Shown: piece after piece, positions 1 through 64,000 of the stretch
How positions within the stretch are numbered: the first letter of the stretch is position 1
Layout: each line of letters starts with the position of its first letter
DNA from: a virus
Virus record (IMG/VR): IMGVR_UViG_3300044858_003398
Length of the DNA stretch: 64,000 nt
Reading direction: 5' to 3' (one strand)
Notes under the pieces: generated by a model
Databases searched by the model: none
The model's input: the letters and a program-made list of their open reading frames with translations, nothing else
Told to the model about the DNA's origin: nothing
Translations under genes and position numbers: made by a program

Positions 1-199
1 AAATATCAACCAGCATAGCATTATTGCCCAAATAATCTGCGAAATTTCCGGTAAAAAGAAGTGGGCCATTGGCGTCTACGAAGATGGGTCATATAGGTCG
101 ATCACATCAGATTCAGAGAAAGATGAGTCATATGACACAAAACTTGAAGATCTCAGAACTTCTGGGGTGGTCAATATATTGACCTCAGATGAGGTCTAA
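1..199 (+). CDS. hypothetical protein, 5'-truncated by window edge
   Basis: Frame 2 is open from nt 2 to TAA at 197-199 (NINQHSII...LTSDEV*). Confidence 0.6.
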   Translation, partial: NINQHSIIAQIICEISGKKKWAIGVYEDGSYRSITSDSEKDESYDTKLEDLRTSGVVNILTSDEV

Positions 200-271
200 G
201 CGTATTTATCCTTAGGAAGACAGGACTTTTCTTTTACTGGACCCTTGGGATGGATATTGTGGAGATCTATT

Positions 272-901
272 ATGGCACTTTTGCCAACTGGTTATGTTGT
301 TAGCTGTAGAGGAACGGGCGTAGCTCCTCTGGAGCAAATTGGTGGTGTGGCGATGGGGATCACAGATGCCACTACTGTCACAACTGGAAGTCCTTTAACT
401 CAGACTCTGTCTATTAAGGACGCTATTACAAGCAGCACTATGTCTACAAGACGTAATCGTGTTGCTGAAGCAAGCGGAACCTACCATACGTATAGTGCCC
501 AAAAAGCATTGTCCGCTGGTACTTTCGCTTATGAGCCTAATGCTTTCCTTATTCAGGGGTATAGCACTACAGTCAATGGTATCGCGAATAACGCCCTGTT
601 ATTCACTGACGGCGACCCATACCGCAAAAGAACCGCTCTCATCCAGAAGTCTTGGGGCTACAAGTACTCTACCGCAATTCGGGCCGGGTACTTCAGCTTT
701 ACGAAGATTGCTGGTAAGAGAACTAACTGGACGACTGCACCTTCTGCTCTGAACGATACGTTCCGGTCTACAACCAACAACGCTGTCGCTTCTTCTGACG
801 AGGCTCAGTTCGTTACGTTCCGTTCTGTTCCGGGCGAGTTGACCTACATGGATGGATCTCGACACCCAATCACTGACGAATATCCAGCAATTACTGGCTA
901 A
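272..901 (+). CDS. hypothetical protein, probably virion-associated (T/S/A/G-rich)
   Basis: ORF 245..901; GGAG at 261-264 supports ATG 272; followed by a GC hairpin. Confidence 0.6.
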   Translation: MALLPTGYVVSCRGTGVAPLEQIGGVAMGITDATTVTTGSPLTQTLSIKDAITSSTMSTRRNRVAEASGTYHTYSAQKALSAGTFAYEPNAFLIQGYSTTVNGIANNALLFTDGDPYRKRTALIQKSWGYKYSTAIRAGYFSFTKIAGKRTNWTTAPSALNDTFRSTTNNAVASSDEAQFVTFRSVPGELTYMDGSRHPITDEYPAITG

Positions 902-913
902 TCAAAACTGACT

Positions 914-932
914 AGGGGGGCGAAAGCCCCCT
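914..932 (+). terminator. GC-rich hairpin GGGGGC-GAAA-GCCCCC (terminator or stabilising stem-loop; weak U-tract)
   Basis: Perfect stem with GNRA loop 13 nt after the stop; identical core on the - strand at ~51000. Confidence 0.55.
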
Positions 933-961
933 GTCTTAACTCTTCTATAAAGGCTTAAGCC

Positions 962-1216
962 ATGAATTTTCTGTCTAAACTAAAAGATGCAATGTTCGGC
1001 AAGTCAGAACCATCCGTGACTCCTGTCGGTAAGGTTGATGCTGTTGACCTAGCCAAGGTAACACGCACAGCTATCCTGATGGGATTGGCTACTGCTGTTA
1101 CGTCCCTTTTGGCCAATGTTAAGCCAGAAATGTTTGGCGAGCACTCGGGAATTGCAGCCATAGTACTAACTGTAGTAAGTGAACTGTCACTAAGATTTTT
1201 GAAGGACAACAAGTAA
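962..1216 (+). CDS. small two-TM membrane protein, holin-like
   Basis: 84 aa, two hydrophobic helices (AILMGLATAVTSLLA; IAAIVLTVVSELSL), charged C-terminus. Confidence 0.5.
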   Translation: MNFLSKLKDAMFGKSEPSVTPVGKVDAVDLAKVTRTAILMGLATAVTSLLANVKPEMFGEHSGIAAIVLTVVSELSLRFLKDNK

Positions 1217-1512
1217 TGCAAGCCATCATTGATTTTCTTATCGCTAACAAAATGCCAGTTGGTGGTGTTCTTATCGCCATTGTCGCGTTTTGGGATAAGA
1301 TCAAAGCAGCTTTTGCTGCTGTAAAAGAGAAGGTCAAAATCCCTTCCTTCGGTGGGTCAGTGATTGTGGATGACGAAGAAGCAGATCAGGATGCCCTGCG
1401 ACATCTTAGAAATAGAGCTGTTGCTATTGGGAATGTTGAGCTTCTTGCCCTAATCAAAGAGATCGATACTCGATTCTATGACATCCACACGGGGATCAAA
1501 AATGCGAAATAG
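1216..1512 (+). CDS. membrane-anchored hypothetical protein
   Basis: N-terminal hydrophobic segment VGGVLIAIVAFW; TAATG coupling to upstream gene. Confidence 0.55.
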   Translation: MQAIIDFLIANKMPVGGVLIAIVAFWDKIKAAFAAVKEKVKIPSFGGSVIVDDEEADQDALRHLRNRAVAIGNVELLALIKEIDTRFYDIHTGIKNAK

Positions 1513-1900
1513 ACTAGCTACGCTCGTCATTATTATTTTGATGAGCTGTTCGGCAATTGCTGCCGACAAGGAGTCAGTAGCAAAAGCGGTAAAAGAAGAT
1601 GGTATGTCTGTTCAGGACTGCCGAAAGTGGTACACCGTTTACAAGGGTGCGTACATTTATGTCAAAGAACTGGATGCTGCTGGTTCTAAAGACTTTGGTG
1701 ATGTTTTTGTCAGGTTCCGCTCAGTCAGAGATAAGGTTATGCCGACAAAAGGCAATGAGGCCTTTAAAAAGGCCACCGATCTGTCCAAATTCGCAGATCC
1801 AGTGACTAATACTTATGCCGACTTTACAGCAGAAAACAAAACAGATCTGGCCGAAGAATTGTTCCAAATTTGCGAAGGTCTTAAAGCCGGGATTAAATAA
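1502..1900 (+). CDS. exported hypothetical protein (signal peptide, possible lipoprotein)
   Basis: MRNRLATLVIIILMSCSAIAA signal-like N-terminus; ATG 1502 in ORF 1478..1900. Confidence 0.55.
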   Translation: MRNRLATLVIIILMSCSAIAADKESVAKAVKEDGMSVQDCRKWYTVYKGAYIYVKELDAAGSKDFGDVFVRFRSVRDKVMPTKGNEAFKKATDLSKFADPVTNTYADFTAENKTDLAEELFQICEGLKAGIK

Positions 1901-2793
1901 TGTATACATACAACATGGCCGGGTGGGTGGACCTACCCGACGCAGTAGACGCTGTAGAATCCCAAGTCGGTGTGTTTGGATCTGCAGCGTCTTTTCTTAC
2001 AGATACTGGCAAGGGAAAAATAGTCTGCCTTCATGATAACTACAAGAGAGCTGGCTCCAGCTTTTACTATGTCAATCAAGGCGACGTTGGTAGCTGTGTG
2101 TCTGCTGCTGCCTCTCTAATTACTAATACCCTTATGAGCACAGAAATAGCCTATGGGGAAAGAGAAGAGCTAAGAGGATGGATAGCGATTGAGCCACTCT
2201 ATTATGGTGCCCGAGTTGTCATAGGTAAGAATCAAATAAGGGGCGATGGAGCGGTCGTTGCACATCAGATTAAGTATATGGCCGAATATGGCACCCTACT
2301 TAAGCAGAAGTATGGGGCTATCGACCTAACAGAATATTCAGTTGAGCGATGCCGAAAATGGGGCACTGGATCTGGTTTCCCAAAAACCCTTGAAACTATC
2401 TCCAAAGATCACACTATATCTGTTTACTCACGAGTTAAGAGCTACGATGAAGTCAGAGATAGTATCGCCAACGGATATCCAGTAGAAGTTGGATCTTCTT
2501 ATGGATTCGCTAGCGAGACTGATAATGAAGGATTCTGCTCCCAAAACACAACTTGGCAGCACGCCCTATCGATCATCGCTGTAGATGACAACAGTAAAAG
2601 AAAAGGTTGCATGATCTCTAATACTTGGCCTCTTAACTGGCTAAAGATCCGCAAACGTAAGCTTAATCAACCAGACGGATGCTTCTGGGTTGATGCTGAG
2701 ATCATCAATAAGATGGTTTCGAGGGGCGATGCGTGGTCAATTGGCGGATTCAATGGATACAAGGCAAAGGTAGATACTAGCCTTAGCTGGTAG
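1900..2793 (+). CDS. papain-like (C1 family) cysteine peptidase
   Basis: NQGDVGSCVS (oxyanion Gln and catalytic Cys), WQHAL (His), SNTW (Asn-x-Trp), DGCFWV. Confidence 0.8.
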   Translation: MYTYNMAGWVDLPDAVDAVESQVGVFGSAASFLTDTGKGKIVCLHDNYKRAGSSFYYVNQGDVGSCVSAAASLITNTLMSTEIAYGEREELRGWIAIEPLYYGARVVIGKNQIRGDGAVVAHQIKYMAEYGTLLKQKYGAIDLTEYSVERCRKWGTGSGFPKTLETISKDHTISVYSRVKSYDEVRDSIANGYPVEVGSSYGFASETDNEGFCSQNTTWQHALSIIAVDDNSKRKGCMISNTWPLNWLKIRKRKLNQPDGCFWVDAEIINKMVSRGDAWSIGGFNGYKAKVDTSLSW

Positions 2794-2802
2794 GAGATAG
2801 AG

Positions 2803-3432
2803 ATGAAGAAAACACTGATTCTAGCAATCATACTATTCATGATGTTTATGCCAACTGAGAGTACGCCAGCAGTACTCGATTTTTCGGCTGAAGATCTTGA
2901 TGCTTATGGTATTGCTGGTGCGATGATGATGGTAGCACCTATCGGTGCTGATGATCTGGTTCCTATCCCTAAGCCAGAACCGCCAAAGCCAGTCACTGAA
3001 TGTAAATGTAAAAATGGCAAAGTCTCATACGATGGTGGGACCTCTCTGACAGACTGCCCATGCAAGGACTCCGATAAAGATTGCGGCTGCAAGAAGTCGG
3101 TAAAAGAGATATTACCAGACACTTTTCCTAGAATCGTGCTAATTACTCAACCATCTGTGTGCCCACCGTGTGTGACTACAGACAAAAACGTTGTTGCCAA
3201 ACTCAGGGATGATATTCATAAAAAGGCCGGTTGGGATGTGGGACCAGAAGCCTTCAATGATCTTCAGGTGTTAGATTTAGATGATGAAGCATCTTATGAT
3301 GAGATTGACAGATTGAAACTAAAATACACATCAATTCCCTCTTTCTTTTATTTGGAGAAGAGCGGAGTCACTAAAATTTACACTGGTGCTATATCTTACG
3401 ACACTTATATTAAGTGGTCTAAAAAAAACTGA
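2803..3432 (+). CDS. exported thioredoxin-fold protein (CPPC); probably extends to 3629 via a -1 shift
   Basis: Signal peptide, Pro-rich linker, Cys-rich segment, VCPPC and SIPSF (cis-Pro) motifs. Confidence 0.65.
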   Translation: MKKTLILAIILFMMFMPTESTPAVLDFSAEDLDAYGIAGAMMMVAPIGADDLVPIPKPEPPKPVTECKCKNGKVSYDGGTSLTDCPCKDSDKDCGCKKSVKEILPDTFPRIVLITQPSVCPPCVTTDKNVVAKLRDDIHKKAGWDVGPEAFNDLQVLDLDDEASYDEIDRLKLKYTSIPSFFYLEKSGVTKIYTGAISYDTYIKWSKKN

Positions 3433-3629
3433 GTACTACGTATTCTCGTATTAGTTATCGTAGATGGCAACTTAATGGATCGTCTTTTCCTAGCCGAGAT
3501 CAACTAGTACAACACCTACAATCACAACATGGAATATCTAGCTTAGACGATTTGTCATATGAAGAACTATTAGCAATTCACGACGATGATCACAATGGAG
3601 TATACAATGAAGCTAATAGATCTTTTTGA
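3429..3629 (+). other. open -1 frame extension (66 aa, His-rich) of the thioredoxin-like gene after an A8 run
   Basis: LSTTYSRISYRRWQLNGSSFPSRDQLVQHLQSQHGISSLDDLSYEELLAIHDDDHNGVYNEANRSF*; fills the gap and overlaps the next start codon. Confidence 0.65.
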
Positions 3630-3900
3630 GGAATTAATCAAGAATAAGACTGTCGAAGTATCTGATGGCGTAAATATAAAATGTAGTGATGAGATCAATC
3701 TAACGATTTCATCACATAATGACGAAGTCGTAATCAAATTTGGATCACCAGCAGTTCAGGTATTTATTACCAAGATGGGGCCGATGCGGCTCTTGAATGC
3801 AGTTCGGCCCACTATTCAGTCAATTACCATAACAGACAAATCGTTCAAAATCAGTGTAGACAATGCTCCCGATATGGAGGTGGCTCGTGAACTGGTATGA
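3607..3900 (+). CDS. hypothetical protein
   Basis: ORF 3586..3900; GGAG at 3597-3600 before ATG 3607. Confidence 0.6.
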   Translation: MKLIDLFEELIKNKTVEVSDGVNIKCSDEINLTISSHNDEVVIKFGSPAVQVFITKMGPMRLLNAVRPTIQSITITDKSFKISVDNAPDMEVARELV

Positions 3901-4183
3901 AGAATACTGCAAAGAGTTCGGCTATTCTGCAAAACCGGGCAGAAGAGGCGAGCGAGACGCCGACAGAATGAAGAGACGAGTAGAGAAGGCCGCTACCTTG
4001 TCTAAGGAGGACCTTTCTTCTTTTACCGATAGGGTTTCAGCAGAAGCCCATTTGGAGGATAAAGCCGTAGGCATGTATGGATCTTTTGGATTCATGCTAT
4101 TTCAAGCTTTGATATCTTGGGTGATTCGAAGAATTTTAGACAGCTATTTTGGGTCAAAGAATGACAATAACAGTATCGGCTAG
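3887..4183 (+). CDS. hypothetical protein with C-terminal hydrophobic helix
   Basis: ORF 3863..4183; GGAGG before GTG 3887. Confidence 0.55.
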   Translation: MNWYEEYCKEFGYSAKPGRRGERDADRMKRRVEKAATLSKEDLSSFTDRVSAEAHLEDKAVGMYGSFGFMLFQALISWVIRRILDSYFGSKNDNNSIG

Positions 4184-4670
4184 TTCTTTAGTAAAAACAT
4201 CCTTCAATTTCACAGAGACTCAGTCTGGCACTATCAGATCTGAGAATGAGTCTATTACAGCCAATCGGGCCTACACCTACGGTACTGGCAATTTTGAGAT
4301 TGATGCCGCAGTAAAGAACACTGGGGTGATCCCCTCAGGTGGGTCTGTAGTGCTCGACCTTAACGCAATGACTAATGAGTCATTTGGAATTACTTCCACC
4401 ATTGCATTTTCTGGGATTAAGACTGTAACGGTCTATAATACGTCCACAGTCCAAAATAGAGATATCAATATCAGAGCTACTGGATCGAATGCTTTCACGA
4501 ATTTGTTCAATGGTGGGTCTGGAAACCTCCTTATTAAGCCCTACTCTAGTTTTACCTACAATGACCCATATAAGCTTACGGTAAGCTCAACCCAGAAGAA
4601 CATCAGTTTGTTTGACGTGAGTGGCTCTGGGGCCACCTACGAGATCTGTGTGTTAGGAAATCTGAGCTGA
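4161..4670 (+). CDS. beta-rich hypothetical protein, probably virion-associated
   Basis: S/T/G/N-rich, with many [S/T]G dipeptides like the tail proteins. Confidence 0.55.
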   Translation: MTITVSASSLVKTSFNFTETQSGTIRSENESITANRAYTYGTGNFEIDAAVKNTGVIPSGGSVVLDLNAMTNESFGITSTIAFSGIKTVTVYNTSTVQNRDINIRATGSNAFTNLFNGGSGNLLIKPYSSFTYNDPYKLTVSSTQKNISLFDVSGSGATYEICVLGNLS

Positions 4671-4684
4671 GTCTGAAAGACTCC

Positions 4685-4713
4685 TTGACATTTTGACCTC
4701 CGAAGATTATAAT
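4685..4713 (+). promoter_or_regulatory. consensus sigma70 promoter TTGACA-N17-TATAAT heading the early/middle gene block
   Basis: TTGACA 4685-4690, 17-nt spacer, TATAAT 4708-4713, intergenic. Confidence 0.85.
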
Positions 4714-4728
4714 CCTCGGAGGTCTTTT
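4695..4728 (+). terminator. 30-bp near-perfect palindrome plus T4, overlapping the -10 box (terminator and/or operator)
   Basis: GACCTCCGAAGATTA|TAATCCTCGGAGGTC (14/15 match) followed by TTTT. Confidence 0.6.
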
Positions 4729-4761
4729 CGTTGACTCACATACGTTCGTCGGAGCACAGCC

Positions 4762-5448
4762 TTGAATCACGTTGATGGTATTGTGGCCTTCATGCAGAAG
4801 GCCGGTCAGGCAACCCCAGAGAAGTTGACGGTTCCTTCGGAACAGGACCGAATCCTTCGGGCCAAGCTCATCCTTGAAGAGGCCTTTGAGCTTATTAACG
4901 ATGGGCTCGGGATCGGCGTAGCTAACTTTGGCCATTTTTTAAAGCCAGCGGATTTCAATTATGTGATTACTGGAGAGGCTGATGCAGTAGACGCCCTTGA
5001 TGGAGCCGCCGACTTGTTTTGGACAGGTGTGGGCGGTGTAGCCATCATCTTTGGAGCTGATCTAGAACCAGTCCTAGATGAAGTTGACCGAAGTAACCAG
5101 TCTAAGTTCATAGATGGATATAGGGGTCAAGACGGAAAATGGCAAAAAGGTCCCTCGTACAGTCAGGCTAATATTGAGTGTGCTCTTCGGGATCGTGTTC
5201 GTCCTATCGGCGAAGACTATTACGCTTTCCAGCATGATTGTAACGATAATGCTTGGTGGGTAGTTCTACAGGACTACTGGCACTATAATCATTGCGTTGA
5301 TGATTGCCAATTAGGGATCGATATTCCCGGATTCATAGAGTCCATGGAGTCGTGTTTCTATCCAGTAGACGACCGTGTAAACTCAATCGAAGCTGAAAAC
5401 ATGCTGAAAGCTTTGGGCTTTACTATTTTGGATGATGAAGATGCTTAG
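4762..5448 (+). CDS. MazG-like/PRA-PH-like nucleotide pyrophosphohydrolase with an extra C-terminal domain
   Basis: LRAKLILEEAFEL, DALDGAADL, EVDRSNQSK motifs of all-alpha NTP pyrophosphatases. Confidence 0.7.
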   Translation: MNHVDGIVAFMQKAGQATPEKLTVPSEQDRILRAKLILEEAFELINDGLGIGVANFGHFLKPADFNYVITGEADAVDALDGAADLFWTGVGGVAIIFGADLEPVLDEVDRSNQSKFIDGYRGQDGKWQKGPSYSQANIECALRDRVRPIGEDYYAFQHDCNDNAWWVVLQDYWHYNHCVDDCQLGIDIPGFIESMESCFYPVDDRVNSIEAENMLKALGFTILDDEDA

Positions 5449-6103
5449 GATAATCGGGGATGTCCATGGGAAGTTCAGCAACTATCTGCAAATAGCAGAA
5501 GTGGCAGAGCATAGCCTCCAGATTGGGGACTTCGGCTTAAGTAGTAGCTGGAACAATCTAACATATTCCGGCCTACATCCGGACAATCATAAAGTGCTTG
5601 CCGGGAATCATGAGGATTATGACTTCGCTCCGAAATCCCCTTTCTACCTTGGTGATTTCGGCGAAGCCACCATCGGTGGCGTAGCCATCTTTTTCATGAG
5701 AGGTGGTATTTCCATAGATCGAACCTACCGAGAAGCTGAACGTATCAATAGGGGACCTAGGAGTTGGTGGTCCCAAGAGGAACTGAGCTTCGCTCAAATG
5801 ATCGAATGTATGAAGGCCTATCGTAGGGCGAAGCCCTCCATTGTTGTATCACATGTGCCTGCGGCAAGTTTCGCTTCGGTTATGTCCCCAGACGATAAAA
5901 TCTTAGTAGATTTTGGCTTCCATAAAGGCTTCAAAGAAGCCACCCAGCTACTCGGGGATGAACTGCTTAAAATTCATCGACCAAAGGTTTGGCTGTCCGC
6001 TCACTTTCATAAGTCCTTTCAGGACGAAATTGGCGGTACAAGGTTTGTAGGCCTTGCTGAGTTAGAGTATGTAGACATTGATTCGAACGGAGAAATAGTA
6101 TGA
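5441..6103 (+). CDS. calcineurin-like metallophosphoesterase
   Basis: GDVHG, GDFG, GNHED, SH, AHFH motifs. Confidence 0.85.
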   Translation: MLRIIGDVHGKFSNYLQIAEVAEHSLQIGDFGLSSSWNNLTYSGLHPDNHKVLAGNHEDYDFAPKSPFYLGDFGEATIGGVAIFFMRGGISIDRTYREAERINRGPRSWWSQEELSFAQMIECMKAYRRAKPSIVVSHVPAASFASVMSPDDKILVDFGFHKGFKEATQLLGDELLKIHRPKVWLSAHFHKSFQDEIGGTRFVGLAELEYVDIDSNGEIV

Positions 6104-6414
6104 AATCTGCAAAAAAGAAGTATATTGAGAGTGTGGTTCCCACACTGGCTCGTGAAGGAAAAACTCTTGACGAGGCAGTAGCTCATGCATCAGAGCTTTG
6201 GGAGAAAAGTATTGCTCTCGAATCTGAACAGGCTCTTGAGGTTTGCTATGAAAGTAGCCTAGAATTTACAGCCGAAGTAACAAGTACTGGATTTAAAACA
6301 GTAGTTCAGGAAGGAGATGTTATTGAGGAGATGACTTTTGCTCAAGCGTTCGCGGCATTCAAATGTGAGCCCGGTAAAAGATATGAGATTGAGATCTGCG
6401 TAGAGGAAGCGTAA
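6100..6414 (+). CDS. hypothetical protein
   Basis: ORF with GGAG RBS, ATGA overlap. Confidence 0.6.
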   Translation: MKSAKKKYIESVVPTLAREGKTLDEAVAHASELWEKSIALESEQALEVCYESSLEFTAEVTSTGFKTVVQEGDVIEEMTFAQAFAAFKCEPGKRYEIEICVEEA

Positions 6415-6881
6415 TGTTCAGACAACATGTTCCAAACTATGTATACACAAACTTTAAAAGAGTAGACGATGCTAATACTCTAGAAAAAGTTCTAGATATT
6501 AACTGGGTCAAAAAATGGACTGAGTCTACCGAACATATCTTCTATATGTGGACCTGTGATGGTAGATCTCTCGTAGCCTTATACGATAAGGGAGAGTATT
6601 GGTGGTTGGTAGGTTTTGCTGATTTTGATCTAGATTTGCCAAAATTTAGAGATCACAGAATCGAAAGACGGAGAGATCCAAATATAGTCGAAGATGGAAT
6701 CCATGTAAAATCTGATGGCAGAGCGTGGTATGTGCTCAAGGCAAACGACGCGAAGACTGGATATCTCGGGTATAGGGTGGATGTTGGTAGGTGGCTCGGG
6801 CACAGATACACCGTATTTTTGTCTGAAGCTGAAGCTCAGGCGGTAAAAGATAAACTCTTGGGGGCGAAGCATGCAACGTAG
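6414..6881 (+). CDS. hypothetical protein
   Basis: ORF, TAATG coupling. Confidence 0.6.
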   Translation: MFRQHVPNYVYTNFKRVDDANTLEKVLDINWVKKWTESTEHIFYMWTCDGRSLVALYDKGEYWWLVGFADFDLDLPKFRDHRIERRRDPNIVEDGIHVKSDGRAWYVLKANDAKTGYLGYRVDVGRWLGHRYTVFLSEAEAQAVKDKLLGAKHAT

Positions 6882-7452
6882 ATCTTTCCTAGGAGGGCTT
6901 ATGGCCCTTCCTATATTCGGCGTATTCAAGAAGGCTCCCCGTGATTTCTCTATGTGGACAAACTACCCTGTAAAATTGACTGAGCCAGTTAGGCTAGACC
7001 CATTCATTGAGGTGAATCTCGACAATGGTCCGGTAACTATCGGAGATATTACATTCTCTACAAGTGATTTAGAGCCAGTAAGACTCTCGACGGGCTATGG
7101 GCCTATACCTAAAGAAACAATCAATCTGACTCCGAACAGAGAGACTGTCGAAAAGCTTAGAAATCTTCTTAAATCAAATGACGGTGGTACTTTAGACCTA
7201 GTATGGGGTCCTGACATATTCTATAATTGGGTCAGGATAGATTGTATGGGAAGTAAACATAGTAATTTGATTCCTCTTTCTAGAGAGAACCATATTAGGT
7301 CCGATTTTTTTGACTCACAAAACAAAGAGTATGGTGGCCTAATGAAGTCATTCTACCATATACGGTATAAGGATACGAGCAACCTTTGGGCTAGAATTTA
7401 TGGAACTCCTAAAGAATTAATACCGGGAAAGGGCTTTAGCCATGAAGCGTAG
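6871..7452 (+). CDS. hypothetical protein with twin-arginine-like N-terminus
   Basis: MQRRSFLGGLMALPIFG. Confidence 0.6.
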   Translation: MQRRSFLGGLMALPIFGVFKKAPRDFSMWTNYPVKLTEPVRLDPFIEVNLDNGPVTIGDITFSTSDLEPVRLSTGYGPIPKETINLTPNRETVEKLRNLLKSNDGGTLDLVWGPDIFYNWVRIDCMGSKHSNLIPLSRENHIRSDFFDSQNKEYGGLMKSFYHIRYKDTSNLWARIYGTPKELIPGKGFSHEA

Positions 7453-7843
7453 ATCCTTTCTGTTCGCGACAGCATCCCTACCACTTCTGGGTAGCGTGCC
7501 CCCATATTTCCCGGCTCCTCTTCTTGTTAAGCCCAAGGTAATACTGCTCAGAACTGCAGTTGATTTTGATCTGACCCCAATCTTTATGTCCGGCGCGCTA
7601 GTCCACTATGAGGCGGCGTCAAATACAATCAGGGTTGATCTAGCGGCAGAATATGATGATGGGTCTGTCAGGAATTTCATCTGCGACAACAAAAAATGGC
7701 ATTATGAGACGATCAATCATGAGCATGAACTAATAATTGATGGGGATACAATCACATATCGTCGCCCTAGTAATATTGCTGGAGATCATCTATCTTGTGT
7801 TTGCACATTTAAAAACGTGAAGGAAGTATTCGATGGGATTTGA
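7442..7843 (+). CDS. hypothetical protein with twin-arginine-like N-terminus
   Basis: MKRRSFLFATASLPLLG. Confidence 0.6.
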   Translation: MKRRSFLFATASLPLLGSVPPYFPAPLLVKPKVILLRTAVDFDLTPIFMSGALVHYEAASNTIRVDLAAEYDDGSVRNFICDNKKWHYETINHEHELIIDGDTITYRRPSNIAGDHLSCVCTFKNVKEVFDGI

Positions 7844-8753
7844 AGTAAAAGTTTTAGCAGATAGCTTGTCGACGACTACCAACAGTCGTCTCACGACTTT
7901 GATGATGACCTATCCGAGAATCATCCATAGCGAACATCTGCGACACCGCATGTTCTCTTTCAACGCGGCTAGTTCTAGGGCTATTCCAGTTGAAAAGTTC
8001 ATTAAACAGGTTGAGGAAGATCCATTCATCCCGATCCACTGGGGTGCTGCACAAAAGGGGATGCAGGCATATGGAGAGATACAAGATATAAACGAGAAAT
8101 ATAGATTTACTGGAGTCTGCCATCTTCCCAACGATGACAGTAATCATGCCTCTACAGTACAATCATATATGTCTGATAGTAAGTATTGCGAAGAGCTATG
8201 GTTGTCCGCAAGGACATCTTCTGTGTACTATGCTAAGCAGTTGTTAGCACTTGGTCTCCATAAGCAGATTGCCAATAGAATTCTTGAACCGTGGATGTGG
8301 ACTACTGTTATCTGCACTGGCAATAGTGGTGCTTGGAATAACTTCTTTGCTCTGCGTTGCCATCCGGAAGCAGAGCCGCACATTCAAAAATTAGCCTACA
8401 TGTCTCGTGACTGCATGAAGGCTTCTTGGCCGAAACTTCTCGAAGCTGGAGACTGGCATCTTCCCCTCACTGGATTCCCCGGAGATGAAGTCCTATCAAA
8501 GGATGATCTTATTAAAGTTTCTGCTGGTAGGTGTGCCCGTGTGAGCTACCTCACTGCCGAGGGCACCAGAGACGTATCCCAAGATATTGCATTGCATGAC
8601 CGTCTAGTCTCATCAAAGCACTTCAGCCCAACAGAGCATCAGGCCATGTGTGGTGTCGAAGACACCTTCCTATCAAATGGTGGGAATTTTGGGCAAGGAT
8701 GGATACAGTACAGGAAAACACTAATGGGAGAATATCAGTGCTTATCGACGTAA
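7833..8753 (+). CDS. thyX: flavin-dependent thymidylate synthase
   Basis: ThyX motif RHRMFSFNAASSR; HKQIANRILEP; FFALRCH; HFSPTEH. Confidence 0.9.
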   Translation: MGFEVKVLADSLSTTTNSRLTTLMMTYPRIIHSEHLRHRMFSFNAASSRAIPVEKFIKQVEEDPFIPIHWGAAQKGMQAYGEIQDINEKYRFTGVCHLPNDDSNHASTVQSYMSDSKYCEELWLSARTSSVYYAKQLLALGLHKQIANRILEPWMWTTVICTGNSGAWNNFFALRCHPEAEPHIQKLAYMSRDCMKASWPKLLEAGDWHLPLTGFPGDEVLSKDDLIKVSAGRCARVSYLTAEGTRDVSQDIALHDRLVSSKHFSPTEHQAMCGVEDTFLSNGGNFGQGWIQYRKTLMGEYQCLST

Positions 8754-9151
8754 TTAAAGCAGACATTACCACAGCCACCAAAATGAGAAATCAGCTAGCT
8801 AGCGATATTCTAAAGGTAGTCCTTGGAGAATGCCAAACCAAGAACAACTTTACGGACGAGTTTATCGTCCGATATTGTAGAGACATCGTCAAAGGCAATA
8901 CTGAAACTATGAGTTTTGGCGAGAGTGTCAAGCTCTCAAGAGAAAACGAGCTACTTCGCAGCTACCTACCAAAAGAGGTTAGCGAGGCAGATCTCCTAGT
9001 CTACGCCAATCAAATCCCAGACGACATCAAAGCCGCCAAAAGCGATGGGCAGGCTGTTGGGGTTCTCGTTAAGTATGTGAAATCACTAGACTTATTAGCC
9101 AATGGTGAATTAGCCAAGAAAGTAGTGACTTCGTTGAGGAACTCAACATGA
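8738..9151 (+). CDS. GatB/YqeY-like domain protein
   Basis: IKADITTATKMRN...ENELLRSYLPKEVSE pattern of YqeY; GTG 8738 in ORF 8648..9151. Confidence 0.65.
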   Translation: MLIDVIKADITTATKMRNQLASDILKVVLGECQTKNNFTDEFIVRYCRDIVKGNTETMSFGESVKLSRENELLRSYLPKEVSEADLLVYANQIPDDIKAAKSDGQAVGVLVKYVKSLDLLANGELAKKVVTSLRNST

Positions 9152-9672
9152 TGTTTTTGCTGGATATGGACGGGGTTATCTGCAACTTCGTTGATGGTCT
9201 CATTAGGTCTGCCAAGTGGAGCCTTGAACATGAAGATTGGGCCTCGTGGAGCCATCATCAGACCTTCGGTCTTACAGACGAGGAAATGTGGGCGTTCACT
9301 AGGGAAGAAGGTTGGTGGACTAATCTTCCAGAATATGGCTGGGCCAATAGACTATTCACAGAGCTAGAATGTCGTGGAGAGGTTATATTCTGTACATCTC
9401 CAAGTTTAGATTGGAAGTGTCCCGGCGAAAAAATCCAATGGTTGAGGAATCATGGATTTATGTCTCATAAGAAGAACAATTTCCAAATTGGGCCTAGAAA
9501 AGAATTAATGGCTAGATCTGGGGCTATCCTGATCGATGACTATGAGACTAACGTATCAAAATTCAGAGAAAATGGCGGTAGGGCTATACTATTCCCTCAA
9601 CCTTGGAACGAAAATCGATCGGTAAAAGAAGATAGGGTGGACTTCGTACTACAGGAGCTATCTCGTGGATAA
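9148..9672 (+). CDS. HAD-family 5'(3')-deoxyribonucleotidase-like protein
   Basis: LDMDGVICNF, CTSP, K, ILIDD, PWN motifs. Confidence 0.85.
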   Translation: MMFLLDMDGVICNFVDGLIRSAKWSLEHEDWASWSHHQTFGLTDEEMWAFTREEGWWTNLPEYGWANRLFTELECRGEVIFCTSPSLDWKCPGEKIQWLRNHGFMSHKKNNFQIGPRKELMARSGAILIDDYETNVSKFRENGGRAILFPQPWNENRSVKEDRVDFVLQELSRG

Positions 9673-9958
9673 GAGTAAAGCAGCACAAGCACTACAAGCA
9701 GCCTTTGAAGCTGACCCATGTGCTATGCATTCACTAATGGTAAATCGTGTGCCGTGCAATATGGCACTTGCTGATGATCCATTTGTCGTAGTGGACAAAT
9801 CTCCAGTTTTAGAAACTGAATGTTTTCAAGTCGGAGCATTGGGCCTGATCAATGCCGTTTTGGTCGCGAATGGATTACCATTAATCGCTGCAGAATTTAG
9901 TGATCCCGACAAGGATGGACGTAGAAAAGTAATAGGGTTTTGTGACTATGTCCAGTAA
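9665..9958 (+). CDS. hypothetical protein
   Basis: ORF with GGAG RBS, overlapping its neighbours. Confidence 0.6.
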   Translation: MDKSKAAQALQAAFEADPCAMHSLMVNRVPCNMALADDPFVVVDKSPVLETECFQVGALGLINAVLVANGLPLIAAEFSDPDKDGRRKVIGFCDYVQ

Positions 9959-10673
9959 AAGAGAATGGGTAATAGAAGATGGAGCTTTTCCAGAGAATGA
10001 GCACAAGATTAGGGATATCCTTGGCGACCGACTAATCTGGATGAATTATACTATCGACGGGCCGACTTTCTCCAAGTCTTTTGTTACAGACTATATCTTC
10101 TACGGTTCTCCAGTCATAGGTCGTCGCCTTCAGAGATCCCAAGGGCCGAAGGCTCTATCTTGGCTCTATGATTATGTGTATGACTGTAACTATTACCTAC
10201 CTTATTTTCAGAAATTGGCCCTAAACAATCCTCATATGTTTGTTGAGTCGGGCACTTTACCTTTACTGGCTGAGTTTCTTGAGAATCCCGAGTGGTTTAT
10301 CAAGGAAAACTCCGGCTACAAAACCTTCACAGGAATGGTGGGCTCTGGCGGAATAGAAACTGGCCTATTTTCTCACGAGCTTCTGATGCTCGCTCAGAAG
10401 AAGCCAATTGAGGCTGAATGGCGATTCGTTATAAAGGACAATTCTGTCTTGACTTACTCGGGTTACGGAGATAATATCCAGTGCGGCAAGGAAGCCGAGG
10501 AATTTGCAAAAACTTGCCTCTCGACTGGATACGATCCGGCCCCAATGTGGACACTTGACATTTGCCGCTCAGAAGGAGCGTATAAAGTACTGGAGGTCAA
10601 CAGCTTGCTTAGTGCAGGCTGGTACGACTGCGATGTAAGAGCAATTGTGGAGGCTGTCGATGGGTACAACTAG
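9948..10673 (+). CDS. ATP-grasp domain protein (DUF4343/R2K-like)
   Basis: FIKENSGYKTFTG, EWRFVI, TLDI, KVLEVNSLLSAGWY motifs. Confidence 0.7.
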   Translation: MSSKREWVIEDGAFPENEHKIRDILGDRLIWMNYTIDGPTFSKSFVTDYIFYGSPVIGRRLQRSQGPKALSWLYDYVYDCNYYLPYFQKLALNNPHMFVESGTLPLLAEFLENPEWFIKENSGYKTFTGMVGSGGIETGLFSHELLMLAQKKPIEAEWRFVIKDNSVLTYSGYGDNIQCGKEAEEFAKTCLSTGYDPAPMWTLDICRSEGAYKVLEVNSLLSAGWYDCDVRAIVEAVDGYN

Positions 10674-10881
10674 AATTGTTATGCTGGCCACTTTTGTGAC
10701 TTTGGGTATTTATGATGTCTGGGTCTGCTCATCTGGAGATGATTCTGCCTCGATTAGTCAGTTCGTAGTAGATTTCGTGAACATTAGTCCAGTAGGGTAT
10801 GGAGTATGTTGCCTCCTGCTAGGACACTTTGGTTTTCCAATGACTTCCAAGTTTAAGACCAGAAAGTCAAAAGATTTGTAG
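10660..10881 (+). CDS. small membrane protein
   Basis: Two hydrophobic segments; GGAGG before ATG 10660. Confidence 0.55.
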   Translation: MGTTRIVMLATFVTLGIYDVWVCSSGDDSASISQFVVDFVNISPVGYGVCCLLLGHFGFPMTSKFKTRKSKDL

Positions 10882-10939
10882 TCGTGCCCGCCTGTTAGGA
10901 CGTATTAAATAATGCCCTTCTTTTTTACCGGGAGATAAG

Positions 10940-13300
10940 ATGTCTGAGTTGTTAGTTCGCAAGCGTAATGGGAAGACTGAGTCTTTTGATGTAAATAAAA
11001 TTAATATCTTCCTTGAAAGGTGTTGCGAAGGGGTCAGAAATGTTTCAGCTTCTGAGATAGCTATAGACGCTCAGATTACATTCAGGGATAAGATTCCAAC
11101 ATCAGAGATCGACCAAGCCCTTGAGCTTACTGCGAGAGCCAAGATTTGGAAACACCCAAATTATGGCAAAGTTGCTTCCCGAATCATAATGTCCTGCCTG
11201 TATAAAGAAATTATTGGCGAATCAGTAGACCATGATACGTTTGAAGCAGACTATCGATCTAAGTTCATCAAGAATATTAAACGTGGCGTAAAGTCTGGCA
11301 TTATTGACAAGAGAATGCTGGCATACGACTTGAAATTTTTGGCTGATTGTTTAGTAATCTCTAGAGATGATGAGATTGATTACATTGGCATTAAGAATTT
11401 GGCCGACAGGTATTTTCTTAAGGATACTAGCGGGAAGCTATTGGAGACTCCACAGGCTTTCTATATGCGAATCGCTATGGGTCTGTGCCTTAATGATCCT
11501 ACTATGGTACTAGACTTCTACAATATGTATTCACAGCATTTGGCTAGCCCCTCCACGCCGACGCTGTTCAATAGCGGCACTACGCACCCGCAGCTAAGCT
11601 CTTGCTATTTATCTATGATTGAAGATAGTGTAGATGGGATCTTCGATGGTCTCTGGCAAGAGGCCAGAAAGTCAAAATATGCTGGTGGGCTCGGATTCCA
11701 TATGGGAGGAATTAGATCGACCAACTCTAAAATAGTTGGCACTAATGGTAAAAGCTCAGGACTTATCCCTTGGATGAAGATCTACAACGACATGCTCGTC
11801 GCTGTAAACCAAGGAGGAAAGAGACCCGGATCTGGTTGTGCATATATAGAGCCTTGGCATAAGGACGTCTACGAGTTTGTAGATGTTCGGAAGAATACTG
11901 GCGACGATCGAATTAGGTGTCGTGATCTACAAATAGCTCTATGGATTCCTGATCTATTTATGGAACGAGTTGAAGCCGATGCAGATTGGACCTTATTTTG
12001 CCCCAGAGACTGCCCAGAACTTAATGAGACATACGGTAGTGAATTTCGTGCTCACTATGAGAAATACGAAACTACCAACCTCGGTAAAAAGGTAAGGGCT
12101 AAAGATCTATGGAAGCATATCTTGCGTGCGTTATTTGAAACTAGCCATCCGTGGATATGCTTTAAAGATAGATCAAATGAACGATATACTAATAAGCATA
12201 TGGGCATTGTTCATGGCAGTAATTTATGCACCGAGATTATACTACGCAACAAAGCCCCTAAGTATAAAGATGGTGTAAAGACAGAGCATGGTTTAACTGC
12301 AGTATGTACTCTGGCCTCTATCTGTCTACCTAACCATATGGAGTTGGTTGATGAGGTTTGGATGATAGACTATCCACAGCTTCAAGACACTGTAGAAAAA
12401 CTCATTAGGTCTCTAGATAATGTTATCGATATTAACTTCTACCCAACAGAGGAAGCGAGGATTGGTGCTACCGCTGATCGTCCACTCGGGATGGGCACAA
12501 TTGGGTGGGTTAATGTGTTAGCTAGGCTAGGTATAGCGGCAGACTCTGAAGAGGCTGTACAAGTTGCCTCAGAATTGACAGAGTTCATCTCCTATCATGC
12601 GATTCTTACCAGTCATAAGCTTTCTCAGGATAGAGGTAGTTATCCGACCTTTAGCGGCTCCTTATGGAGTAATGGGGTCCTACCTATAGATTCGGCCAAA
12701 GATCAAATGGCCCATCTTGGCATTAAAGCAAAATTTGATTGGGAGCCCCTTAGGGAACTAGTCTCTAAAGGTATGAGAAATTCTAACCTGTTAGCGATCG
12801 CTCCTAACGCTTCCATCGCATATATATTAGGGTTTTCTCAATCGGTAGAACCCAACCTATCAATAGCTTATGCCTATGAAAATTTGAGCAGCATAACGTG
12901 GTTAGTAGATAAGGACTTTGTAGCAGAAATGGAGAGGGAGGGCTTGTGGTCTACTGAATTCGCAGATAAGTGCAGATTCATCGACGGGGACACCTCTCTT
13001 TTACCGATCTCTGATAAACAAAAGGCTATCTATAAAGGTGCCTTCAAAATGAATCAGTTCGGACTTATCAAAACCAATGCTGCCAGACAGGTGTGGATAG
13101 ATCAGGCGATCTCATTCAATCTTTATAACGCAGGAACCTCCATCAAGCATATTAATGATATGTATTTTGCCGCTTGGAAAGATGGATTAAAGACCACTTA
13201 CTACCTAAGGAACGTCAGAGCTAATAAGGCAGAACAGATTGAATCTGAGCAAAAGACCTGCTCTATCTCTGACCCAACATGTGAAAGTTGTCATGGCTAA
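10940..13300 (+). CDS. nrdA: ribonucleoside-diphosphate reductase alpha subunit with N-terminal ATP cone
   Basis: VRKRNG ATP cone, STPTLFNSG, LSSCY, GSNLCTEI, AVCTLAS, IAPNAS, LKTTYYLR, C-terminal CxxC. Confidence 0.97.
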   Translation: MSELLVRKRNGKTESFDVNKINIFLERCCEGVRNVSASEIAIDAQITFRDKIPTSEIDQALELTARAKIWKHPNYGKVASRIIMSCLYKEIIGESVDHDTFEADYRSKFIKNIKRGVKSGIIDKRMLAYDLKFLADCLVISRDDEIDYIGIKNLADRYFLKDTSGKLLETPQAFYMRIAMGLCLNDPTMVLDFYNMYSQHLASPSTPTLFNSGTTHPQLSSCYLSMIEDSVDGIFDGLWQEARKSKYAGGLGFHMGGIRSTNSKIVGTNGKSSGLIPWMKIYNDMLVAVNQGGKRPGSGCAYIEPWHKDVYEFVDVRKNTGDDRIRCRDLQIALWIPDLFMERVEADADWTLFCPRDCPELNETYGSEFRAHYEKYETTNLGKKVRAKDLWKHILRALFETSHPWICFKDRSNERYTNKHMGIVHGSNLCTEIILRNKAPKYKDGVKTEHGLTAVCTLASICLPNHMELVDEVWMIDYPQLQDTVEKLIRSLDNVIDINFYPTEEARIGATADRPLGMGTIGWVNVLARLGIAADSEEAVQVASELTEFISYHAILTSHKLSQDRGSYPTFSGSLWSNGVLPIDSAKDQMAHLGIKAKFDWEPLRELVSKGMRNSNLLAIAPNASIAYILGFSQSVEPNLSIAYAYENLSSITWLVDKDFVAEMEREGLWSTEFADKCRFIDGDTSLLPISDKQKAIYKGAFKMNQFGLIKTNAARQVWIDQAISFNLYNAGTSIKHINDMYFAAWKDGLKTTYYLRNVRANKAEQIESEQKTCSISDPTCESCHG

Positions 13301-14294
13301 GTTGTTAGATCAAACAGTGGATCATGGTGTTAGTCAAATAATTCAATCTGGGAATCAATGGGCATGGGATCTTTATAAGAAGAGCCTGAATGCTCACTGG
13401 AGCCCATTTGAAGCCCCTATGAGTGAGGATATTAAACAATGGAAAGATGGGTTCATCTCTGATGATGAAAAATTATTAGTAAAAAGAATATTAGGCCTCT
13501 TTTCTGCTGGAGAGAGCTTAGTGTCAAATTCTATCTTCTCTGTCGAGCGGAAGTATTTGACCGATGGCTGCGTTCGACAGTATTTAGGAAAGAAAGATTT
13601 TGAAGAGCAGCTTCACAATGCCACAGTCGCTGTATGTTGTGAGAGCTATGGTTTCGACGTAAAGGAAGTGGCGGAAGCATACAAGAGCATTCCAAGTGTC
13701 AAGAAGAAAACCAGATTCCTAAAAGAGTCGCTAGACTCATTTGATAAAGATTTTGATATCTCAACAATTGAGGGGAAGACTACTTTTGTAAGAAACCTAT
13801 ATGTCGTATATATGCTTATGGAGGGCGTGTGGTTCTTTTCTGCATTCTGTGCGATCATGTCTCTTGGTAGACAAAAGAAGCTTCCCGGCTTGTATTTTCA
13901 GATTGATTATACAATTGCTGACGAGACTCGCCATGTAGAGTTTGGGGCCAGAATTATCAACCAGATAAAAGAAGAATATCCTAAGATCTGGACAAAAGAA
14001 CTTAGAGAAGATCTAACTCTCCTGACAGAAGAGGCCATATCTTTAGAAATAGACTTTGTCAAAGATGCCCTCCCTAATGGCCTCCTTGGTATAAACTCTT
14101 ATTCGCATGAGCTTTATGCTAAGTTTTTAGCGAGTCGAAGAATGTCTTCGGTAGGACTTGCCCCGCTCTATTCAGAGGTAACAAATCCATATGGGTGGAT
14201 CTCTGAAACGCAGGGGGCGTCTGTCTTAACAAACTTCTTTGAAGCAACGGTCAGGGATTATCAGAGTGCGTCTGCACTAGATGACGATTTTTAA
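13293..14294 (+). CDS. nrdB: ribonucleotide reductase beta subunit, class Ic-like (R2c; Glu ligand, no radical Tyr)
   Basis: FSAGESLV, FEEQLHNATV, MEGVWFFSAF, DETRH, NFFEATVRDY. Confidence 0.92.
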   Translation: MAKLLDQTVDHGVSQIIQSGNQWAWDLYKKSLNAHWSPFEAPMSEDIKQWKDGFISDDEKLLVKRILGLFSAGESLVSNSIFSVERKYLTDGCVRQYLGKKDFEEQLHNATVAVCCESYGFDVKEVAEAYKSIPSVKKKTRFLKESLDSFDKDFDISTIEGKTTFVRNLYVVYMLMEGVWFFSAFCAIMSLGRQKKLPGLYFQIDYTIADETRHVEFGARIINQIKEEYPKIWTKELREDLTLLTEEAISLEIDFVKDALPNGLLGINSYSHELYAKFLASRRMSSVGLAPLYSEVTNPYGWISETQGASVLTNFFEATVRDYQSASALDDDF

Positions 14295-14303
14295 GGGGAA
14301 GTT

Positions 14304-14633
14304 ATGATCACAGATCATATTAATGATGAACAGCTTTTAGAGATTCTACTAGAGAATCAGTCTATACAAGACTATCGGATGGAAGGTCTAAGTGGAGAAC
14401 TAATAACTCTCTACTGTATGAATAGGGTCGGAGTCGACTCTCCATTCAGTGTAGTATACGAAGAAATCTGTAGTCTCATAAATGGGTATATCACTTCAAA
14501 ATTAGTAGAGGATGGCTTGATAGAGCCAGAATTTACTGAGAATGGAATAGAGTATACCTGTACTACAGAAGGTCTTAAGCTTTCAGAAATGTACGCCAAA
14601 CTAAGGGGTTCAGATGACACGTCGAAGAGCTAA
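14304..14633 (+). CDS. hypothetical protein (possible winged-helix-like C-terminus)
   Basis: ORF with RBS; KLVEDGLIE...YTCTTEGLK. Confidence 0.5.
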   Translation: MITDHINDEQLLEILLENQSIQDYRMEGLSGELITLYCMNRVGVDSPFSVVYEEICSLINGYITSKLVEDGLIEPEFTENGIEYTCTTEGLKLSEMYAKLRGSDDTSKS

Positions 14634-15327
14634 AGCCGAAGAGAATACTCCATACTCCCCATGTCCTAGGTATAGGCTGATTAAGCCAAAGACTCTCAAC
14701 CAAAGAGATTATGTTTCTTCGATCGTGGATAATGATGTTACAATTTGTTCTGGTCCGAGCGGGTCGGGGAAATCATTGGTAGCTCTCTCCACTGCTATCT
14801 CCCACATGTCTAATCCCAACATGCCGCATAGTAAGATCTATGTCACTAGGCCAATGATCTCAACATCCACTAAAGACTTCCCTTGGATCAAAGGGAGTCT
14901 GATCGACAAATTACGCCCATGGTTCGCCCCAATTTTGGCAAACCTTGAAGAGCTTGTAGGGTCAAAAACTGAGCTTGAAAAGCTCCTAGAGTCTGAGACT
15001 ATCTGTCTACAAGCCATCGAGCTAATGAGAGGGTTCACCTATAAGAACTGCTTCGTTCTTATCACTGAAGCCCAAAATATGACCGTGCCTCAGGCCGTCA
15101 TGGCTATCACAAGAATTGGGGAAAATTGCAAGATGGTCTTTGAGGGCGACACGGACCAGAAAGACTTGCGTGGGGAAGAAGATGGGCTATCATACCTAAA
15201 GAGGAAGCTCATTAGCCGCAGCGACTTGTGCGGCATGGTAAGTTTAGACTCTTCCGACATCTTACGCCATCCTCTCATTGGCCAAATTCTAGAACAGCTT
15301 GACTATAGAGGTTTGGGCTCTTATTAG
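14614..15327 (+). CDS. phoH: PhoH-family ATPase
   Basis: PKTLNQRDY, GPSGSGKS, MRGFTY, EAQN, TRIGENCK, GDTDQKD, ILRHPLI. Confidence 0.92.
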   Translation: MTRRRAKAEENTPYSPCPRYRLIKPKTLNQRDYVSSIVDNDVTICSGPSGSGKSLVALSTAISHMSNPNMPHSKIYVTRPMISTSTKDFPWIKGSLIDKLRPWFAPILANLEELVGSKTELEKLLESETICLQAIELMRGFTYKNCFVLITEAQNMTVPQAVMAITRIGENCKMVFEGDTDQKDLRGEEDGLSYLKRKLISRSDLCGMVSLDSSDILRHPLIGQILEQLDYRGLGSY

Positions 15328-15335
15328 GAGCTACA

Positions 15336-15548
15336 ATGATATTCAGACTTTTTCAGGATGGGAATCCTATAATTACTAGATCGAATAAGGACAACATATA
15401 CATGTCACTAAAGAATGCAAAAATTGCCCTTAAGAACTATCTGTCGTATGTCAACAAAAAGGTGCCGCAGAAGAATCTACAGATAAAAGCAGAGAACTGC
15501 CAAATCATAGGATTTGATCTAGTAGAAAAATCTAGGTATCCACTATGA
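15336..15548 (+). CDS. hypothetical protein
   Basis: AGGAG RBS, 70 aa. Confidence 0.55.
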   Translation: MIFRLFQDGNPIITRSNKDNIYMSLKNAKIALKNYLSYVNKKVPQKNLQIKAENCQIIGFDLVEKSRYPL

Positions 15549-15877
15549 GATTCATAGTACTGTTCATATGTTTAGTCTGTGTGTATGATATTTATCTAAC
15601 AGTAAAGCATGCTGATAGTATGCATTTATTTGAGAGAAATATGATAGCCAGAATGCTCATATACAAAGAAGACTCACCAGTTCCGCCACGAACTATTACG
15701 TGCCAACAAGATCCGACTATAGATGTGTCTAGGTTGGTCGCATTTAAGTGCCTCGGGCTATTGGCGGCTGCTGACATCCTAGAATGGATGGTCAAGAAGA
15801 ACACTAGATGGAGTCGTTTGGTCATCTGGATTATGGCAGCGATTCAAACATGGCTTCTCTTTTACTTGGTGTACTAA
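15545..15877 (+). CDS. membrane protein
   Basis: Three hydrophobic segments. Confidence 0.55.
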   Translation: MRFIVLFICLVCVYDIYLTVKHADSMHLFERNMIARMLIYKEDSPVPPRTITCQQDPTIDVSRLVAFKCLGLLAAADILEWMVKKNTRWSRLVIWIMAAIQTWLLFYLVY

Positions 15878-15878
15878 A

Positions 15879-16196
15879 ATGCCGCAGTACGAATATGCAT
15901 GCTCTGCATGCCAACATCAGTTTGAAACCTATCAGGGGGTAAAAGACCCGGCAAAAAAGAAGTGTCCTCAGTGTAAGAAGATGGGGCTGCAGCGGCTAAT
16001 CTTTCCCGCTATGGGCCAAGTCAAGTCCATCAAAACATTAGGCCAGCTAGCCGAGAAGAACACCAAGAAGGCTGGGTCTTCTCTACAGTCCGCAGAGGAA
16101 GATAGAAAGATCGCAGCAAAAGCGAAGCTTAAAGAGATCAACCAGATTAACAACATGACCGAAAAACAGAAAATCAAATTCATAGAAGGTAAGTAA
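15879..16196 (+). CDS. FmdB-family zinc-ribbon protein
   Basis: MPQYEYACSACQHQFE...KKCPQC. Confidence 0.8.
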   Translation: MPQYEYACSACQHQFETYQGVKDPAKKKCPQCKKMGLQRLIFPAMGQVKSIKTLGQLAEKNTKKAGSSLQSAEEDRKIAAKAKLKEINQINNMTEKQKIKFIEGK

Positions 16197-16507
16197 TGAC
16201 ACAGTTCATCAGCGATCCATCCCAAATCAACAAGACGGTTGTCGTGACTAAGTGTTTCGGCCAAGCCGGAAAAGAATGTACCCACGAAAAGGCCATTCTT
16301 ATATCTGTAACGTCGGATGGAAGAAGTACTTATAAGGCCCTAGTACATAATGGGTCTCTCTACGATCCAACCTCGATTAAGTTTCCACGAGAGAGACTTT
16401 ATCAGAATGTGACCAAGGCGTGTTTCGACAAGTTCCTACTAGCTCTAACCTCAGGCGATTATCAAGATTATGAAAAAGCAACCCGCGAATACCGAAAGTC
16501 TCAATAA
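16196..16507 (+). CDS. hypothetical protein
   Basis: ORF, TAATG coupling. Confidence 0.55.
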   Translation: MTQFISDPSQINKTVVVTKCFGQAGKECTHEKAILISVTSDGRSTYKALVHNGSLYDPTSIKFPRERLYQNVTKACFDKFLLALTSGDYQDYEKATREYRKSQ

Positions 16508-16838
16508 GATTCAAAAGTTTTACATTGCCCATCATAAGTCGCGAGATATCAAGACTTTGGCTAGTGATGTTGGATCGACTGTGAAGCTTGTAAGGGCCTT
16601 CCTCAAGTCCCTTGAGAAGAGGGAGGCTAAAAAGATAGCAGACGCCGAAAAAGCCGAAGCTAATAAGCCACCAGATCCGGGTATCAGACCCGTCAAGATC
16701 GACGACCTGATGATGAAGAATAAGAAGCGTGGTGCTGTCGTGATGACCCAAGCAGCTTCTGAAATGGGTGATGCTACTCGGACTACTCGAATGTCTCCTA
16801 GATTGTCTCAAAATGTCCAAAAGATACGACCAGAGTGA
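16470..16838 (+). CDS. hypothetical protein, possible N-terminal HTH
   Basis: DIKTLASDVGSTVKLVRAFL. Confidence 0.5.
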   Translation: MKKQPANTESLNKIQKFYIAHHKSRDIKTLASDVGSTVKLVRAFLKSLEKREAKKIADAEKAEANKPPDPGIRPVKIDDLMMKNKKRGAVVMTQAASEMGDATRTTRMSPRLSQNVQKIRPE

Positions 16839-17220
16839 TCTAAGACCATTCCCCTCAATGTACAAAGAGGGAAATGTCACAGTCGATAATTATATAGCAG
16901 AGATGCTATTCAAGAGGAGAGCCGAATTTAGCAAGTCGGCTCTTCCTCAGTCTTTCTGGAACAATCCTAAATTCAAAAAGGATTACCAGCTTGAGATAAT
17001 GCGAATAAACAAGCTCCTTGAGAGGGTTTGCTCGTCATGTATCCTCAAAGCTTTTAAGCAGACCAACGCTTGCTCAGTTAAGAATCCGCAGTTGGTCGCT
17101 CTAGCCGAGAAATTTCAGCAAGAGATGGAAGATAGTCAGAAGATTATCGAGAAGTCGGTAGAAGAAGTGAAGGTTCCCACCAAACCATTTGGCAAAATAA
17201 ATAGATTGAGTGAGCTATGA
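16813..17220 (+). CDS. hypothetical protein
   Basis: ATG 16813 in ORF 16768..17220. Confidence 0.55.
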   Translation: MSKRYDQSDLRPFPSMYKEGNVTVDNYIAEMLFKRRAEFSKSALPQSFWNNPKFKKDYQLEIMRINKLLERVCSSCILKAFKQTNACSVKNPQLVALAEKFQQEMEDSQKIIEKSVEEVKVPTKPFGKINRLSEL

Positions 17221-17453
17221 GCGTTACACAAGAAGATATCTTCAAGCTACTATTAGAGAACTCCAAGAATGGGCAAGCTCAAATAAGCAGAGTTGATGTT
17301 GACACTAGTGTTTTTGCTGATATATGTGGAGACCATAAAGGAAATCTATTCTCTACTCCGTTTAGATATGACGAAATAAATCTAAATATCTCGTTCAAGA
17401 TGAAGAGAAAAGCGTTTATAGAGGTTAATGAGTTACTTTCTAGGGTAATGTAG
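17217..17453 (+). CDS. hypothetical protein
   Basis: ORF, ATGA overlap. Confidence 0.5.
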   Translation: MSVTQEDIFKLLLENSKNGQAQISRVDVDTSVFADICGDHKGNLFSTPFRYDEINLNISFKMKRKAFIEVNELLSRVM

Positions 17454-17457
17454 TAAT

Positions 17458-18501
17458 ATGGCAAAAAAAGCAAAGAATGAGACAGTTGATGTTGGTGACG
17501 TTGGGATGGCCGCAATCAAGAAGAAGTATGGAGATATTATCCGTAGTGGTTCTGACATTTTTGACGAGAAGTCAAACAAGCAATGCATCAGTATCAGCCC
17601 AGCTTATGACCTAGGGCTAAATGGTGGTATCCTAGAAGGTAGCTGGACAGTTATCTCTGGAGTTCCCAAGTGTGGCAAATCTTCTCTGTGTCTGCAACTT
17701 ATTGCGAATGCTCAGGCACAAGGCCGGAGGGGTATTTATGCCGACGCGGAAAGTCGTATCAAGCAATACAATTTGGCGGGTATCCATAACCTAGATAAGA
17801 AAGAGATCGAGGTTATCAGCGGTAAAGAAGAAGATCTTTCTGCCGAAGATATGCTGAATACAGTCAATGCTATGATCCGACTCCCTAAGAATAGAGGGGC
17901 TGTATGCGTAATTGATTCTACATCATCTCTCTTACCAAGAGACGAGATGGATGCCGAAGTATCCTCTAAGCTTCGAGCACAGCTCCCTAAGATGCTTTCC
18001 CACTGGGTCAAGCAGAATGCTCAGGTTGTCGTCAGGAATGACATCCTAATGGTTCTTATCACCCACTACATTACTAACACGAGTGGGTATGGTAAGCATA
18101 AAGTGGCAGACTGTGGAGTTATGGTCCAATATCAGGCCGACAACAGACTTGACTTTACCCATGTAGAACCATGGGAAGAGAACGGTAAAAAGATAGGCCA
18201 GAAGACCACTTGTGATATCAGTTGTTCCGCTATGGGTGCGAGTGGGAATACTGTCACCTCGTACCTTAGATTTGGCCATGGAATTGACTGCACTAAAGAG
18301 TTCATCGAACTCGGCGAATCTTTCGGTCTGATCGAAAAGGCTGGAGCTTGGTTTACACTTCCATATCTGGCTGAGCATCCCGATTTAGCTTCAGTAGCCG
18401 AGCAGAAGTTCCAAGGCCAACAAAAGGTCTATGACTTCATCTCTTCTACTCCATCAGCCAGTGAGTTCCTAAAGAAGGAGCTTGGATCATTGCTCGCTTA
18501 G
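17458..18501 (+). CDS. recA: RecA/UvsX-like recombinase
   Basis: Walker A GVPKCGKS, YADAE, VIDS, IEKAGAWF, FQGQQK. Confidence 0.88.
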   Translation: MAKKAKNETVDVGDVGMAAIKKKYGDIIRSGSDIFDEKSNKQCISISPAYDLGLNGGILEGSWTVISGVPKCGKSSLCLQLIANAQAQGRRGIYADAESRIKQYNLAGIHNLDKKEIEVISGKEEDLSAEDMLNTVNAMIRLPKNRGAVCVIDSTSSLLPRDEMDAEVSSKLRAQLPKMLSHWVKQNAQVVVRNDILMVLITHYITNTSGYGKHKVADCGVMVQYQADNRLDFTHVEPWEENGKKIGQKTTCDISCSAMGASGNTVTSYLRFGHGIDCTKEFIELGESFGLIEKAGAWFTLPYLAEHPDLASVAEQKFQGQQKVYDFISSTPSASEFLKKELGSLLA

Positions 18502-18509
18502 TAATAGGA

Positions 18510-18896
18510 TTGGATGGGAAGCAGCACAAACTTATTCTCCAGTCCACCAAACGGAAGACAAGAGCTAAGTCAGCCCCTCACCAAAAGGCCCTTTCTCTTT
18601 TACTGGAGATCCTGCCCGGAGTTGTTATCTTCGAAGAAGTAACGCTACCGGGCTGTGGGCTTTATCTGGACATATTCCTACCATCCATATCTCTTGCCAT
18701 CGAAGTACATGGTAAGCAGCACTATGAATTTGTCCCATTCTTTCATAAGACCAAGGCCGACTTTCTCTTAGCTCGCAAAAGAGATCGAGATAAATTAGAG
18801 TGGTGCAATCTAAATGATGTTACTTTGGTGACTCTGCCACATGACGAGGAGGACAAATGGAAGAACTTGATAAGTTCAGCGATATCACAGGGTTAA
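18510..18896 (+). CDS. DUF559/Vsr-like PD-(D/E)XK endonuclease
   Basis: FEEV...LDIFLP...AIEVHGKQHY...RDRDKLEWC. Confidence 0.7.
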   Translation: MDGKQHKLILQSTKRKTRAKSAPHQKALSLLLEILPGVVIFEEVTLPGCGLYLDIFLPSISLAIEVHGKQHYEFVPFFHKTKADFLLARKRDRDKLEWCNLNDVTLVTLPHDEEDKWKNLISSAISQG

Positions 18897-19345
18897 AAGA
18901 ACTCACTTCATTTATAGATAGATACTGTCTTGAGTTTATGACTCCGGATTGTAGTTTTGATCCTGTCGTCCAGACTATTCTGGATATGCCGCATGAGGAT
19001 TTAATCTCTCTTTCCTCGGATGAAGCATATGCTGGGGCATTCAAGCTCCACTCCTATTGCATCTTTGTTCGTAAAGAGACAGACAAGTGTATCGCTAAGA
19101 AGAGCTGGTGCGAAGAGATACTCCATAACATTGTGGCCAGAAACTGGTCTAATCACTCCGAGTACATGAAATATGAAGTGAAAAGACAGGCGATTATTGC
19201 TGAGGATACCTTTGCCGTGAAGGTAGAGAAAATGAGAATTTATCTTACTTCTGTTATTTGTCAGGCTGACCAGAAGTTAGATTCAGTAAAAAGAATGGCC
19301 GATATCCTCCAAGACATTGGAAAGAAGAGATCTTATGATAGATGA
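18857..19345 (+). CDS. helical hypothetical protein (possible UvsY-like recombination mediator)
   Basis: Coiled-coil character and position near recA; function inferred only. Confidence 0.4.
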   Translation: MEELDKFSDITGLKELTSFIDRYCLEFMTPDCSFDPVVQTILDMPHEDLISLSSDEAYAGAFKLHSYCIFVRKETDKCIAKKSWCEEILHNIVARNWSNHSEYMKYEVKRQAIIAEDTFAVKVEKMRIYLTSVICQADQKLDSVKRMADILQDIGKKRSYDR

Positions 19346-19826
19346 GCTAAAGCTTGCGATTGATAGAAAAGATTGGGGATTGGTTGTCGATTTTTATCGA
19401 CGGCTAACCGGAACTCTGGAAGCCCCATCTCTCGAACCGAAGCAGAAACCCCCAGAAGTCAGCAGGAAAAGCGACCCAAATGACTTTACAATGCGGCCAG
19501 TCCAGACCAATCTCAAAAAGGCCACCAAGGCAGCGGCGAAGGTTGTCACTCCCAAAAAACCGAAGCGTGGCGGCAAAAAGAGCCCTGTAGTGGGTAAGCA
19601 GATTGAGTTCATCGACACTGGAGAAGCCCCAGACGAGCCGGGTGCGGATCAGATCAATGATAACGTTGCTTTGACCCCACGAAACCGTAAACCATTCAAG
19701 CCAATAATAATGGAGTGCGTTCGATGTAATCGTAAAGAGACTGTGGCCCCTCTCTTTAAAAGAGACAAAGATACATACAAGTGCAATAGCTGCCTGTGTA
19801 AAGGGAAAATAAATGGACCTGAGTAA
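19335..19826 (+). CDS. hypothetical protein with C-terminal zinc finger
   Basis: CVRC...CNSC; Lys/Pro-rich linker. Confidence 0.55.
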   Translation: MIDELKLAIDRKDWGLVVDFYRRLTGTLEAPSLEPKQKPPEVSRKSDPNDFTMRPVQTNLKKATKAAAKVVTPKKPKRGGKKSPVVGKQIEFIDTGEAPDEPGADQINDNVALTPRNRKPFKPIIMECVRCNRKETVAPLFKRDKDTYKCNSCLCKGKINGPE

Positions 19827-21261
19827 TGTGGCTAGCGAGAGGGCTGTTTTAGCTGGTATTTGCTCTCACGGGGTTGACTGCTATCTTGATACAGAGGCAT
19901 TCTTAGAAGAGGCCACTTTTACCGTAGACTTTAACAAGGTGATGTACAAATGTATAAAGCACATCATCAATAAGTCTGACAGGGTTGACTTTGTGTCGCT
20001 TCTATCAGCCGCAACTGACCTATCTCTTGGGGATTATGTTAACAAACCAGATGTTCTGAAGCATTTCAATGGGGTCTTAGCGACTCCTGTGGACGTCTCA
20101 AGTGTTCTAGGACACGCCAAGAAGATCAGAAGACTACAGTTTGCCCGCCATCTTCAGGATACGATTAAGGAGTCCTACAAGAGCCTCAACGAGATATCTG
20201 GGGAAGAATCCCTATCTGATATCATCGCTGTAGTTGATACTCCACTCTCAAATGCCTCTACTTCTTACATGAAGAAAGATGAGAATCGGCCAAAACTTCT
20301 CGGCGATGCTGGGATGGACTACTTTGACTATTTGATGTCCGACGAAATTAAGCAGATTGGCATTCCTAGTGGGTTCCCATCCTATGATGATGCTATCGGC
20401 GGTGGGTTCCTTCGTAAGTGTGTTGACTTGGTCGGGGCAAGGACTAAAGGCGGGAAGAGTATCTTCTGTGAGAATGTGTCTCTGCATGTGGCTGGTAAAC
20501 TAAACATCCCTGTCTTAGTATTAGACACTGAAATGTCCGAGCTAGACCATATGAACAGGTCATGGGCAAACTTATCTGGGATTCCAATCAATACAATTAA
20601 GAAGGGGGAGTTTAAAACTGATCCTCTGTCTATTGAGTCGGTCAAATCTGCGAGAGACTCCCTTAAGCAGATGCCATATCACTATATTAATGTATCCGGC
20701 AAGGGATTCGACGAGATTCTATCTATTGCCAGAAGGTGGGTCCTTAAAGAAGTAGGATTTGAGCCGACTGGTAGAACTAAAGATTGCCTGATAATCTATG
20801 ACTATTTCAAATTGATGGACTCCTCTGGTCTATCCGAAAACATAGCCGAATTTCAGGCCATGGGATTCCAAGCAACAAAATTGCATAATTTCTGCGTAGA
20901 ACATGACGTTCCCTGTCTCTCCTTCGTTCAGTTGAATAGGGACGGGATAGAGAAAGAATCAGCCGATGTAATCTCACAGTCGGATAGAATTGGCTGGCTT
21001 TGTACCTCATTCACTATTCTGAAACAGAAATCTGTTGACGAGATCGCAGATGACGGCCCCAAAAATGGCAATCGTAAGCTAGTACCAGTACTTTCAAGAC
21101 ATGGCCCCGGAATGACTGATGACGGTTATATCTGTCTCGAAATGAAGGGCGAATTAGCAAGGATGAGAGAAATTGGCACTGTTAGACGACTTTCTAGAAG
21201 TAAAGAGTTCCCAGAAAGACCTCCAGAGTCTGAAGGCGAAGCTGAAGGCGAAGATACCTGA
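19813..21261 (+). CDS. dnaB: replicative DNA helicase
   Basis: SERAVLAG N-domain, GARTKGGKS, LDTEMS, IYDY, QLNR, SRHG. Confidence 0.9.
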   Translation: MDLSNVASERAVLAGICSHGVDCYLDTEAFLEEATFTVDFNKVMYKCIKHIINKSDRVDFVSLLSAATDLSLGDYVNKPDVLKHFNGVLATPVDVSSVLGHAKKIRRLQFARHLQDTIKESYKSLNEISGEESLSDIIAVVDTPLSNASTSYMKKDENRPKLLGDAGMDYFDYLMSDEIKQIGIPSGFPSYDDAIGGGFLRKCVDLVGARTKGGKSIFCENVSLHVAGKLNIPVLVLDTEMSELDHMNRSWANLSGIPINTIKKGEFKTDPLSIESVKSARDSLKQMPYHYINVSGKGFDEILSIARRWVLKEVGFEPTGRTKDCLIIYDYFKLMDSSGLSENIAEFQAMGFQATKLHNFCVEHDVPCLSFVQLNRDGIEKESADVISQSDRIGWLCTSFTILKQKSVDEIADDGPKNGNRKLVPVLSRHGPGMTDDGYICLEMKGELARMREIGTVRRLSRSKEFPERPPESEGEAEGEDT

Positions 21262-22183
21262 GATTCTCAACTATTTCGGGGTTAAGACCTATCGTTCAGG
21301 ACAACTATTAGTCTGTAACTGCCCCATCCACGCGGGTGACAACATAACGGCCTTCAATATCAACTCTGACATCACATCAGAGTACTGTGGTCGTTGGTTC
21401 TGTAATACTGCTGGATGCCATAAGAAGTACGGTGGGGATGTCATAGGGCTCCTGAGGGGGCTCGCCACTATAAATGGCAACTTATCTTTTACTGAGGTGC
21501 TTAAGCTTGCTTCTACGTTCTGTGGGGCAGAACAAGTTGACTATGTCTCTGATGCCTTTAATGATATCGTACTAAGAGACAAAGACAGGCCTAGTGGCCC
21601 GTCTAGGGAAGAAATTAGAAGTAAGCTAATAAGACCAGTAGACTTCTACATAAAAAGAGGTTTCTCCTCTGAGATTCTTGACATCTTCGACGTTGGGATA
21701 TGTAATGATCCTGCGAAAGAGATGCATGGTAGAGTAGTATTTCCAGTTTACGATCCAACTGGAAAAGTCTTTATCGGATGTGTCGGGCGAACCCTCATAA
21801 ATGCTCCCGACAAGTGGAAGAACCAAAAGGGATTTAAGAAATCTCACCATCTGTACGGTTTATGGTTAGCTTTTCAGACCATTTGCCAAGCGGGCCGGAT
21901 TATACTAGTAGAGGGCCAAGGTGACGTGATCAGATTCCATCAGGCTGGGATAAAGAACGCTGTTGGGATTTTTGGGTCACGCCTATCAGATCATCAGGAG
22001 CTTCTACTGCAGAAAACTGGGGTTACTAATATAACCACAGTCTTCGACAGGGATGAGGCTGGGGATAAGTGTAGAGAAGACTGTAACAAGCTCAGTCGCC
22101 TATTCAATGTGAGGCATATAATGCCTCTTGTGGATGATATTGGGGAAATGTCAGTAGAAGAAGTTCAAGGATTAAAACTATGA
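21173..22183 (+). CDS. dnaG: DNA primase (Zn-binding domain plus TOPRIM)
   Basis: CPIH...WFC..C, RVVFPV, VGRT, LVEGQGD, FDRDEAG; start uncertain. Confidence 0.88.
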   Translation: MALLDDFLEVKSSQKDLQSLKAKLKAKIPEILNYFGVKTYRSGQLLVCNCPIHAGDNITAFNINSDITSEYCGRWFCNTAGCHKKYGGDVIGLLRGLATINGNLSFTEVLKLASTFCGAEQVDYVSDAFNDIVLRDKDRPSGPSREEIRSKLIRPVDFYIKRGFSSEILDIFDVGICNDPAKEMHGRVVFPVYDPTGKVFIGCVGRTLINAPDKWKNQKGFKKSHHLYGLWLAFQTICQAGRIILVEGQGDVIRFHQAGIKNAVGIFGSRLSDHQELLLQKTGVTNITTVFDRDEAGDKCREDCNKLSRLFNVRHIMPLVDDIGEMSVEEVQGLKL

Positions 22184-23004
22184 CACAAATTATTTGTATG
22201 GCCGGAAGCAAAGAGTCTGGCAAGACGACAGCGGCGAACTTCCTGCATGGGCATCTATTGAAGCTCAATGAGGTCATCAGAGAATATGAGATCACCAAAG
22301 CTGGCGAGCTTAAGGTTAACACCCATTACATGAAGGATGGGGAAGTCAAAGAAGATATGGGGGTGCTGGACCTGTCCCGTAAAGACGACTTGTACGTCCA
22401 GTACGCCGATCAGAGAATTTGGCCGTATGTGAAGATGTATAACTTTGCAGATGCATTGAAAGAACTCTGCATCACAATGTTCGATATTTCCCATGAGCAG
22501 GCTTATGGCAGCTATAAGAATAGCTTGACCAAGCTGAAGTGGGAGAATATGCCGGGTGTCGCAAGCTCCACCCAAATCGAAGATTTGTCCTTATCGACTG
22601 AGGACCTAGAGAAGCTAGGTATTCAGTCACATAAACCCGGCTTCATGACCGCTCGTGAAGTCCTCCAATTCGTCGGCACCGACATCTTCCGCCGCATGTA
22701 CGAGCCAGTCTGGGTCAAGCTCCTCATGAACAAAATCAAAGAGGATTCTCCATTGGTCGCGGTTATTGCCGACTGTCGCTTTGACAATGAAGCACAGGCA
22801 GTAAAAGATGAGGGCGGCATTATTGTGCGACTGACACGCCGCCCAACAAGAGACAACCACGCATCTGAAGACGGATTCAAGGAATTCTCAGATTTCGACC
22901 TAGTGTTAGATAATGAGATCCTCGATATCAAGAACGCTAACCAGCAACTGCTAGACTTCTTGGTTCAAAAGGGTCTTAGTGAATTCGTCAACAAAGCAGA
23001 GTGA
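22180..23004 (+). CDS. deoxynucleoside monophosphate kinase (T4 gp1-like)
   Basis: GSKESGKTT, FADALK, AREVLQFVGTD, DCRFDNE, HASE. Confidence 0.85.
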   Translation: MTQIICMAGSKESGKTTAANFLHGHLLKLNEVIREYEITKAGELKVNTHYMKDGEVKEDMGVLDLSRKDDLYVQYADQRIWPYVKMYNFADALKELCITMFDISHEQAYGSYKNSLTKLKWENMPGVASSTQIEDLSLSTEDLEKLGIQSHKPGFMTAREVLQFVGTDIFRRMYEPVWVKLLMNKIKEDSPLVAVIADCRFDNEAQAVKDEGGIIVRLTRRPTRDNHASEDGFKEFSDFDLVLDNEILDIKNANQQLLDFLVQKGLSEFVNKAE

Positions 23005-23030
23005 TTCGCTGTGCGACTCTGGGAGATGTT

Positions 23031-24074
23031 ATGATACTAACCTACCTACGCTCTAGTTCCATCGGAACTTATGCTATGTGTCCACAGAAGTACTTATTCA
23101 CATACCTTTTAGGCATGAAGGATAAGGATAATGGTAAGGCCATTATGGGCAGTACGATGCATAAAAACCTCGAACTATTAGGTAAGCAAAAGATAGCACA
23201 GCAGAATAAGAAGCGAAGCTTCGTAGACGAAGAGTTTGGCAAGATTAACTTTTCAAAGTGTTCTATCGAATATTTCAATGAGCTTTCTCACTCTTATTAT
23301 GAGAAACTCTTTCCGGGAATAATGCCCCACAATTCTAAAAAAATAACTTTAGAATGGACTCATTTAGCCATCACTAAAATGGATGGCGAGATGAATCCAC
23401 TTAACCAGAATGTGCATGCCGTAGAGGAGTTCTTTGAAGTTGAGGTTCCCCATGAGTGGGCCAATTATTCCTATAAGGTTGGCGATGAAGTGATCGAGGG
23501 GAGACTAGGGCTTAAGGGCACAGTGGACCTGATCCTAAAAGAGGACGATGTTTTCTTTCATGTAGTAGATTATAAGAGCGGTAGAAGATACAACTGGGCC
23601 ACAGACAAGGTTAAGACCTATGACTGCCTAGCGGAAGATAAACAGCTCTTACTGTATTACTATGCTTTGCGACTTAAGTATCCTGACAAACACTTCTACA
23701 TCTCGATCTACTACACGAACGACTATACAATCGACAAAGTCTTTGTCCCCGGCGGGGTCTTTACCTTCGCCTTTGACGACAAGGACTTCAAAAAAGCTGA
23801 GAATATGATTCGGGAGCAGTTTGAGACTATCAGAGATGATAAGTTCCCCCGAGTCATTAGTAAGACATGTAATAGTTTCAAATGCAAGTATCTCTGTGCA
23901 TTTTCTCAGATCATCCCAGAGATTTCCCCAGACGTGCCAGCCTGCATCTTTATGCGTAGCGAGATTGAGCGGATTGGTATAGATGCAGTCACAGAGAAGT
24001 ATGCCGACTTGAGCCGTATGAAGGTTTATAGTGGGGGCGGCAGGCAGGACGTAATTTTAGAACCTAAGGATTAA
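23031..24074 (+). CDS. Cas4/AddB-like PD-(D/E)XK exonuclease with probable Fe-S cluster
   Basis: SSIGTYAMCP, GSTMH, KGTVDL, VDYKSG, QLLLY, C-terminal Cys cluster. Confidence 0.8.
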   Translation: MILTYLRSSSIGTYAMCPQKYLFTYLLGMKDKDNGKAIMGSTMHKNLELLGKQKIAQQNKKRSFVDEEFGKINFSKCSIEYFNELSHSYYEKLFPGIMPHNSKKITLEWTHLAITKMDGEMNPLNQNVHAVEEFFEVEVPHEWANYSYKVGDEVIEGRLGLKGTVDLILKEDDVFFHVVDYKSGRRYNWATDKVKTYDCLAEDKQLLLYYYALRLKYPDKHFYISIYYTNDYTIDKVFVPGGVFTFAFDDKDFKKAENMIREQFETIRDDKFPRVISKTCNSFKCKYLCAFSQIIPEISPDVPACIFMRSEIERIGIDAVTEKYADLSRMKVYSGGGRQDVILEPKD

Positions 24075-25128
24075 ATGATGAAACTATTTTACACCACCTG
24101 ATGAAATCTCTATCGTCCATCGCTTGTTTCATTATGTTTATGCTCTTGTGGACCCACTGAACATTAGTTTCTATGTAACCTACGGAAGAATCTATTCTGT
24201 CTAATGATGCTGTAAAATTGCCAGACACGAAATCTGAATAACATGATGGCAGAGATATATCAACACCAGAAAGTTTACATTTTTCGCCTTGCTCCATATA
24301 GAGTTCAAAGAGAAAATCGCGATCTAGTTCAAAACTCAATTCCCTTACATCGGCACTTGCCTTTATCCGTCCGAATTGAGCATTAGATATTTTCGAATAT
24401 CCATCTCCCCGAACGGCCTCTGTATATTTCTCTCTTATTTTTATACCCAACTTTTTCAGCTCAGTCAAAATAGTCGTATGGCTAAATCCAAATTTCTTCC
24501 CTATCTCTTGGGCCGAAAAACCTCTTTCATACAATTCGATTGCCTCTTTAACGCATGAATCATCCCATGTTTTGGATCTAAATGTTTTTACCCCTAACTT
24601 TATAAGTTTTTTCTTTATGAACGAAGTAGAGACCTTGAAGTGTGCCGCTGTTTTAGATAACGATTTGTGAGAAGAATATATCTCAAGCAATTCGTCATCA
24701 CCTATCTTTAATAGGTGGTTATCAATAGTGATCCCCGCCTCTTTTAGCTTTGCTGTTACTGTGCAAGTAGAGCACCCAACTATCCGAGCAACTTCGGAGG
24801 TCAGTAAACCAGAACTATACAGCCCTATGATCGGCTCACTGTCTACCTCATTAGTTCTGGTCTGAATATTATTCACCCGAAGTCTATAGGCTATAGTATT
24901 CTTACAAAGGCCGACTTCCTTTGAAACTTGTATGGCTGACTTACCTTCATCGACATACTTCCTGATAATCTCTTTATCCTTTTCTCCTTTGCTAACCCAG
25001 ACATCGTTTAGTTTCAAGTGTTTCAAAATAGTAGTTCTGCTATATTTCGTCTGATCTTCTATCTCCTTTAGTGAGCAACCAGAAGAATACATATCAAGAA
25101 TTCTCTTTTTATCGACTATTTTAGGCAT
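24064..25128 (-). CDS. free-standing HNH-type endonuclease with five tandem HTH repeats
   Basis: C-terminal CKLSG...SLDRIDSSVGYIETNVQWVHKSINIMK; five Y..G.S...IA......TI...L...GI units; only - strand gene in the + arm. Confidence 0.75.
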   Translation of the reverse strand: MPKIVDKKRILDMYSSGCSLKEIEDQTKYSRTTILKHLKLNDVWVSKGEKDKEIIRKYVDEGKSAIQVSKEVGLCKNTIAYRLRVNNIQTRTNEVDSEPIIGLYSSGLLTSEVARIVGCSTCTVTAKLKEAGITIDNHLLKIGDDELLEIYSSHKSLSKTAAHFKVSTSFIKKKLIKLGVKTFRSKTWDDSCVKEAIELYERGFSAQEIGKKFGFSHTTILTELKKLGIKIREKYTEAVRGDGYSKISNAQFGRIKASADVRELSFELDRDFLFELYMEQGEKCKLSGVDISLPSCYSDFVSGNFTASLDRIDSSVGYIETNVQWVHKSINIMKQAMDDRDFIRWCKIVSSFNP

Positions 25129-25200
25129 TTTAATCTTTCTAGAAATTAGAGCATTACGTTTCTATATTATATACGTCTACTTTAAACAGAATCGAAGAAA

Positions 25201-25854
25201 ATGAACAAATCTTTATTCGTGGTCGCTGATCTGGAGACCGGGGGCCTTTCAACTGAGCGATCTCAAATTGTGCAGATCGGTGCAATAGCCGTTGACGCTA
25301 GACGACTTGAGATCATAGATGGATCAGAATTCAATATTCTTACTAAGCCTCTTTATGGAGAAGAAGCCAAAGCAAAGGGGCTAGAAGAAATCACAGAAGG
25401 AGCCATAGCCGTACACAAAAAGGGACACGCTCTATTGGCCGAAAAGGGGGTCGATATAGAGACCGGACTGAAAAATTTTGTGACATATGTCCATAGTCAT
25501 AACTACTCTAAGACAAAATGGCAGGCCCCAATAATCTCGGGCTATAATATTATCAACTACGACTTGCCAATCCTCAATAGAGAGTTCAATAGGTTTGGCA
25601 TTGATGACCCATTCCACCCATCAATCAAATTAGATGTGATGCAATTAATGTTTTTGTTCTTCGAAAACGACAAAAATGTCACTCGTCTCTCTGCCGACTC
25701 GCTCATCAGAAAGCACATGGGATGGAAGGACAAAGGAGAATCCCACGACGCACTCGGGGACGTAGTCATGACAGCGGAAGTCCTCATTAAATCAATGCGA
25801 CTAATTCGCAAAGCCGTAGGTACTGTCAAGTTCGAAAATTGTTTCGCCCTCTAG
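25201..25854 (+). CDS. DEDDh 3'-5' exonuclease (DnaQ-like)
   Basis: DLETGGL, GYNIINYDLP, HDALGD. Confidence 0.88.
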   Translation: MNKSLFVVADLETGGLSTERSQIVQIGAIAVDARRLEIIDGSEFNILTKPLYGEEAKAKGLEEITEGAIAVHKKGHALLAEKGVDIETGLKNFVTYVHSHNYSKTKWQAPIISGYNIINYDLPILNREFNRFGIDDPFHPSIKLDVMQLMFLFFENDKNVTRLSADSLIRKHMGWKDKGESHDALGDVVMTAEVLIKSMRLIRKAVGTVKFENCFAL

Positions 25855-25871
25855 TACCAGACGGAGTCTAT

Positions 25872-26312
25872 ATGGATATCCTTGAAAAATATGAAGCCCT
25901 TATAGCCGATCTTGCACATTCTCTCTATAGGAAGACCCACCTCTATGATTTTAAAGACCTCTTCCAGATAGGACTCCAGTCGGCTATAAGGCTTGAAAAA
26001 AAGTTTGACCCAGTCAGGTCGCAGAGGAGCACATTCTTCACTCTATGCGTCCGAAGAGATATGGTCAAATTTGTCAAAAGACATAACAAAGCTTTCACTA
26101 ATACGATCCTACCAAGTGGCCTTGGATCAAGCGATGAGCTTCAGCTCTGGGAATCTCTGCCTGACTTATGTCCCGAGGATGCAGAGATGGTCAGGATGCT
26201 CTCCGAAGGCCACAGTAAAAGAGAAGTGGCCAAACGCTTACAGCTACCGCTCAAAGAAATAAAAAGTCGGCTAATCAAGGTTGGGGAGTTAATATGCTCA
26301 AAAGAGTGCTAG
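25872..26312 (+). CDS. sigma70-family-like RNA polymerase sigma factor (small, divergent)
   Basis: KDLFQIGL...KFDP...TFF (region 2) and GHSKREVAKRLQLP (region 4 HTH). Confidence 0.7.
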   Translation: MDILEKYEALIADLAHSLYRKTHLYDFKDLFQIGLQSAIRLEKKFDPVRSQRSTFFTLCVRRDMVKFVKRHNKAFTNTILPSGLGSSDELQLWESLPDLCPEDAEMVRMLSEGHSKREVAKRLQLPLKEIKSRLIKVGELICSKEC

Positions 26313-29095
26313 TTGGGTCTGAGGCTTCTTATCTGAATACTGGGTATGCTTCTTACGGTCGTGAGCTTATCAGGCGGCTTATAGCCACCGGCAAATATGA
26401 AGTAGCCGAGATCTCCTGCTACGGATCTGCCGATGACGAAAGACGTAAAGAGATCCCTTGGAAGAATTATCCAATGGCTCCGTCTAAGACAGATTCAGAC
26501 GAGGTAAAGAAAATCTATGCGTCAAATCCAGCCAACCAATTCGGGGCATGGAGATTCGAGAGGGCCTGCCTAGATTTTAAGCCAGACTGCCTTATAATGC
26601 AGAAGGACCCTTGGATGGATTCTTGGGTGAAGCATTCGCCCTTTAGACCATTCTTCTCTTGGTCTTGGGCTAGTACGGTGGACTCAGCCCCTCAAAATCC
26701 AGAGTGGATTAATCAGTTTGCCGATGCTGACTATTTCTACACCCTATCAGAGTGGGCGGAAGGGGTCATCAAGGAGCAAGCTGGTGATTCGGTGAATCTG
26801 ATAGGCTCTGTCACGATGTGTGCCGCCGACGAGTTCAAGCCCGTCCCCAACAAGGCCGCTCACAGGCTCTCCATGGGCCTAGATCCCGATTGGAAGATTA
26901 TTGGGACGGTTATGCGAAATCAAAGACGAAAGCTCTTCCCTGACCTCCTAGAGGCCTTCGCTTTTTATCTGGCCACTACCGGAGATGAAAAGACTTATCT
27001 CTATTGTCATACGTCATACCCCGACAACGGGTGGGACCTGCCCCAATTAATGATGAAGTATGGGATTTCATCTCGGGTCCTATTTAGCTATGCCTGCGAA
27101 GAATGTGGCAAATTGTCAATCAGCAAATTTAGTGATACGATCAAGCAATGTAAAAATTGTAAGAAGTATGCAGCAAAGCTATCTAGTGTAAGTAATGGTG
27201 CTACGACCGCTGAGTTGGCTAAGATTTATAATCTGTTTGATGTGTATACTCAATACTCTAACTGTTTGACTCCGGGTCAAGAGATTTGTACGTCAACAGG
27301 ATGGAAGAATACTGAGGATATTCAGATCGGAGAGTCTGTTCTGACCCATAAAAACAGATGGAGGCCAGTAGTAAGAACGTTTAAGCACGAACATGCGGGT
27401 GATGTACTAACGTTCACTACTCATTCTGATGACGAGTCACTCACAGTTACGGGCGAGCATCCACTATATGTATTGTCTGCCAAAAATTACAAATTTGGCC
27501 AGAGTAGAAGTTTTAAAAAGAGACTGAGTGACATTATCAGGCTCGGAGGCAAGATAGAACCAACTTTTGAATTAGCTAGGGACATTAAGGCTGGCGACTT
27601 TGTCGCTTATGCCATCGATCAAGAAGAATTTGATCATACTATTGATCTACAGCCTTGGAATAATAGCCAATATGTAATCGAGGGAGATACATATCGACAC
27701 AAAAATTCTTCTGTAGCTCACAAATTGAAATATGTAGTAGACGCAGATTTGGCTAAATGGATTGGACTATATGTAGCCGATGGTTGCTCTATGACTACAG
27801 ATAGCTGCGGATCTGTGACTGTAACATGTCACGAGAAGGATAAGGCCAATATAGAATTATGCGAAAAGGTCATGGCAAGATTCGGGAATGTGTCAGTACA
27901 GCCATATCCTGAGAAACATGCTGTAGCAGTACAAATACACAACAAGGTATTTGCGACGTATTTGCTAGACCATTGTGGTAAGCACGAGTACAAAAAACTA
28001 CCAGAATGGGCAAGTAAGCTACCTTTACCTCTGCAGAAAGAGATATTGTCTGGTTTGTTTATGGGGGATGGATGTTACTATGAGAAGAGAAAGACATCAT
28101 CGTATGCTACTATTTCAATATCCCTATCCCGGCAGATTAAACATTTGTGCCGAAGATTACGTATCAACTATAATGTTAGCTCTATTCAAAAAGTTGGAAA
28201 TAGAAAGCTGCAATATCGTTTTGAGATTTCTGGAGATGTCTCTATAGGAGCCTACAAAACTACTAAGACTTCAAGCAGGGGATTCTATCATGGTGGGTAT
28301 GCCTTCTATCAGATTAAAGATGTATCTACTAAAGAATATACTGGTTTTGTCTACAATTTAGAGGTAGAAGAAGACAATTCATATACTGGTAGGATGGGTA
28401 CTATACACAACTCGGAGGGAATGGGCTTAGGCCAAATAGAAGCCGCCGCATGTGGGATTCCAGTTATGTCTACTGACTATTCCGCAATGGAATCCATCGT
28501 CCGTAAAGTTGGAGGATTCCCGATTCCGCTCAGGGCAAAAGTCCTAGAGCTTGAAACCGGATGCTATAGGGCCATTCCCGAGATTGACGATGTTGTTTCC
28601 TACTGGAAGATGTTTTTCTCTTTACCGGAGAGTGATAGGGCGGCGATATCTGAGAAGACTTTGTCTGAGTACTCTCGCAACTTCAACTGGGACGATGTTG
28701 TAGCCAAGTGGATGATCTCCTTAGACCAGTCTCCGAAGGCGACTTGGGATAAGCCACTAAGACAAATCAAGATGCCCGATGACAAGATTCCCAATTTTAC
28801 CAATAATAAGGATTTTCTTGATTGGGCCATCTCTGCTTATTTGCCCCACTCTAATCTGACTAATTCGTATGAGGCCAACTGCCTACTTAGGGACCTGAAT
28901 TTCAGATCATACAAGCCGAATCCGTGTGGCTTCTTCTATGCTGAAAGCTCCTACTTCAATAGGGTCCCGTTTGTCGATTTTGGCAAGGAGCATGTGATTA
29001 ATATGTTTAAGGCCAAGGCCGAAACATTCAATTTCTGGGAAAATGTAAGATGTGGAAAAAGAAAGCTCCAGACGGAGGATTGGCTCAATGATTAG
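26294..29095 (+). CDS. GT-B (GT4-like) glycosyltransferase with zinc-ribbon insertion, intein-containing
   Basis: TGYASYGREL, VMRNQRRK, CEEC/CKNC, spliced YSN/SEGMGLGQIEAAACGIPV (E-X7-E). Confidence 0.85.
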   Translation: MLKRVLVGSEASYLNTGYASYGRELIRRLIATGKYEVAEISCYGSADDERRKEIPWKNYPMAPSKTDSDEVKKIYASNPANQFGAWRFERACLDFKPDCLIMQKDPWMDSWVKHSPFRPFFSWSWASTVDSAPQNPEWINQFADADYFYTLSEWAEGVIKEQAGDSVNLIGSVTMCAADEFKPVPNKAAHRLSMGLDPDWKIIGTVMRNQRRKLFPDLLEAFAFYLATTGDEKTYLYCHTSYPDNGWDLPQLMMKYGISSRVLFSYACEECGKLSISKFSDTIKQCKNCKKYAAKLSSVSNGATTAELAKIYNLFDVYTQYSNCLTPGQEICTSTGWKNTEDIQIGESVLTHKNRWRPVVRTFKHEHAGDVLTFTTHSDDESLTVTGEHPLYVLSAKNYKFGQSRSFKKRLSDIIRLGGKIEPTFELARDIKAGDFVAYAIDQEEFDHTIDLQPWNNSQYVIEGDTYRHKNSSVAHKLKYVVDADLAKWIGLYVADGCSMTTDSCGSVTVTCHEKDKANIELCEKVMARFGNVSVQPYPEKHAVAVQIHNKVFATYLLDHCGKHEYKKLPEWASKLPLPLQKEILSGLFMGDGCYYEKRKTSSYATISISLSRQIKHLCRRLRINYNVSSIQKVGNRKLQYRFEISGDVSIGAYKTTKTSSRGFYHGGYAFYQIKDVSTKEYTGFVYNLEVEEDNSYTGRMGTIHNSEGMGLGQIEAAACGIPVMSTDYSAMESIVRKVGGFPIPLRAKVLELETGCYRAIPEIDDVVSYWKMFFSLPESDRAAISEKTLSEYSRNFNWDDVVAKWMISLDQSPKATWDKPLRQIKMPDDKIPNFTNNKDFLDWAISAYLPHSNLTNSYEANCLLRDLNFRSYKPNPCGFFYAESSYFNRVPFVDFGKEHVINMFKAKAETFNFWENVRCGKRKLQTEDWLND
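27263..28411 (+). mobile_element. intein (383 aa) with LAGLIDADG homing endonuclease
   Basis: Block A CLTPGQEI, block B TGEHP, IGLYVADG and LSGLFMGDG, block F VYNLEV, terminal HN followed by Ser+1. Confidence 0.93.
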
Positions 29096-29792
29096 TACAA
29101 CTTGTAGAGACTGCGTGTTTAAAGAAATGCATGGTAAGGTTCAGACTGGATGTAGCCTGAATATTCTAGATAGGTTCAAGGACGCCGGAGAAGAACTGTC
29201 GAGATATCAGGATGAGGATTTTACCTTCTACAAGGTGGATCGCCTCTGTATGTGGCGAAGGTCTGAACCGACTGAAGATATCGAAAATGACGTCTATATC
29301 AAATCTAACATTGTGGTAATGCATGATGAAGGTGACGATCTTGATCAAACCCTCGAAGATATCTATAATCTTGACACTCCCAAGCCCCCGAGGGTTATAG
29401 TATGTCATACGACCAAAAATCTGCTTGAGATTTATAACAAATGGTCGAAGAAATTCGGCCCACAAAGATTCTCATGTATCATGTTGGTTGAATCTCTATA
29501 TGATGGCTCTGGGTGTGATGAGGCATTCAAAAGGTCTAAGAATGGATGGCTATTCTTCATCAAATCTGGAGACAGAGTAGATAGGGACATGCTTAATGCC
29601 TTGAACTACTCCGTCAATTACAAGATGAGCAAACATCTAGCTACAACCGGAATCATTAGCTATATGGCGGTTGCATATAAGTTACTCAAAGGACAAATGG
29701 GAAATATCCACGAGACATTGCTCGAAATAAATGGTGCTACAAAAGACTGGAAGGAAATAGATGAAGATTACAGGCTACACATTTCGGGATAA
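29088..29792 (+). CDS. Cys-rich N-terminus plus degenerate GT-A (GT2-like) domain
   Basis: IVVMHD...LEDI...RVIVC...AFKRSKNGWLFFIKSGD resembles GT2 without an intact DxD. Confidence 0.45.
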   Translation: MISTTCRDCVFKEMHGKVQTGCSLNILDRFKDAGEELSRYQDEDFTFYKVDRLCMWRRSEPTEDIENDVYIKSNIVVMHDEGDDLDQTLEDIYNLDTPKPPRVIVCHTTKNLLEIYNKWSKKFGPQRFSCIMLVESLYDGSGCDEAFKRSKNGWLFFIKSGDRVDRDMLNALNYSVNYKMSKHLATTGIISYMAVAYKLLKGQMGNIHETLLEINGATKDWKEIDEDYRLHISG

Positions 29793-30129
29793 TCCGCCAA
29801 AAACTAGTCCATTTGTTGATGAAGTAGTCACTATCAAGGACTACAGCGAGCTAAAGTCTGACTATGCTATAGACATAACCCTTGGTAGATTAACTGAGGA
29901 CCCAAGACCTTGGCTCAAAGATGGAGCTGCGTATTATGGCGACTATTTTGATCAGCACGGTACTTATTCTCTACATAGTATGTTCCCATCTATAAGGACG
30001 ACATATCCCGGAATGCTATATAAGGTATCCCTGTTGGAAGAATGCAAAACTAAAAACCCACTGGAGGAGATCTGCAAGAATAATGTCATTTCCTATATTC
30101 CTCGCCCAATTTTTGAGATTGTAGTATGA
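29761..30129 (+). CDS. hypothetical protein in glycosylation cluster
   Basis: ORF with AAGGA RBS. Confidence 0.5.
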   Translation: MKITGYTFRDNPPKTSPFVDEVVTIKDYSELKSDYAIDITLGRLTEDPRPWLKDGAAYYGDYFDQHGTYSLHSMFPSIRTTYPGMLYKVSLLEECKTKNPLEEICKNNVISYIPRPIFEIVV

Positions 30130-30773
30130 GCACATATATATTGCTTTCTGCTGGGGCGGGAAGGTCGATGCAGACTAGAGGGGCAAAGGCCCTATTGGAG
30201 TATAATGGCCTGACGGTTTTAGACCATCAGGTCAAAACCATACAGAAGTTCGACAAGAAAGCAGATATACTAGTTGTGACAGGAGTAGGTCATGAGAAGA
30301 TCGTCAAACACGTCGGTAAAAAGGAATATGACATCCGGGTTCTGCTTAACTATAATTACAAGCTGACTAGCCAAACCGAGAGTCTCAGACTGGCCCTAAA
30401 TGCAATAAGGCATGACGCAGTCTATATTATACACGGCGATATGATCTTTAATGAAGCGAGTCTATGTTGCTCAAGTAAGTCTTCTTTAGTTCTTTCATCC
30501 AATGATGACAAGAAGAGTGTTGGGGTTGCCTATTGTGATGGGGCAGTTATTCATCTCTCTTATGGTTTACCCGAAAAATGGGGCCAAATAGCCTATATCT
30601 GCAAAAAGGACTTCCGAGCGGCCAAAATGGTCATCAACTCATTCAGAAACAACAAGATGACATTTGAGTATATCAACATGCTCTTAAAAGAGATTAGCAT
30701 GTCTATCGTTTATGATGGTGTCAAAACAGTAGAGATAAATAAAGACTATGAAAACACTAGTGATAACATCTAG
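30126..30773 (+). CDS. sugar/alcohol-phosphate nucleotidyltransferase (LicC/MobA-like NTP transferase)
   Basis: ILLSAGAGRSM...KALL, VVTG, SLRLA, IIHGD, EIN. Confidence 0.8.
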   Translation: MSTYILLSAGAGRSMQTRGAKALLEYNGLTVLDHQVKTIQKFDKKADILVVTGVGHEKIVKHVGKKEYDIRVLLNYNYKLTSQTESLRLALNAIRHDAVYIIHGDMIFNEASLCCSSKSSLVLSSNDDKKSVGVAYCDGAVIHLSYGLPEKWGQIAYICKKDFRAAKMVINSFRNNKMTFEYINMLLKEISMSIVYDGVKTVEINKDYENTSDNI

Positions 30774-31437
30774 GAATGACTTCAGAATTCACTCCTTAAT
30801 GGCTCCGCTTAAGAGCCTAATGGAGGTTGGATTCCTCGTGAAGTATGATCCACAGTCTGTTGCCGACTTTGGTGCCGATCTCATTTTTACCGATGAGCCC
30901 CAAAAGAGCCCTGATGGTTATGACCTAACCAAGGTCGCCTCACTCAAACCATTCATAAATCTTCTATCCTATACCGAGCCCCATATTTTGGACAAGTATG
31001 AATCAGATGTTTCTTATATCGGCCCAATATCAGATCTGGATTCATCTCTGTTGGACCTATACAGGCTCGGCTATAATGTGAGGAATTTCTTTGGGTCACC
31101 TTCTCTTTTACCGTGCTATTCTGGCTCTGTCAATATTGGTGAGTGCTGGTCGATCTATAAAACGGCCAAAGTTTCTCCGGTCCCTAAGTCAGACATAGGT
31201 TATCGCGAACTCGACATTATTGCCGCAGACGGCAACCCCCTAAAATTCTCCACAAAAGAAGATTTCTTATCAGAGACGATCAAGGGGATCAATGGCAAAA
31301 AATTTAAGCATATTATGTCCAAGACCAGCATTTTTGCTGGTCACACAAATTTCGACAGGCTGTCCCAGATCGTTAGTGGTTTAGGTTTCTCTGCTGTGGC
31401 CAAAAAGATACTAGAGGACAAAAAATGCTTGGTATAA
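30748..31437 (+). CDS. divergent GT-B (CgeB-like) glycosyltransferase domain protein
   Basis: YESDVSYIG, RELDIIAADG, HTNFDRL pattern. Confidence 0.45.
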   Translation: MKTLVITSRNDFRIHSLMAPLKSLMEVGFLVKYDPQSVADFGADLIFTDEPQKSPDGYDLTKVASLKPFINLLSYTEPHILDKYESDVSYIGPISDLDSSLLDLYRLGYNVRNFFGSPSLLPCYSGSVNIGECWSIYKTAKVSPVPKSDIGYRELDIIAADGNPLKFSTKEDFLSETIKGINGKKFKHIMSKTSIFAGHTNFDRLSQIVSGLGFSAVAKKILEDKKCLV

Positions 31438-31862
31438 TTGTGGCCGATACTAACTTCTCAGAACGATCCATAATAGTGTTCGAAGAGTTGAACAAGAAGG
31501 CTAGAGGACTAGGCGAAGCCTCTCTCTTCTATGTGAACTTGAGTTCTCAAGTACTTCCAGCCGATTTCTCCATCATGAATATTACTGAGATCGCCAATGC
31601 ATATGGGTGGACTCTCGTGGCGACTTGCCCGATGTCAGCCGATATACTTAAAATGGCCACTGTAAAAGCCAAAAAAGCGTATTATATGATGGATCTGGCC
31701 TTTTTGATGAAGCCGTATGACTTCTCAAAGATGTACGAGACGCTCTCTAAGCTGAAGCTTATCGTAAGGTCTGAGCACCACCAAAGGTTCATCAAGAACC
31801 TATTTAATCTTGACTCTATTGTTTTACCGTTTGAGTTGGACAAGATATGCAATACGCCATAG
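31425..31862 (+). CDS. hypothetical protein, possible GT-B N-terminal Rossmann half
   Basis: LVAT...KKAYYMMDL...LIVRSE pattern; cluster context. Confidence 0.4.
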   Translation: MLGIIVADTNFSERSIIVFEELNKKARGLGEASLFYVNLSSQVLPADFSIMNITEIANAYGWTLVATCPMSADILKMATVKAKKAYYMMDLAFLMKPYDFSKMYETLSKLKLIVRSEHHQRFIKNLFNLDSIVLPFELDKICNTP

Positions 31863-32653
31863 TTAATTCGGAGAAGCTTCGCTTCTCCTATCTGGATGAA
31901 AAGAAGTCTGTTCCCACCATCGCTGTTGAAATGGGCACCAATGAAACCAAGATTAGGCGAGCCCTAAAGTTCTTGGGGGTTCCAATCCGCTCTTATGCGG
32001 AGGCTCAGAGTGTAGCCATTTCTCAGGGGATCGCTAAGCACCCCACCAAGGGGAAAAAGCTCTCCAAGGAAACCATCAATAACATTTCAGCCCAAAGATC
32101 AAAAGCTTGGCTTGACTTGCCGGAAGATGAGAAGCAGAAGTTCCGCGACCTTAAAAAGGAGCAATGGAACAATATGACCGAGTCAGCTAAAGAGAATCTC
32201 AGATCCGCAGCCTACGCAGCGATCCGAGAATCAGCCGAAATTGGGTCTAAAACTGAGAGGTACGTTTCCGCCGCTCTTGAAGAAGAGGGCTATGGCGTAA
32301 TCATTCATGCCAGAAATCTCATACAAAGTCAGGCTCTTGAGGTTGACATGTTCATACCTGACCTTAAAACTGCTGTTGAGATTGACGGCCCGTCGCATTT
32401 CGAGCCGGTTTGGGGACCTGATCGGCTGAGAAAGCAGCAGTCTGCTGACACCGCTAAGCAGGGTTTGTTGATGAATAATGGGTATGCCCTGATAAGAGTA
32501 AAACAATTGGATAGGTCGATGAGTGTTAAAAGAATGAAGGATGTTTATGAGTTAATCCTGTCTGAACTTAGGAAGATTGAAGTTGAATTTCCTCCACTCG
32601 GCAAAAGGATGATCGAGTTGGAAATTAAAGATGGTGTTACTAGGAAGATTTAG
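31847..32653 (+). CDS. HTH/NUMOD-like DNA-binding domains plus Vsr/DUF559-like endonuclease (homing-endonuclease-like)
   Basis: SVPTIAVEMG..ETKIRRAL, KGKKLSKET, SKTE, VDMF, VEIDGPSHF. Confidence 0.7.
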   Translation: MQYAIVNSEKLRFSYLDEKKSVPTIAVEMGTNETKIRRALKFLGVPIRSYAEAQSVAISQGIAKHPTKGKKLSKETINNISAQRSKAWLDLPEDEKQKFRDLKKEQWNNMTESAKENLRSAAYAAIRESAEIGSKTERYVSAALEEEGYGVIIHARNLIQSQALEVDMFIPDLKTAVEIDGPSHFEPVWGPDRLRKQQSADTAKQGLLMNNGYALIRVKQLDRSMSVKRMKDVYELILSELRKIEVEFPPLGKRMIELEIKDGVTRKI

Positions 32654-32676
32654 GCTATAATAGATCGAGGAAACGA

Positions 32677-33339
32677 ATGAGCACTGAGGAAAAAACAATT
32701 CCGGATTATTTATCTCCAGAGTGGGACACCTATGCGATGTCTCAGTTTGCCCCAAATGAACTCCAAGAGGGGCATCCTAACGCTGCTGGACTTCGTAGGG
32801 TAGCAGAACTACTCCTAGGACCAATTCTCAAGAGTGGCCCAACTCAGGTATTTCCATCTGAGGGGAATGGCCCCACTAGAGCTACTGTCGTTTATTCTGT
32901 CACATTCTCGTGGAAAGCGGACGGTACTATCAGAGAATACTCTGAAGTGGCTGACGTTTGGCACGGGAACACCGATTCGCTCTTCTGCGGATATGCTGTA
33001 GCTACCGCCTCCACCCGAGCAGAGGGAAGAGCCCTCCGCAAGGCTTTAAAGCTTAAGAAGTGTTCCGCAGAAGAGCTGAGCAAAAATGATGTGGCCAAAA
33101 TTGTGGCCGAAGAAACTGTGGAGAAAGTCTCCAATGAACAAATTAGTTTCATTGACAGCAAGTGTAAGAAGCTTGATATCAATGTGGTCGCCTTTATTAA
33201 CTCTGGGGAGAAGCAATATCGCAGCATTTACGACGTGACGAGAGATACAGCAGCAAAGATGATCAAGAAGTTAACAGAGTTAACGAATGACAAGACCAAG
33301 ATTGATGAATCAATTAAGGTCTATACAGACTGGAGGTAG
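32677..33339 (+). CDS. putative single-strand annealing protein (Rad52-like)
   Basis: RATVVYSV...ATASTRAEGRALRKAL; C-terminal SNEQISFI helical domain. Confidence 0.5.
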   Translation: MSTEEKTIPDYLSPEWDTYAMSQFAPNELQEGHPNAAGLRRVAELLLGPILKSGPTQVFPSEGNGPTRATVVYSVTFSWKADGTIREYSEVADVWHGNTDSLFCGYAVATASTRAEGRALRKALKLKKCSAEELSKNDVAKIVAEETVEKVSNEQISFIDSKCKKLDINVVAFINSGEKQYRSIYDVTRDTAAKMIKKLTELTNDKTKIDESIKVYTDWR

Positions 33340-33379
33340 CTGTCGCTACCTTTCAATAACGACTTTATAAGGCGAAATC

Positions 33380-33982
33380 ATGAGCAGAACAGACGTGCCA
33401 ACATCAAACAGAATCAAATCCCCACTCAAGTACTACATTGAGTTCGGCGGTGCCGAAGGTATCTGGGCCTATTGGGATGGTGAAAAGAATGTGAGGGTTG
33501 ACGCCCTCGAATTTGTAGTTATGGATGTCCGATCTTCTATCGGTGGCTGGAGCGATGCGAATAACTGTCGTATCAATTCTAACATCGTTAAGGCTACAGG
33601 GAAGAATCCACTGACTGTCAGGGCTGGCAAGGTGGTCCTCGCTGAAGGGCTCTACGCTGACATTAAGAATGACGTAGTGGCGGCAGGAGGTAAGTTCGTT
33701 ACCAATATTTTTGCTATGGCCAAGATTGATGGTGATTGGACCCCAGTAGACATTCAGCTTTCAGGGGCGTGCCTGCGAGACTGGTCAGCCTTCGTTGAGG
33801 CTAGCGGAAGCATCTTCAAGGTATACGAGATGGTCGTTTCTGCGACTCGTGGCGAAGCCCAGAAGAAGGGGGCAGTCAAGTACTTCACTCCTACTTTTAC
33901 TGCTGGGGCCTTGGGTACTGAAGTGGCCGCAGCAGCAGATGAATTCTGTAGAGATAAGCTGATTCCGTACTTGAATCAGTAA
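33380..33982 (+). CDS. putative single-stranded DNA-binding protein
   Basis: Beta-rich and aromatic, KKGAVKYFTPTF; follows the SSAP-like gene. Confidence 0.45.
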   Translation: MSRTDVPTSNRIKSPLKYYIEFGGAEGIWAYWDGEKNVRVDALEFVVMDVRSSIGGWSDANNCRINSNIVKATGKNPLTVRAGKVVLAEGLYADIKNDVVAAGGKFVTNIFAMAKIDGDWTPVDIQLSGACLRDWSAFVEASGSIFKVYEMVVSATRGEAQKKGAVKYFTPTFTAGALGTEVAAAADEFCRDKLIPYLNQ

Positions 33983-34007
33983 GAAGCATCTGCTGAATCG
34001 AAATAGA

Positions 34008-34037
34008 AGAGGTTGGGTTTTCCCAGCCTCTTTTTTT
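34008..34037. terminator. intrinsic terminator at the convergence of the two arms (probably bidirectional)
   Basis: AGAGGTTGGG-TTTT-CCCAGCCTCT followed by a T-run; A-rich on the other side. Confidence 0.8.
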
Positions 34038-34572
34038 ATCCACATCCACATCCGCCAGATTTGCCTACCACTACTTCCTTTGGCATAGTCTGTTTTTTAG
34101 GAATGACCGAATCTCTTTTACTGGTGGTCTTTTCGACTTTCCATGCTTCGATAGCTTTTGAGATATCTGATCTCAGCCTAAGCCTAATTACTGGGTCTCC
34201 AATCGCTGGGAACATAGTGGCCCAAGGCATATTCTCCTTAACCCACATTTTAGCTCTTGGGAACATGTCTTCGACTATATGGTCAATCCTAGAAGAGCAG
34301 CTATCTCCCCAAATATTCATTTGCCTAGCTAATTTAAAACAGTCCTGACATGGTGGCATGCCTTGAGCCGAGTAGATATTTAGAAGCTCAGATCCCGGAC
34401 CGTAGCCTATATTGTCGTAGTCTAAAATTACCTCTGGTGGAAGCTCATTAAATAATGGAGACAGACCAAAATTAATCCGGTATTTGTCTATTTTCCATTT
34501 GGGTAGATCCGCAGCCCCCGTGCAAATGTTATACAAATGTTGACTATGTCTAAACTTTTCGCACTCTTGCAT
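34036..34572 (-). CDS. Cys-rich hypothetical protein at the end of the tail operon
   Basis: GPGSELL...CQDC...ARQMNIWG..C; C-terminal GCGCG. Confidence 0.6.
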   Translation of the reverse strand: MQECEKFRHSQHLYNICTGAADLPKWKIDKYRINFGLSPLFNELPPEVILDYDNIGYGPGSELLNIYSAQGMPPCQDCFKLARQMNIWGDSCSSRIDHIVEDMFPRAKMWVKENMPWATMFPAIGDPVIRLRLRSDISKAIEAWKVEKTTSKRDSVIPKKQTMPKEVVVGKSGGCGCG

Positions 34573-34573
34573 C

Positions 34574-37081
34574 TTAAAGCTCCACTATCGTCATTTCCAT
34601 TCTGCCAGCCCCATCTCCGCAATCTGCAGATCTACCACATCCTCTCAGCCAAAATGGGCACATGCCACCCCCGTCTGGATTTATCAAACCGTGGAAATAG
34701 TATGGATTACAGGATTCAGTATAGGACTCAAAAGAACTTTTAGACTCTGGCGGATCTAAATTGAAGTGACTAGATATCATTGTGCCAAATTGCATTAATG
34801 TATATGCTCCTCCATTCATAGCCACAATCACCTTTATTATGTCGTCACCGCAAGTTGTGTATCCCTCATAATAGCACTCATGAGAAAACTCAATTGGGTC
34901 TGTGCTTGACAGATTATAGATATCTACATATTTTAGGTCAATGCTCAGGCCGAATACTCCAGTCGGAGAAAAGGGACCGCTGATATCATCCGCTGGAGAT
35001 ACACTATAGGCCGAAAAGGATACGTTTATTCCCTCTGGATGGCTTCCACATTCTATATAGCACGGAGAGGCCACCTCGCAACGAGATCTCGATGAGCAAT
35101 CTGCAAACATCGGATATGTTTGTGCTCTCATCGTTCCAACAGTAAGTCCACTCTCAACTACTGTATCGGTAAAAGAGTATGACATGTCTAATGAGCTACA
35201 TACAGCAGGATATGAGGAATTAAATGAGTAAGCGTATCCAGTTTCAAAAAATCCTCCACCTAAGCTTATTCCGCACAGACCATTGTAGGTTTCGTGCCCG
35301 ACAAAGCCGATCTCTGGATTCTGAGTTAGACAAAGCCTAATTTCGCTATCTCCACTTCCTGTTATCCAACAAGAGTCCCCATCCCACTCTAGGGTATTCC
35401 TGTTGATATTTGTAGCAAGTGTGCTTCTTACTGTTTCTACTGTAAGTAGGCATAGTCTCTTAGGAACACATCGGCATTTATCACTGCAAAAATATTTCCA
35501 GCAGGAGCATCTTCCCGGCCTTATGTATCTATAGTCTATATATTCAGCCGCTTTAGTATAAGATCCGAATGCTTTGGTCTCGCATGTGCAAGATGATCCA
35601 TCCCCGTATGAGACAGTACTATTAGTTCTATTCCCGCCCAAGAATAGAGATCTGCTGGTGTTATTGCCCGGCTCGTAGTAGTAATCTTCATTGTAATTAA
35701 TGAATGATGCATCGCCAGAATGGCTAAGATAATTTATGGTTGGAGAAGAGTAGAAAGCCCCACCTCTCCATACATGATCAAGTTCAAGTGGAGTGAACCC
35801 ACTATCCAGTACGTCCACTGGTATGAAAATGAACTTAGGATCTCCGCTATCCCTTACTAGGTCCATCTGGCCGCTATATCTGGCTATCTCATCAACATAT
35901 GTTTCATACAGATATAGGTATCTTTTATGTTCTCCTGCTGGAACCTGACCAACTCCAGTATCATTGAGTGGAGTATATGTCCATCTGGCCAAAGCTTGTC
36001 CTGTGTAAGCATACTCATATCCTGTATACGATGGGTGGAACTCCATCCTCTGGATTGGGTAGAAGCCAGTGTCGTATGCATATTCTCGATACCTAATGAG
36101 TTCTTCTGTAGCACTAAATGAGCTATAGTCCCTATTGAACTCAACACATAGGTATCTGGGGACTTCAGAGCAGTCAGTAACGAGTGGAATTATTCCAGTA
36201 GGGTATTGCCCATCCGGATGGTCTGGGAATCCAGAATCCCTAACTGGAGGAGATATTATTCCAGATGGGAGCCTTACCATTGTGCCACTATTTGGAGGAT
36301 CTACTGCCTCGAAAGCGTATATCCCGCCATAGTTGGGGAATGGACTCATATCAATTGGGTTTGGCTGTCCGCTAGCATTGTATAGATTTCCTTGGCCAGT
36401 TATAGGTGATGCAGACAGATTTCTTTTCTCAAAAGCAACTTTTGCCGAATCAAAGTTTTCAAGAGTAACAGTTCCCCCATATCCTCCAAAAGCGGATACT
36501 CCACTAAAAGAGAAATTTGGAGCGTTCAGGCATGTTGTATCTGTATGATTAATGAATTCAGTATCTGAATAGGAGCCATCAGCAAGCGACACTCCGGTAG
36601 CTACATGCATTGTCCATCTACATCCAGAAGAATCAATGCTGATTGCCCCGGTACTGTCAACTGCAAATGGAGACAAATAGATTGCCACTGGATGATTTAT
36701 TATTGTCCCCATGTATCTAACAGATTTAAGGGCATATGTATCCAGATAGTATGGTTCAAAGAATAATTCTTGCTTTTGCTCGTATATGTCGCAAGCATCT
36801 CCAGAGTTGTCAGGAGTCCACTTAACAACTAAAACCTTTGGATTGCAAGAGCAGCAATGCTCTACGTCTGGATTTCTATCCCCGTCTACCCACCCAGCGG
36901 CAACAGAAAAGTCTACCTTCATATATAGGCATGGATCGCAACAGCAATCGTAGTCCATCAGGGCCTTTTTGCCCGTATCGACTACTGAAGCATTAAATTC
37001 GGTGAAAGATCTAACCCCGTTATGATGAGCATAACAAGCGAAACCATTTTTCAGCTTGTCTGGTCCTTGACTCCTAGGCAT
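34574..37081 (-). CDS. Cys-rich putative tail-tip/virion protein
   Basis: 835 aa with CCC/CCSC/CSC clusters; downstream of the TMP. Confidence 0.6.
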   Translation of the reverse strand: MPRSQGPDKLKNGFACYAHHNGVRSFTEFNASVVDTGKKALMDYDCCCDPCLYMKVDFSVAAGWVDGDRNPDVEHCCSCNPKVLVVKWTPDNSGDACDIYEQKQELFFEPYYLDTYALKSVRYMGTIINHPVAIYLSPFAVDSTGAISIDSSGCRWTMHVATGVSLADGSYSDTEFINHTDTTCLNAPNFSFSGVSAFGGYGGTVTLENFDSAKVAFEKRNLSASPITGQGNLYNASGQPNPIDMSPFPNYGGIYAFEAVDPPNSGTMVRLPSGIISPPVRDSGFPDHPDGQYPTGIIPLVTDCSEVPRYLCVEFNRDYSSFSATEELIRYREYAYDTGFYPIQRMEFHPSYTGYEYAYTGQALARWTYTPLNDTGVGQVPAGEHKRYLYLYETYVDEIARYSGQMDLVRDSGDPKFIFIPVDVLDSGFTPLELDHVWRGGAFYSSPTINYLSHSGDASFINYNEDYYYEPGNNTSRSLFLGGNRTNSTVSYGDGSSCTCETKAFGSYTKAAEYIDYRYIRPGRCSCWKYFCSDKCRCVPKRLCLLTVETVRSTLATNINRNTLEWDGDSCWITGSGDSEIRLCLTQNPEIGFVGHETYNGLCGISLGGGFFETGYAYSFNSSYPAVCSSLDMSYSFTDTVVESGLTVGTMRAQTYPMFADCSSRSRCEVASPCYIECGSHPEGINVSFSAYSVSPADDISGPFSPTGVFGLSIDLKYVDIYNLSSTDPIEFSHECYYEGYTTCGDDIIKVIVAMNGGAYTLMQFGTMISSHFNLDPPESKSSFESYTESCNPYYFHGLINPDGGGMCPFWLRGCGRSADCGDGAGRMEMTIVEL

Positions 37082-38177
37082 TTATTTCCTCTCCGCAACA
37101 CATTCCTGTGACAACCCACCTAAACGGTGCCGATACGATAGATGCACTTATACATCCGGAGGCAGGATTTCCATCATAGATATTCTTGAAAGCCTGAGCT
37201 GTCCCCTTCATGCCAATAAGTACGGAGATGGGCAAATTAAAAAAGCACATTCCTTCATCAAATACTCTGATTCCAGTATCTCCAACAGCTACTGATGAAG
37301 TGGTTTGTCCTATGTCTGTTACCGTAGTTATGACGTAGTTACATCCAGCAGAGCTTGATCCTATGTCTTCAGATGGGCTATCGATCGTAAACCTCATCAA
37401 CTCTGTACTTCCGCCAGTAGCTATCCACACCTTTTTACCGTCATCCCATCTTACATCTAGAGGACCTGTTTTCCAAAGAGATGGATCGGAATATGCTTGA
37501 GGGTGCATGATCCCGCTTTCTCCAGTTGGGACTGGGTTTCCGCTAATGTCATAGCCGGGGCCACTCAATATCAGAGGGGCTCTGTGGGCTACTGATCGTA
37601 TGTCCAGTAACTCTGTCTTCTTGCGGTAGTAGAAGTCAGCATCAAAATAATTAGAGACTGAGTGAACGCCAGACTCTAGCGATTCAGCACTAGCGATTCT
37701 GTTCGCTGTCATAGCAGCCAAGATATTATGTCCACCTTCGGCCCATCCACTTGGGTTATATGTGCCAGTATCTACCAATCCAATATTATTAACCCCTGTC
37801 CCGTACATGTTAGATGGGTTAAATGGGTTCAATGAATTAACATTGATTACGCCAGCACCAGTCTCGGTTGGTGCCTCAAAATGTGGGAGAAGACCAGTAT
37901 AGTAAGGTGATGTGGAGTACCCGACGTACAACCCATCAAGGCTTATAGCTCCAACATTAATAAGATTGTCTGCATTACCAGCTGCTGATAGCAGTGTTGT
38001 ATACTGCCTAAAATATTCAGTATCAACTATGTTGTTACAATAGTACGAGAAACTATGCTTCTCCGACGCCGCATCTAGTAGATTACCAGTGGACCTTACA
38101 AACTGCTTTGCAGCAGAAATAATAAACTGAGGAGACGAAATCATGTCTCTCTTTTTACTGGTTTTATTTTTGCTCAT
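37074..38177 (-). CDS. putative tail-tip protein
   Basis: WKTGPLDVRWD; position in tail module. Confidence 0.55.
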   Translation of the reverse strand: MSKNKTSKKRDMISSPQFIISAAKQFVRSTGNLLDAASEKHSFSYYCNNIVDTEYFRQYTTLLSAAGNADNLINVGAISLDGLYVGYSTSPYYTGLLPHFEAPTETGAGVINVNSLNPFNPSNMYGTGVNNIGLVDTGTYNPSGWAEGGHNILAAMTANRIASAESLESGVHSVSNYFDADFYYRKKTELLDIRSVAHRAPLILSGPGYDISGNPVPTGESGIMHPQAYSDPSLWKTGPLDVRWDDGKKVWIATGGSTELMRFTIDSPSEDIGSSSAGCNYVITTVTDIGQTTSSVAVGDTGIRVFDEGMCFFNLPISVLIGMKGTAQAFKNIYDGNPASGCISASIVSAPFRWVVTGMCCGEEINA

Positions 38178-41100
38178 TATTTAGATCTTAGCTTATCAGA
38201 AAGTTTTCTTAGTCTTCGCACAACATCCCTACTGTCCCTGCCGAATCTCTGACTCAAGCTTCTAAAGTTGTATGTAGTCTGGACTTCAGAAGAATTAAAG
38301 GTAATATTGATATCGGTTATCCTAGGACCATTTGGTATAATCCCGCCTATTCTCTGTATTATAGGCAATCCCGGCAGGGTTAGCGTACCCTCTTCCTGAG
38401 CAAATAGTGAAAAGTTGTCTATACTATTGGCTATCGCCTGACCTGCTAGATTCATTCCAGCAAAGCCGCTCAGAGATGTCCCTTTTACTGTACTGACCAC
38501 TCTGGAGACCGACCCGTTTGGGTTAACTACCTGCCAATTAGTAGTTATGTCCCCATAGACTGGCATCATAAAGTTTTCTGGGACTAGATCCTCGTCTCGT
38601 TCATACTCAATTTTGCCACAGAATATAGTATTTTCGAAGTTAGTCATCCATGGACCATACACGTACCTATTTGATTTCTGCGGAATGCCCACAGCTTTTG
38701 GCGAGACAGCGGCTCTCGATGCAGAACTCTTCCCAAATTCTTCTCCGAATTCAGCAAAATCAGCCAGTTGGTCTGGCAAGCTATCTATAGCGTTTAGTCT
38801 TATCGAGTTGGACATTTCATCAATATATTTAGCCGATAGTGGATTTACTCCATCACTTTGGAACGTGGAGGGGTAGTATACTGGGGAAGTTGTGAATTTT
38901 ATGAATGGGAGTCCACTTCCTGCAGTGACAACCGGCTGATTTTTGATACCATACAATATGTCCTTCAGAGCGGTTCCGGAGTAGGTAAACGCAAAATGAG
39001 AGTCATACAACCCAGTCACAGATGGGGTAGGAACAAGGTTGATATTGTCTATAGTATTATCATTTTGTCTTTTGTAGTTGTTTAATACCTGAGTACGTAA
39101 GCCCTTAGTGCTCAGAGTATTGAAATAACCACTAGGCCCTATATCGTTCACACCAAATGGTGGAGTATATACCTCGATGTAATCATAAGGCAGACCTAAT
39201 GATGCAGAGATACCAATCTCGCTATGATGCTCTTTCATGGTATCAACGACATCTGAACTAGGGAAGAACACTTTAGACGCTGCATCAGTAATTGAATTGC
39301 TGGGGAGACCCTGAACTCCAACAGCCTCAGCTATTTGCTTGAAGCTAAACGTATACTCGTACATATAAAAATTGGTTGTGCTTGTGCTCATGCTCTCTGG
39401 TGGAGTACCAGTACCAGCAGGAGGATCAACGCTATCTATTACTGGACAATGTCCTCGATTATAGTAATCGAAGTACTTAGGAGTTAGATATATGTAATCT
39501 TCTCCGAGCGAAATAGGGGCGTGTGCGATACTAATGACTGGGCAATTTCCAGTACCGGATGGGTCGATATCAAAAACAGTACTGTCATTATGCTCAGAAA
39601 AGTCATATTTGTACTTGACTCCGGAGGCAAAACCAGATAGTTGCCCAGAGAGAAGACCGTAGCAGAGGTCGTCATCTCCACCGGCTACGAAAGAGTGCTC
39701 AAAATTTGCAAAAGACTTAAGTCTTCCATCCTGCATAAAGCTTGAATCTTTTGGTGCCTCCATTTGATTGTAAGCATATGGCTCGACATAGGCAGAGTCT
39801 GTAATGTCCCATGACTTAACAACATTGCCGACTAGGCTAGTATCACTCTCTGTAGTCTTTGTTCTAAACAGTGGGATTGGGGCAACCCAACTCTTGCCGT
39901 AATGGGTGTCGCCAATGTCTTTAACTTTTTCCCATATTTGCTTTATAATCTCGTAGTCGTCCGGAAGATCAAACTCTTCTGCTTGGGTAGAAGCACCAGC
40001 GAATCCCCTAAGAGACATGTATTTTCTAGTAGTGGCGACATTGGATGTGGTGATTTTGTCTCTTAGAACGTCCAACCCTCCACCTTCAAGTACATCAATC
40101 TTGTGTTTCTTCGTAGCCCTTAGATATGACTCCCAAGCCTCATAGGAGACCATCGCAGCCCTTATCTCAAGCATGCTTGCAAAGTATACACCGTCATAAC
40201 ACACCCCGACAATGGTCTCCTGAGAGAAGATAGACTGCATGTCTATAGCAACCCAGTCCCACGTATCATTAGGTGGCAGGGTTTGGGTGATGACTGGTAT
40301 GCTTTTAGTAGAAGTGGCTGTTGCTGAGCAGTAGTCCCCAGTTTGAGACACAAGAGCTATTTCTCCCCAGTATTGGTAGATATAATCTCTAGGAACAACA
40401 TTCATTCTAGTCTGGAAACCACCAACTACCATTTTGGCCGCTGTTACATCGCTAGCTTTCAAGCTCAAGGAAAGGTTGATTGGCCTGCTAATGCCAGAGT
40501 CAAAAACCCCACTTGCGAATGCTTCAGGCGGCTGAGGAACAGCTAAGATAACTCCAGTTTCTGGCCCAACTACCGGAAAGCGTCCCCCATATGGTCTAGA
40601 TCCATCAGTACCATTCTGTGCATAGTCAAAATCTATAGGATTAATGAATCTGCTACCATCGTCGAGTAATACCGTACCAGTATCTCTCGGCATATTAAGG
40701 TATGGAGGAAGCCCCGGATTTATGCTTCCGGCTCCACTAGATGGAACAAGTATCCCATAATCGCCAGCGTCTGGTCTTTCAAGATTCAATAGATCATAAG
40801 TGAACTCACTGAATGGCCTATTGCAATTTACGTATGTATTCCTTTGTATCAGGACTATCGATATGATTCCGCCAAAGATGGAATTCGGATATGTCTGAAT
40901 TAGTTCTGCCGCAAAACTTCCATCCCCATATGACTCATCATTCAGTTCGATGATAAAATCTGCATTAATAGCATCACATATGTTTGCTATAAAGTCGGCT
41001 AGTGATATGGAATCGCCAGAGATCAAGAAGTCCTCTGGTAGATAGTATAAAGCCGAAGAAATGAATCCAATTATGTCTATACCGTAATAGTATGGATACG

Positions 41101-41962
41101 GAGGGATATTTCCCTGTGCAGTATCACATATGTTATAGGTATTAGTGCCATAGAGGATATTGCCTCCTATGTACCTTTTGACAGAGGTTGCACTGGTTTT
41201 ATTCACTAGCTGGTCTATCGCGTATGCAATTTTGTCAACTCTCATACCGGAGTTAGAACTAGATGCTCCAAAACCAGCAAATGGGACAACAGCAACTCGG
41301 AATTCATCACCCGGAGGGCCTAGCAGGCCAAATGGATCTAGTGGATCTTCCTTCACCCATTCATTCTCGTAAGCGGCAAATACGTTGATGATGTTATAGG
41401 ACCTCTCCCACATTCCGGTAAAAGAGAGGTTCGAATTATTGGTCGCGAAAGAGTAGTCGCTAGTCTTGAAATAGTCTTCTGTTGGGGTCATACTGACTCC
41501 GTCAGGCAGATATCCCGGCTGCTTATCGGAGTCATCTATCTGATAGTAGCCGTCTCCTGAGAAGAACTGTGGAACCCCCTCGGTCGCAGCCCCATATCCC
41601 GGATAAGTATTTATTACTAGGGTTACGGCCTGTAAGACCTTCAGGGGGCTTACTATATTTGCCTTATATGATTTGTTGTCCGGACCTGAGTCTCTAGAGA
41701 TCGAGTCTAGGACTCCGTTAAAACCAAATATGGTTGCCCCGCTATTATCAACTATTTTGAAAAACTTGGGCGATCCTATAACTCCGGGGCTAAAGACATC
41801 ATTGTCCGTTGTGTCAACAACTAGGTCGATGGAGCATGAGCCGGGTTGGGAAGCATAGTCGGCAGAGCAATTAAATTTGGCTACGGTGGCCCCCATAAAT
41901 TTCTGCACTGGCACCAACGAAGACACGCCACTTCCAAATGGCTCAATTCTTTCATTCGTCAT
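38177..41962 (-). CDS. large tail-tip/hub-like protein
   Basis: 1261 aa; N-terminal FNGVL-type hub strand; C-terminal ITDINITF; two genes after the TMP. Confidence 0.55.
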   Translation of the reverse strand: MTNERIEPFGSGVSSLVPVQKFMGATVAKFNCSADYASQPGSCSIDLVVDTTDNDVFSPGVIGSPKFFKIVDNSGATIFGFNGVLDSISRDSGPDNKSYKANIVSPLKVLQAVTLVINTYPGYGAATEGVPQFFSGDGYYQIDDSDKQPGYLPDGVSMTPTEDYFKTSDYSFATNNSNLSFTGMWERSYNIINVFAAYENEWVKEDPLDPFGLLGPPGDEFRVAVVPFAGFGASSSNSGMRVDKIAYAIDQLVNKTSATSVKRYIGGNILYGTNTYNICDTAQGNIPPYPYYYGIDIIGFISSALYYLPEDFLISGDSISLADFIANICDAINADFIIELNDESYGDGSFAAELIQTYPNSIFGGIISIVLIQRNTYVNCNRPFSEFTYDLLNLERPDAGDYGILVPSSGAGSINPGLPPYLNMPRDTGTVLLDDGSRFINPIDFDYAQNGTDGSRPYGGRFPVVGPETGVILAVPQPPEAFASGVFDSGISRPINLSLSLKASDVTAAKMVVGGFQTRMNVVPRDYIYQYWGEIALVSQTGDYCSATATSTKSIPVITQTLPPNDTWDWVAIDMQSIFSQETIVGVCYDGVYFASMLEIRAAMVSYEAWESYLRATKKHKIDVLEGGGLDVLRDKITTSNVATTRKYMSLRGFAGASTQAEEFDLPDDYEIIKQIWEKVKDIGDTHYGKSWVAPIPLFRTKTTESDTSLVGNVVKSWDITDSAYVEPYAYNQMEAPKDSSFMQDGRLKSFANFEHSFVAGGDDDLCYGLLSGQLSGFASGVKYKYDFSEHNDSTVFDIDPSGTGNCPVISIAHAPISLGEDYIYLTPKYFDYYNRGHCPVIDSVDPPAGTGTPPESMSTSTTNFYMYEYTFSFKQIAEAVGVQGLPSNSITDAASKVFFPSSDVVDTMKEHHSEIGISASLGLPYDYIEVYTPPFGVNDIGPSGYFNTLSTKGLRTQVLNNYKRQNDNTIDNINLVPTPSVTGLYDSHFAFTYSGTALKDILYGIKNQPVVTAGSGLPFIKFTTSPVYYPSTFQSDGVNPLSAKYIDEMSNSIRLNAIDSLPDQLADFAEFGEEFGKSSASRAAVSPKAVGIPQKSNRYVYGPWMTNFENTIFCGKIEYERDEDLVPENFMMPVYGDITTNWQVVNPNGSVSRVVSTVKGTSLSGFAGMNLAGQAIANSIDNFSLFAQEEGTLTLPGLPIIQRIGGIIPNGPRITDINITFNSSEVQTTYNFRSLSQRFGRDSRDVVRRLRKLSDKLRSK

Positions 41963-41964
41963 AC

Positions 41965-43626
41965 TTATCCCTGTTCTTTCTCATAAGTCCATCCTATAGA
42001 ATATGTGTAGCTTCCGCTCTTTGGATTCCATGACTCCTGAGGGGCATCATAGAATACTTTAGTAGGAATTACTCCAGATTCATTGGCGGGATTCGCCGCG
42101 TCATATATTGCCTGAAAGTCCCCAGAGCTAGCTATGCTTGGTTTTTGTGTGAATAGCCAATTCTTGATTTTGTCTGATCTAGTCTCTACTCCGGTTGGAG
42201 GGAGGAACCTGCCACTCTCGTCTGTTCTAGAAGCATAGTCCGGATTGTCTGAATATCCCCAGTTCCTTGACAGATCGCCCATCTGGACATTAATGTTTAG
42301 CGTTCTCTTATACTCACTTCTGGACCCCAAGTATTGTAGAACTGGCTGACTTCGTCCTATTACTGGCGTGGCTGAATACAACTGGCCGGGATAGGTATCA
42401 TCAATTGATATCTCTTCTGATATACTACCAGCAATGATGTTTGGTGGCCTATTATCATAGCTGAACTTGTATGTAATCTCCCCAGCATTTGGGAATCTAC
42501 CGACAGAAGAGCTTACTGGCCTTGGATGTAGCCAAGCCATACTGCCAATGTTCTGCTTAACTCTATTATACAGGGATGATTCTACTGCCCCATAGTATGA
42601 TAGAGCATTTGTGTACTTAGATACTGAAGTGCCTGATACTCCGGTTGGTAAATTAGTCTCTATCCCCTTGATCGATCCATCGATTGAGACGCTAGTTAGT
42701 GATGATTCTGACTTATCGACAGAAATTGAGCAGTTTTCAAAGGCCAATATACCAGATGGGAAAAGTCCACTTGGTACATAAGAAAAGGTTTCTTCTACCT
42801 GATAAGATCCAGCCGATCTATTTATCGTCTCATTCATGGTCCTATTAGTAATATAGTAGCCGGAGGCAACGTATAGGAGCCCTTGTGGGATGTTGGCCGG
42901 GCCTAATCCAACTACTGAATTCACGTATCCACTAGCTTGCTGCCAAGCCTTTAAGGGGATATTCCCAGAAGAGTCATAAACTCTTTTACCCTGTGCCTCA
43001 ACCGAGTGAGATATTGAGTAGACCTTTTTGATTTCTCCCCAATTCCCCGTGTTAACTACAACGTTTTCATCTTCTTGTATGGACCAATTCTCATTTACTG
43101 AAGAGACATAGTAGGAGAAGCCGTCTTCGCTTGATCCATTTGTGAATAGGCCAGTATTGGCGGGCGATATGAAGTTGGCAAAATCAAACTCCATAGTATA
43201 ACTGGCAGGTTTGGCCCAGTTACCGTCTGAGTCTACAGTGAAAGATTTAAGATCTCCATAGAACTTAAGCCCCTGATCGTGGGCGAATCCTACAACTTCT
43301 ACCTTGATGCCAGTAGCTGGAGATACTAAGTCTCTCAACTGCTCCATTTTGGTAATTGTGGAAATCAGTAGGTCTGATTCCCCTATGTTGTGTAGCGGGT
43401 CATCGTCTGCGGATTGGGTTGTAGTCCAACCGGCAACAGACATAGACGAAGCAAATGAAACTCCAGAGGTAGAGATCGGGTTTCCCTTATTTTGCAGGAT
43501 TTTGCCCTGTAAAGATAAAGTGTATCCAGCCCCAAGGTTCGTGCCATCATCTGCTATGATGGTATTTTTAGAGAAACTAGCAACTGGGGCCGGTAATATG
43601 GCTTTTCCATTTACGATTACTGGCAT
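41965..43626 (-). CDS. distal-tail-like protein
   Basis: Immediately after the TMP; repeated beta modules (YTLSLQG, YSISHSV, YTYSIGWTYE). Confidence 0.5.
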   Translation of the reverse strand: MPVIVNGKAILPAPVASFSKNTIIADDGTNLGAGYTLSLQGKILQNKGNPISTSGVSFASSMSVAGWTTTQSADDDPLHNIGESDLLISTITKMEQLRDLVSPATGIKVEVVGFAHDQGLKFYGDLKSFTVDSDGNWAKPASYTMEFDFANFISPANTGLFTNGSSEDGFSYYVSSVNENWSIQEDENVVVNTGNWGEIKKVYSISHSVEAQGKRVYDSSGNIPLKAWQQASGYVNSVVGLGPANIPQGLLYVASGYYITNRTMNETINRSAGSYQVEETFSYVPSGLFPSGILAFENCSISVDKSESSLTSVSIDGSIKGIETNLPTGVSGTSVSKYTNALSYYGAVESSLYNRVKQNIGSMAWLHPRPVSSSVGRFPNAGEITYKFSYDNRPPNIIAGSISEEISIDDTYPGQLYSATPVIGRSQPVLQYLGSRSEYKRTLNINVQMGDLSRNWGYSDNPDYASRTDESGRFLPPTGVETRSDKIKNWLFTQKPSIASSGDFQAIYDAANPANESGVIPTKVFYDAPQESWNPKSGSYTYSIGWTYEKEQG

Positions 43627-46600
43627 TATAGTGCTCCCATTTCTTTTCCACGTATCGCTTCTGCTATCATATCACTTATTTCTCTTTTTGCTGCGTCACT
43701 TACCATCCCGATAACGCCACTTTTATCACTAATATCTACTGACACATTTCCTCCCTGCATCTTCAGATCAAAGCTAGCACCTTTTAGTCCGTCAAGTATC
43801 GTTCTCATATCTTCTGAGAACTTACCTAGGCCACCAGTCATACTCATTATAGACTGATTGAACATAGCCGCAGAGGAACTCAACATTTCAGAATGAAGCC
43901 TCATACCTTCTACAAGAGCGGCGTCGTTAGCATTGATCTCTGTATTTTGTGCCCCAACCTGTCCAGCAAGGTTACTACCATTAGCGGTAAATCCTGTCTG
44001 TCCGACCATGTTTAAATTCTGACCAAGTTCTGAGTTCTGACCAAGTCTTCGAAGACCGATCTTTCCACCAGTGGCACTAGCATCTCTTTGAAGGTTTTGA
44101 GCGGTTTCCGGAGCCTGTATTCCAGTATAGAAAGATCTATCCCCGCCATTTCTGTTAATGGCTCGGCCTATTTCCTTATTAGCAGCAGCTTCTCCACCAG
44201 TTAGTCTGGCATTCTCAACCCTCTGTAATGATCTCAACTTCTTCTGAGCATCTCTCTTCGCATCTGTACCAGCCCCACCGCTTAAAGCTATATTGAACTC
44301 TTCTATGGTTTGAGCCCTATCCTTCTCAAGAGAGAGTTCTTCTTTTATCGCCTCTATATTAGCTTCACGAAGACCGGTCTCTCGATTAATTGCAGCCGCT
44401 TGTTTTTCTGCTGCTACTTGCAGGGCAGAAAACTGGAACTGTAAACCTATGCTGTCTTGTGCTACTGCGTTGGCGGCAGCGGCAGCATCACTAGCTGCAC
44501 CGGGTGCGGCGTTAGGTCCAACAACTGGTCTAGCTGCACCAGCGGCGGCAGCACCACCACGAAGGGCTCCACCACCAGCCCCATTGACGGCAGTAGCAGG
44601 TACGCCAGCTACAGTAGCTTCTCTTCTTATCTTATTATCTCTGGCGGCTTTAGCTCCTACTGCGGTATTTAAAGGGTCAGAAGTTTCCTGAGCTACTATT
44701 CTTTTCCCTTTACGATTCAGCATTTCTGCAGTAAAGCCGTACTCGGCCCGAGTGTCATTTGCTGGAATAAGTGATCTTGTTTCGTCTTGTCTTGCTCGAA
44801 TCTCGCTAATTGTAGATCCACCTGATCTAAAGCTTTGTAGATCTGCATCTCTTCCTCTGGCCGAACGGCCAGCCTCGTCACTCGCAGCGGCATACTCCAT
44901 TTGAGCTTTATTGGCAGCATCTAAAGCGTCTATAAACCTATTGATGCCAGTTTCTACATTCGTAGCTGCTTCGATTAGTTTACTTTGAAGCTCGTCGGCT
45001 CCCGCTATTGTCGCCTCATAGGCTGCATTTATAGCATCCGCATCTAACCCATCTGCAGATCCACCAGCGGCCTCAATGGTGTCTCTTTTATTCTGTAGTA
45101 TTTTTTCGCTCAACTCCTTCCTCTTTTCAGGAGTGGCGGTTGCGAACTGCTGATTTAATTTTTCTAACTCAGACTTAGATCTATTTACAGCAGACAGATT
45201 TTCATCGTATCCAGTAACACCTAAAGATTTAGCAGCAGCTATCTGCCTATTAACATCAGAGCTAGAAGCATTGGTAGAAAGGGAGGAGCTTCTAAAACCA
45301 GAAGAAGACAGTCCAGCAATCGTACTGCCAAGCTGCGAAGCGGCAATACCCTTTCTGTTAGCTTCTGCAAGACCAGTAGTAGTAGCTAATTGCTTCACCA
45401 ATTGTTCACTAAGAATAGCTCGTAATGCAGCTTCTGTTTTAGCGGCTTCTATTGAATCTTCAAATTGCAGACGCATATCACCAGTGATACCAGCAAGCAT
45501 CATCATTTCTGCTGCTGCTGGACCGATAGATATTAAAAATGCATCCCAATCGGTGCCACCAAAGTCTGTAAACGCAGACATACTAGTGTCAACTAGTGGA
45601 GCAATTTGATCAAAATTAGATTTAGCTTGGTCTTTAACAGCCTGTCTATCGTCTTCCATCTCTTTACTGAGTCTTACATTAGTATCATTTATACTTTCTC
45701 CCCCCACCATTTGTGTAAAAGAATCCAGTACTTGTCCAAAATATCCAGTCTGAGAATTCTGAGTTTGTTGATCCTGCTTCTCTTTTGCGGATTTTCTTGC
45801 GTCTCGATCAGCAGCCCCTATAGCGGCAGCATTTTCTCTGACAACACCACCTCTCAGAACATTATCTGCTTTTTCTTTATTATTAGCTTTAGCCACTTGC
45901 TTAGAAAGAGCAGTACTATTTCTATCTGAAACGTTCTTAGCATTTTGTAAAGACGCTTTAAACGATGCTTTTGCCGCTATGGAGGCACTTGATTCTAGCA
46001 GTCCAAAGCTAGCTCCAAGGTCTCTGATACCTGTTGCGAGACCAGCTCCTACATCTGTCATTAAGACAAGCTTAGCAACAACACCGACGATAGCGGCTCC
46101 GAGCACTACTGGCCAAGCAGCAAGACCAGCTACGGCTAATCCAATACCAGCCACAAGTGCAGTAAACGATGCTGAAAGCACTGTCGCATCTGATTGACTC
46201 TTCTCGTAAGTAGCTGCTTCAGCAGCCTTAGCTGCATTTCCCTCCATAATTGCCTTATTAGTCGCTTCAGTCAGTCCTCTAGCACTATCCACGATAGACC
46301 CAAAAGCATAAACTGAGAGCCCAGCAGCAGCCATAGCAGCCGTAGTAGCAACAACCGCCCCACCCAAAGCAGACATACTACTAACAGTAGAGGCGGAAGC
46401 AATACTTGATCCTCCCACGTTTGTAGCGAGTAATTTAGAAGCCTTTGTAGCTATCCCCTTGAAACCACCAGATAAAAAAGAAGAAATACTTTTAGCATTT
46501 AGGGAAACACCAAACAGCTCTAAAGCTGACACCGCTAATGCAGCAGTACTTACAAATTCTAAGGTAGTCCCAATAGCACGACTCATAGCAGATTCTGAGT

Positions 46601-48962
46601 CGGTGTATTGTGAGGCGACCCCTGCAGCAACGAACGCAAGATCAGAGAACGATGTTTTTACTCTTTTGGTTTCATCGTCCAGATCTCCTGATCCTGAGAA
46701 CGCTCCAGTTCTTACCGCATCTGATGCCTTTTTGCCTCCTCTAGGTTTAGCTTGAGGAGGATTAACCTCTTGATCAAACTCATCCCAACTGTGGATCGTG
46801 GGCGGAGTAAAAACATCAGGCTTAACTCCACGACCTCTACTGCCAGTGGCAAATTTTTGAACACCTACATACCCACCAGAGGCATACTTATTAACCTTCT
46901 CTAGATTACCATAACCGAAGGCTTGTGCAGACTCCTTGTTGACAACGAACTCGCCGGGAGTAAGCAGTGCTGGCACTGTATCTGTACCAGAAATTCCACC
47001 ACCAGTAGCCCTTCTTATACCCACTTTCTTTTTCCGCTTCATCGTCCATAAATCTGGATCGGTTACATACGTAGTAATAGATTTTGGACTAAGATCCTTC
47101 TGCCTAATCTCCATTCCTCGTATTCTTCTGTTCGCGTTATTAGAAGCAGATAATAATAGGGCCTTCGCAGCAATACCTGCATGTGTTGCCCCCTTTATAT
47201 TATCATCATCACTATACGTGGTTCCCTCCTTCATGAATTTAGCTTCAGAAGCACCTCCGGGAGAATATGGAAAATCTACATATGCATATGGATTAGTAGA
47301 TGGCCGACCAGTTTTAAATCTTCTACTCTTAGATAGAACCTGCTCAAATCTTTTTCCATACGGGCCACTCAATTTATGGAATAGCTCAATATCTTTCTGA
47401 TTTGGTATTACTTTTTTAAAATCAGCCGTATAATTCATTTTTCTTTTAGCTAGAGCACTAATATTACCTGAAGAATCTTTAAAGCCTTTAAGGGTTTTAA
47501 TGCTCTTATAAGAATCGCTTAATTTCTCTACTGTGCCCCCAAAGCCATATTTATTGATTCCATGCAAAGCCTCAGCCCCCATAGCCTGAGCCGCACTCTT
47601 TCTAATCACAAATTCGCCGGGCTCCAACATAGCCGGTACAGTGTCTCCACTCCCGCTACCGGGAACGAACCCACCAGATGCTCTCTTTATTGGGGCCTTT
47701 CCTCTCCCAAAGCTAGGCAAACCAACACCCAGCAATGATTTTGACAATTTAATAGCTGCGAATGTAGCGAGAAGCGGAATCAGTTCCTTGATAGAACCAG
47801 CGAACCCGATGAATGCGTTAGTGAGTGATAGCACAGTCGAGATCATAGCCTTAAAAGAGCTAGTCTCCATAACGTCGCCAATCAGCTTAGCAAAATTTTG
47901 CTGAGTCTGTGCAAGCTTAAATGAGAGAGTCTCTTGTGCCTTGGCTAAGTCGGCAGCGGTCTCTGACGAAGCATTCTGAGCGTCCGCATAAATCCTTTGC
48001 ATCTTAGCGGCTTGAGTCAGTAAAGGAATAACTCTCGATTGCTGCAAGACCCCACCGAGCTGTTCTACGATAGCTGAGAACTGAAGAGAGCCCGGTTGAA
48101 TATTGGCTCTCTGTATGCCTTTTTGGATCTCTATGATGGCCTCATAGTTACCAATAAAGTTCCCCTTAAGGTCTGTAAGCTCGATACCGAATTGACGAAG
48201 ATAGTCAATCGTTTTAGGTCTCTGTAGACGAGAAAAGATGGTTCTAAGACCTGTAGAGATAGTCTCAGAGCTTTCTCTAGTAGTATCTCTTACTGTTGTG
48301 TAAATGGTCACAAGCTCTTCAAGGCTTCCACCAGTAGCAGCGAAAACACCGCCCGCCCGCTTGGCCGCATCGACCAAGTCGTCAGATTCAACAGCGTACT
48401 TCTTAGCAACCACATTCAGTAAAGAAAGAACTCTGGCAGACTGTCCAACGGTTTCTGTGAACTGCTTATTGATAGCAATCAAACCTTCTGTGGTATTTGA
48501 TATGCTCTCGAAGGATGCCAGTAGGGTTGTCTGGGCCAGATTGTCTGCAGCCGCCTTTGCTTCGTTTAAAGAATAACCAGCCTGAGCCAAAACCCTTATG
48601 GTCTCTGCGATTTTTGGAGCGGATAAACCATAAGCAACAGACATTTTCCTGATAGACTCAGAATGCTCCTTTATATCCTTATTGCTGACCCCAACAGTCT
48701 GAGCTAGTTTGGCCAATTCTTGGTCAAATCTAATAGCGTCATGAGTGGCACTAGCGACCACCATGCCGATCTTGGCCATAGCACCGCCCAAAGCGGCATA
48801 CCCAGCTAGATTGATCCCCTTTAGGCTGGCAGCATCATAAAATGCTTTAGCGGATTTGGTTCCTCTCTCTAGGCGAGTATTGACACTAGAAACGGCCCTC
48901 TGGACGGATGAGCTATCCACGCTTTCTAGAACTAGTCTAGCAGATACGTCGTAAAGGGCCAT
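43626..48962 (-). CDS. tail tape measure protein (TP901-like N-terminal core) with internal cargo-like domain
   Basis: 1778 aa, Ala-rich helical; FDQELAKL, LAQAG, TGLRTIFSRL; hydrophobic segments; upstream chaperones and tail tube. Confidence 0.9.
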   Translation of the reverse strand: MALYDVSARLVLESVDSSSVQRAVSSVNTRLERGTKSAKAFYDAASLKGINLAGYAALGGAMAKIGMVVASATHDAIRFDQELAKLAQTVGVSNKDIKEHSESIRKMSVAYGLSAPKIAETIRVLAQAGYSLNEAKAAADNLAQTTLLASFESISNTTEGLIAINKQFTETVGQSARVLSLLNVVAKKYAVESDDLVDAAKRAGGVFAATGGSLEELVTIYTTVRDTTRESSETISTGLRTIFSRLQRPKTIDYLRQFGIELTDLKGNFIGNYEAIIEIQKGIQRANIQPGSLQFSAIVEQLGGVLQQSRVIPLLTQAAKMQRIYADAQNASSETAADLAKAQETLSFKLAQTQQNFAKLIGDVMETSSFKAMISTVLSLTNAFIGFAGSIKELIPLLATFAAIKLSKSLLGVGLPSFGRGKAPIKRASGGFVPGSGSGDTVPAMLEPGEFVIRKSAAQAMGAEALHGINKYGFGGTVEKLSDSYKSIKTLKGFKDSSGNISALAKRKMNYTADFKKVIPNQKDIELFHKLSGPYGKRFEQVLSKSRRFKTGRPSTNPYAYVDFPYSPGGASEAKFMKEGTTYSDDDNIKGATHAGIAAKALLLSASNNANRRIRGMEIRQKDLSPKSITTYVTDPDLWTMKRKKKVGIRRATGGGISGTDTVPALLTPGEFVVNKESAQAFGYGNLEKVNKYASGGYVGVQKFATGSRGRGVKPDVFTPPTIHSWDEFDQEVNPPQAKPRGGKKASDAVRTGAFSGSGDLDDETKRVKTSFSDLAFVAAGVASQYTDSESAMSRAIGTTLEFVSTAALAVSALELFGVSLNAKSISSFLSGGFKGIATKASKLLATNVGGSSIASASTVSSMSALGGAVVATTAAMAAAGLSVYAFGSIVDSARGLTEATNKAIMEGNAAKAAEAATYEKSQSDATVLSASFTALVAGIGLAVAGLAAWPVVLGAAIVGVVAKLVLMTDVGAGLATGIRDLGASFGLLESSASIAAKASFKASLQNAKNVSDRNSTALSKQVAKANNKEKADNVLRGGVVRENAAAIGAADRDARKSAKEKQDQQTQNSQTGYFGQVLDSFTQMVGGESINDTNVRLSKEMEDDRQAVKDQAKSNFDQIAPLVDTSMSAFTDFGGTDWDAFLISIGPAAAEMMMLAGITGDMRLQFEDSIEAAKTEAALRAILSEQLVKQLATTTGLAEANRKGIAASQLGSTIAGLSSSGFRSSSLSTNASSSDVNRQIAAAKSLGVTGYDENLSAVNRSKSELEKLNQQFATATPEKRKELSEKILQNKRDTIEAAGGSADGLDADAINAAYEATIAGADELQSKLIEAATNVETGINRFIDALDAANKAQMEYAAASDEAGRSARGRDADLQSFRSGGSTISEIRARQDETRSLIPANDTRAEYGFTAEMLNRKGKRIVAQETSDPLNTAVGAKAARDNKIRREATVAGVPATAVNGAGGGALRGGAAAAGAARPVVGPNAAPGAASDAAAAANAVAQDSIGLQFQFSALQVAAEKQAAAINRETGLREANIEAIKEELSLEKDRAQTIEEFNIALSGGAGTDAKRDAQKKLRSLQRVENARLTGGEAAANKEIGRAINRNGGDRSFYTGIQAPETAQNLQRDASATGGKIGLRRLGQNSELGQNLNMVGQTGFTANGSNLAGQVGAQNTEINANDAALVEGMRLHSEMLSSSAAMFNQSIMSMTGGLGKFSEDMRTILDGLKGASFDLKMQGGNVSVDISDKSGVIGMVSDAAKREISDMIAEAIRGKEMGAL
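46872..47681 (-). repeat. two diverged copies of A[S/T]GG..(G.)G.DTVPA.L.PGEFV..K..AQA.G...L...NKY..GG flanking a 175-aa insert
   Basis: Copy 1 at 47535-47681, copy 2 at 46872-47009. Confidence 0.85.
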
Positions 48963-48976
48963 AACTTACTCCTTAA

Positions 48977-49750
48977 TTATTGAGGAACTACTTCGGTAGG
49001 CACATTAAAGTCATCCTCAAATTCGGCTTCTTCAATCTTAACACCGAGTGGATTACCATTTAGATCAATGCGTTTTCCTTCAGAATCGATCCTGTAGCCC
49101 TCTTCATCAACCCTGTGGCCCTCAATATCAACTAGGTTTCCAGCGTTATCGACGAAGTGTCCAAGGTCGTTTACAAGCTTAAATCTCTTTAAGAACTTGT
49201 TCTCAACTAGAGTACTCTCATAATCTTCATTGACACCGTAAAGGAAATTGGCGAACTTCTCGGCGAGAGAGATGCCTAGATCGTCAGACCCCTTCTCTAC
49301 GTAGTCTTCCGTAGAGGCATAAACGCACTTTTGAGTGTCGTAGTCAAAAACTGACTTAGCCAAAAGGGCATTGAATCTGGCATTATCGGCCTGTGCTTCG
49401 GCGGAATTAGATTCCATCTGATTTCGCTCAGAAATCAATAATCTGAACTCGGCACGCTTTTTAGCAAGCTGGATGGCGAGAGCTTTCCCCTCACTAACCT
49501 TCATTTTTCCAGACGATAGCTTGTATTCCAGCTCCCCAATCTCTTTGACGAAGGATTTATACAGTTCTTCCTTCTTGTCGTTCCACACTCCTTGTTCGAT
49601 CATATAGTTCATTAGGCTCTTTTTCAAAAGAGCCCCATCATCGAGGGCCTGACGAAAGGCCTTATTGTGGATCTTCTTACCTTCGGCGATAGCCTGTGGG
49701 GTAATCTTGATGAAATAATCTTTTTCCCCAACTGTGAATCTATTTTCCAT
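48977..49750 (-). CDS. putative tail assembly chaperone with C-terminal (V/I)DxxG heptad repeats
   Basis: Directly upstream of the TMP; VDNAGNLVDIEGHRVDEEGYRIDSEGKRIDLNG. Confidence 0.5.
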   Translation of the reverse strand: MENRFTVGEKDYFIKITPQAIAEGKKIHNKAFRQALDDGALLKKSLMNYMIEQGVWNDKKEELYKSFVKEIGELEYKLSSGKMKVSEGKALAIQLAKKRAEFRLLISERNQMESNSAEAQADNARFNALLAKSVFDYDTQKCVYASTEDYVEKGSDDLGISLAEKFANFLYGVNEDYESTLVENKFLKRFKLVNDLGHFVDNAGNLVDIEGHRVDEEGYRIDSEGKRIDLNGNPLGVKIEEAEFEDDFNVPTEVVPQ

Positions 49751-49988
49751 GATCTCTCCTAAGTGGCATAAAGTAAACTGTCTTGTATTTGATATCGAAC
49801 CCGTCTAAATCCCGTTCCAATTCCCTGATCTGAAAATGGCCCTTGTCCAAAATGTCTTTTCTTAGTCCTTCATATTCATCCTCCTCAAAAATTTCTTTGA
49901 ACTCTTCCAAACTTGCAAGAGCCCCAATCATTGTTGTCATGATGCGTTTCCGCACCGCTTGATAAAGTTGTACTGCCCCGTTCCCCAT
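49740..49988 (-). CDS. hypothetical protein
   Basis: 82-aa ORF overlapping the next start. Confidence 0.5.
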   Translation of the reverse strand: MGNGAVQLYQAVRKRIMTTMIGALASLEEFKEIFEEDEYEGLRKDILDKGHFQIRELERDLDGFDIKYKTVYFMPLRRDHGK

Positions 49989-50018
49989 TTTTAACCCCCA
50001 ATCCTTATTGAGGCAAAT

Positions 50019-50933
50019 CTATTTGCCCCTGAAACTTAATTCGTTTTTCTTGAGGCCTATCTCTTGTTTTACGTGTGAGAACTGACGCTCATCAAGCTCA
50101 CCTTTAGCGACTAAATCCTTGGCTCTGGACTTCAGAATTTGCTTGCCCTCTACGCTGTTCAGGCTATTAATCTCTTTAATCTCCTTCTGGCTAGAAGCCA
50201 TAACGAAGACCTCCCCAGCATTTTGGCTTGGAAGATCTTTCTTCTTTTCTTCGGCCTCTCTCTTCTTCGCCTGCTTGATAAACCAGCCATCTACGGCTAG
50301 AGAATCTTTCATGACAGCACTACCCGGAGCATCTGTAGATTCGCTAATATTGTCGTACAATTTACTCCAGTAGAGTAAACTAAGCTGGTTATCATTTAGC
50401 TGGTTAGCACTAAGCCCGAAAATGGATTGCGGGTCTTTAGAAACACCCCATATCATTCTCCAAGTACTGTCGAAATACAGGGCTCTTATGTCATCCTCTG
50501 GCATTCTAGAATTAAGAAATTTACGTGAAAACGCAAAGGGATAATCCTTGTCTCTAAATAGATAGTATGCATAGGCCTCATCACGAGCATATTCGCATGT
50601 ATACTCGTTTAGATAGACCTTCTTCTGAAATACGGCGTTCAATTGGTGAATTTTGGCCTCGATTGCCCGCTTAACTTTCATGCGTCTTGTTTCAATAGCG
50701 AACATCTCGAAGTAGTCCACTTTCATTTGTTGCAAATCCTCAAGCCCCTGAAGATAATCTTCCTCTTCCTGCTGACTCCATAGACCAATCTCTATTAGAT
50801 AGTCGGCCAATTCTTCTTTACTGAAAGACCCAGACTCAAAGCATTCGTCGTAGACCGCTTCGGCATAAGCCGAAGCTTCAGCCTTCTCTATAGGGGAGAA
50901 ATTGGCGATCCTGATCGGCTTTTTAAAAGCCAA
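50019..50933 (-). CDS. putative tail assembly chaperone-like protein (start uncertain)
   Basis: Helical protein between tail tube and TMP. Confidence 0.5.
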   Translation of the reverse strand: MAFKKPIRIANFSPIEKAEASAYAEAVYDECFESGSFSKEELADYLIEIGLWSQQEEEDYLQGLEDLQQMKVDYFEMFAIETRRMKVKRAIEAKIHQLNAVFQKKVYLNEYTCEYARDEAYAYYLFRDKDYPFAFSRKFLNSRMPEDDIRALYFDSTWRMIWGVSKDPQSIFGLSANQLNDNQLSLLYWSKLYDNISESTDAPGSAVMKDSLAVDGWFIKQAKKREAEEKKKDLPSQNAGEVFVMASSQKEIKEINSLNSVEGKQILKSRAKDLVAKGELDERQFSHVKQEIGLKKNELSFRGK

Positions 50934-50998
50934 TAGCGTCGTGTTAGACAGCAGTTCCTGTATGATGGGCTTCGCCCTCCTAAAGTCCTTATACGAGA

Positions 50999-51018
50999 AT
51001 GGGGGCTTTCGCCCCCAT
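50999..51018 (-). terminator. hairpin ATGGGGGC-GAAA-GCCCCCAT downstream of the tail tube gene
   Basis: Perfect 8-bp stem; same core as 914-932. Confidence 0.6.
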
Positions 51019-51046
51019 CAAGTCCGAAGGTTCACGCAGCTAAGGC

Positions 51047-52252
51047 CTACGTAAACCAGTACTTAAAGTAGCTACCAGCCTCAAGCCCCATTGGGTCTCC
51101 AGAGTGTAGAACTACGAAGTCGTTGTTGTTCTGCATTGAGTATGTGATAGAGGCGTTGCCCCCACCAGCGTCCCCACCACCATAGCTTACGCTAGTTAGC
51201 TTGTTCTTGTTGCCAACCTGAATCACGGTTGAGTCATCAAGACATACCTGAATGGTATGGTTTGACAAGTTACCACCGCTAGGTACGTCTTCGACAGCGT
51301 TGATATTGTCCCCACCAACTGCAATCACCTCAATCTCAGTTGTTACGTTGACTGGGAAGTTAACGTATCTGTAGTATGGGGCATAAGTACCAAGCTGGTT
51401 GATCGCTTCGCGGCCAGCATCAACTGAGAAACTGATAGACTGAACGTGAACGTCGGCAGTATTGATTGTCCCACAATTCTTGAAGGTCGATGCTCCGTTA
51501 GCTCCGGTGGATGGTCCGTTATTAGAAATACCAGTTATAAAACTCGGAAGGACGGTAACGAAACTATTGCCACCGCGAGTCACTAAGCCTGATCCGGTCA
51601 GGAAGTTGTTTCTTCGCAGGACACCACTATCTGGCGAATCAGGTGAGTCATCCCCGAATGCGAAGACAGAGTTGACAACTCCACCAGCACCAAGTAGAAT
51701 ACCGGCGGTTCCGTCAGAAGTGATCCACTTCTTGTTGTTGCCTACAAGGGTCAAGCTCTCAGTGAAGTTTCCATCAGTCGGCAGACTGATACTAACTGAA
51801 GACCAATACATACCTGAACAATACAACTCAGCGGCCAAACTATCACCACTAGTTACAGCAGAGTCAGTATCGAGACCGATAATCATTCTGAGGTCGGCTC
51901 TCGCGTTGGCTCTGCCAGAAAGGGTAGGATCGCTAGCAGTAATAGTGGCAGCATGATAGGCCATCGTGTAGCCATCCAGCAGACGCTCCATAGTCGCCTC
52001 GACATCCGGAACTTCTTCCACGTTCTCATAGATCGAAAGCTGACCCAATTCTTGCACGGCTTCAAGACTGAAGTTGGTATTAACCCCAAGGCTCTGAAGA
52101 CCATGCATGATGATCATGCTGCCAGAACCAACGAAGGTCCCACCATCGCTAGTACCCCATGCATCTTTTACACCAGTAGCCCCCATGTCGCCGATAGCAA
52201 CACCTTGAGTGGCGTAAAAAACACGCTTATTTGAACTTGTATTAAACGCCAT
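51047..52252 (-). CDS. major tail (tube) protein
   Basis: HGLQSLGVNT...ELGQLSIYE.VE..PDVE; tail-module position; own promoter-like motif and downstream hairpin. Confidence 0.65.
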   Translation of the reverse strand: MAFNTSSNKRVFYATQGVAIGDMGATGVKDAWGTSDGGTFVGSGSMIIMHGLQSLGVNTNFSLEAVQELGQLSIYENVEEVPDVEATMERLLDGYTMAYHAATITASDPTLSGRANARADLRMIIGLDTDSAVTSGDSLAAELYCSGMYWSSVSISLPTDGNFTESLTLVGNNKKWITSDGTAGILLGAGGVVNSVFAFGDDSPDSPDSGVLRRNNFLTGSGLVTRGGNSFVTVLPSFITGISNNGPSTGANGASTFKNCGTINTADVHVQSISFSVDAGREAINQLGTYAPYYRYVNFPVNVTTEIEVIAVGGDNINAVEDVPSGGNLSNHTIQVCLDDSTVIQVGNKNKLTSVSYGGGDAGGGNASITYSMQNNNDFVVLHSGDPMGLEAGSYFKYWFT

Positions 52253-52283
52253 TTATTTTCTCCAGTAAAAAGGAACTTCTAAC

Positions 52284-52293
52284 TATTTATACG
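52284..52293 (-). promoter_or_regulatory. putative late promoter CGTATAAATA
   Basis: Contains the T4-late-like TATAAATA; variants precede other genes. Confidence 0.5.
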
Positions 52294-53228
52294 CCAAAAT
52301 GAATTACCTCAGTGGTAATTTTAACTGTGCCAATTTTTAGGGTGCCCAACGAGTATACAGAATCCAGCTTCGCATCTTTGATATACATGGTTCTGCCAGA
52401 GTATGTGCTACATAAGTCTGGGTAGGTTTTTGCCCCGGAGTTTGGAACACCCCGATAATCTAGGGGGAAATCATCAGCGTCTGCGATTTCGTTAAGATCA
52501 TACATCTTCATGGAGGCTTTAGATTGGTATGTAAGGGCATCCACAAGGGAATCCCGAGTGTATGAATCCTCGGCTACACAATGGCAGTAGAAATCTGTTT
52601 CGACCAATTGGCCACCTCCCAACTGATATGGGGCCAACCTACGCCCCGCCAATTCAACGCCTATTACCGGGAGAGCTTGGCGATTTTCGGGCAGGAGTTC
52701 ATATATGCCACTTTGTGAGGCGAAGTCCCCATTGGATCTCTCAGATCTCTCCTGTAGCTGCTTGAACCAGCTCAAACCATCCGAGCGTGTAACGCTCACA
52801 TACTTATAGGAGTAGGCCATTTCTACTACAGAGCTTGCGGCTATAGCTGTATCAAACCTTACTGCCCCATTTATGTGGTCAACATGGTAGGCATAAGTGC
52901 CAGTAGTAGATGGCGGATACAGGGTGGAATTAACACGAACCCCAGAAACCCCCGGATAGGCTGGATTAGTAGAGGTTAAGGCTCCGACTCCCGACTCCCA
53001 AACTAGATTTGGCCTGAAGGTGGCCCACACCTGTCCAGATGTATACCTCGGGTCATCTACAAGCCTAAGCCTGCTATCCACCCCGCCATAAAGTCCCGTA
53101 GACGGAACCGGCACATCAACAAAATTCCCCATCTGGAGAAGGCTGTGGTCGAGGTACGAGACCAGATTCTCTTGTATATCATTGGTGAGAGTAGAATCCC
53201 CCAACCTAACAAAACCTTTTAATGACAT
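52287..53228 (-). CDS. putative tail terminator/neck protein
   Basis: Upstream of tail tube; LPVIGVE...YQLGG...DFYCH. Confidence 0.5.
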   Translation of the reverse strand: MSLKGFVRLGDSTLTNDIQENLVSYLDHSLLQMGNFVDVPVPSTGLYGGVDSRLRLVDDPRYTSGQVWATFRPNLVWESGVGALTSTNPAYPGVSGVRVNSTLYPPSTTGTYAYHVDHINGAVRFDTAIAASSVVEMAYSYKYVSVTRSDGLSWFKQLQERSERSNGDFASQSGIYELLPENRQALPVIGVELAGRRLAPYQLGGGQLVETDFYCHCVAEDSYTRDSLVDALTYQSKASMKMYDLNEIADADDFPLDYRGVPNSGAKTYPDLCSTYSGRTMYIKDAKLDSVYSLGTLKIGTVKITTEVIHFGV

Positions 53229-53235
53229 ACAGGCC

Positions 53236-53889
53236 TCACTGTAGGTAACTGAACATTATGTTGCCAATTTCCGGTAAAAGAGAAGCAATGGTGTTAACAA
53301 CAAAGTTATCATCTGCCGTTCCGGCGAAGTTTGGGTCAACTCGGAAGATCTTGCCACTTTCACCAGAGGGGAACATCAGGGCGAAACCAGACCTACTTGT
53401 CCTGAATTCCCCTTTGGCCACGAAAAAGTCATCATAGATGATCGTAGTTCCCTTGGTTAATAGCCACTCCATCCAAGGAATAAATTCGCCACTTCTGGGG
53501 CTTTGGTACGTTCCTATGCCTTTTAGGACGTCACTGAAGCCTTCCGGCAATATTGAGACCGACATGGACCATGCCGAATTTCCCAAAGATCCCCTATTCT
53601 TGATGCCCAGATTCACTTTTACCGATCGCTTTACCACGAACAGGAGTGACTCAATAGCTTCTTCAGCTTCTCCTATGTTCAGGCCGAAATCGGCTTGTAG
53701 TTGGCCGGAGATTAAGGATTTTACGTGAGGAGTGGCCCTAATCCTTGCCTCTATAAGCTCGCCCACTCTCAAATTGATTTGAGGGGCAGCTCTCCTCATC
53801 TTCCTGTCAACTTGCTCTGCTACCTCAAATAGGACCTTGGCAGATATTGAAGAGGTGGACTCAATAATTTGGATTCGGGATTTTGCCAT
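53236..53889 (-). CDS. putative neck/tail completion protein
   Basis: Synteny; IPWMEWLL. Confidence 0.45.
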   Translation of the reverse strand: MAKSRIQIIESTSSISAKVLFEVAEQVDRKMRRAAPQINLRVGELIEARIRATPHVKSLISGQLQADFGLNIGEAEEAIESLLFVVKRSVKVNLGIKNRGSLGNSAWSMSVSILPEGFSDVLKGIGTYQSPRSGEFIPWMEWLLTKGTTIIYDDFFVAKGEFRTSRSGFALMFPSGESGKIFRVDPNFAGTADDNFVVNTIASLLPEIGNIMFSYLQ

Positions 53890-54344
53890 TATTTAGTCCA
53901 GTAGGCTACGCAATATTCCCCGTTTAGGCCCCAGACTAAGACTTCGCCACTTCTTTGAAGTCTGTCTTTATCGATGATAATGAAATCGGCCTTCCTAATA
54001 TTCTCCATCTGAGCAGCCGTACCAATCGTCATACAAGAACCAGCAGCATAATCGAAGCCTCCAATTTTCTCGAAGCTCTTTTTATCGGAGTAGACTCTCA
54101 GAGTTATATCCTCTGTGGTCTCTACAACCTTTGTTGCCTCGCCGCCCCTAAGCATTCCCGCTTGCCCCGTCTGGGGATTCATTGTAAGACGCTGCCTGAT
54201 ATCTGCTGGAGTTGAAGAAATCGGCATGATCTTCTGGTATACTAGCTGGCAAACTACGCCAAAGTTGTCCGTTAAGGAAAACATTGACATAGCTTCAGCA
54301 TACTTCGTATAGATGTTAGATGGTATTTGCACAGTAGCATCCAA
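53889..54344 (-). CDS. putative head-closure (stopper) protein
   Basis: FGVVCQLVY...; size and synteny. Confidence 0.45.
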   Translation of the reverse strand: MDATVQIPSNIYTKYAEAMSMFSLTDNFGVVCQLVYQKIMPISSTPADIRQRLTMNPQTGQAGMLRGGEATKVVETTEDITLRVYSDKKSFEKIGGFDYAAGSCMTIGTAAQMENIRKADFIIIDKDRLQRSGEVLVWGLNGEYCVAYWTK

Positions 54345-54346
54345 TA

Positions 54347-54541
54347 TTATGCGAAGTAATAACTTCCACTAGGGCCACAATCGTCAAATCTGGTGCTGAG
54401 AATCCCAGATTGTGCAACAACTACGTTATGCTCTATTTTAGCATTAACTATTTTAGTATTGCCCAATTTATCTGCCCAGACTACTGTTGTCCCATTCTTA
54501 TATGTGACACCAGTAGAGGCGTAAGCTATTACATCTGTCAT
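54347..54541 (-). CDS. small protein paralogous to the N-terminus of the upstream gene
   Basis: YASTGVTYKNG..VWADKLGNT vs YATTGTVYNNG..IWADKIGNT; AGGAG RBS. Confidence 0.65.
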   Translation of the reverse strand: MTDVIAYASTGVTYKNGTTVVWADKLGNTKIVNAKIEHNVVVAQSGILSTRFDDCGPSGSYYFA

Positions 54542-54549
54542 AAAAACTC

Positions 54550-55812
54550 CTATGCGTTAACGTCTCTGAATTCTATCAGACTGAATCTACAACTTACAAA
54601 GGTATCATTAATATCTGTTGTTCCCTCGAACCATATACAACTCTTTTCACCAATTATAAATGGCTGCGAAGGGCTCAAATAAGTTGTATTTTCTGCTGCT
54701 GTATCAATTAGCTCATTGAATACATTATACTTACTATTACTGACAGCACTATAAACCCATGCCTTAACCCTTACCTTCGGGCTAGTTCCTCCACCAGTTT
54801 TCTCTGCGTTGAATCTTAAATAATCCGCCAATGCTGTATGATTATTTTGGACAAAGAATATAGATTGCTGCGTTGTCCCTTCACCTACTGGCATCTGTCC
54901 TTGTGTAGTTCCACTTATAGTAGCTGTAATGACTCCAACATTAGCCTTATTGCTTCCAGCTAAATATACAGAAATTCTGTTTATCCCTATCCAAGTACTT
55001 GTTGTTACTACTGGGGTGGTCCCATTTAGAGTTACAACTTCTATTTGCGACTCCCAATTACTATCGACTCCATAAATAACAACTGAATTAGCCCCAGTTC
55101 CTGCTGGACTGCCATCATCGTCTGCTGAAGTAGAGACTATAGAAATAGTCGCTCCAGTTGTTAATGGAACAAAGGCCCCGCCAAAAGAGGCAATTACTTC
55201 AGTACCTATATCTAGATCTGCATTATACCCGAACTTATTCCACGTAGTAGCACCTTGTCTCCTGCCTAAAGCAGTCTCATATTTATAATCAGTAGGTCTT
55301 ACTACTGTCGCATCATAATCCTGAGATAAGACCGAATCAGAAGGAGCATTAAGTGGGGCCTTTTCCCCATACATAGTCTGAAGACGAAAATAGGTTTGGG
55401 TTCCGCCTGTGTTGGTAAAAACTACTCTAGCAAATCGTCTTGAATTAGTGAATCTATGTGGGGCTTCGATCTGATCTGTACGGTAATACCTCAGTAAAGA
55501 AGAATCTAGATTTATTCCATCTGGGGAGTATTGAACCGCCAACGTCCCGTCAGAGTCGGTCTTTACGGCTACGACTAAGGAACTATAATTCTTTACATCT
55601 TCCCATGTTCCGGTGAAAGATGCACCAGAAGCAACAATTTCAGTTGACGAATTGATTGATGAAACTTTATATGGGTCTGCTTCGCTTGACAAGAAAACTT
55701 CACTTACATCATTATCTACAGTAGTAGACTGAGTATTGCCAATTTTGTCGGCCCATATAGTCATGCCACCATTGTTATATACCGTTCCTGTTGTAGCGTA
55801 GGTAAAACTCAT
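54550..55812 (-). CDS. putative virion protein
   Basis: Beta-rich; WNKFGYNADLD...VISTSADD domain; ATG 55812. Confidence 0.6.
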   Translation of the reverse strand: MSFTYATTGTVYNNGGMTIWADKIGNTQSTTVDNDVSEVFLSSEADPYKVSSINSSTEIVASGASFTGTWEDVKNYSSLVVAVKTDSDGTLAVQYSPDGINLDSSLLRYYRTDQIEAPHRFTNSRRFARVVFTNTGGTQTYFRLQTMYGEKAPLNAPSDSVLSQDYDATVVRPTDYKYETALGRRQGATTWNKFGYNADLDIGTEVIASFGGAFVPLTTGATISIVSTSADDDGSPAGTGANSVVIYGVDSNWESQIEVVTLNGTTPVVTTSTWIGINRISVYLAGSNKANVGVITATISGTTQGQMPVGEGTTQQSIFFVQNNHTALADYLRFNAEKTGGGTSPKVRVKAWVYSAVSNSKYNVFNELIDTAAENTTYLSPSQPFIIGEKSCIWFEGTTDINDTFVSCRFSLIEFRDVNA

Positions 55813-56279
55813 GATCTGCTCCAATACGACCCATACGGCGACAAGATAGCTTCGCCAACATTATTGTTGGTAGTAGCAAAATTCAATTTAGTACGTTCAT
55901 ATCTCTCGCACATGTCTGCATAGAGACTTTTGAAGTTAGTAGCTACGCCGCCCATATCGACGCTAGATGGACCATCGCTAACCCTAACCGCCGAAAGGCT
56001 GTGAGTCTTATACTCTGCCCCAATTATAATACAGGCCGCTTTTAGGGAAATCAGATTGATGAAGCCATCATCTTTACTGGTCGGCTCTGTCGGGTCTGGC
56101 GAAATTAAACATCGCTCCACATTAATAGTGTACACTTGTTCAAAATCAATCTCTGTAGATACCAACTGTGCAGCAACCAGTATAGTTTGCTCAATTCTCT
56201 CATCTGGATATGATGGGTTAGAGAAATCCGTATCATTAACGAGATATCTGACAATCGTCGTTATTTCGCTATTCCACAT
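55809..56279 (-). CDS. putative head-tail adaptor
   Basis: VRYLVND.....Y.DERIEQ...; VSDGPSSVD; typical adaptor pattern. Confidence 0.55.
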   Translation of the reverse strand: MWNSEITTIVRYLVNDTDFSNPSYPDERIEQTILVAAQLVSTEIDFEQVYTINVERCLISPDPTEPTSKDDGFINLISLKAACIIIGAEYKTHSLSAVRVSDGPSSVDMGGVATNFKSLYADMCERYERTKLNFATTNNNVGEAILSPYGSYWSRS

Positions 56280-56326
56280 GATGCCCCCCTGCGGGAGTCA
56301 TCCCGCACCGTTTCGTAGGCGACAGC

Positions 56327-56632
56327 CTACACATTGCAATGAACCTTAAATGCAGCAGAACTACTATAGAATGTGCCTGAGCCAATAGTCACCTTGGCTT
56401 GAATCTTATATAAACCAGCTATGTCAGTATCACCATCTACGGTAGTGTACGTAAGTATACCATCGGTCCCATCTGTGTACAGATCAGCGTTCACCGTCAG
56501 AAGAGATCCATCTGGTTTCCTAATAAGGTATTCCAAAGTAGTGGCTGTAGAAAGGTCTACCGCAACACCATCATCAGTTATAGTGATTCTAAGTTCTGTT
56601 CCTATATCTAATGCATGTATTTCTTCTGACAT
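56327..56632 (-). CDS. BppU-like/Ig-like small virion protein
   Basis: DIGTELRITI...VDLS....IRKPDG...DG.LTY...D.DIAGLY. Confidence 0.55.
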   Translation of the reverse strand: MSEEIHALDIGTELRITITDDGVAVDLSTATTLEYLIRKPDGSLLTVNADLYTDGTDGILTYTTVDGDTDIAGLYKIQAKVTIGSGTFYSSSAAFKVHCNV

Positions 56633-56790
56633 TAGTATAATGCCTGTAAAGTGAATATTAGTACGCGACTAATTGGTAGTTCAAATAATGACACTTCACT
56701 CACTGATACTGAAAACAAGAAGATTTCTAGTGTATCAGAAGATGAACCTCCAGAGAGAGGAGATGAAGAAATGGGGCTATTCAGTAGCAT
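56632..56790 (-). CDS. small hypothetical protein (52 aa; not in ORF track)
   Basis: MLLNSPISSSPLSGG...TLQALY*; TAATG coupling to the next gene. Confidence 0.5.
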   Translation of the reverse strand: MLLNSPISSSPLSGGSSSDTLEIFLFSVSVSEVSLFELPISRVLIFTLQALY

Positions 56791-56929
56791 CTAATTGTAA
56801 AACCTTTTGAATAAGGTCATTTGCTGCAGACATGATTTCAGCAGCTTTATTTAAAGGATTCTGATTCGCCAACGCTCTAGCCCCAGCCTCGATCAATACA
56901 ACAACATTCTGAATTTCTGTCTTGTTCAT
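56777..56929 (-). CDS. small hypothetical protein (50 aa; not in ORF track)
   Basis: MNKTEIQNVVVLIEAGARALA...LDATE*; GGTG RBS. Confidence 0.5.
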   Translation of the reverse strand: MNKTEIQNVVVLIEAGARALANQNPLNKAAEIMSAANDLIQKVLQLDATE

Positions 56930-57012
56930 AATTCACCCACTAAAGTAACTACTTATTAATACATAATATCGTACGACCCCATACGATTTCGTCCCATTCT
57001 AGTATAGTCGAT

Positions 57013-57369
57013 CTAATTAAAGCCATCAACGGATTCTTTCATTTTTGCTTCAACCGGATTGACACAGGCTAATACAGCGGCAAACGCTGCCTCAAGCTCT
57101 GGGACCTCTTTTTTGAATGCGTACAGGTTAGTCACCGAGATGGATCGCGTCGTGTCTTTCCCTTCCGCGTCGTTATAGAGGATCTCCCCCGACTCAGTCA
57201 TTGGACGATACTCGACTAGAAATCGTCCCTCTTCTTGTGGAGAAGGAGTTACCACTGTTATCGCCGTGAGCCACTTCAGACTCGCCCGCTTCTCTGCTGT
57301 AGCCGGTAGTGTTACGACCTCAGATTCAAGCAGTGGAAGCACCCTTCTAACCTCATATGGTTCAGACAT
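57013..57369 (-). CDS. hypothetical protein, possible fibre chaperone
   Basis: GAGGTG RBS; directly downstream of the fibre gene. Confidence 0.5.
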   Translation of the reverse strand: MSEPYEVRRVLPLLESEVVTLPATAEKRASLKWLTAITVVTPSPQEEGRFLVEYRPMTESGEILYNDAEGKDTTRSISVTNLYAFKKEVPELEAAFAAVLACVNPVEAKMKESVDGFN

Positions 57370-57385
57370 TTATCACCTCTTGTTA

Positions 57386-60300
57386 TTACGCATTAACACT
57401 TTTGATAACAGTAAACCGCAACACTATCGCCTCTGATAAGCTACCTGTGGTAAATCCTACGAGATATACAGTGATTACAGTTGACCCTGCTGCCGGGGTT
57501 GACGTGCAGAAATAATACCCGACAGTTCCACCGGATTCATGTTGCACAACTACGTGGTCAGTCGCTGCGATAGTGCTATTGGTCAGTGTGAACGAGACCT
57601 TGGTGTTATAGGTCATCGCAGCATTGTGCATCGTGATTGTGCCGGTGGTTTTATTCAGCGTGACCCCGGTTGTTTTCGAGGTAGCTTGCGTAACTGTTCC
57701 GCCAGCACCTGTAGTGTACCCTACACCACCAGTTCCTGTACTTCTAATAGCTCCTGTGCATGAGATAGCGTCAGAGAACGTGAACCCAGCAGATGCACCA
57801 ACTGCGTCGAAGGTAACTGCCCCTGCTGAACTGACCGTGGTTGAGTAGTAGTTGGAAGTATCATAACCAGTTCTCAGTTGTTCGGTTGTGCTGATGAGGT
57901 GGAGTAGACATGCTGGACTAACATTGTTGCCCCCTATCGCCACCCGCCCATCTTCATCGACAAGCATACGAAGTACTGCTGTCGCTGAAGCAATTGGCGT
58001 AGTGGTAAACCTTATGTTCCCGCCGCAAGCTGTAGACGTGAAATTCTCCGAGGCATACATAGAGATGCCCGTGGTGGCGTTAGTATGAAACGCTCCCCCG
58101 TTGTGATAACCAACAGCGTTCCAAAATCCCACTAAGTCACCGGACAGAACCTGCGTTGGCGAACCGAGCGTTCCGTTAGCCCTTCGATGACGGATACCGT
58201 TATGCGTACCATAGCTGTCGAAATACAGACTTGCCGTGCGAATGAAAACATTTGCTGATTCCGCAATCACTGAGTTATTGAAAGTTGTTGCACCAGTGAC
58301 AGCCAAAGTCGAACTAAGGGTCACTGCATCCGAGAATGTGAAGGCGGAACCAGCACCGACAGCGTTGAACGTAACCGCACCCGTTGAACTAACTGTGGAC
58401 GTGAAATAGTTTGAATCATCGTAATAGAACGCAGCAGTTCCTGTAGCGTTTATACCGAACCGATTAACCCACGTCCCCCCGTCATTCCAGTGACCCATAC
58501 GAATTGTTCTGGTAGGAGTTCCTCCTGCCGAGCCGACTTCGATCCCCATCTTCACGTCAGTGGTTGTTGGCTTGATTGAGAACTTCTCAAAGTTCGTTAC
58601 GGTTGTCGCTGTAGCATAAATGCCCAGTGTAGTTGCACCGGAGGGAATAGTAGCCGTTCCGAGGTCAACTGACGTGCCGTAAAGATATAACTGACCAGAA
58701 GCGTGAGTAAGAACATCGCCTGAGGTATTAGTCAGAAAGAAGGTATTTTGTACCTGCAGGGAAGATGCTCCCGTGAGTGGTAGGTAAGTAGACGCTGCCG
58801 TTGCGGAGGTGAGGTACGAACTCAAGTCTTGATCCCCAGAGTTTGTGCCGGTCAGCCCAAGATCGGTTTTGAGTGTTGCGAGGGTCTGGACTTCAGGGAC
58901 ACCACTGCCTGCGGTCTTGCGATAGATGAGTGACGCTGTCGCCATGTTAGCCATCTTCGCGAGAGATACAGCAGCGGTAGCAATCGTTGTCGCATTACCA
59001 ACTGAAGTGACATCTCCCGTGAGATTCGCATTCGTTGTCACATTACCGGCAGTCAATCCTGCCGCCGTTCCAGTTAAGTTAGTGGCCACTCCAGAAGAGG
59101 GTGTTCCTAATGCTCCCCCATTCAATACCACACTACCTTCAGAACCTACGTTAAGACCAAGAGCCGGCTTCACACCAACTCCAAGCCCAGAGACACTTCC
59201 AATATTAGGAGTGACAGTTTGGGCACTGATTGAAGTAATCAGACCTTTACTGTTACATACGATACTCAGTGAAGTAGTCGGCCCTCCATAAGATCCCGCA
59301 TCAGCATTCACTGTCGCCAAAGTTGTCGCATTTCCAACTGACGTCACATCTCCTGTAAGGTTCGCGTTTGTTATCACGTTCCCAGCGGTTAGTCCAGTTG
59401 CCGTGCCGGTTAAGTTCGTGGCTACTCCAGACGATGGGGTTCCTAACGCCCCTCCGACTATCACCGGGCCACCGCTGGACCCGACCGCGATAGCCAAAGC
59501 TGACGTTACACCCGTGCCGAGTCCGGTCACTGAACCGATTGCCGGAGTGATAGTCGCTACGCTTGCCGCTGTGACTAGACCCTTCGCGTTAACTGTAAGG
59601 ACAACACCTTGCGTAGCACTGCCGAAAGGTCCGACGTTTGCGTTGACCGTAGCCAACGTAGTCGAGAATGATCCCGTACCGCTGCCAGTAACATCGCCAG
59701 TGAGCGTGATCGTTTGATCGCCAGAGTTTGTTCCTGTAAGACCTAAGTCGGTCTTTAGAGTCGCTAAGGTTTGTACTTCTGGAACTCCAGAACCGCCAGT
59801 CTTTCTGTAGAATACAGTTGAAGTTGCTACGTTTGCCATCTTAGCTAATGAAACTACAGAGTTTGCGATAGTTGTCGCATTACCAACCGATGTAACATCA
59901 CCAGTCAAGTTAGCATTGGTAACTACATTACCAGCCGTCAGACCAGATGCAGTTCCGGTTAAGTTTGTAGCGACACCACTTGATGGTGTCCCCAACGCTC
60001 CACCGTTAACTACAAAGGCACCAACAGATCCAACAGCGACACCAAGAGCAGTTGCAACAGAAGTTCCAAGGCCCGTAATAGATCCAATGGCTGGAGTTAC
60101 GGTTACATTACTTGCAGCCGTAATCAAGCCCTTGGCATTTACAGTGAAAGATCCAACCTGTGTAGCAGAACCGAACGAACCGACATTGGAATTTACAGTC
60201 GCCAGAGTTAGCGTAGTAGAACCTGTAGCGTCACCAGTGTGGGTTGCATTCGATATTAAACCAGAGTACAATGAGTTTACTGCATTGTCACCAGTATTTG

Positions 60301-63280
60301 TTCCACTTACACTTGCAGTCGCTGACGCGGTTAGTGTAGCTCCATCAGCAATTGTCAAAGTCGCTGAAGTTGCCGGAGCAGTAATTGCAACCTTGTTAAC
60401 GCTAGTAACTGCAGCTACGCCAAGAGTTGGAGTAACTAAAGTGGGACTATTAGAGAATACCAGCGAACCACTACCAGTCTCGTCGCTGATCACTCCGGCT
60501 AGTTGAGCAGAAGTTGTGGCTGCGAATTGAGAAAGGGGACTAGCTGTCAAACCAAGTCCAGTAGTAGGATACCCAGTACAATTTGTCAACACACCAGCAG
60601 ATGGAGTACCTAGGGCTCCACCATTGGTAACAAAGGCTCCATCAGACCCTACGGCTACACCAAGAGCAGTAGCTACCGATGTGCCTAATCCAGTGATCGA
60701 ACCTATTGCAGGAGTGACTGTGACATTGCTAGCAGCGGTTACCAGACCTTTCGCATTGACCGTGAAAGTTCCTGCCTGAGTTGTACTTCCAAAAGACCCG
60801 ACATTGGCATTGACTGTAGCTAGAGTAGTCGATATGCCGCCTTGTCCGCTTCCAGTGATATCCCCCGTCAAAGAGATCGTCTGGTCGCCCGTATTAGTCC
60901 CTACCAACTGCAAGTCGGTCTTTAGTGCAGACAACGCCTGAACTTCAGGTACTCCAGTACTTGCTGTTCTTCTGTAGAAAACAGTACCAGCAGCGACATT
61001 AGCCATTTTGGCTAGAGTCACAGCCTCATTTGCAATTGTAAGTACAGTATCTCCAGTAACGTCGCCAGTATGCGTAGCATTGGTAACGAGTCCAGAATAC
61101 AGAGAGTTGACAGCGTTGTCGCCAGTATTAGTTCCAGACAATGCTGTAACGGCAGCAGGTACACTAGATAGCTTGCTCCAAGCTAGACCAGTTATCCAAG
61201 TCGGATCAGAGTACGATCCAGAAAGTGAAACGTATGTAGATGAAGCAGTCGACGAAGTTAGATACGCACTGAGATCTTGATCTCCAGTATTTGTACCAGA
61301 GAGACCAAGGTCGGTCTTCAGAGTAGCTAACGTCTGCACTTCTGGAACACCAGTTGATGCTGTCTTTCTGTAGAAGACTGTTCCAGTGGCTACGTCTGCC
61401 ATCTTAGCGAGAGTTACAGAACCATCGGCTATTCCCGTTAGGAAACCAGATGGGTTACCAACAAGTGGATAAGCGTCTGTTATACCATACCCAGAAAGAG
61501 TTGTTGGTAGACCACTAACTATATCTGTCCAAATATGAGTGTGAGTTGCAGCAGCGTAGCTGCCAGAGGCTTGAATGCCAGCTTCAGCCAATGTACTATT
61601 AATCCAAGCAGAACCATTCCACTTAAGGATTTCTCCAGAAGTGTTTGAAGCTATGGTAACATTACTTAGAGAGTCGAGAGAATGATTATGAGACGAAGAT
61701 GCGTAGCTTCCAATAGGCTGATATGCAGCAGCAACGGCGGCTGTTGTAGCGTAAGAACTCAGGTCTTGATCACCACTATTTGTTCCAGTAAGACCAAGGT
61801 CTGTCTTTAATGTAGACAACGTTTGTACTTCGGGAACGCCAGTACCAGTAGTCTTGCGATAAAATACTGTTCCAGTCGCCACATTAGCTTGTTTAGCCAG
61901 AGTAACAGAGCCATCCACAATTGCAGTTAAGAATCCAGAAGGATTTCCACTTAGAGGATAGGCATCAGTAATCCCATAGCCCGCCAAAGTCGAAGGAACA
62001 CCTGATAAGGAGCTATAAGCTCCGTCAAAATTAGAAGTTCCAGCCCCAATAGTAGATCTAATTCCTGAAGCGTCTACCTCAGTTAATAAAGATCGCCCAA
62101 ATGATGTAGTAGACAAACCAGCTATGTTAGTTAAGTCAGAATCTAGTGGTTGATAAGTGACTGACGCCACCGATGAAGTCAAATAAGAAGATAGGTCAAC
62201 CGACCCATTAGCAGCAGCGGTAATCCTACCCTGAGCATCCACAGTAAAAGAAGAGAGGGTGTAACTATCCGGAACAACTGTAGTATTTGCCAAATTTATT
62301 GTGCGATTGGTGGATAAATCACCTCCACCAGAGAGACCAGTCCCAGCGATCACCTGAATATTGCTGTGAGTATGTGCAGATGGGGAAAAGGTGGAAGGAA
62401 TCCCAGATAACGAGCCGTAGGCTCCATCAAATGACGAGGTGCCAGCTCCAATATAGTCCCTTACTCCAGACCCACTAGTCTTAGTTAGTAAACCAATTCC
62501 GTATGGATCAACTCCAGTAGATGCTATAGAAGTTAGATCAGAGTCAAGTGGCTGATAATTAGCAGAAACTTCAGAAGCTGATATAAAACCACTTGGATTA
62601 GTAGAACTATACTTGCCATCTATCTGCCCCTGAATAGATGAAGTTACCCCATTAAGATAGGAGAACTCTAGATTACTTACGGTGCCGTCCCCCAACTTAC
62701 CCGCTTCGAGCCCTGAAGACAGCATCTGATTAGTGATGCCACTTTCTTTTACCGAAGCCGTTATGGAGGGGGTCCCATCATTATAAGCAAAGCTTATACT
62801 TGAAGTATCAACAAGGATGCCTCCTACGGCGTCTTGAGCTTGCTCTTCTCCTACTCCGCCAGCGACTTCATTAACCCACTGAGATCCATTGTACGAAAGA
62901 ATGTCTCCGATAGCGGGGTCGGTCAAAGTAACATTAGACAGACTATCTAGTAAAAGAGATAGCTCCCCACTATTATCTATGAATGGGATTTTGCTAGCTG
63001 GCAGTACTACAAATACAGTAGATCGTCCACTTAGACTCAGTAGAGAGTCAGTTGAACTCTTTAATATGGTATCTCGTGAGAGGGTATTTGGGCCATTGAT
63101 GCCATAAGTGCCAATGCCAATCTCATAATTATTACTATTTTCTATGCAGTAATAGGTTTGATCTCCACTATTAAATACATTAGAAAAGGCCTCATACCCG
63201 TTTGGGGCAGAAGCTAGAGATATCACCCCAGTACCAGTACTTGATGATATTTGTTTTACCCTATCTTTTAGGAGTATCAC
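57386..63280 (-). CDS. long repetitive tail fibre/adhesin-like protein
   Basis: 1964 aa, T/S/G/A-rich; N-terminal LKDRVKQ...GTG anchor; multiple internal repeats. Confidence 0.8.
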   Translation of the reverse strand: MILLKDRVKQISSSTGTGVISLASAPNGYEAFSNVFNSGDQTYYCIENSNNYEIGIGTYGINGPNTLSRDTILKSSTDSLLSLSGRSTVFVVLPASKIPFIDNSGELSLLLDSLSNVTLTDPAIGDILSYNGSQWVNEVAGGVGEEQAQDAVGGILVDTSSISFAYNDGTPSITASVKESGITNQMLSSGLEAGKLGDGTVSNLEFSYLNGVTSSIQGQIDGKYSSTNPSGFISASEVSANYQPLDSDLTSIASTGVDPYGIGLLTKTSGSGVRDYIGAGTSSFDGAYGSLSGIPSTFSPSAHTHSNIQVIAGTGLSGGGDLSTNRTINLANTTVVPDSYTLSSFTVDAQGRITAAANGSVDLSSYLTSSVASVTYQPLDSDLTNIAGLSTTSFGRSLLTEVDASGIRSTIGAGTSNFDGAYSSLSGVPSTLAGYGITDAYPLSGNPSGFLTAIVDGSVTLAKQANVATGTVFYRKTTGTGVPEVQTLSTLKTDLGLTGTNSGDQDLSSYATTAAVAAAYQPIGSYASSSHNHSLDSLSNVTIASNTSGEILKWNGSAWINSTLAEAGIQASGSYAAATHTHIWTDIVSGLPTTLSGYGITDAYPLVGNPSGFLTGIADGSVTLAKMADVATGTVFYRKTASTGVPEVQTLATLKTDLGLSGTNTGDQDLSAYLTSSTASSTYVSLSGSYSDPTWITGLAWSKLSSVPAAVTALSGTNTGDNAVNSLYSGLVTNATHTGDVTGDTVLTIANEAVTLAKMANVAAGTVFYRRTASTGVPEVQALSALKTDLQLVGTNTGDQTISLTGDITGSGQGGISTTLATVNANVGSFGSTTQAGTFTVNAKGLVTAASNVTVTPAIGSITGLGTSVATALGVAVGSDGAFVTNGGALGTPSAGVLTNCTGYPTTGLGLTASPLSQFAATTSAQLAGVISDETGSGSLVFSNSPTLVTPTLGVAAVTSVNKVAITAPATSATLTIADGATLTASATASVSGTNTGDNAVNSLYSGLISNATHTGDATGSTTLTLATVNSNVGSFGSATQVGSFTVNAKGLITAASNVTVTPAIGSITGLGTSVATALGVAVGSVGAFVVNGGALGTPSSGVATNLTGTASGLTAGNVVTNANLTGDVTSVGNATTIANSVVSLAKMANVATSTVFYRKTGGSGVPEVQTLATLKTDLGLTGTNSGDQTITLTGDVTGSGTGSFSTTLATVNANVGPFGSATQGVVLTVNAKGLVTAASVATITPAIGSVTGLGTGVTSALAIAVGSSGGPVIVGGALGTPSSGVATNLTGTATGLTAGNVITNANLTGDVTSVGNATTLATVNADAGSYGGPTTSLSIVCNSKGLITSISAQTVTPNIGSVSGLGVGVKPALGLNVGSEGSVVLNGGALGTPSSGVATNLTGTAAGLTAGNVTTNANLTGDVTSVGNATTIATAAVSLAKMANMATASLIYRKTAGSGVPEVQTLATLKTDLGLTGTNSGDQDLSSYLTSATAASTYLPLTGASSLQVQNTFFLTNTSGDVLTHASGQLYLYGTSVDLGTATIPSGATTLGIYATATTVTNFEKFSIKPTTTDVKMGIEVGSAGGTPTRTIRMGHWNDGGTWVNRFGINATGTAAFYYDDSNYFTSTVSSTGAVTFNAVGAGSAFTFSDAVTLSSTLAVTGATTFNNSVIAESANVFIRTASLYFDSYGTHNGIRHRRANGTLGSPTQVLSGDLVGFWNAVGYHNGGAFHTNATTGISMYASENFTSTACGGNIRFTTTPIASATAVLRMLVDEDGRVAIGGNNVSPACLLHLISTTEQLRTGYDTSNYYSTTVSSAGAVTFDAVGASAGFTFSDAISCTGAIRSTGTGGVGYTTGAGGTVTQATSKTTGVTLNKTTGTITMHNAAMTYNTKVSFTLTNSTIAATDHVVVQHESGGTVGYYFCTSTPAAGSTVITVYLVGFTTGSLSEAIVLRFTVIKSVNA
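58825..61920 (-). repeat. interleaved protein repeats in the fibre shaft (approximate span)
   Basis: Five copies of V[TS]LAK.A.VA..TVFYRKT...GVPEVQTL..LKTDLGL.GTN.GDQ and four copies of TLATVN.NVGSFGS.TQ...TVNAKGL.TAAS...TPAIGS.TGLG...GGALGTPS. Confidence 0.85.
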
Positions 63281-63504
63281 TATCTAATCAATTCTATACT
63301 AAGAAGACGCTTACTTATTAGATTTATGTCTATTACACGTTCTATCTCTAGTCCAAATTCTACTGTCTCAATCGCTTGGCTAACAATAAAATAATGGCCA
63401 AATAAAGTAGCCCTGTCTAATTTTCCTATAATATCAATTGGTTCTCTAAGATAGATCCTTCCGAAAGATAATACAGCAGAGCGTTTACTTTTACTGTCAA
63501 TCAC
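63280..63504 (-). CDS. small hypothetical protein
   Basis: 74-aa ORF coupled to both neighbours. Confidence 0.5.
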   Translation of the reverse strand: MIDSKSKRSAVLSFGRIYLREPIDIIGKLDRATLFGHYFIVSQAIETVEFGLEIERVIDINLISKRLLSIELIR

Positions 63505-64000
63505 GAGGCTTCTCCCTTTGTAAAGGTTACACCGTCATCAGTTATCGCCTCAGTAGAAACAACCGTGTTGGTATCATCGGCATAGAGCTTCCTCTGAGTA
63601 GCAGTGGCTGTTCCCTTATTCCTGAGCCACATAAATAACCAAGTGATTTTGTCCTTCAGGCTACTTGTCGCAGCCGGTGGGGAGCTTAGCTCCCCGAAGG
63701 TGTCAACAGATAGGACATCTAATACTTGAGCATTCACCTGAGCTGCACTTAAATTATTTAGGGCGGCAATAGCTGCTAAAACTGCGTCGTCTGCTGCAGC
63801 TAAAGCTGTCGTAAGTTCAGAATTTGTAGGAATATCATCAATACTTGTTTGTGTTGCTAAAGAACTAGTCGCTGCTGTGATCGCCGCCTCGACTGCTGAC
63901 TGGTCCGCTGGATCTGACGGTAGGTTGTCGGTCTTGGCTTTGATTGCGTCGATCTTGGTTTCGTTGGCATCGACCTGAGTAATGATTGCGGTCTGAGCGT
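63501..64000 (-). CDS. putative virion protein, 5'-truncated by window edge
   Basis: Frame is open from 63998 (AQTAIITQVDANETKIDAIKAKTDNLPSDPADQS...) to the stop at 63501. Confidence 0.7.
   Translation of the reverse strand, partial: AQTAIITQVDANETKIDAIKAKTDNLPSDPADQSAVEAAITAATSSLATQTSIDDIPTNSELTTALAAADDAVLAAIAALNNLSAAQVNAQVLDVLSVDTFGELSSPPAATSSLKDKITWLFMWLRNKGTATATQRKLYADDTNTVVSTEAITDDGVTFTKGEAS

Follow-up and report, generated by a model that had tools for sequence, protein, structure and literature searches.

A candidate PD-(D/E)xK-type domain in a hypervariable slot between conserved hook modules of giant phage tape measure proteins

The DNA analysed here is a 64,000-nucleotide stretch of IMG/VR virus record IMGVR_UViG_3300044858_003398, referred to below as the window. 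It comes from an uncultured marine phage and encodes a tape measure protein (TMP) of 1778 aa, which matches Pfam family PF10145 at aa 102-286 (E 3.1e-25) and the TMP PHROGs 28, 1533 and 4211 (PHROG 28 at E 1e-32). The features of the gene are as follows, in order of transcription.

43626..48962, minus strand: TMP gene P0001, 1778 aa (open reading frame list and translation)
48105..48659, minus strand: conserved N-terminal TMP core, PF10145, aa 102-286 (Pfam)
47535..47681, minus strand: hook copy 1, aa 428-476, opening with an AxGG box and closing with KYGFGG (alignment and profile)
46989..47552, minus strand: replaced DNA cassette, in which nucleotide similarity to two close relatives (L084 and L083) is absent (blastn)
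47010..47534, minus strand: slot 1, a 175-aa basic PD-(D/E)xK-like domain, aa 477-651 (AF2 and fold comparison)
47238..47345, minus strand: catalytic-type signature, E540 (47343-47345), D563 (47274-47276) and E573-A-K575 (47238-47246) (alignment)
46872..47009, minus strand: hook copy 2, aa 652-697 (alignment and profile)
46842..46859, minus strand: post-hook box QKFATG, aa 702-707 (conservation in aligned relatives)
46035..46562, minus strand: hydrophobic, transmembrane-like stretches after hook 2, aa 801-821, 866-887 and 926-976 (Kyte-Doolittle)

The protein has the properties of the TP901/PF10145-type TMPs: the N-terminal core is combined with great length, a largely helical character, hydrophobic segments and a position in a tail gene block. 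Alanine makes up 15% of its residues. The hydrophobic stretches were called using Kyte-Doolittle 19-residue windows above 1.6, which give a further stretch at aa 1141-1159; from what is understood of TMP biology, those at aa 801-976 may form a channel. The gene order is shared with relatives, in which genes of 82 and 257 aa lie upstream and genes of 553 and 1261 aa downstream, and the eight to ten genes neighbouring the TMP gave no useful Pfam or PHROG family match.

A search with aa 400-720 matched 2337 TMPs, and each of the best 120 of these has between two and seven hooks in a common order. This TMP is one member of a large clade whose giant proteins come from uncultured phages, mostly of aquatic origin, and are built to the same plan—N-terminal core, hook, slot, hook, and a helical and hydrophobic rod of ~1000-1250 aa—with many relatives having additional hooks and slots.

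The two hooks were recognised in the original prediction as diverged copies of one motif, and they align with 26/49 identities (53%, E 6e-16) over a module of ~47 aa. A profile assembled from 375 motif instances and searched against all six frames of the whole 64-kb window finds these two copies only. Both conform to the pattern [FY]AxGG-x(3-10)-D-x-[VI]-P-A-x-L-x-x-G-E-F-V...G...L...N...[FY]AxGG, such that an [FY]AxGG box stands at the start and at the end of each hook; the module consensus begins with KFASGG. The short box that follows hook 2 had been taken for a motif remnant, which it is not: most aligned relatives keep 'QKFAxG' at this position, and it represents a conserved box and not a decayed third copy.

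Both hooks were modelled with AF2 at pLDDT values of about 65-78. Copy 1 has strands at residues 23-27 and 32-34 and helices at 36-42 and 44-51 (model numbering), and copy 2 likewise forms a β-hairpin and two short helices. When the TMP model was compared with BFVD the hooks alone gave matches, all to other TMPs, on which they superpose with an rmsd of 1.3-2.0 Å over 41-47 residues. Related modules were found with the profile in Douge gp16 (two matches, E 3e-8) and in lambda gpH (E 0.036 among PDB sequences), where a full copy lies at 733-788 and local search gives 733-774, and there is a weak match to JBD30 gp46 at 1020-1068 (E 0.35). The module was also found by sequence in Streptomyces phage VWB gp47 (E 1e-13) and in virion protein 213 of Synechococcus phage S-SCSM1 (E 2e-20). 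The JBD30 TMP has a "hook" described at 1022-1066 as a β-hairpin and two helices. These sequence comparisons make the hook an old TMP module with a homologue in lambda gpH (733-788) and a secondary structure like that in JBD30; it is shared by lambda, mycobacteriophages and cyanophages, and is widely conserved though unnamed.

The segment between the hooks is basic and differs from the alanine-rich TMP around it, as had been noted: it has 24 Lys and 12 Arg residues against 11 Asp and 6 Glu (net charge +19, pI 10.1), and its alanine content is 7%. It was also described as AT-rich, and its GC content of 0.368 does fall below that of every 525-nt window sampled along the TMP gene (mean 0.45, sd 0.03), but its GC3 of 0.274 is unexceptional, with 19% of windows lower. 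The AT-richness therefore reflects a lysine-rich composition, and a foreign origin was rejected. The TMP reading frame runs without interruption, and inspection by eye revealed no Hint motifs; an intron was likewise considered and rejected, as Rfam returned no intron model across 46500-48000.

The AF2 model of the insert is globular, with pLDDT values of about 88-95 across most of the domain. When it was compared with known structures using VIA-align, about 40 of the top 50 matches were PD-(D/E)xK nucleases, all of them weak (best Z 4.2), with rmsd values of about 3-4 Å over 75-95 residues; the program itself cautions that Z values below 8 may reflect a common arrangement. These nucleases include the VRR_NUC domain of FAN1, R.BspD6I, Hjc, NucS, Card1, Vsr and CdiA-CT, together with the PD-(D/E)xK homing endonucleases I-Ssp6803I and I-Bth0305I, and all span model residues of about 100-225. 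Foldseek against the PDB gave nothing below an E-value of 0.08, and the rows returned were unrelated. The earlier proposal of a PD-(D/E)xK restriction-endonuclease fold thus stands as far as a globular domain (pLDDT about 90) with predominantly nuclease neighbours, but at Z values no greater than 4.2 and with an empty Foldseek result the structural comparison points to that fold only weakly.

Sequence searches return no named family for the insert: it matches no Pfam or PHROG family, the 25 aligned members of its family give no nuclease family in Pfam at an E-value cutoff of 10, phmmer with a 270-aa region finds no match among PDB sequences, in which TMP chains were reached with the module profile only, and the ESM Atlas yields no informative neighbour for the domain (best score 0.76, to an unnamed viral cluster). 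A phmmer search against 1.8 billion representatives gave 12 matches, none of them an identifiable stand-alone nuclease. Those covering most of the insert are all large, TMP-sized proteins, so that there is no bridge from the insert to a named family. Many true members of the PD-(D/E)xK superfamily escape sequence detection.

The signature residues lie in three short strings, GKRFE (aa 536-540), YVDFP (561-565) and SEAKF (572-576), which had been picked out from the sequence for showing the E...D...ExK order of PD-(D/E)XK restriction-endonuclease-fold domains. An E...D...(D/E)xK order is present and recurs in other slot alleles. Across 25 aligned sequences, with identities down to about 30%, E540, D563, A574 and K575 do not vary, and Glu and Asp are the only residues at position 573. 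In the AF2 model E540 is in a helix, D563 has a strand residue next to it and E573-K575 form part of a strand, positions that agree with a PD-(D/E)xK core; from the helix to D563 the first strand is not clearly predicted. A first helix bearing GxxFE is also seen in Hjc- and Mrr-type members of the superfamily. The strict pattern GxxFE...DF...(D/E)xK occurs in 57 of 118 slot-1 segments, compared with 0.9 on average (maximum 5) in shuffled segments, and in 13 of 294 segments outside slot 1. Most of the slot-1 alleles that fail it show visible variants, such as PKAFE...PIDL...IEVR, and in some slot alleles Arg takes the place of the expected Lys.

The slot is occupied in all 120 of the best-matching relatives, with no empty site seen; in two of these (P0051 and P0086) two hooks are adjacent and the signature is carried in the next segment. 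Its sequence is hypervariable. In the close relatives P0002-4, P0011, P0013, P0015, P0020 and P0021 identity reaches 96-98% over the 300 aa preceding hook 1 and 83-94% in the hooks, but only 16-21% in the slots. At the nucleotide level, similarity to L084 runs at 88% identity down to 47553 and resumes at 46988 with 69%, and similarity to L083 runs at 93% down to 47548 and resumes at the same position, 46988, with 74%. The breakpoints thus fall inside hooks 1 and 2, as expected from the suggestion that the motif copies mark recombination boundaries, and the L083 and L084 slots belong to different allele clusters. From these alignments, whole slot alleles are exchanged by recombination with breakpoints within the conserved hooks. 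In distant lineages slot identity is 34-39% and that of the N-core 42-47%; such divergence in step suggests vertical descent.

Relationships among the alleles are difficult to follow. HMM iteration with jackhmmer unites 26 of the 118 slot-1 segments, and hhalign between allele clusters gives probabilities mostly below 5%, with 49% for one cluster; because these links are weak, the common ancestry of all slot alleles rests on the short signature. Pfam finds no domain in any slot of three multi-hook relatives, and another slot allele (L008), modelled at pLDDT 67, gives helical-hairpin matches only. The idea of a swappable effector slot therefore holds in respect of the exchange of alleles at the hooks, but not of its contents: since most slot-1 alleles share the GxxFE...DF...(D/E)xK signature, the slot is not a place for effectors of different kinds. 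Judged by that signature, the slot-1 domain is present throughout the TMP clade with a hypervariable sequence, and is not unrelated cargo.

We propose, with a probability of roughly 0.55, that slot 1 of these giant TMPs is a hypervariable, hook-swapped domain of the PD-(D/E)xK type that is carried in the tail and acts on nucleic acid at entry. The model points weakly to a small metal-site domain of this fold class with an intact E...D...(D/E)xK set, and the tail would probably take a fast-evolving, DNA-acting module into the host. Catalysis, the target, cleavage at the hooks and the compartment of delivery are what we infer beyond this. The domain would ride in the lumen of the tail tube as a segment of the TMP, be expelled with it just ahead of the DNA, and then act either by cutting host or competitor DNA or RNA, or by gripping or processing the phage genome at its leading end; the hooks would act in docking or as joints and might also be sites of processing. 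As a counterpoint to storage in the lumen, the domain is globular and 175 aa in length, and three or six copies would occupy a narrow tube. That a large clade of marine phages brings a pre-formed, fast-evolving PD-(D/E)xK nuclease into the host inside its TMPs, and that proteolysis at the hooks frees it to attack host or rival-phage nucleic acid or a defence component before phage expression begins, is possible but doubtful.

The rapid turnover of the slot, whose divergence and replacement far outpace those of its flanks, could also be that of a non-catalytic interaction module in which the charged residues are structural or metal-binding and the variability reflects selection for host range or escape. 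Its partner might be a host inner-membrane or periplasmic entry factor, or the slot might be the part of the TMP recognised by defences or superinfection-exclusion proteins. There is precedent in that TMP regions determine ManYZ dependence and sensitivity to the SNIPE defence, with escape mutations mapping to short variable TMP regions, and the weak fold matches and the failure to detect a nuclease family by sequence are in keeping with it. We nonetheless consider this unlikely, as the E, D and (D/E)xK residues survive in canonical order across alleles that cannot otherwise be aligned, which is the behaviour of an active site and not of a diversifying binding surface, and the list of fold matches is heavily enriched in nucleases. 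Those same matches would be coincidental if the slot were a structural spacer or plug, setting register or sealing the tube and having no function on nucleic acid. A best Z of only 4.2, in a range where a common arrangement may suffice, and the absence of nuclease-like matches to the model of the second allele both speak for such a role; it appears quite unlikely to us, given that a spacer would not keep four charged residues fixed while nearly all of its sequence turned over and that chance does not explain about 40 of 50 structural neighbours belonging to one superfamily.

The cassette pattern, with its sharp breakpoints in conserved flanks, would also be produced by an in-frame selfish nuclease of the homing-endonuclease kind, which in co-infected cells cuts TMP genes bearing a different allele and is spread through repair with the hooks as homology arms, any benefit to the phage being secondary. 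A study of ICP1 phages found that TMP genes are often homing sites and that nuclease content can vary while the flanks barely change, and the fold matches include I-Ssp6803I and I-Bth0305I. Homing elements, however, tend to occur sporadically, and none of the 120 TMPs has an empty site; intron, intein and free-standing ORF features were not found (Rfam being empty over 46500-48000), slot and core diverge in step in the distant lineages (34-39% against 42-47%), and flank identities of 69-74% on the right and 88-93% on the left are unlike symmetric co-conversion. We regard this origin as very unlikely.

Should the tail-carried PD-(D/E)xK-type domain prove active, an enzyme that acts on DNA or RNA would enter the host ready-made, before the phage genome, in infections by thousands of uncultured aquatic phages, providing a new route to host takeover, inter-phage competition or counter-defence. 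Were the delivered-nuclease reading true, the swapping of alleles at the hooks would make the TMP a polymorphic scaffold for effector delivery. The hooks, which act here as recombination joints, can be used in sequence searches for TMPs with cargo-like domains, and they indicate where in lambda gpH the cleavage site, so far unmapped, might be sought.

Lambda gpH, like the TMP described here, has a full hook with flanking boxes (FATGG...GEFVFTKEATSRIGVGNLYRLMRGYATGG, aa 733-788), which adjoins the Gly-rich region in which gpH undergoes cleavage as the tail matures. The products are gpH* and gpHC; the site is unmapped, and the hook part of gpHC is unresolved in structures. Lambda gpH differs in having a single hook, no inter-hook domain and no known enzymatic activity. 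T5 pb2, processed to pb2* and pb2C, is likewise a TMP that carries an enzyme domain. A roughly 43-residue anchor docks in the opened baseplate hub and proteolysis follows just after it, so that rod and enzyme are parted; the cut is after R1127, between the anchor and the muralytic domain, and release of the enzyme fragment into the host envelope has been proposed. The T5 cargo is a C-terminal muralytic Zn-metallopeptidase, whereas the nuclease-like domain here is internal. No sequence similarity is detectable between the T5 anchor and the hook, and the structural connection comes through the comparison made by the JBD30 authors; the link is thus indirect, because pb2 gives no sequence match to the hook and the JBD30 match is weak.

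TMPs carrying cell-wall-degrading domains are already known, and no report of a nuclease-type domain inside a TMP was found in the literature. VWB gp47 and S-SCSM1 protein 213 have the same hook followed 50-130 residues on by an enzyme domain; they differ in having a single hook, and their domains, an SLT transglycosylase and a glucosaminidase respectively, act on peptidoglycan. With the PD-(D/E)xK superfamily (Hjc, VRR_NUC/FAN1, NucS and type II restriction enzymes) the insert shares E(helix)...D...(D/E)xK(strand) and the GxxFE helix; it differs in that there is no sequence-family match, the Z values are weak, and the domain is embedded in a structural protein of the virion. The polymorphic toxins, such as CdiA-CT and Rhs, similarly have a conserved delivery scaffold with a variable domain swapped at a conserved junction, and the Sle1-type effectors of contractile injection systems, which are related to TMPs, have a variety of functional domains that can be transplanted. 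What distinguishes the present system from CdiA-CT, Rhs and Sle1 is that the variable domain is internal and fenced on both sides, is apparently of a single fold class, and is part of a true phage TMP.

The 1778-aa product of a long ORF on the minus strand is identified by its sequence as a tape measure protein (TMP): PF10145 lies at aa 102-286 (Pfam, E 3e-25), and matches to several TMP PHROGs cover its first 400-500 residues. Gene order around it is kept in relatives, with 257- and 82-aa genes upstream and 553- and 1261-aa genes downstream. Eight to ten neighboring tail-region genes (34574-43626 and 48977-53228) gave zero Pfam or PHROG matches; the sole PHROG match among the TMP neighbors, at 54550-55824, is to a family of unknown function.

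Features of the TMP gene (positions in the window)
43626-48962, minus strand: TMP ORF, 5337 nt, 1778-aa protein
47535-47681, minus strand: hook copy 1, aa 428-476
47010-47534, minus strand: insert (slot 1), 175 aa between the hooks
46872-47009, minus strand: hook copy 2, aa 652-697

The two copies of the repeated motif, here termed hooks, lie exactly where the original prediction placed them and are identical at 26 of 49 residues (E 6e-16). When all six frames of the window were searched with a profile made from 375 instances in relatives, no copy other than these two was detected. For each, the AlphaFold model predicts a short beta-hairpin and, after it, two short helices. Sequence comparison indicates that the motif is not peculiar to this TMP. 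A profile from 25 hook copies, run against the sequences of solved structures, matched three TMPs: mycobacteriophage Douge gp16, with two copies (E 3e-8), lambda gpH (E 0.036), and JBD30 gp46 at residues 1020-1068 (E 0.35). In lambda gpH a local search located a complete hook at 733-788, with the same flanking boxes (FATGG...GEFVFTKEATSRIGVGNLYRLMRGYATGG), and tblastn and PHROGs added TMPs of Gordonia, Ralstonia, Nitrincola and Streptomyces phages together with cyanomyovirus virion proteins. The hook also superposes at 1.3-2.0 Å on mycobacteriophage and cyanophage protein models in BFVD.

The insert is Ala-poor and, as had been noted, strongly basic (net charge +19, pI 10.1). Its reported AT-richness stands as composition, with a GC content of 0.368 that is below every 525-nt window sampled along the TMP gene, but does not point to foreign DNA: GC at third codon positions is ordinary, and Lys codons account for the bias. 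The E...D...ExK order was likewise found, as GKRFE, YVDFP and SEAKF within aa 536-576. In an alignment of 25 sequences, with identities down to ~30%, E540, D563, A574 and K575 are unchanged throughout, and position 573 is always Glu or Asp.

An AF2 model built from this alignment has a pLDDT of ~88-95 across most of the insert, and assigns E540 to a helix and E573-K575 to a strand. Foldseek of the model against the PDB returned no match, and the insert is without a match in Pfam, PHROGs or PDB sequences, or an informative neighbor in the ESM Atlas; a search of 1.8 billion representatives confines the domain to giant TMPs. An exhaustive VIA-align search gave weak scores only (best Z 4.2), yet the evidence is one-sided: PD-(D/E)xK enzymes make up about 40 of the top 50 chains, every one aligned to the insert core. 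These include FAN1/VRR_NUC, R.BspD6I, Hjc, NucS, Card1, Can1, Vsr and lambda-exonuclease-like enzymes, bunyavirus and influenza cap-snatching endonucleases, a CdiA-CT DNase, many type II restriction enzymes, and two PD-(D/E)xK homing endonucleases. Single matches prove nothing by themselves; the nuclease-heavy list, taken with the invariant E...D...(D/E)xK in canonical order, makes a predicted restriction-endonuclease-like domain the best reading. Sequence-based methods lend this reading no support.

A search with aa 400-720 matched 2337 TMPs. The best 120 of these have 2-7 hooks each and a common plan: N-terminal core, hook, a slot of 120-640 aa, hook, ~1000-1250 aa, then more hooks and slots. 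BLAST sorts slot 1 into 26 clusters. Several relatives are nearly identical to the window TMP outside slot 1 and unalignable within it: relative P0021 has 98% identity in the N-terminal core, 94% and 87% in the hooks and 16% in slot 1, and P0020 has 98%, 90% and 85%, and 21%, with the same pattern in P0011, P0013 and P0015. P0002-4 retain the window's own slot-1 allele, at 56-57%. DNA similarity to the P0020 contig (88%) stops at window position 47553, and that to the P0021 contig (93%) at 47548; in both comparisons it restarts at 46988, so that both breakpoints fall within hooks, bearing out the suggestion that the motif copies mark recombination boundaries.

What is exchanged, though, is not unrelated cargo: the cluster consensus sequences share one signature (G..FE...FDF...DAK; GfiFE...FDFP...AEAK; GayAE...GiDF...VEiK; PKAFE...PIDL...IEVR). 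Its strict form occurs in 57 of 118 slot-1 segments, against a shuffle mean of 0.9 and 13 of 294 other segments, and most of the remainder carry recognizable variants. Profile methods did not unite the alleles of the 118 segments, and a moderate-confidence model of a second allele yielded no nuclease-like structural neighbors. In distant lineages slot (34-39%) and core (42-47%) diverge roughly in step. The slot 1 domain is therefore a constant, hypervariable part of this TMP clade, its allele at times exchanged for another of the same kind.

Several further features were observed in the window TMP and its relatives. One allele group (P0011, P0020, P0035, P0036, P0049, P0058 and others) has Arg for the signature Lys (IEVR or VEVR), which is unusual in PD-(D/E)xK sites. 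Tandem hooks with almost no spacer are present in P0051 (461-510, 508-552) and P0086 (457-508, 528-576), followed by a segment with the nuclease-type signature; hooks can therefore duplicate independently of the slot. Many relatives (P0006, P0009, P0016, P0017, P0022, P0061, P0064 and others) are 2000-3000 aa long and have 3-7 hooks, with additional 200-600-aa slots toward the C-terminus; a Pfam scan of three such relatives found no domains. The window TMP ends at the position of the relatives' hook 3, and no hook was found in the genes downstream. In a second stretch of the TMP gene, at 44450-44786 (aa ~1393-1505), nucleotide similarity to the two close relatives is absent while the flanks align at 69-85%. 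Its GC (0.54) is the highest in the gene and its product is Ala/Gly/Pro-rich; it may be a further variable joint or a low-complexity linker.

A rival reading of the slot domain is a non-catalytic interface to a host factor or defence under escape selection; both ManYZ dependence and sensitivity to SNIPE are indeed governed by regions of the TMP. Another candidate is a selfish nuclease of homing type carried in frame, homing sites being common in TMP genes, but no empty sites were seen among the best 120 of the 2337 TMPs; the domain could also be purely structural. On the proposed mechanism the domain would be carried in the tube lumen and exit together with the TMP, and cleavage at the hooks may set it free. 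The C-terminus would leave first and the hydrophobic segments found at aa 801-976 would form a channel, in line with proposals for T5, JBD30 and lambda (PMC10038345, PMC11445458, PMC12617516), so that the N-terminal third, including the slot domain, would be last out, beside the leading DNA end. The domain might cleave nucleic acid of the host or of a competitor or, alternatively, hold or process the genome end. The bracketed insert is confirmed and its interpretation partly supported; the weight of the finding hinges on biochemistry.

The literature searched yielded no account of a phage TMP that contains a nuclease-type domain; muralytic domains in TMPs and TMP processing are already on record, as are modular TMP-like effectors of contractile injection systems. 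The T5 TMP is cleaved after R1127, immediately past the anchor, freeing a C-terminal metallopeptidase fragment (PMC10038345). The JBD30 authors liken the hook that they describe in the JBD30 TMP to this pb2* anchor, which remains docked once the baseplate hub has opened (PMC11445458). A local search found no sequence similarity to the hook in T5, so this link is structural and second-hand. The lambda hook falls in the C-terminal fragment gpHC, adjoining the Gly-rich region of gpH cleavage; that part of gpHC is not resolved in structures and the exact cleavage site is unmapped (PMC12617516). Streptomyces phage VWB gp47 and a Synechococcus phage S-SCSM1 protein (162462-165314) are annotated as 'endolysin' or 'lysozyme' yet are tail-lumen or tape-measure-type virion proteins, and gp47, a 1440-aa protein containing PF10145, seems to be a misannotated TMP. 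VWB gp47 has a hook at 786-829 and then an SLT domain at 959-1041, and S-SCSM1 virion protein 213 a hook at 605-643 and then a glucosaminidase at 697-816, making a hook followed by an enzyme a recurring TMP arrangement.
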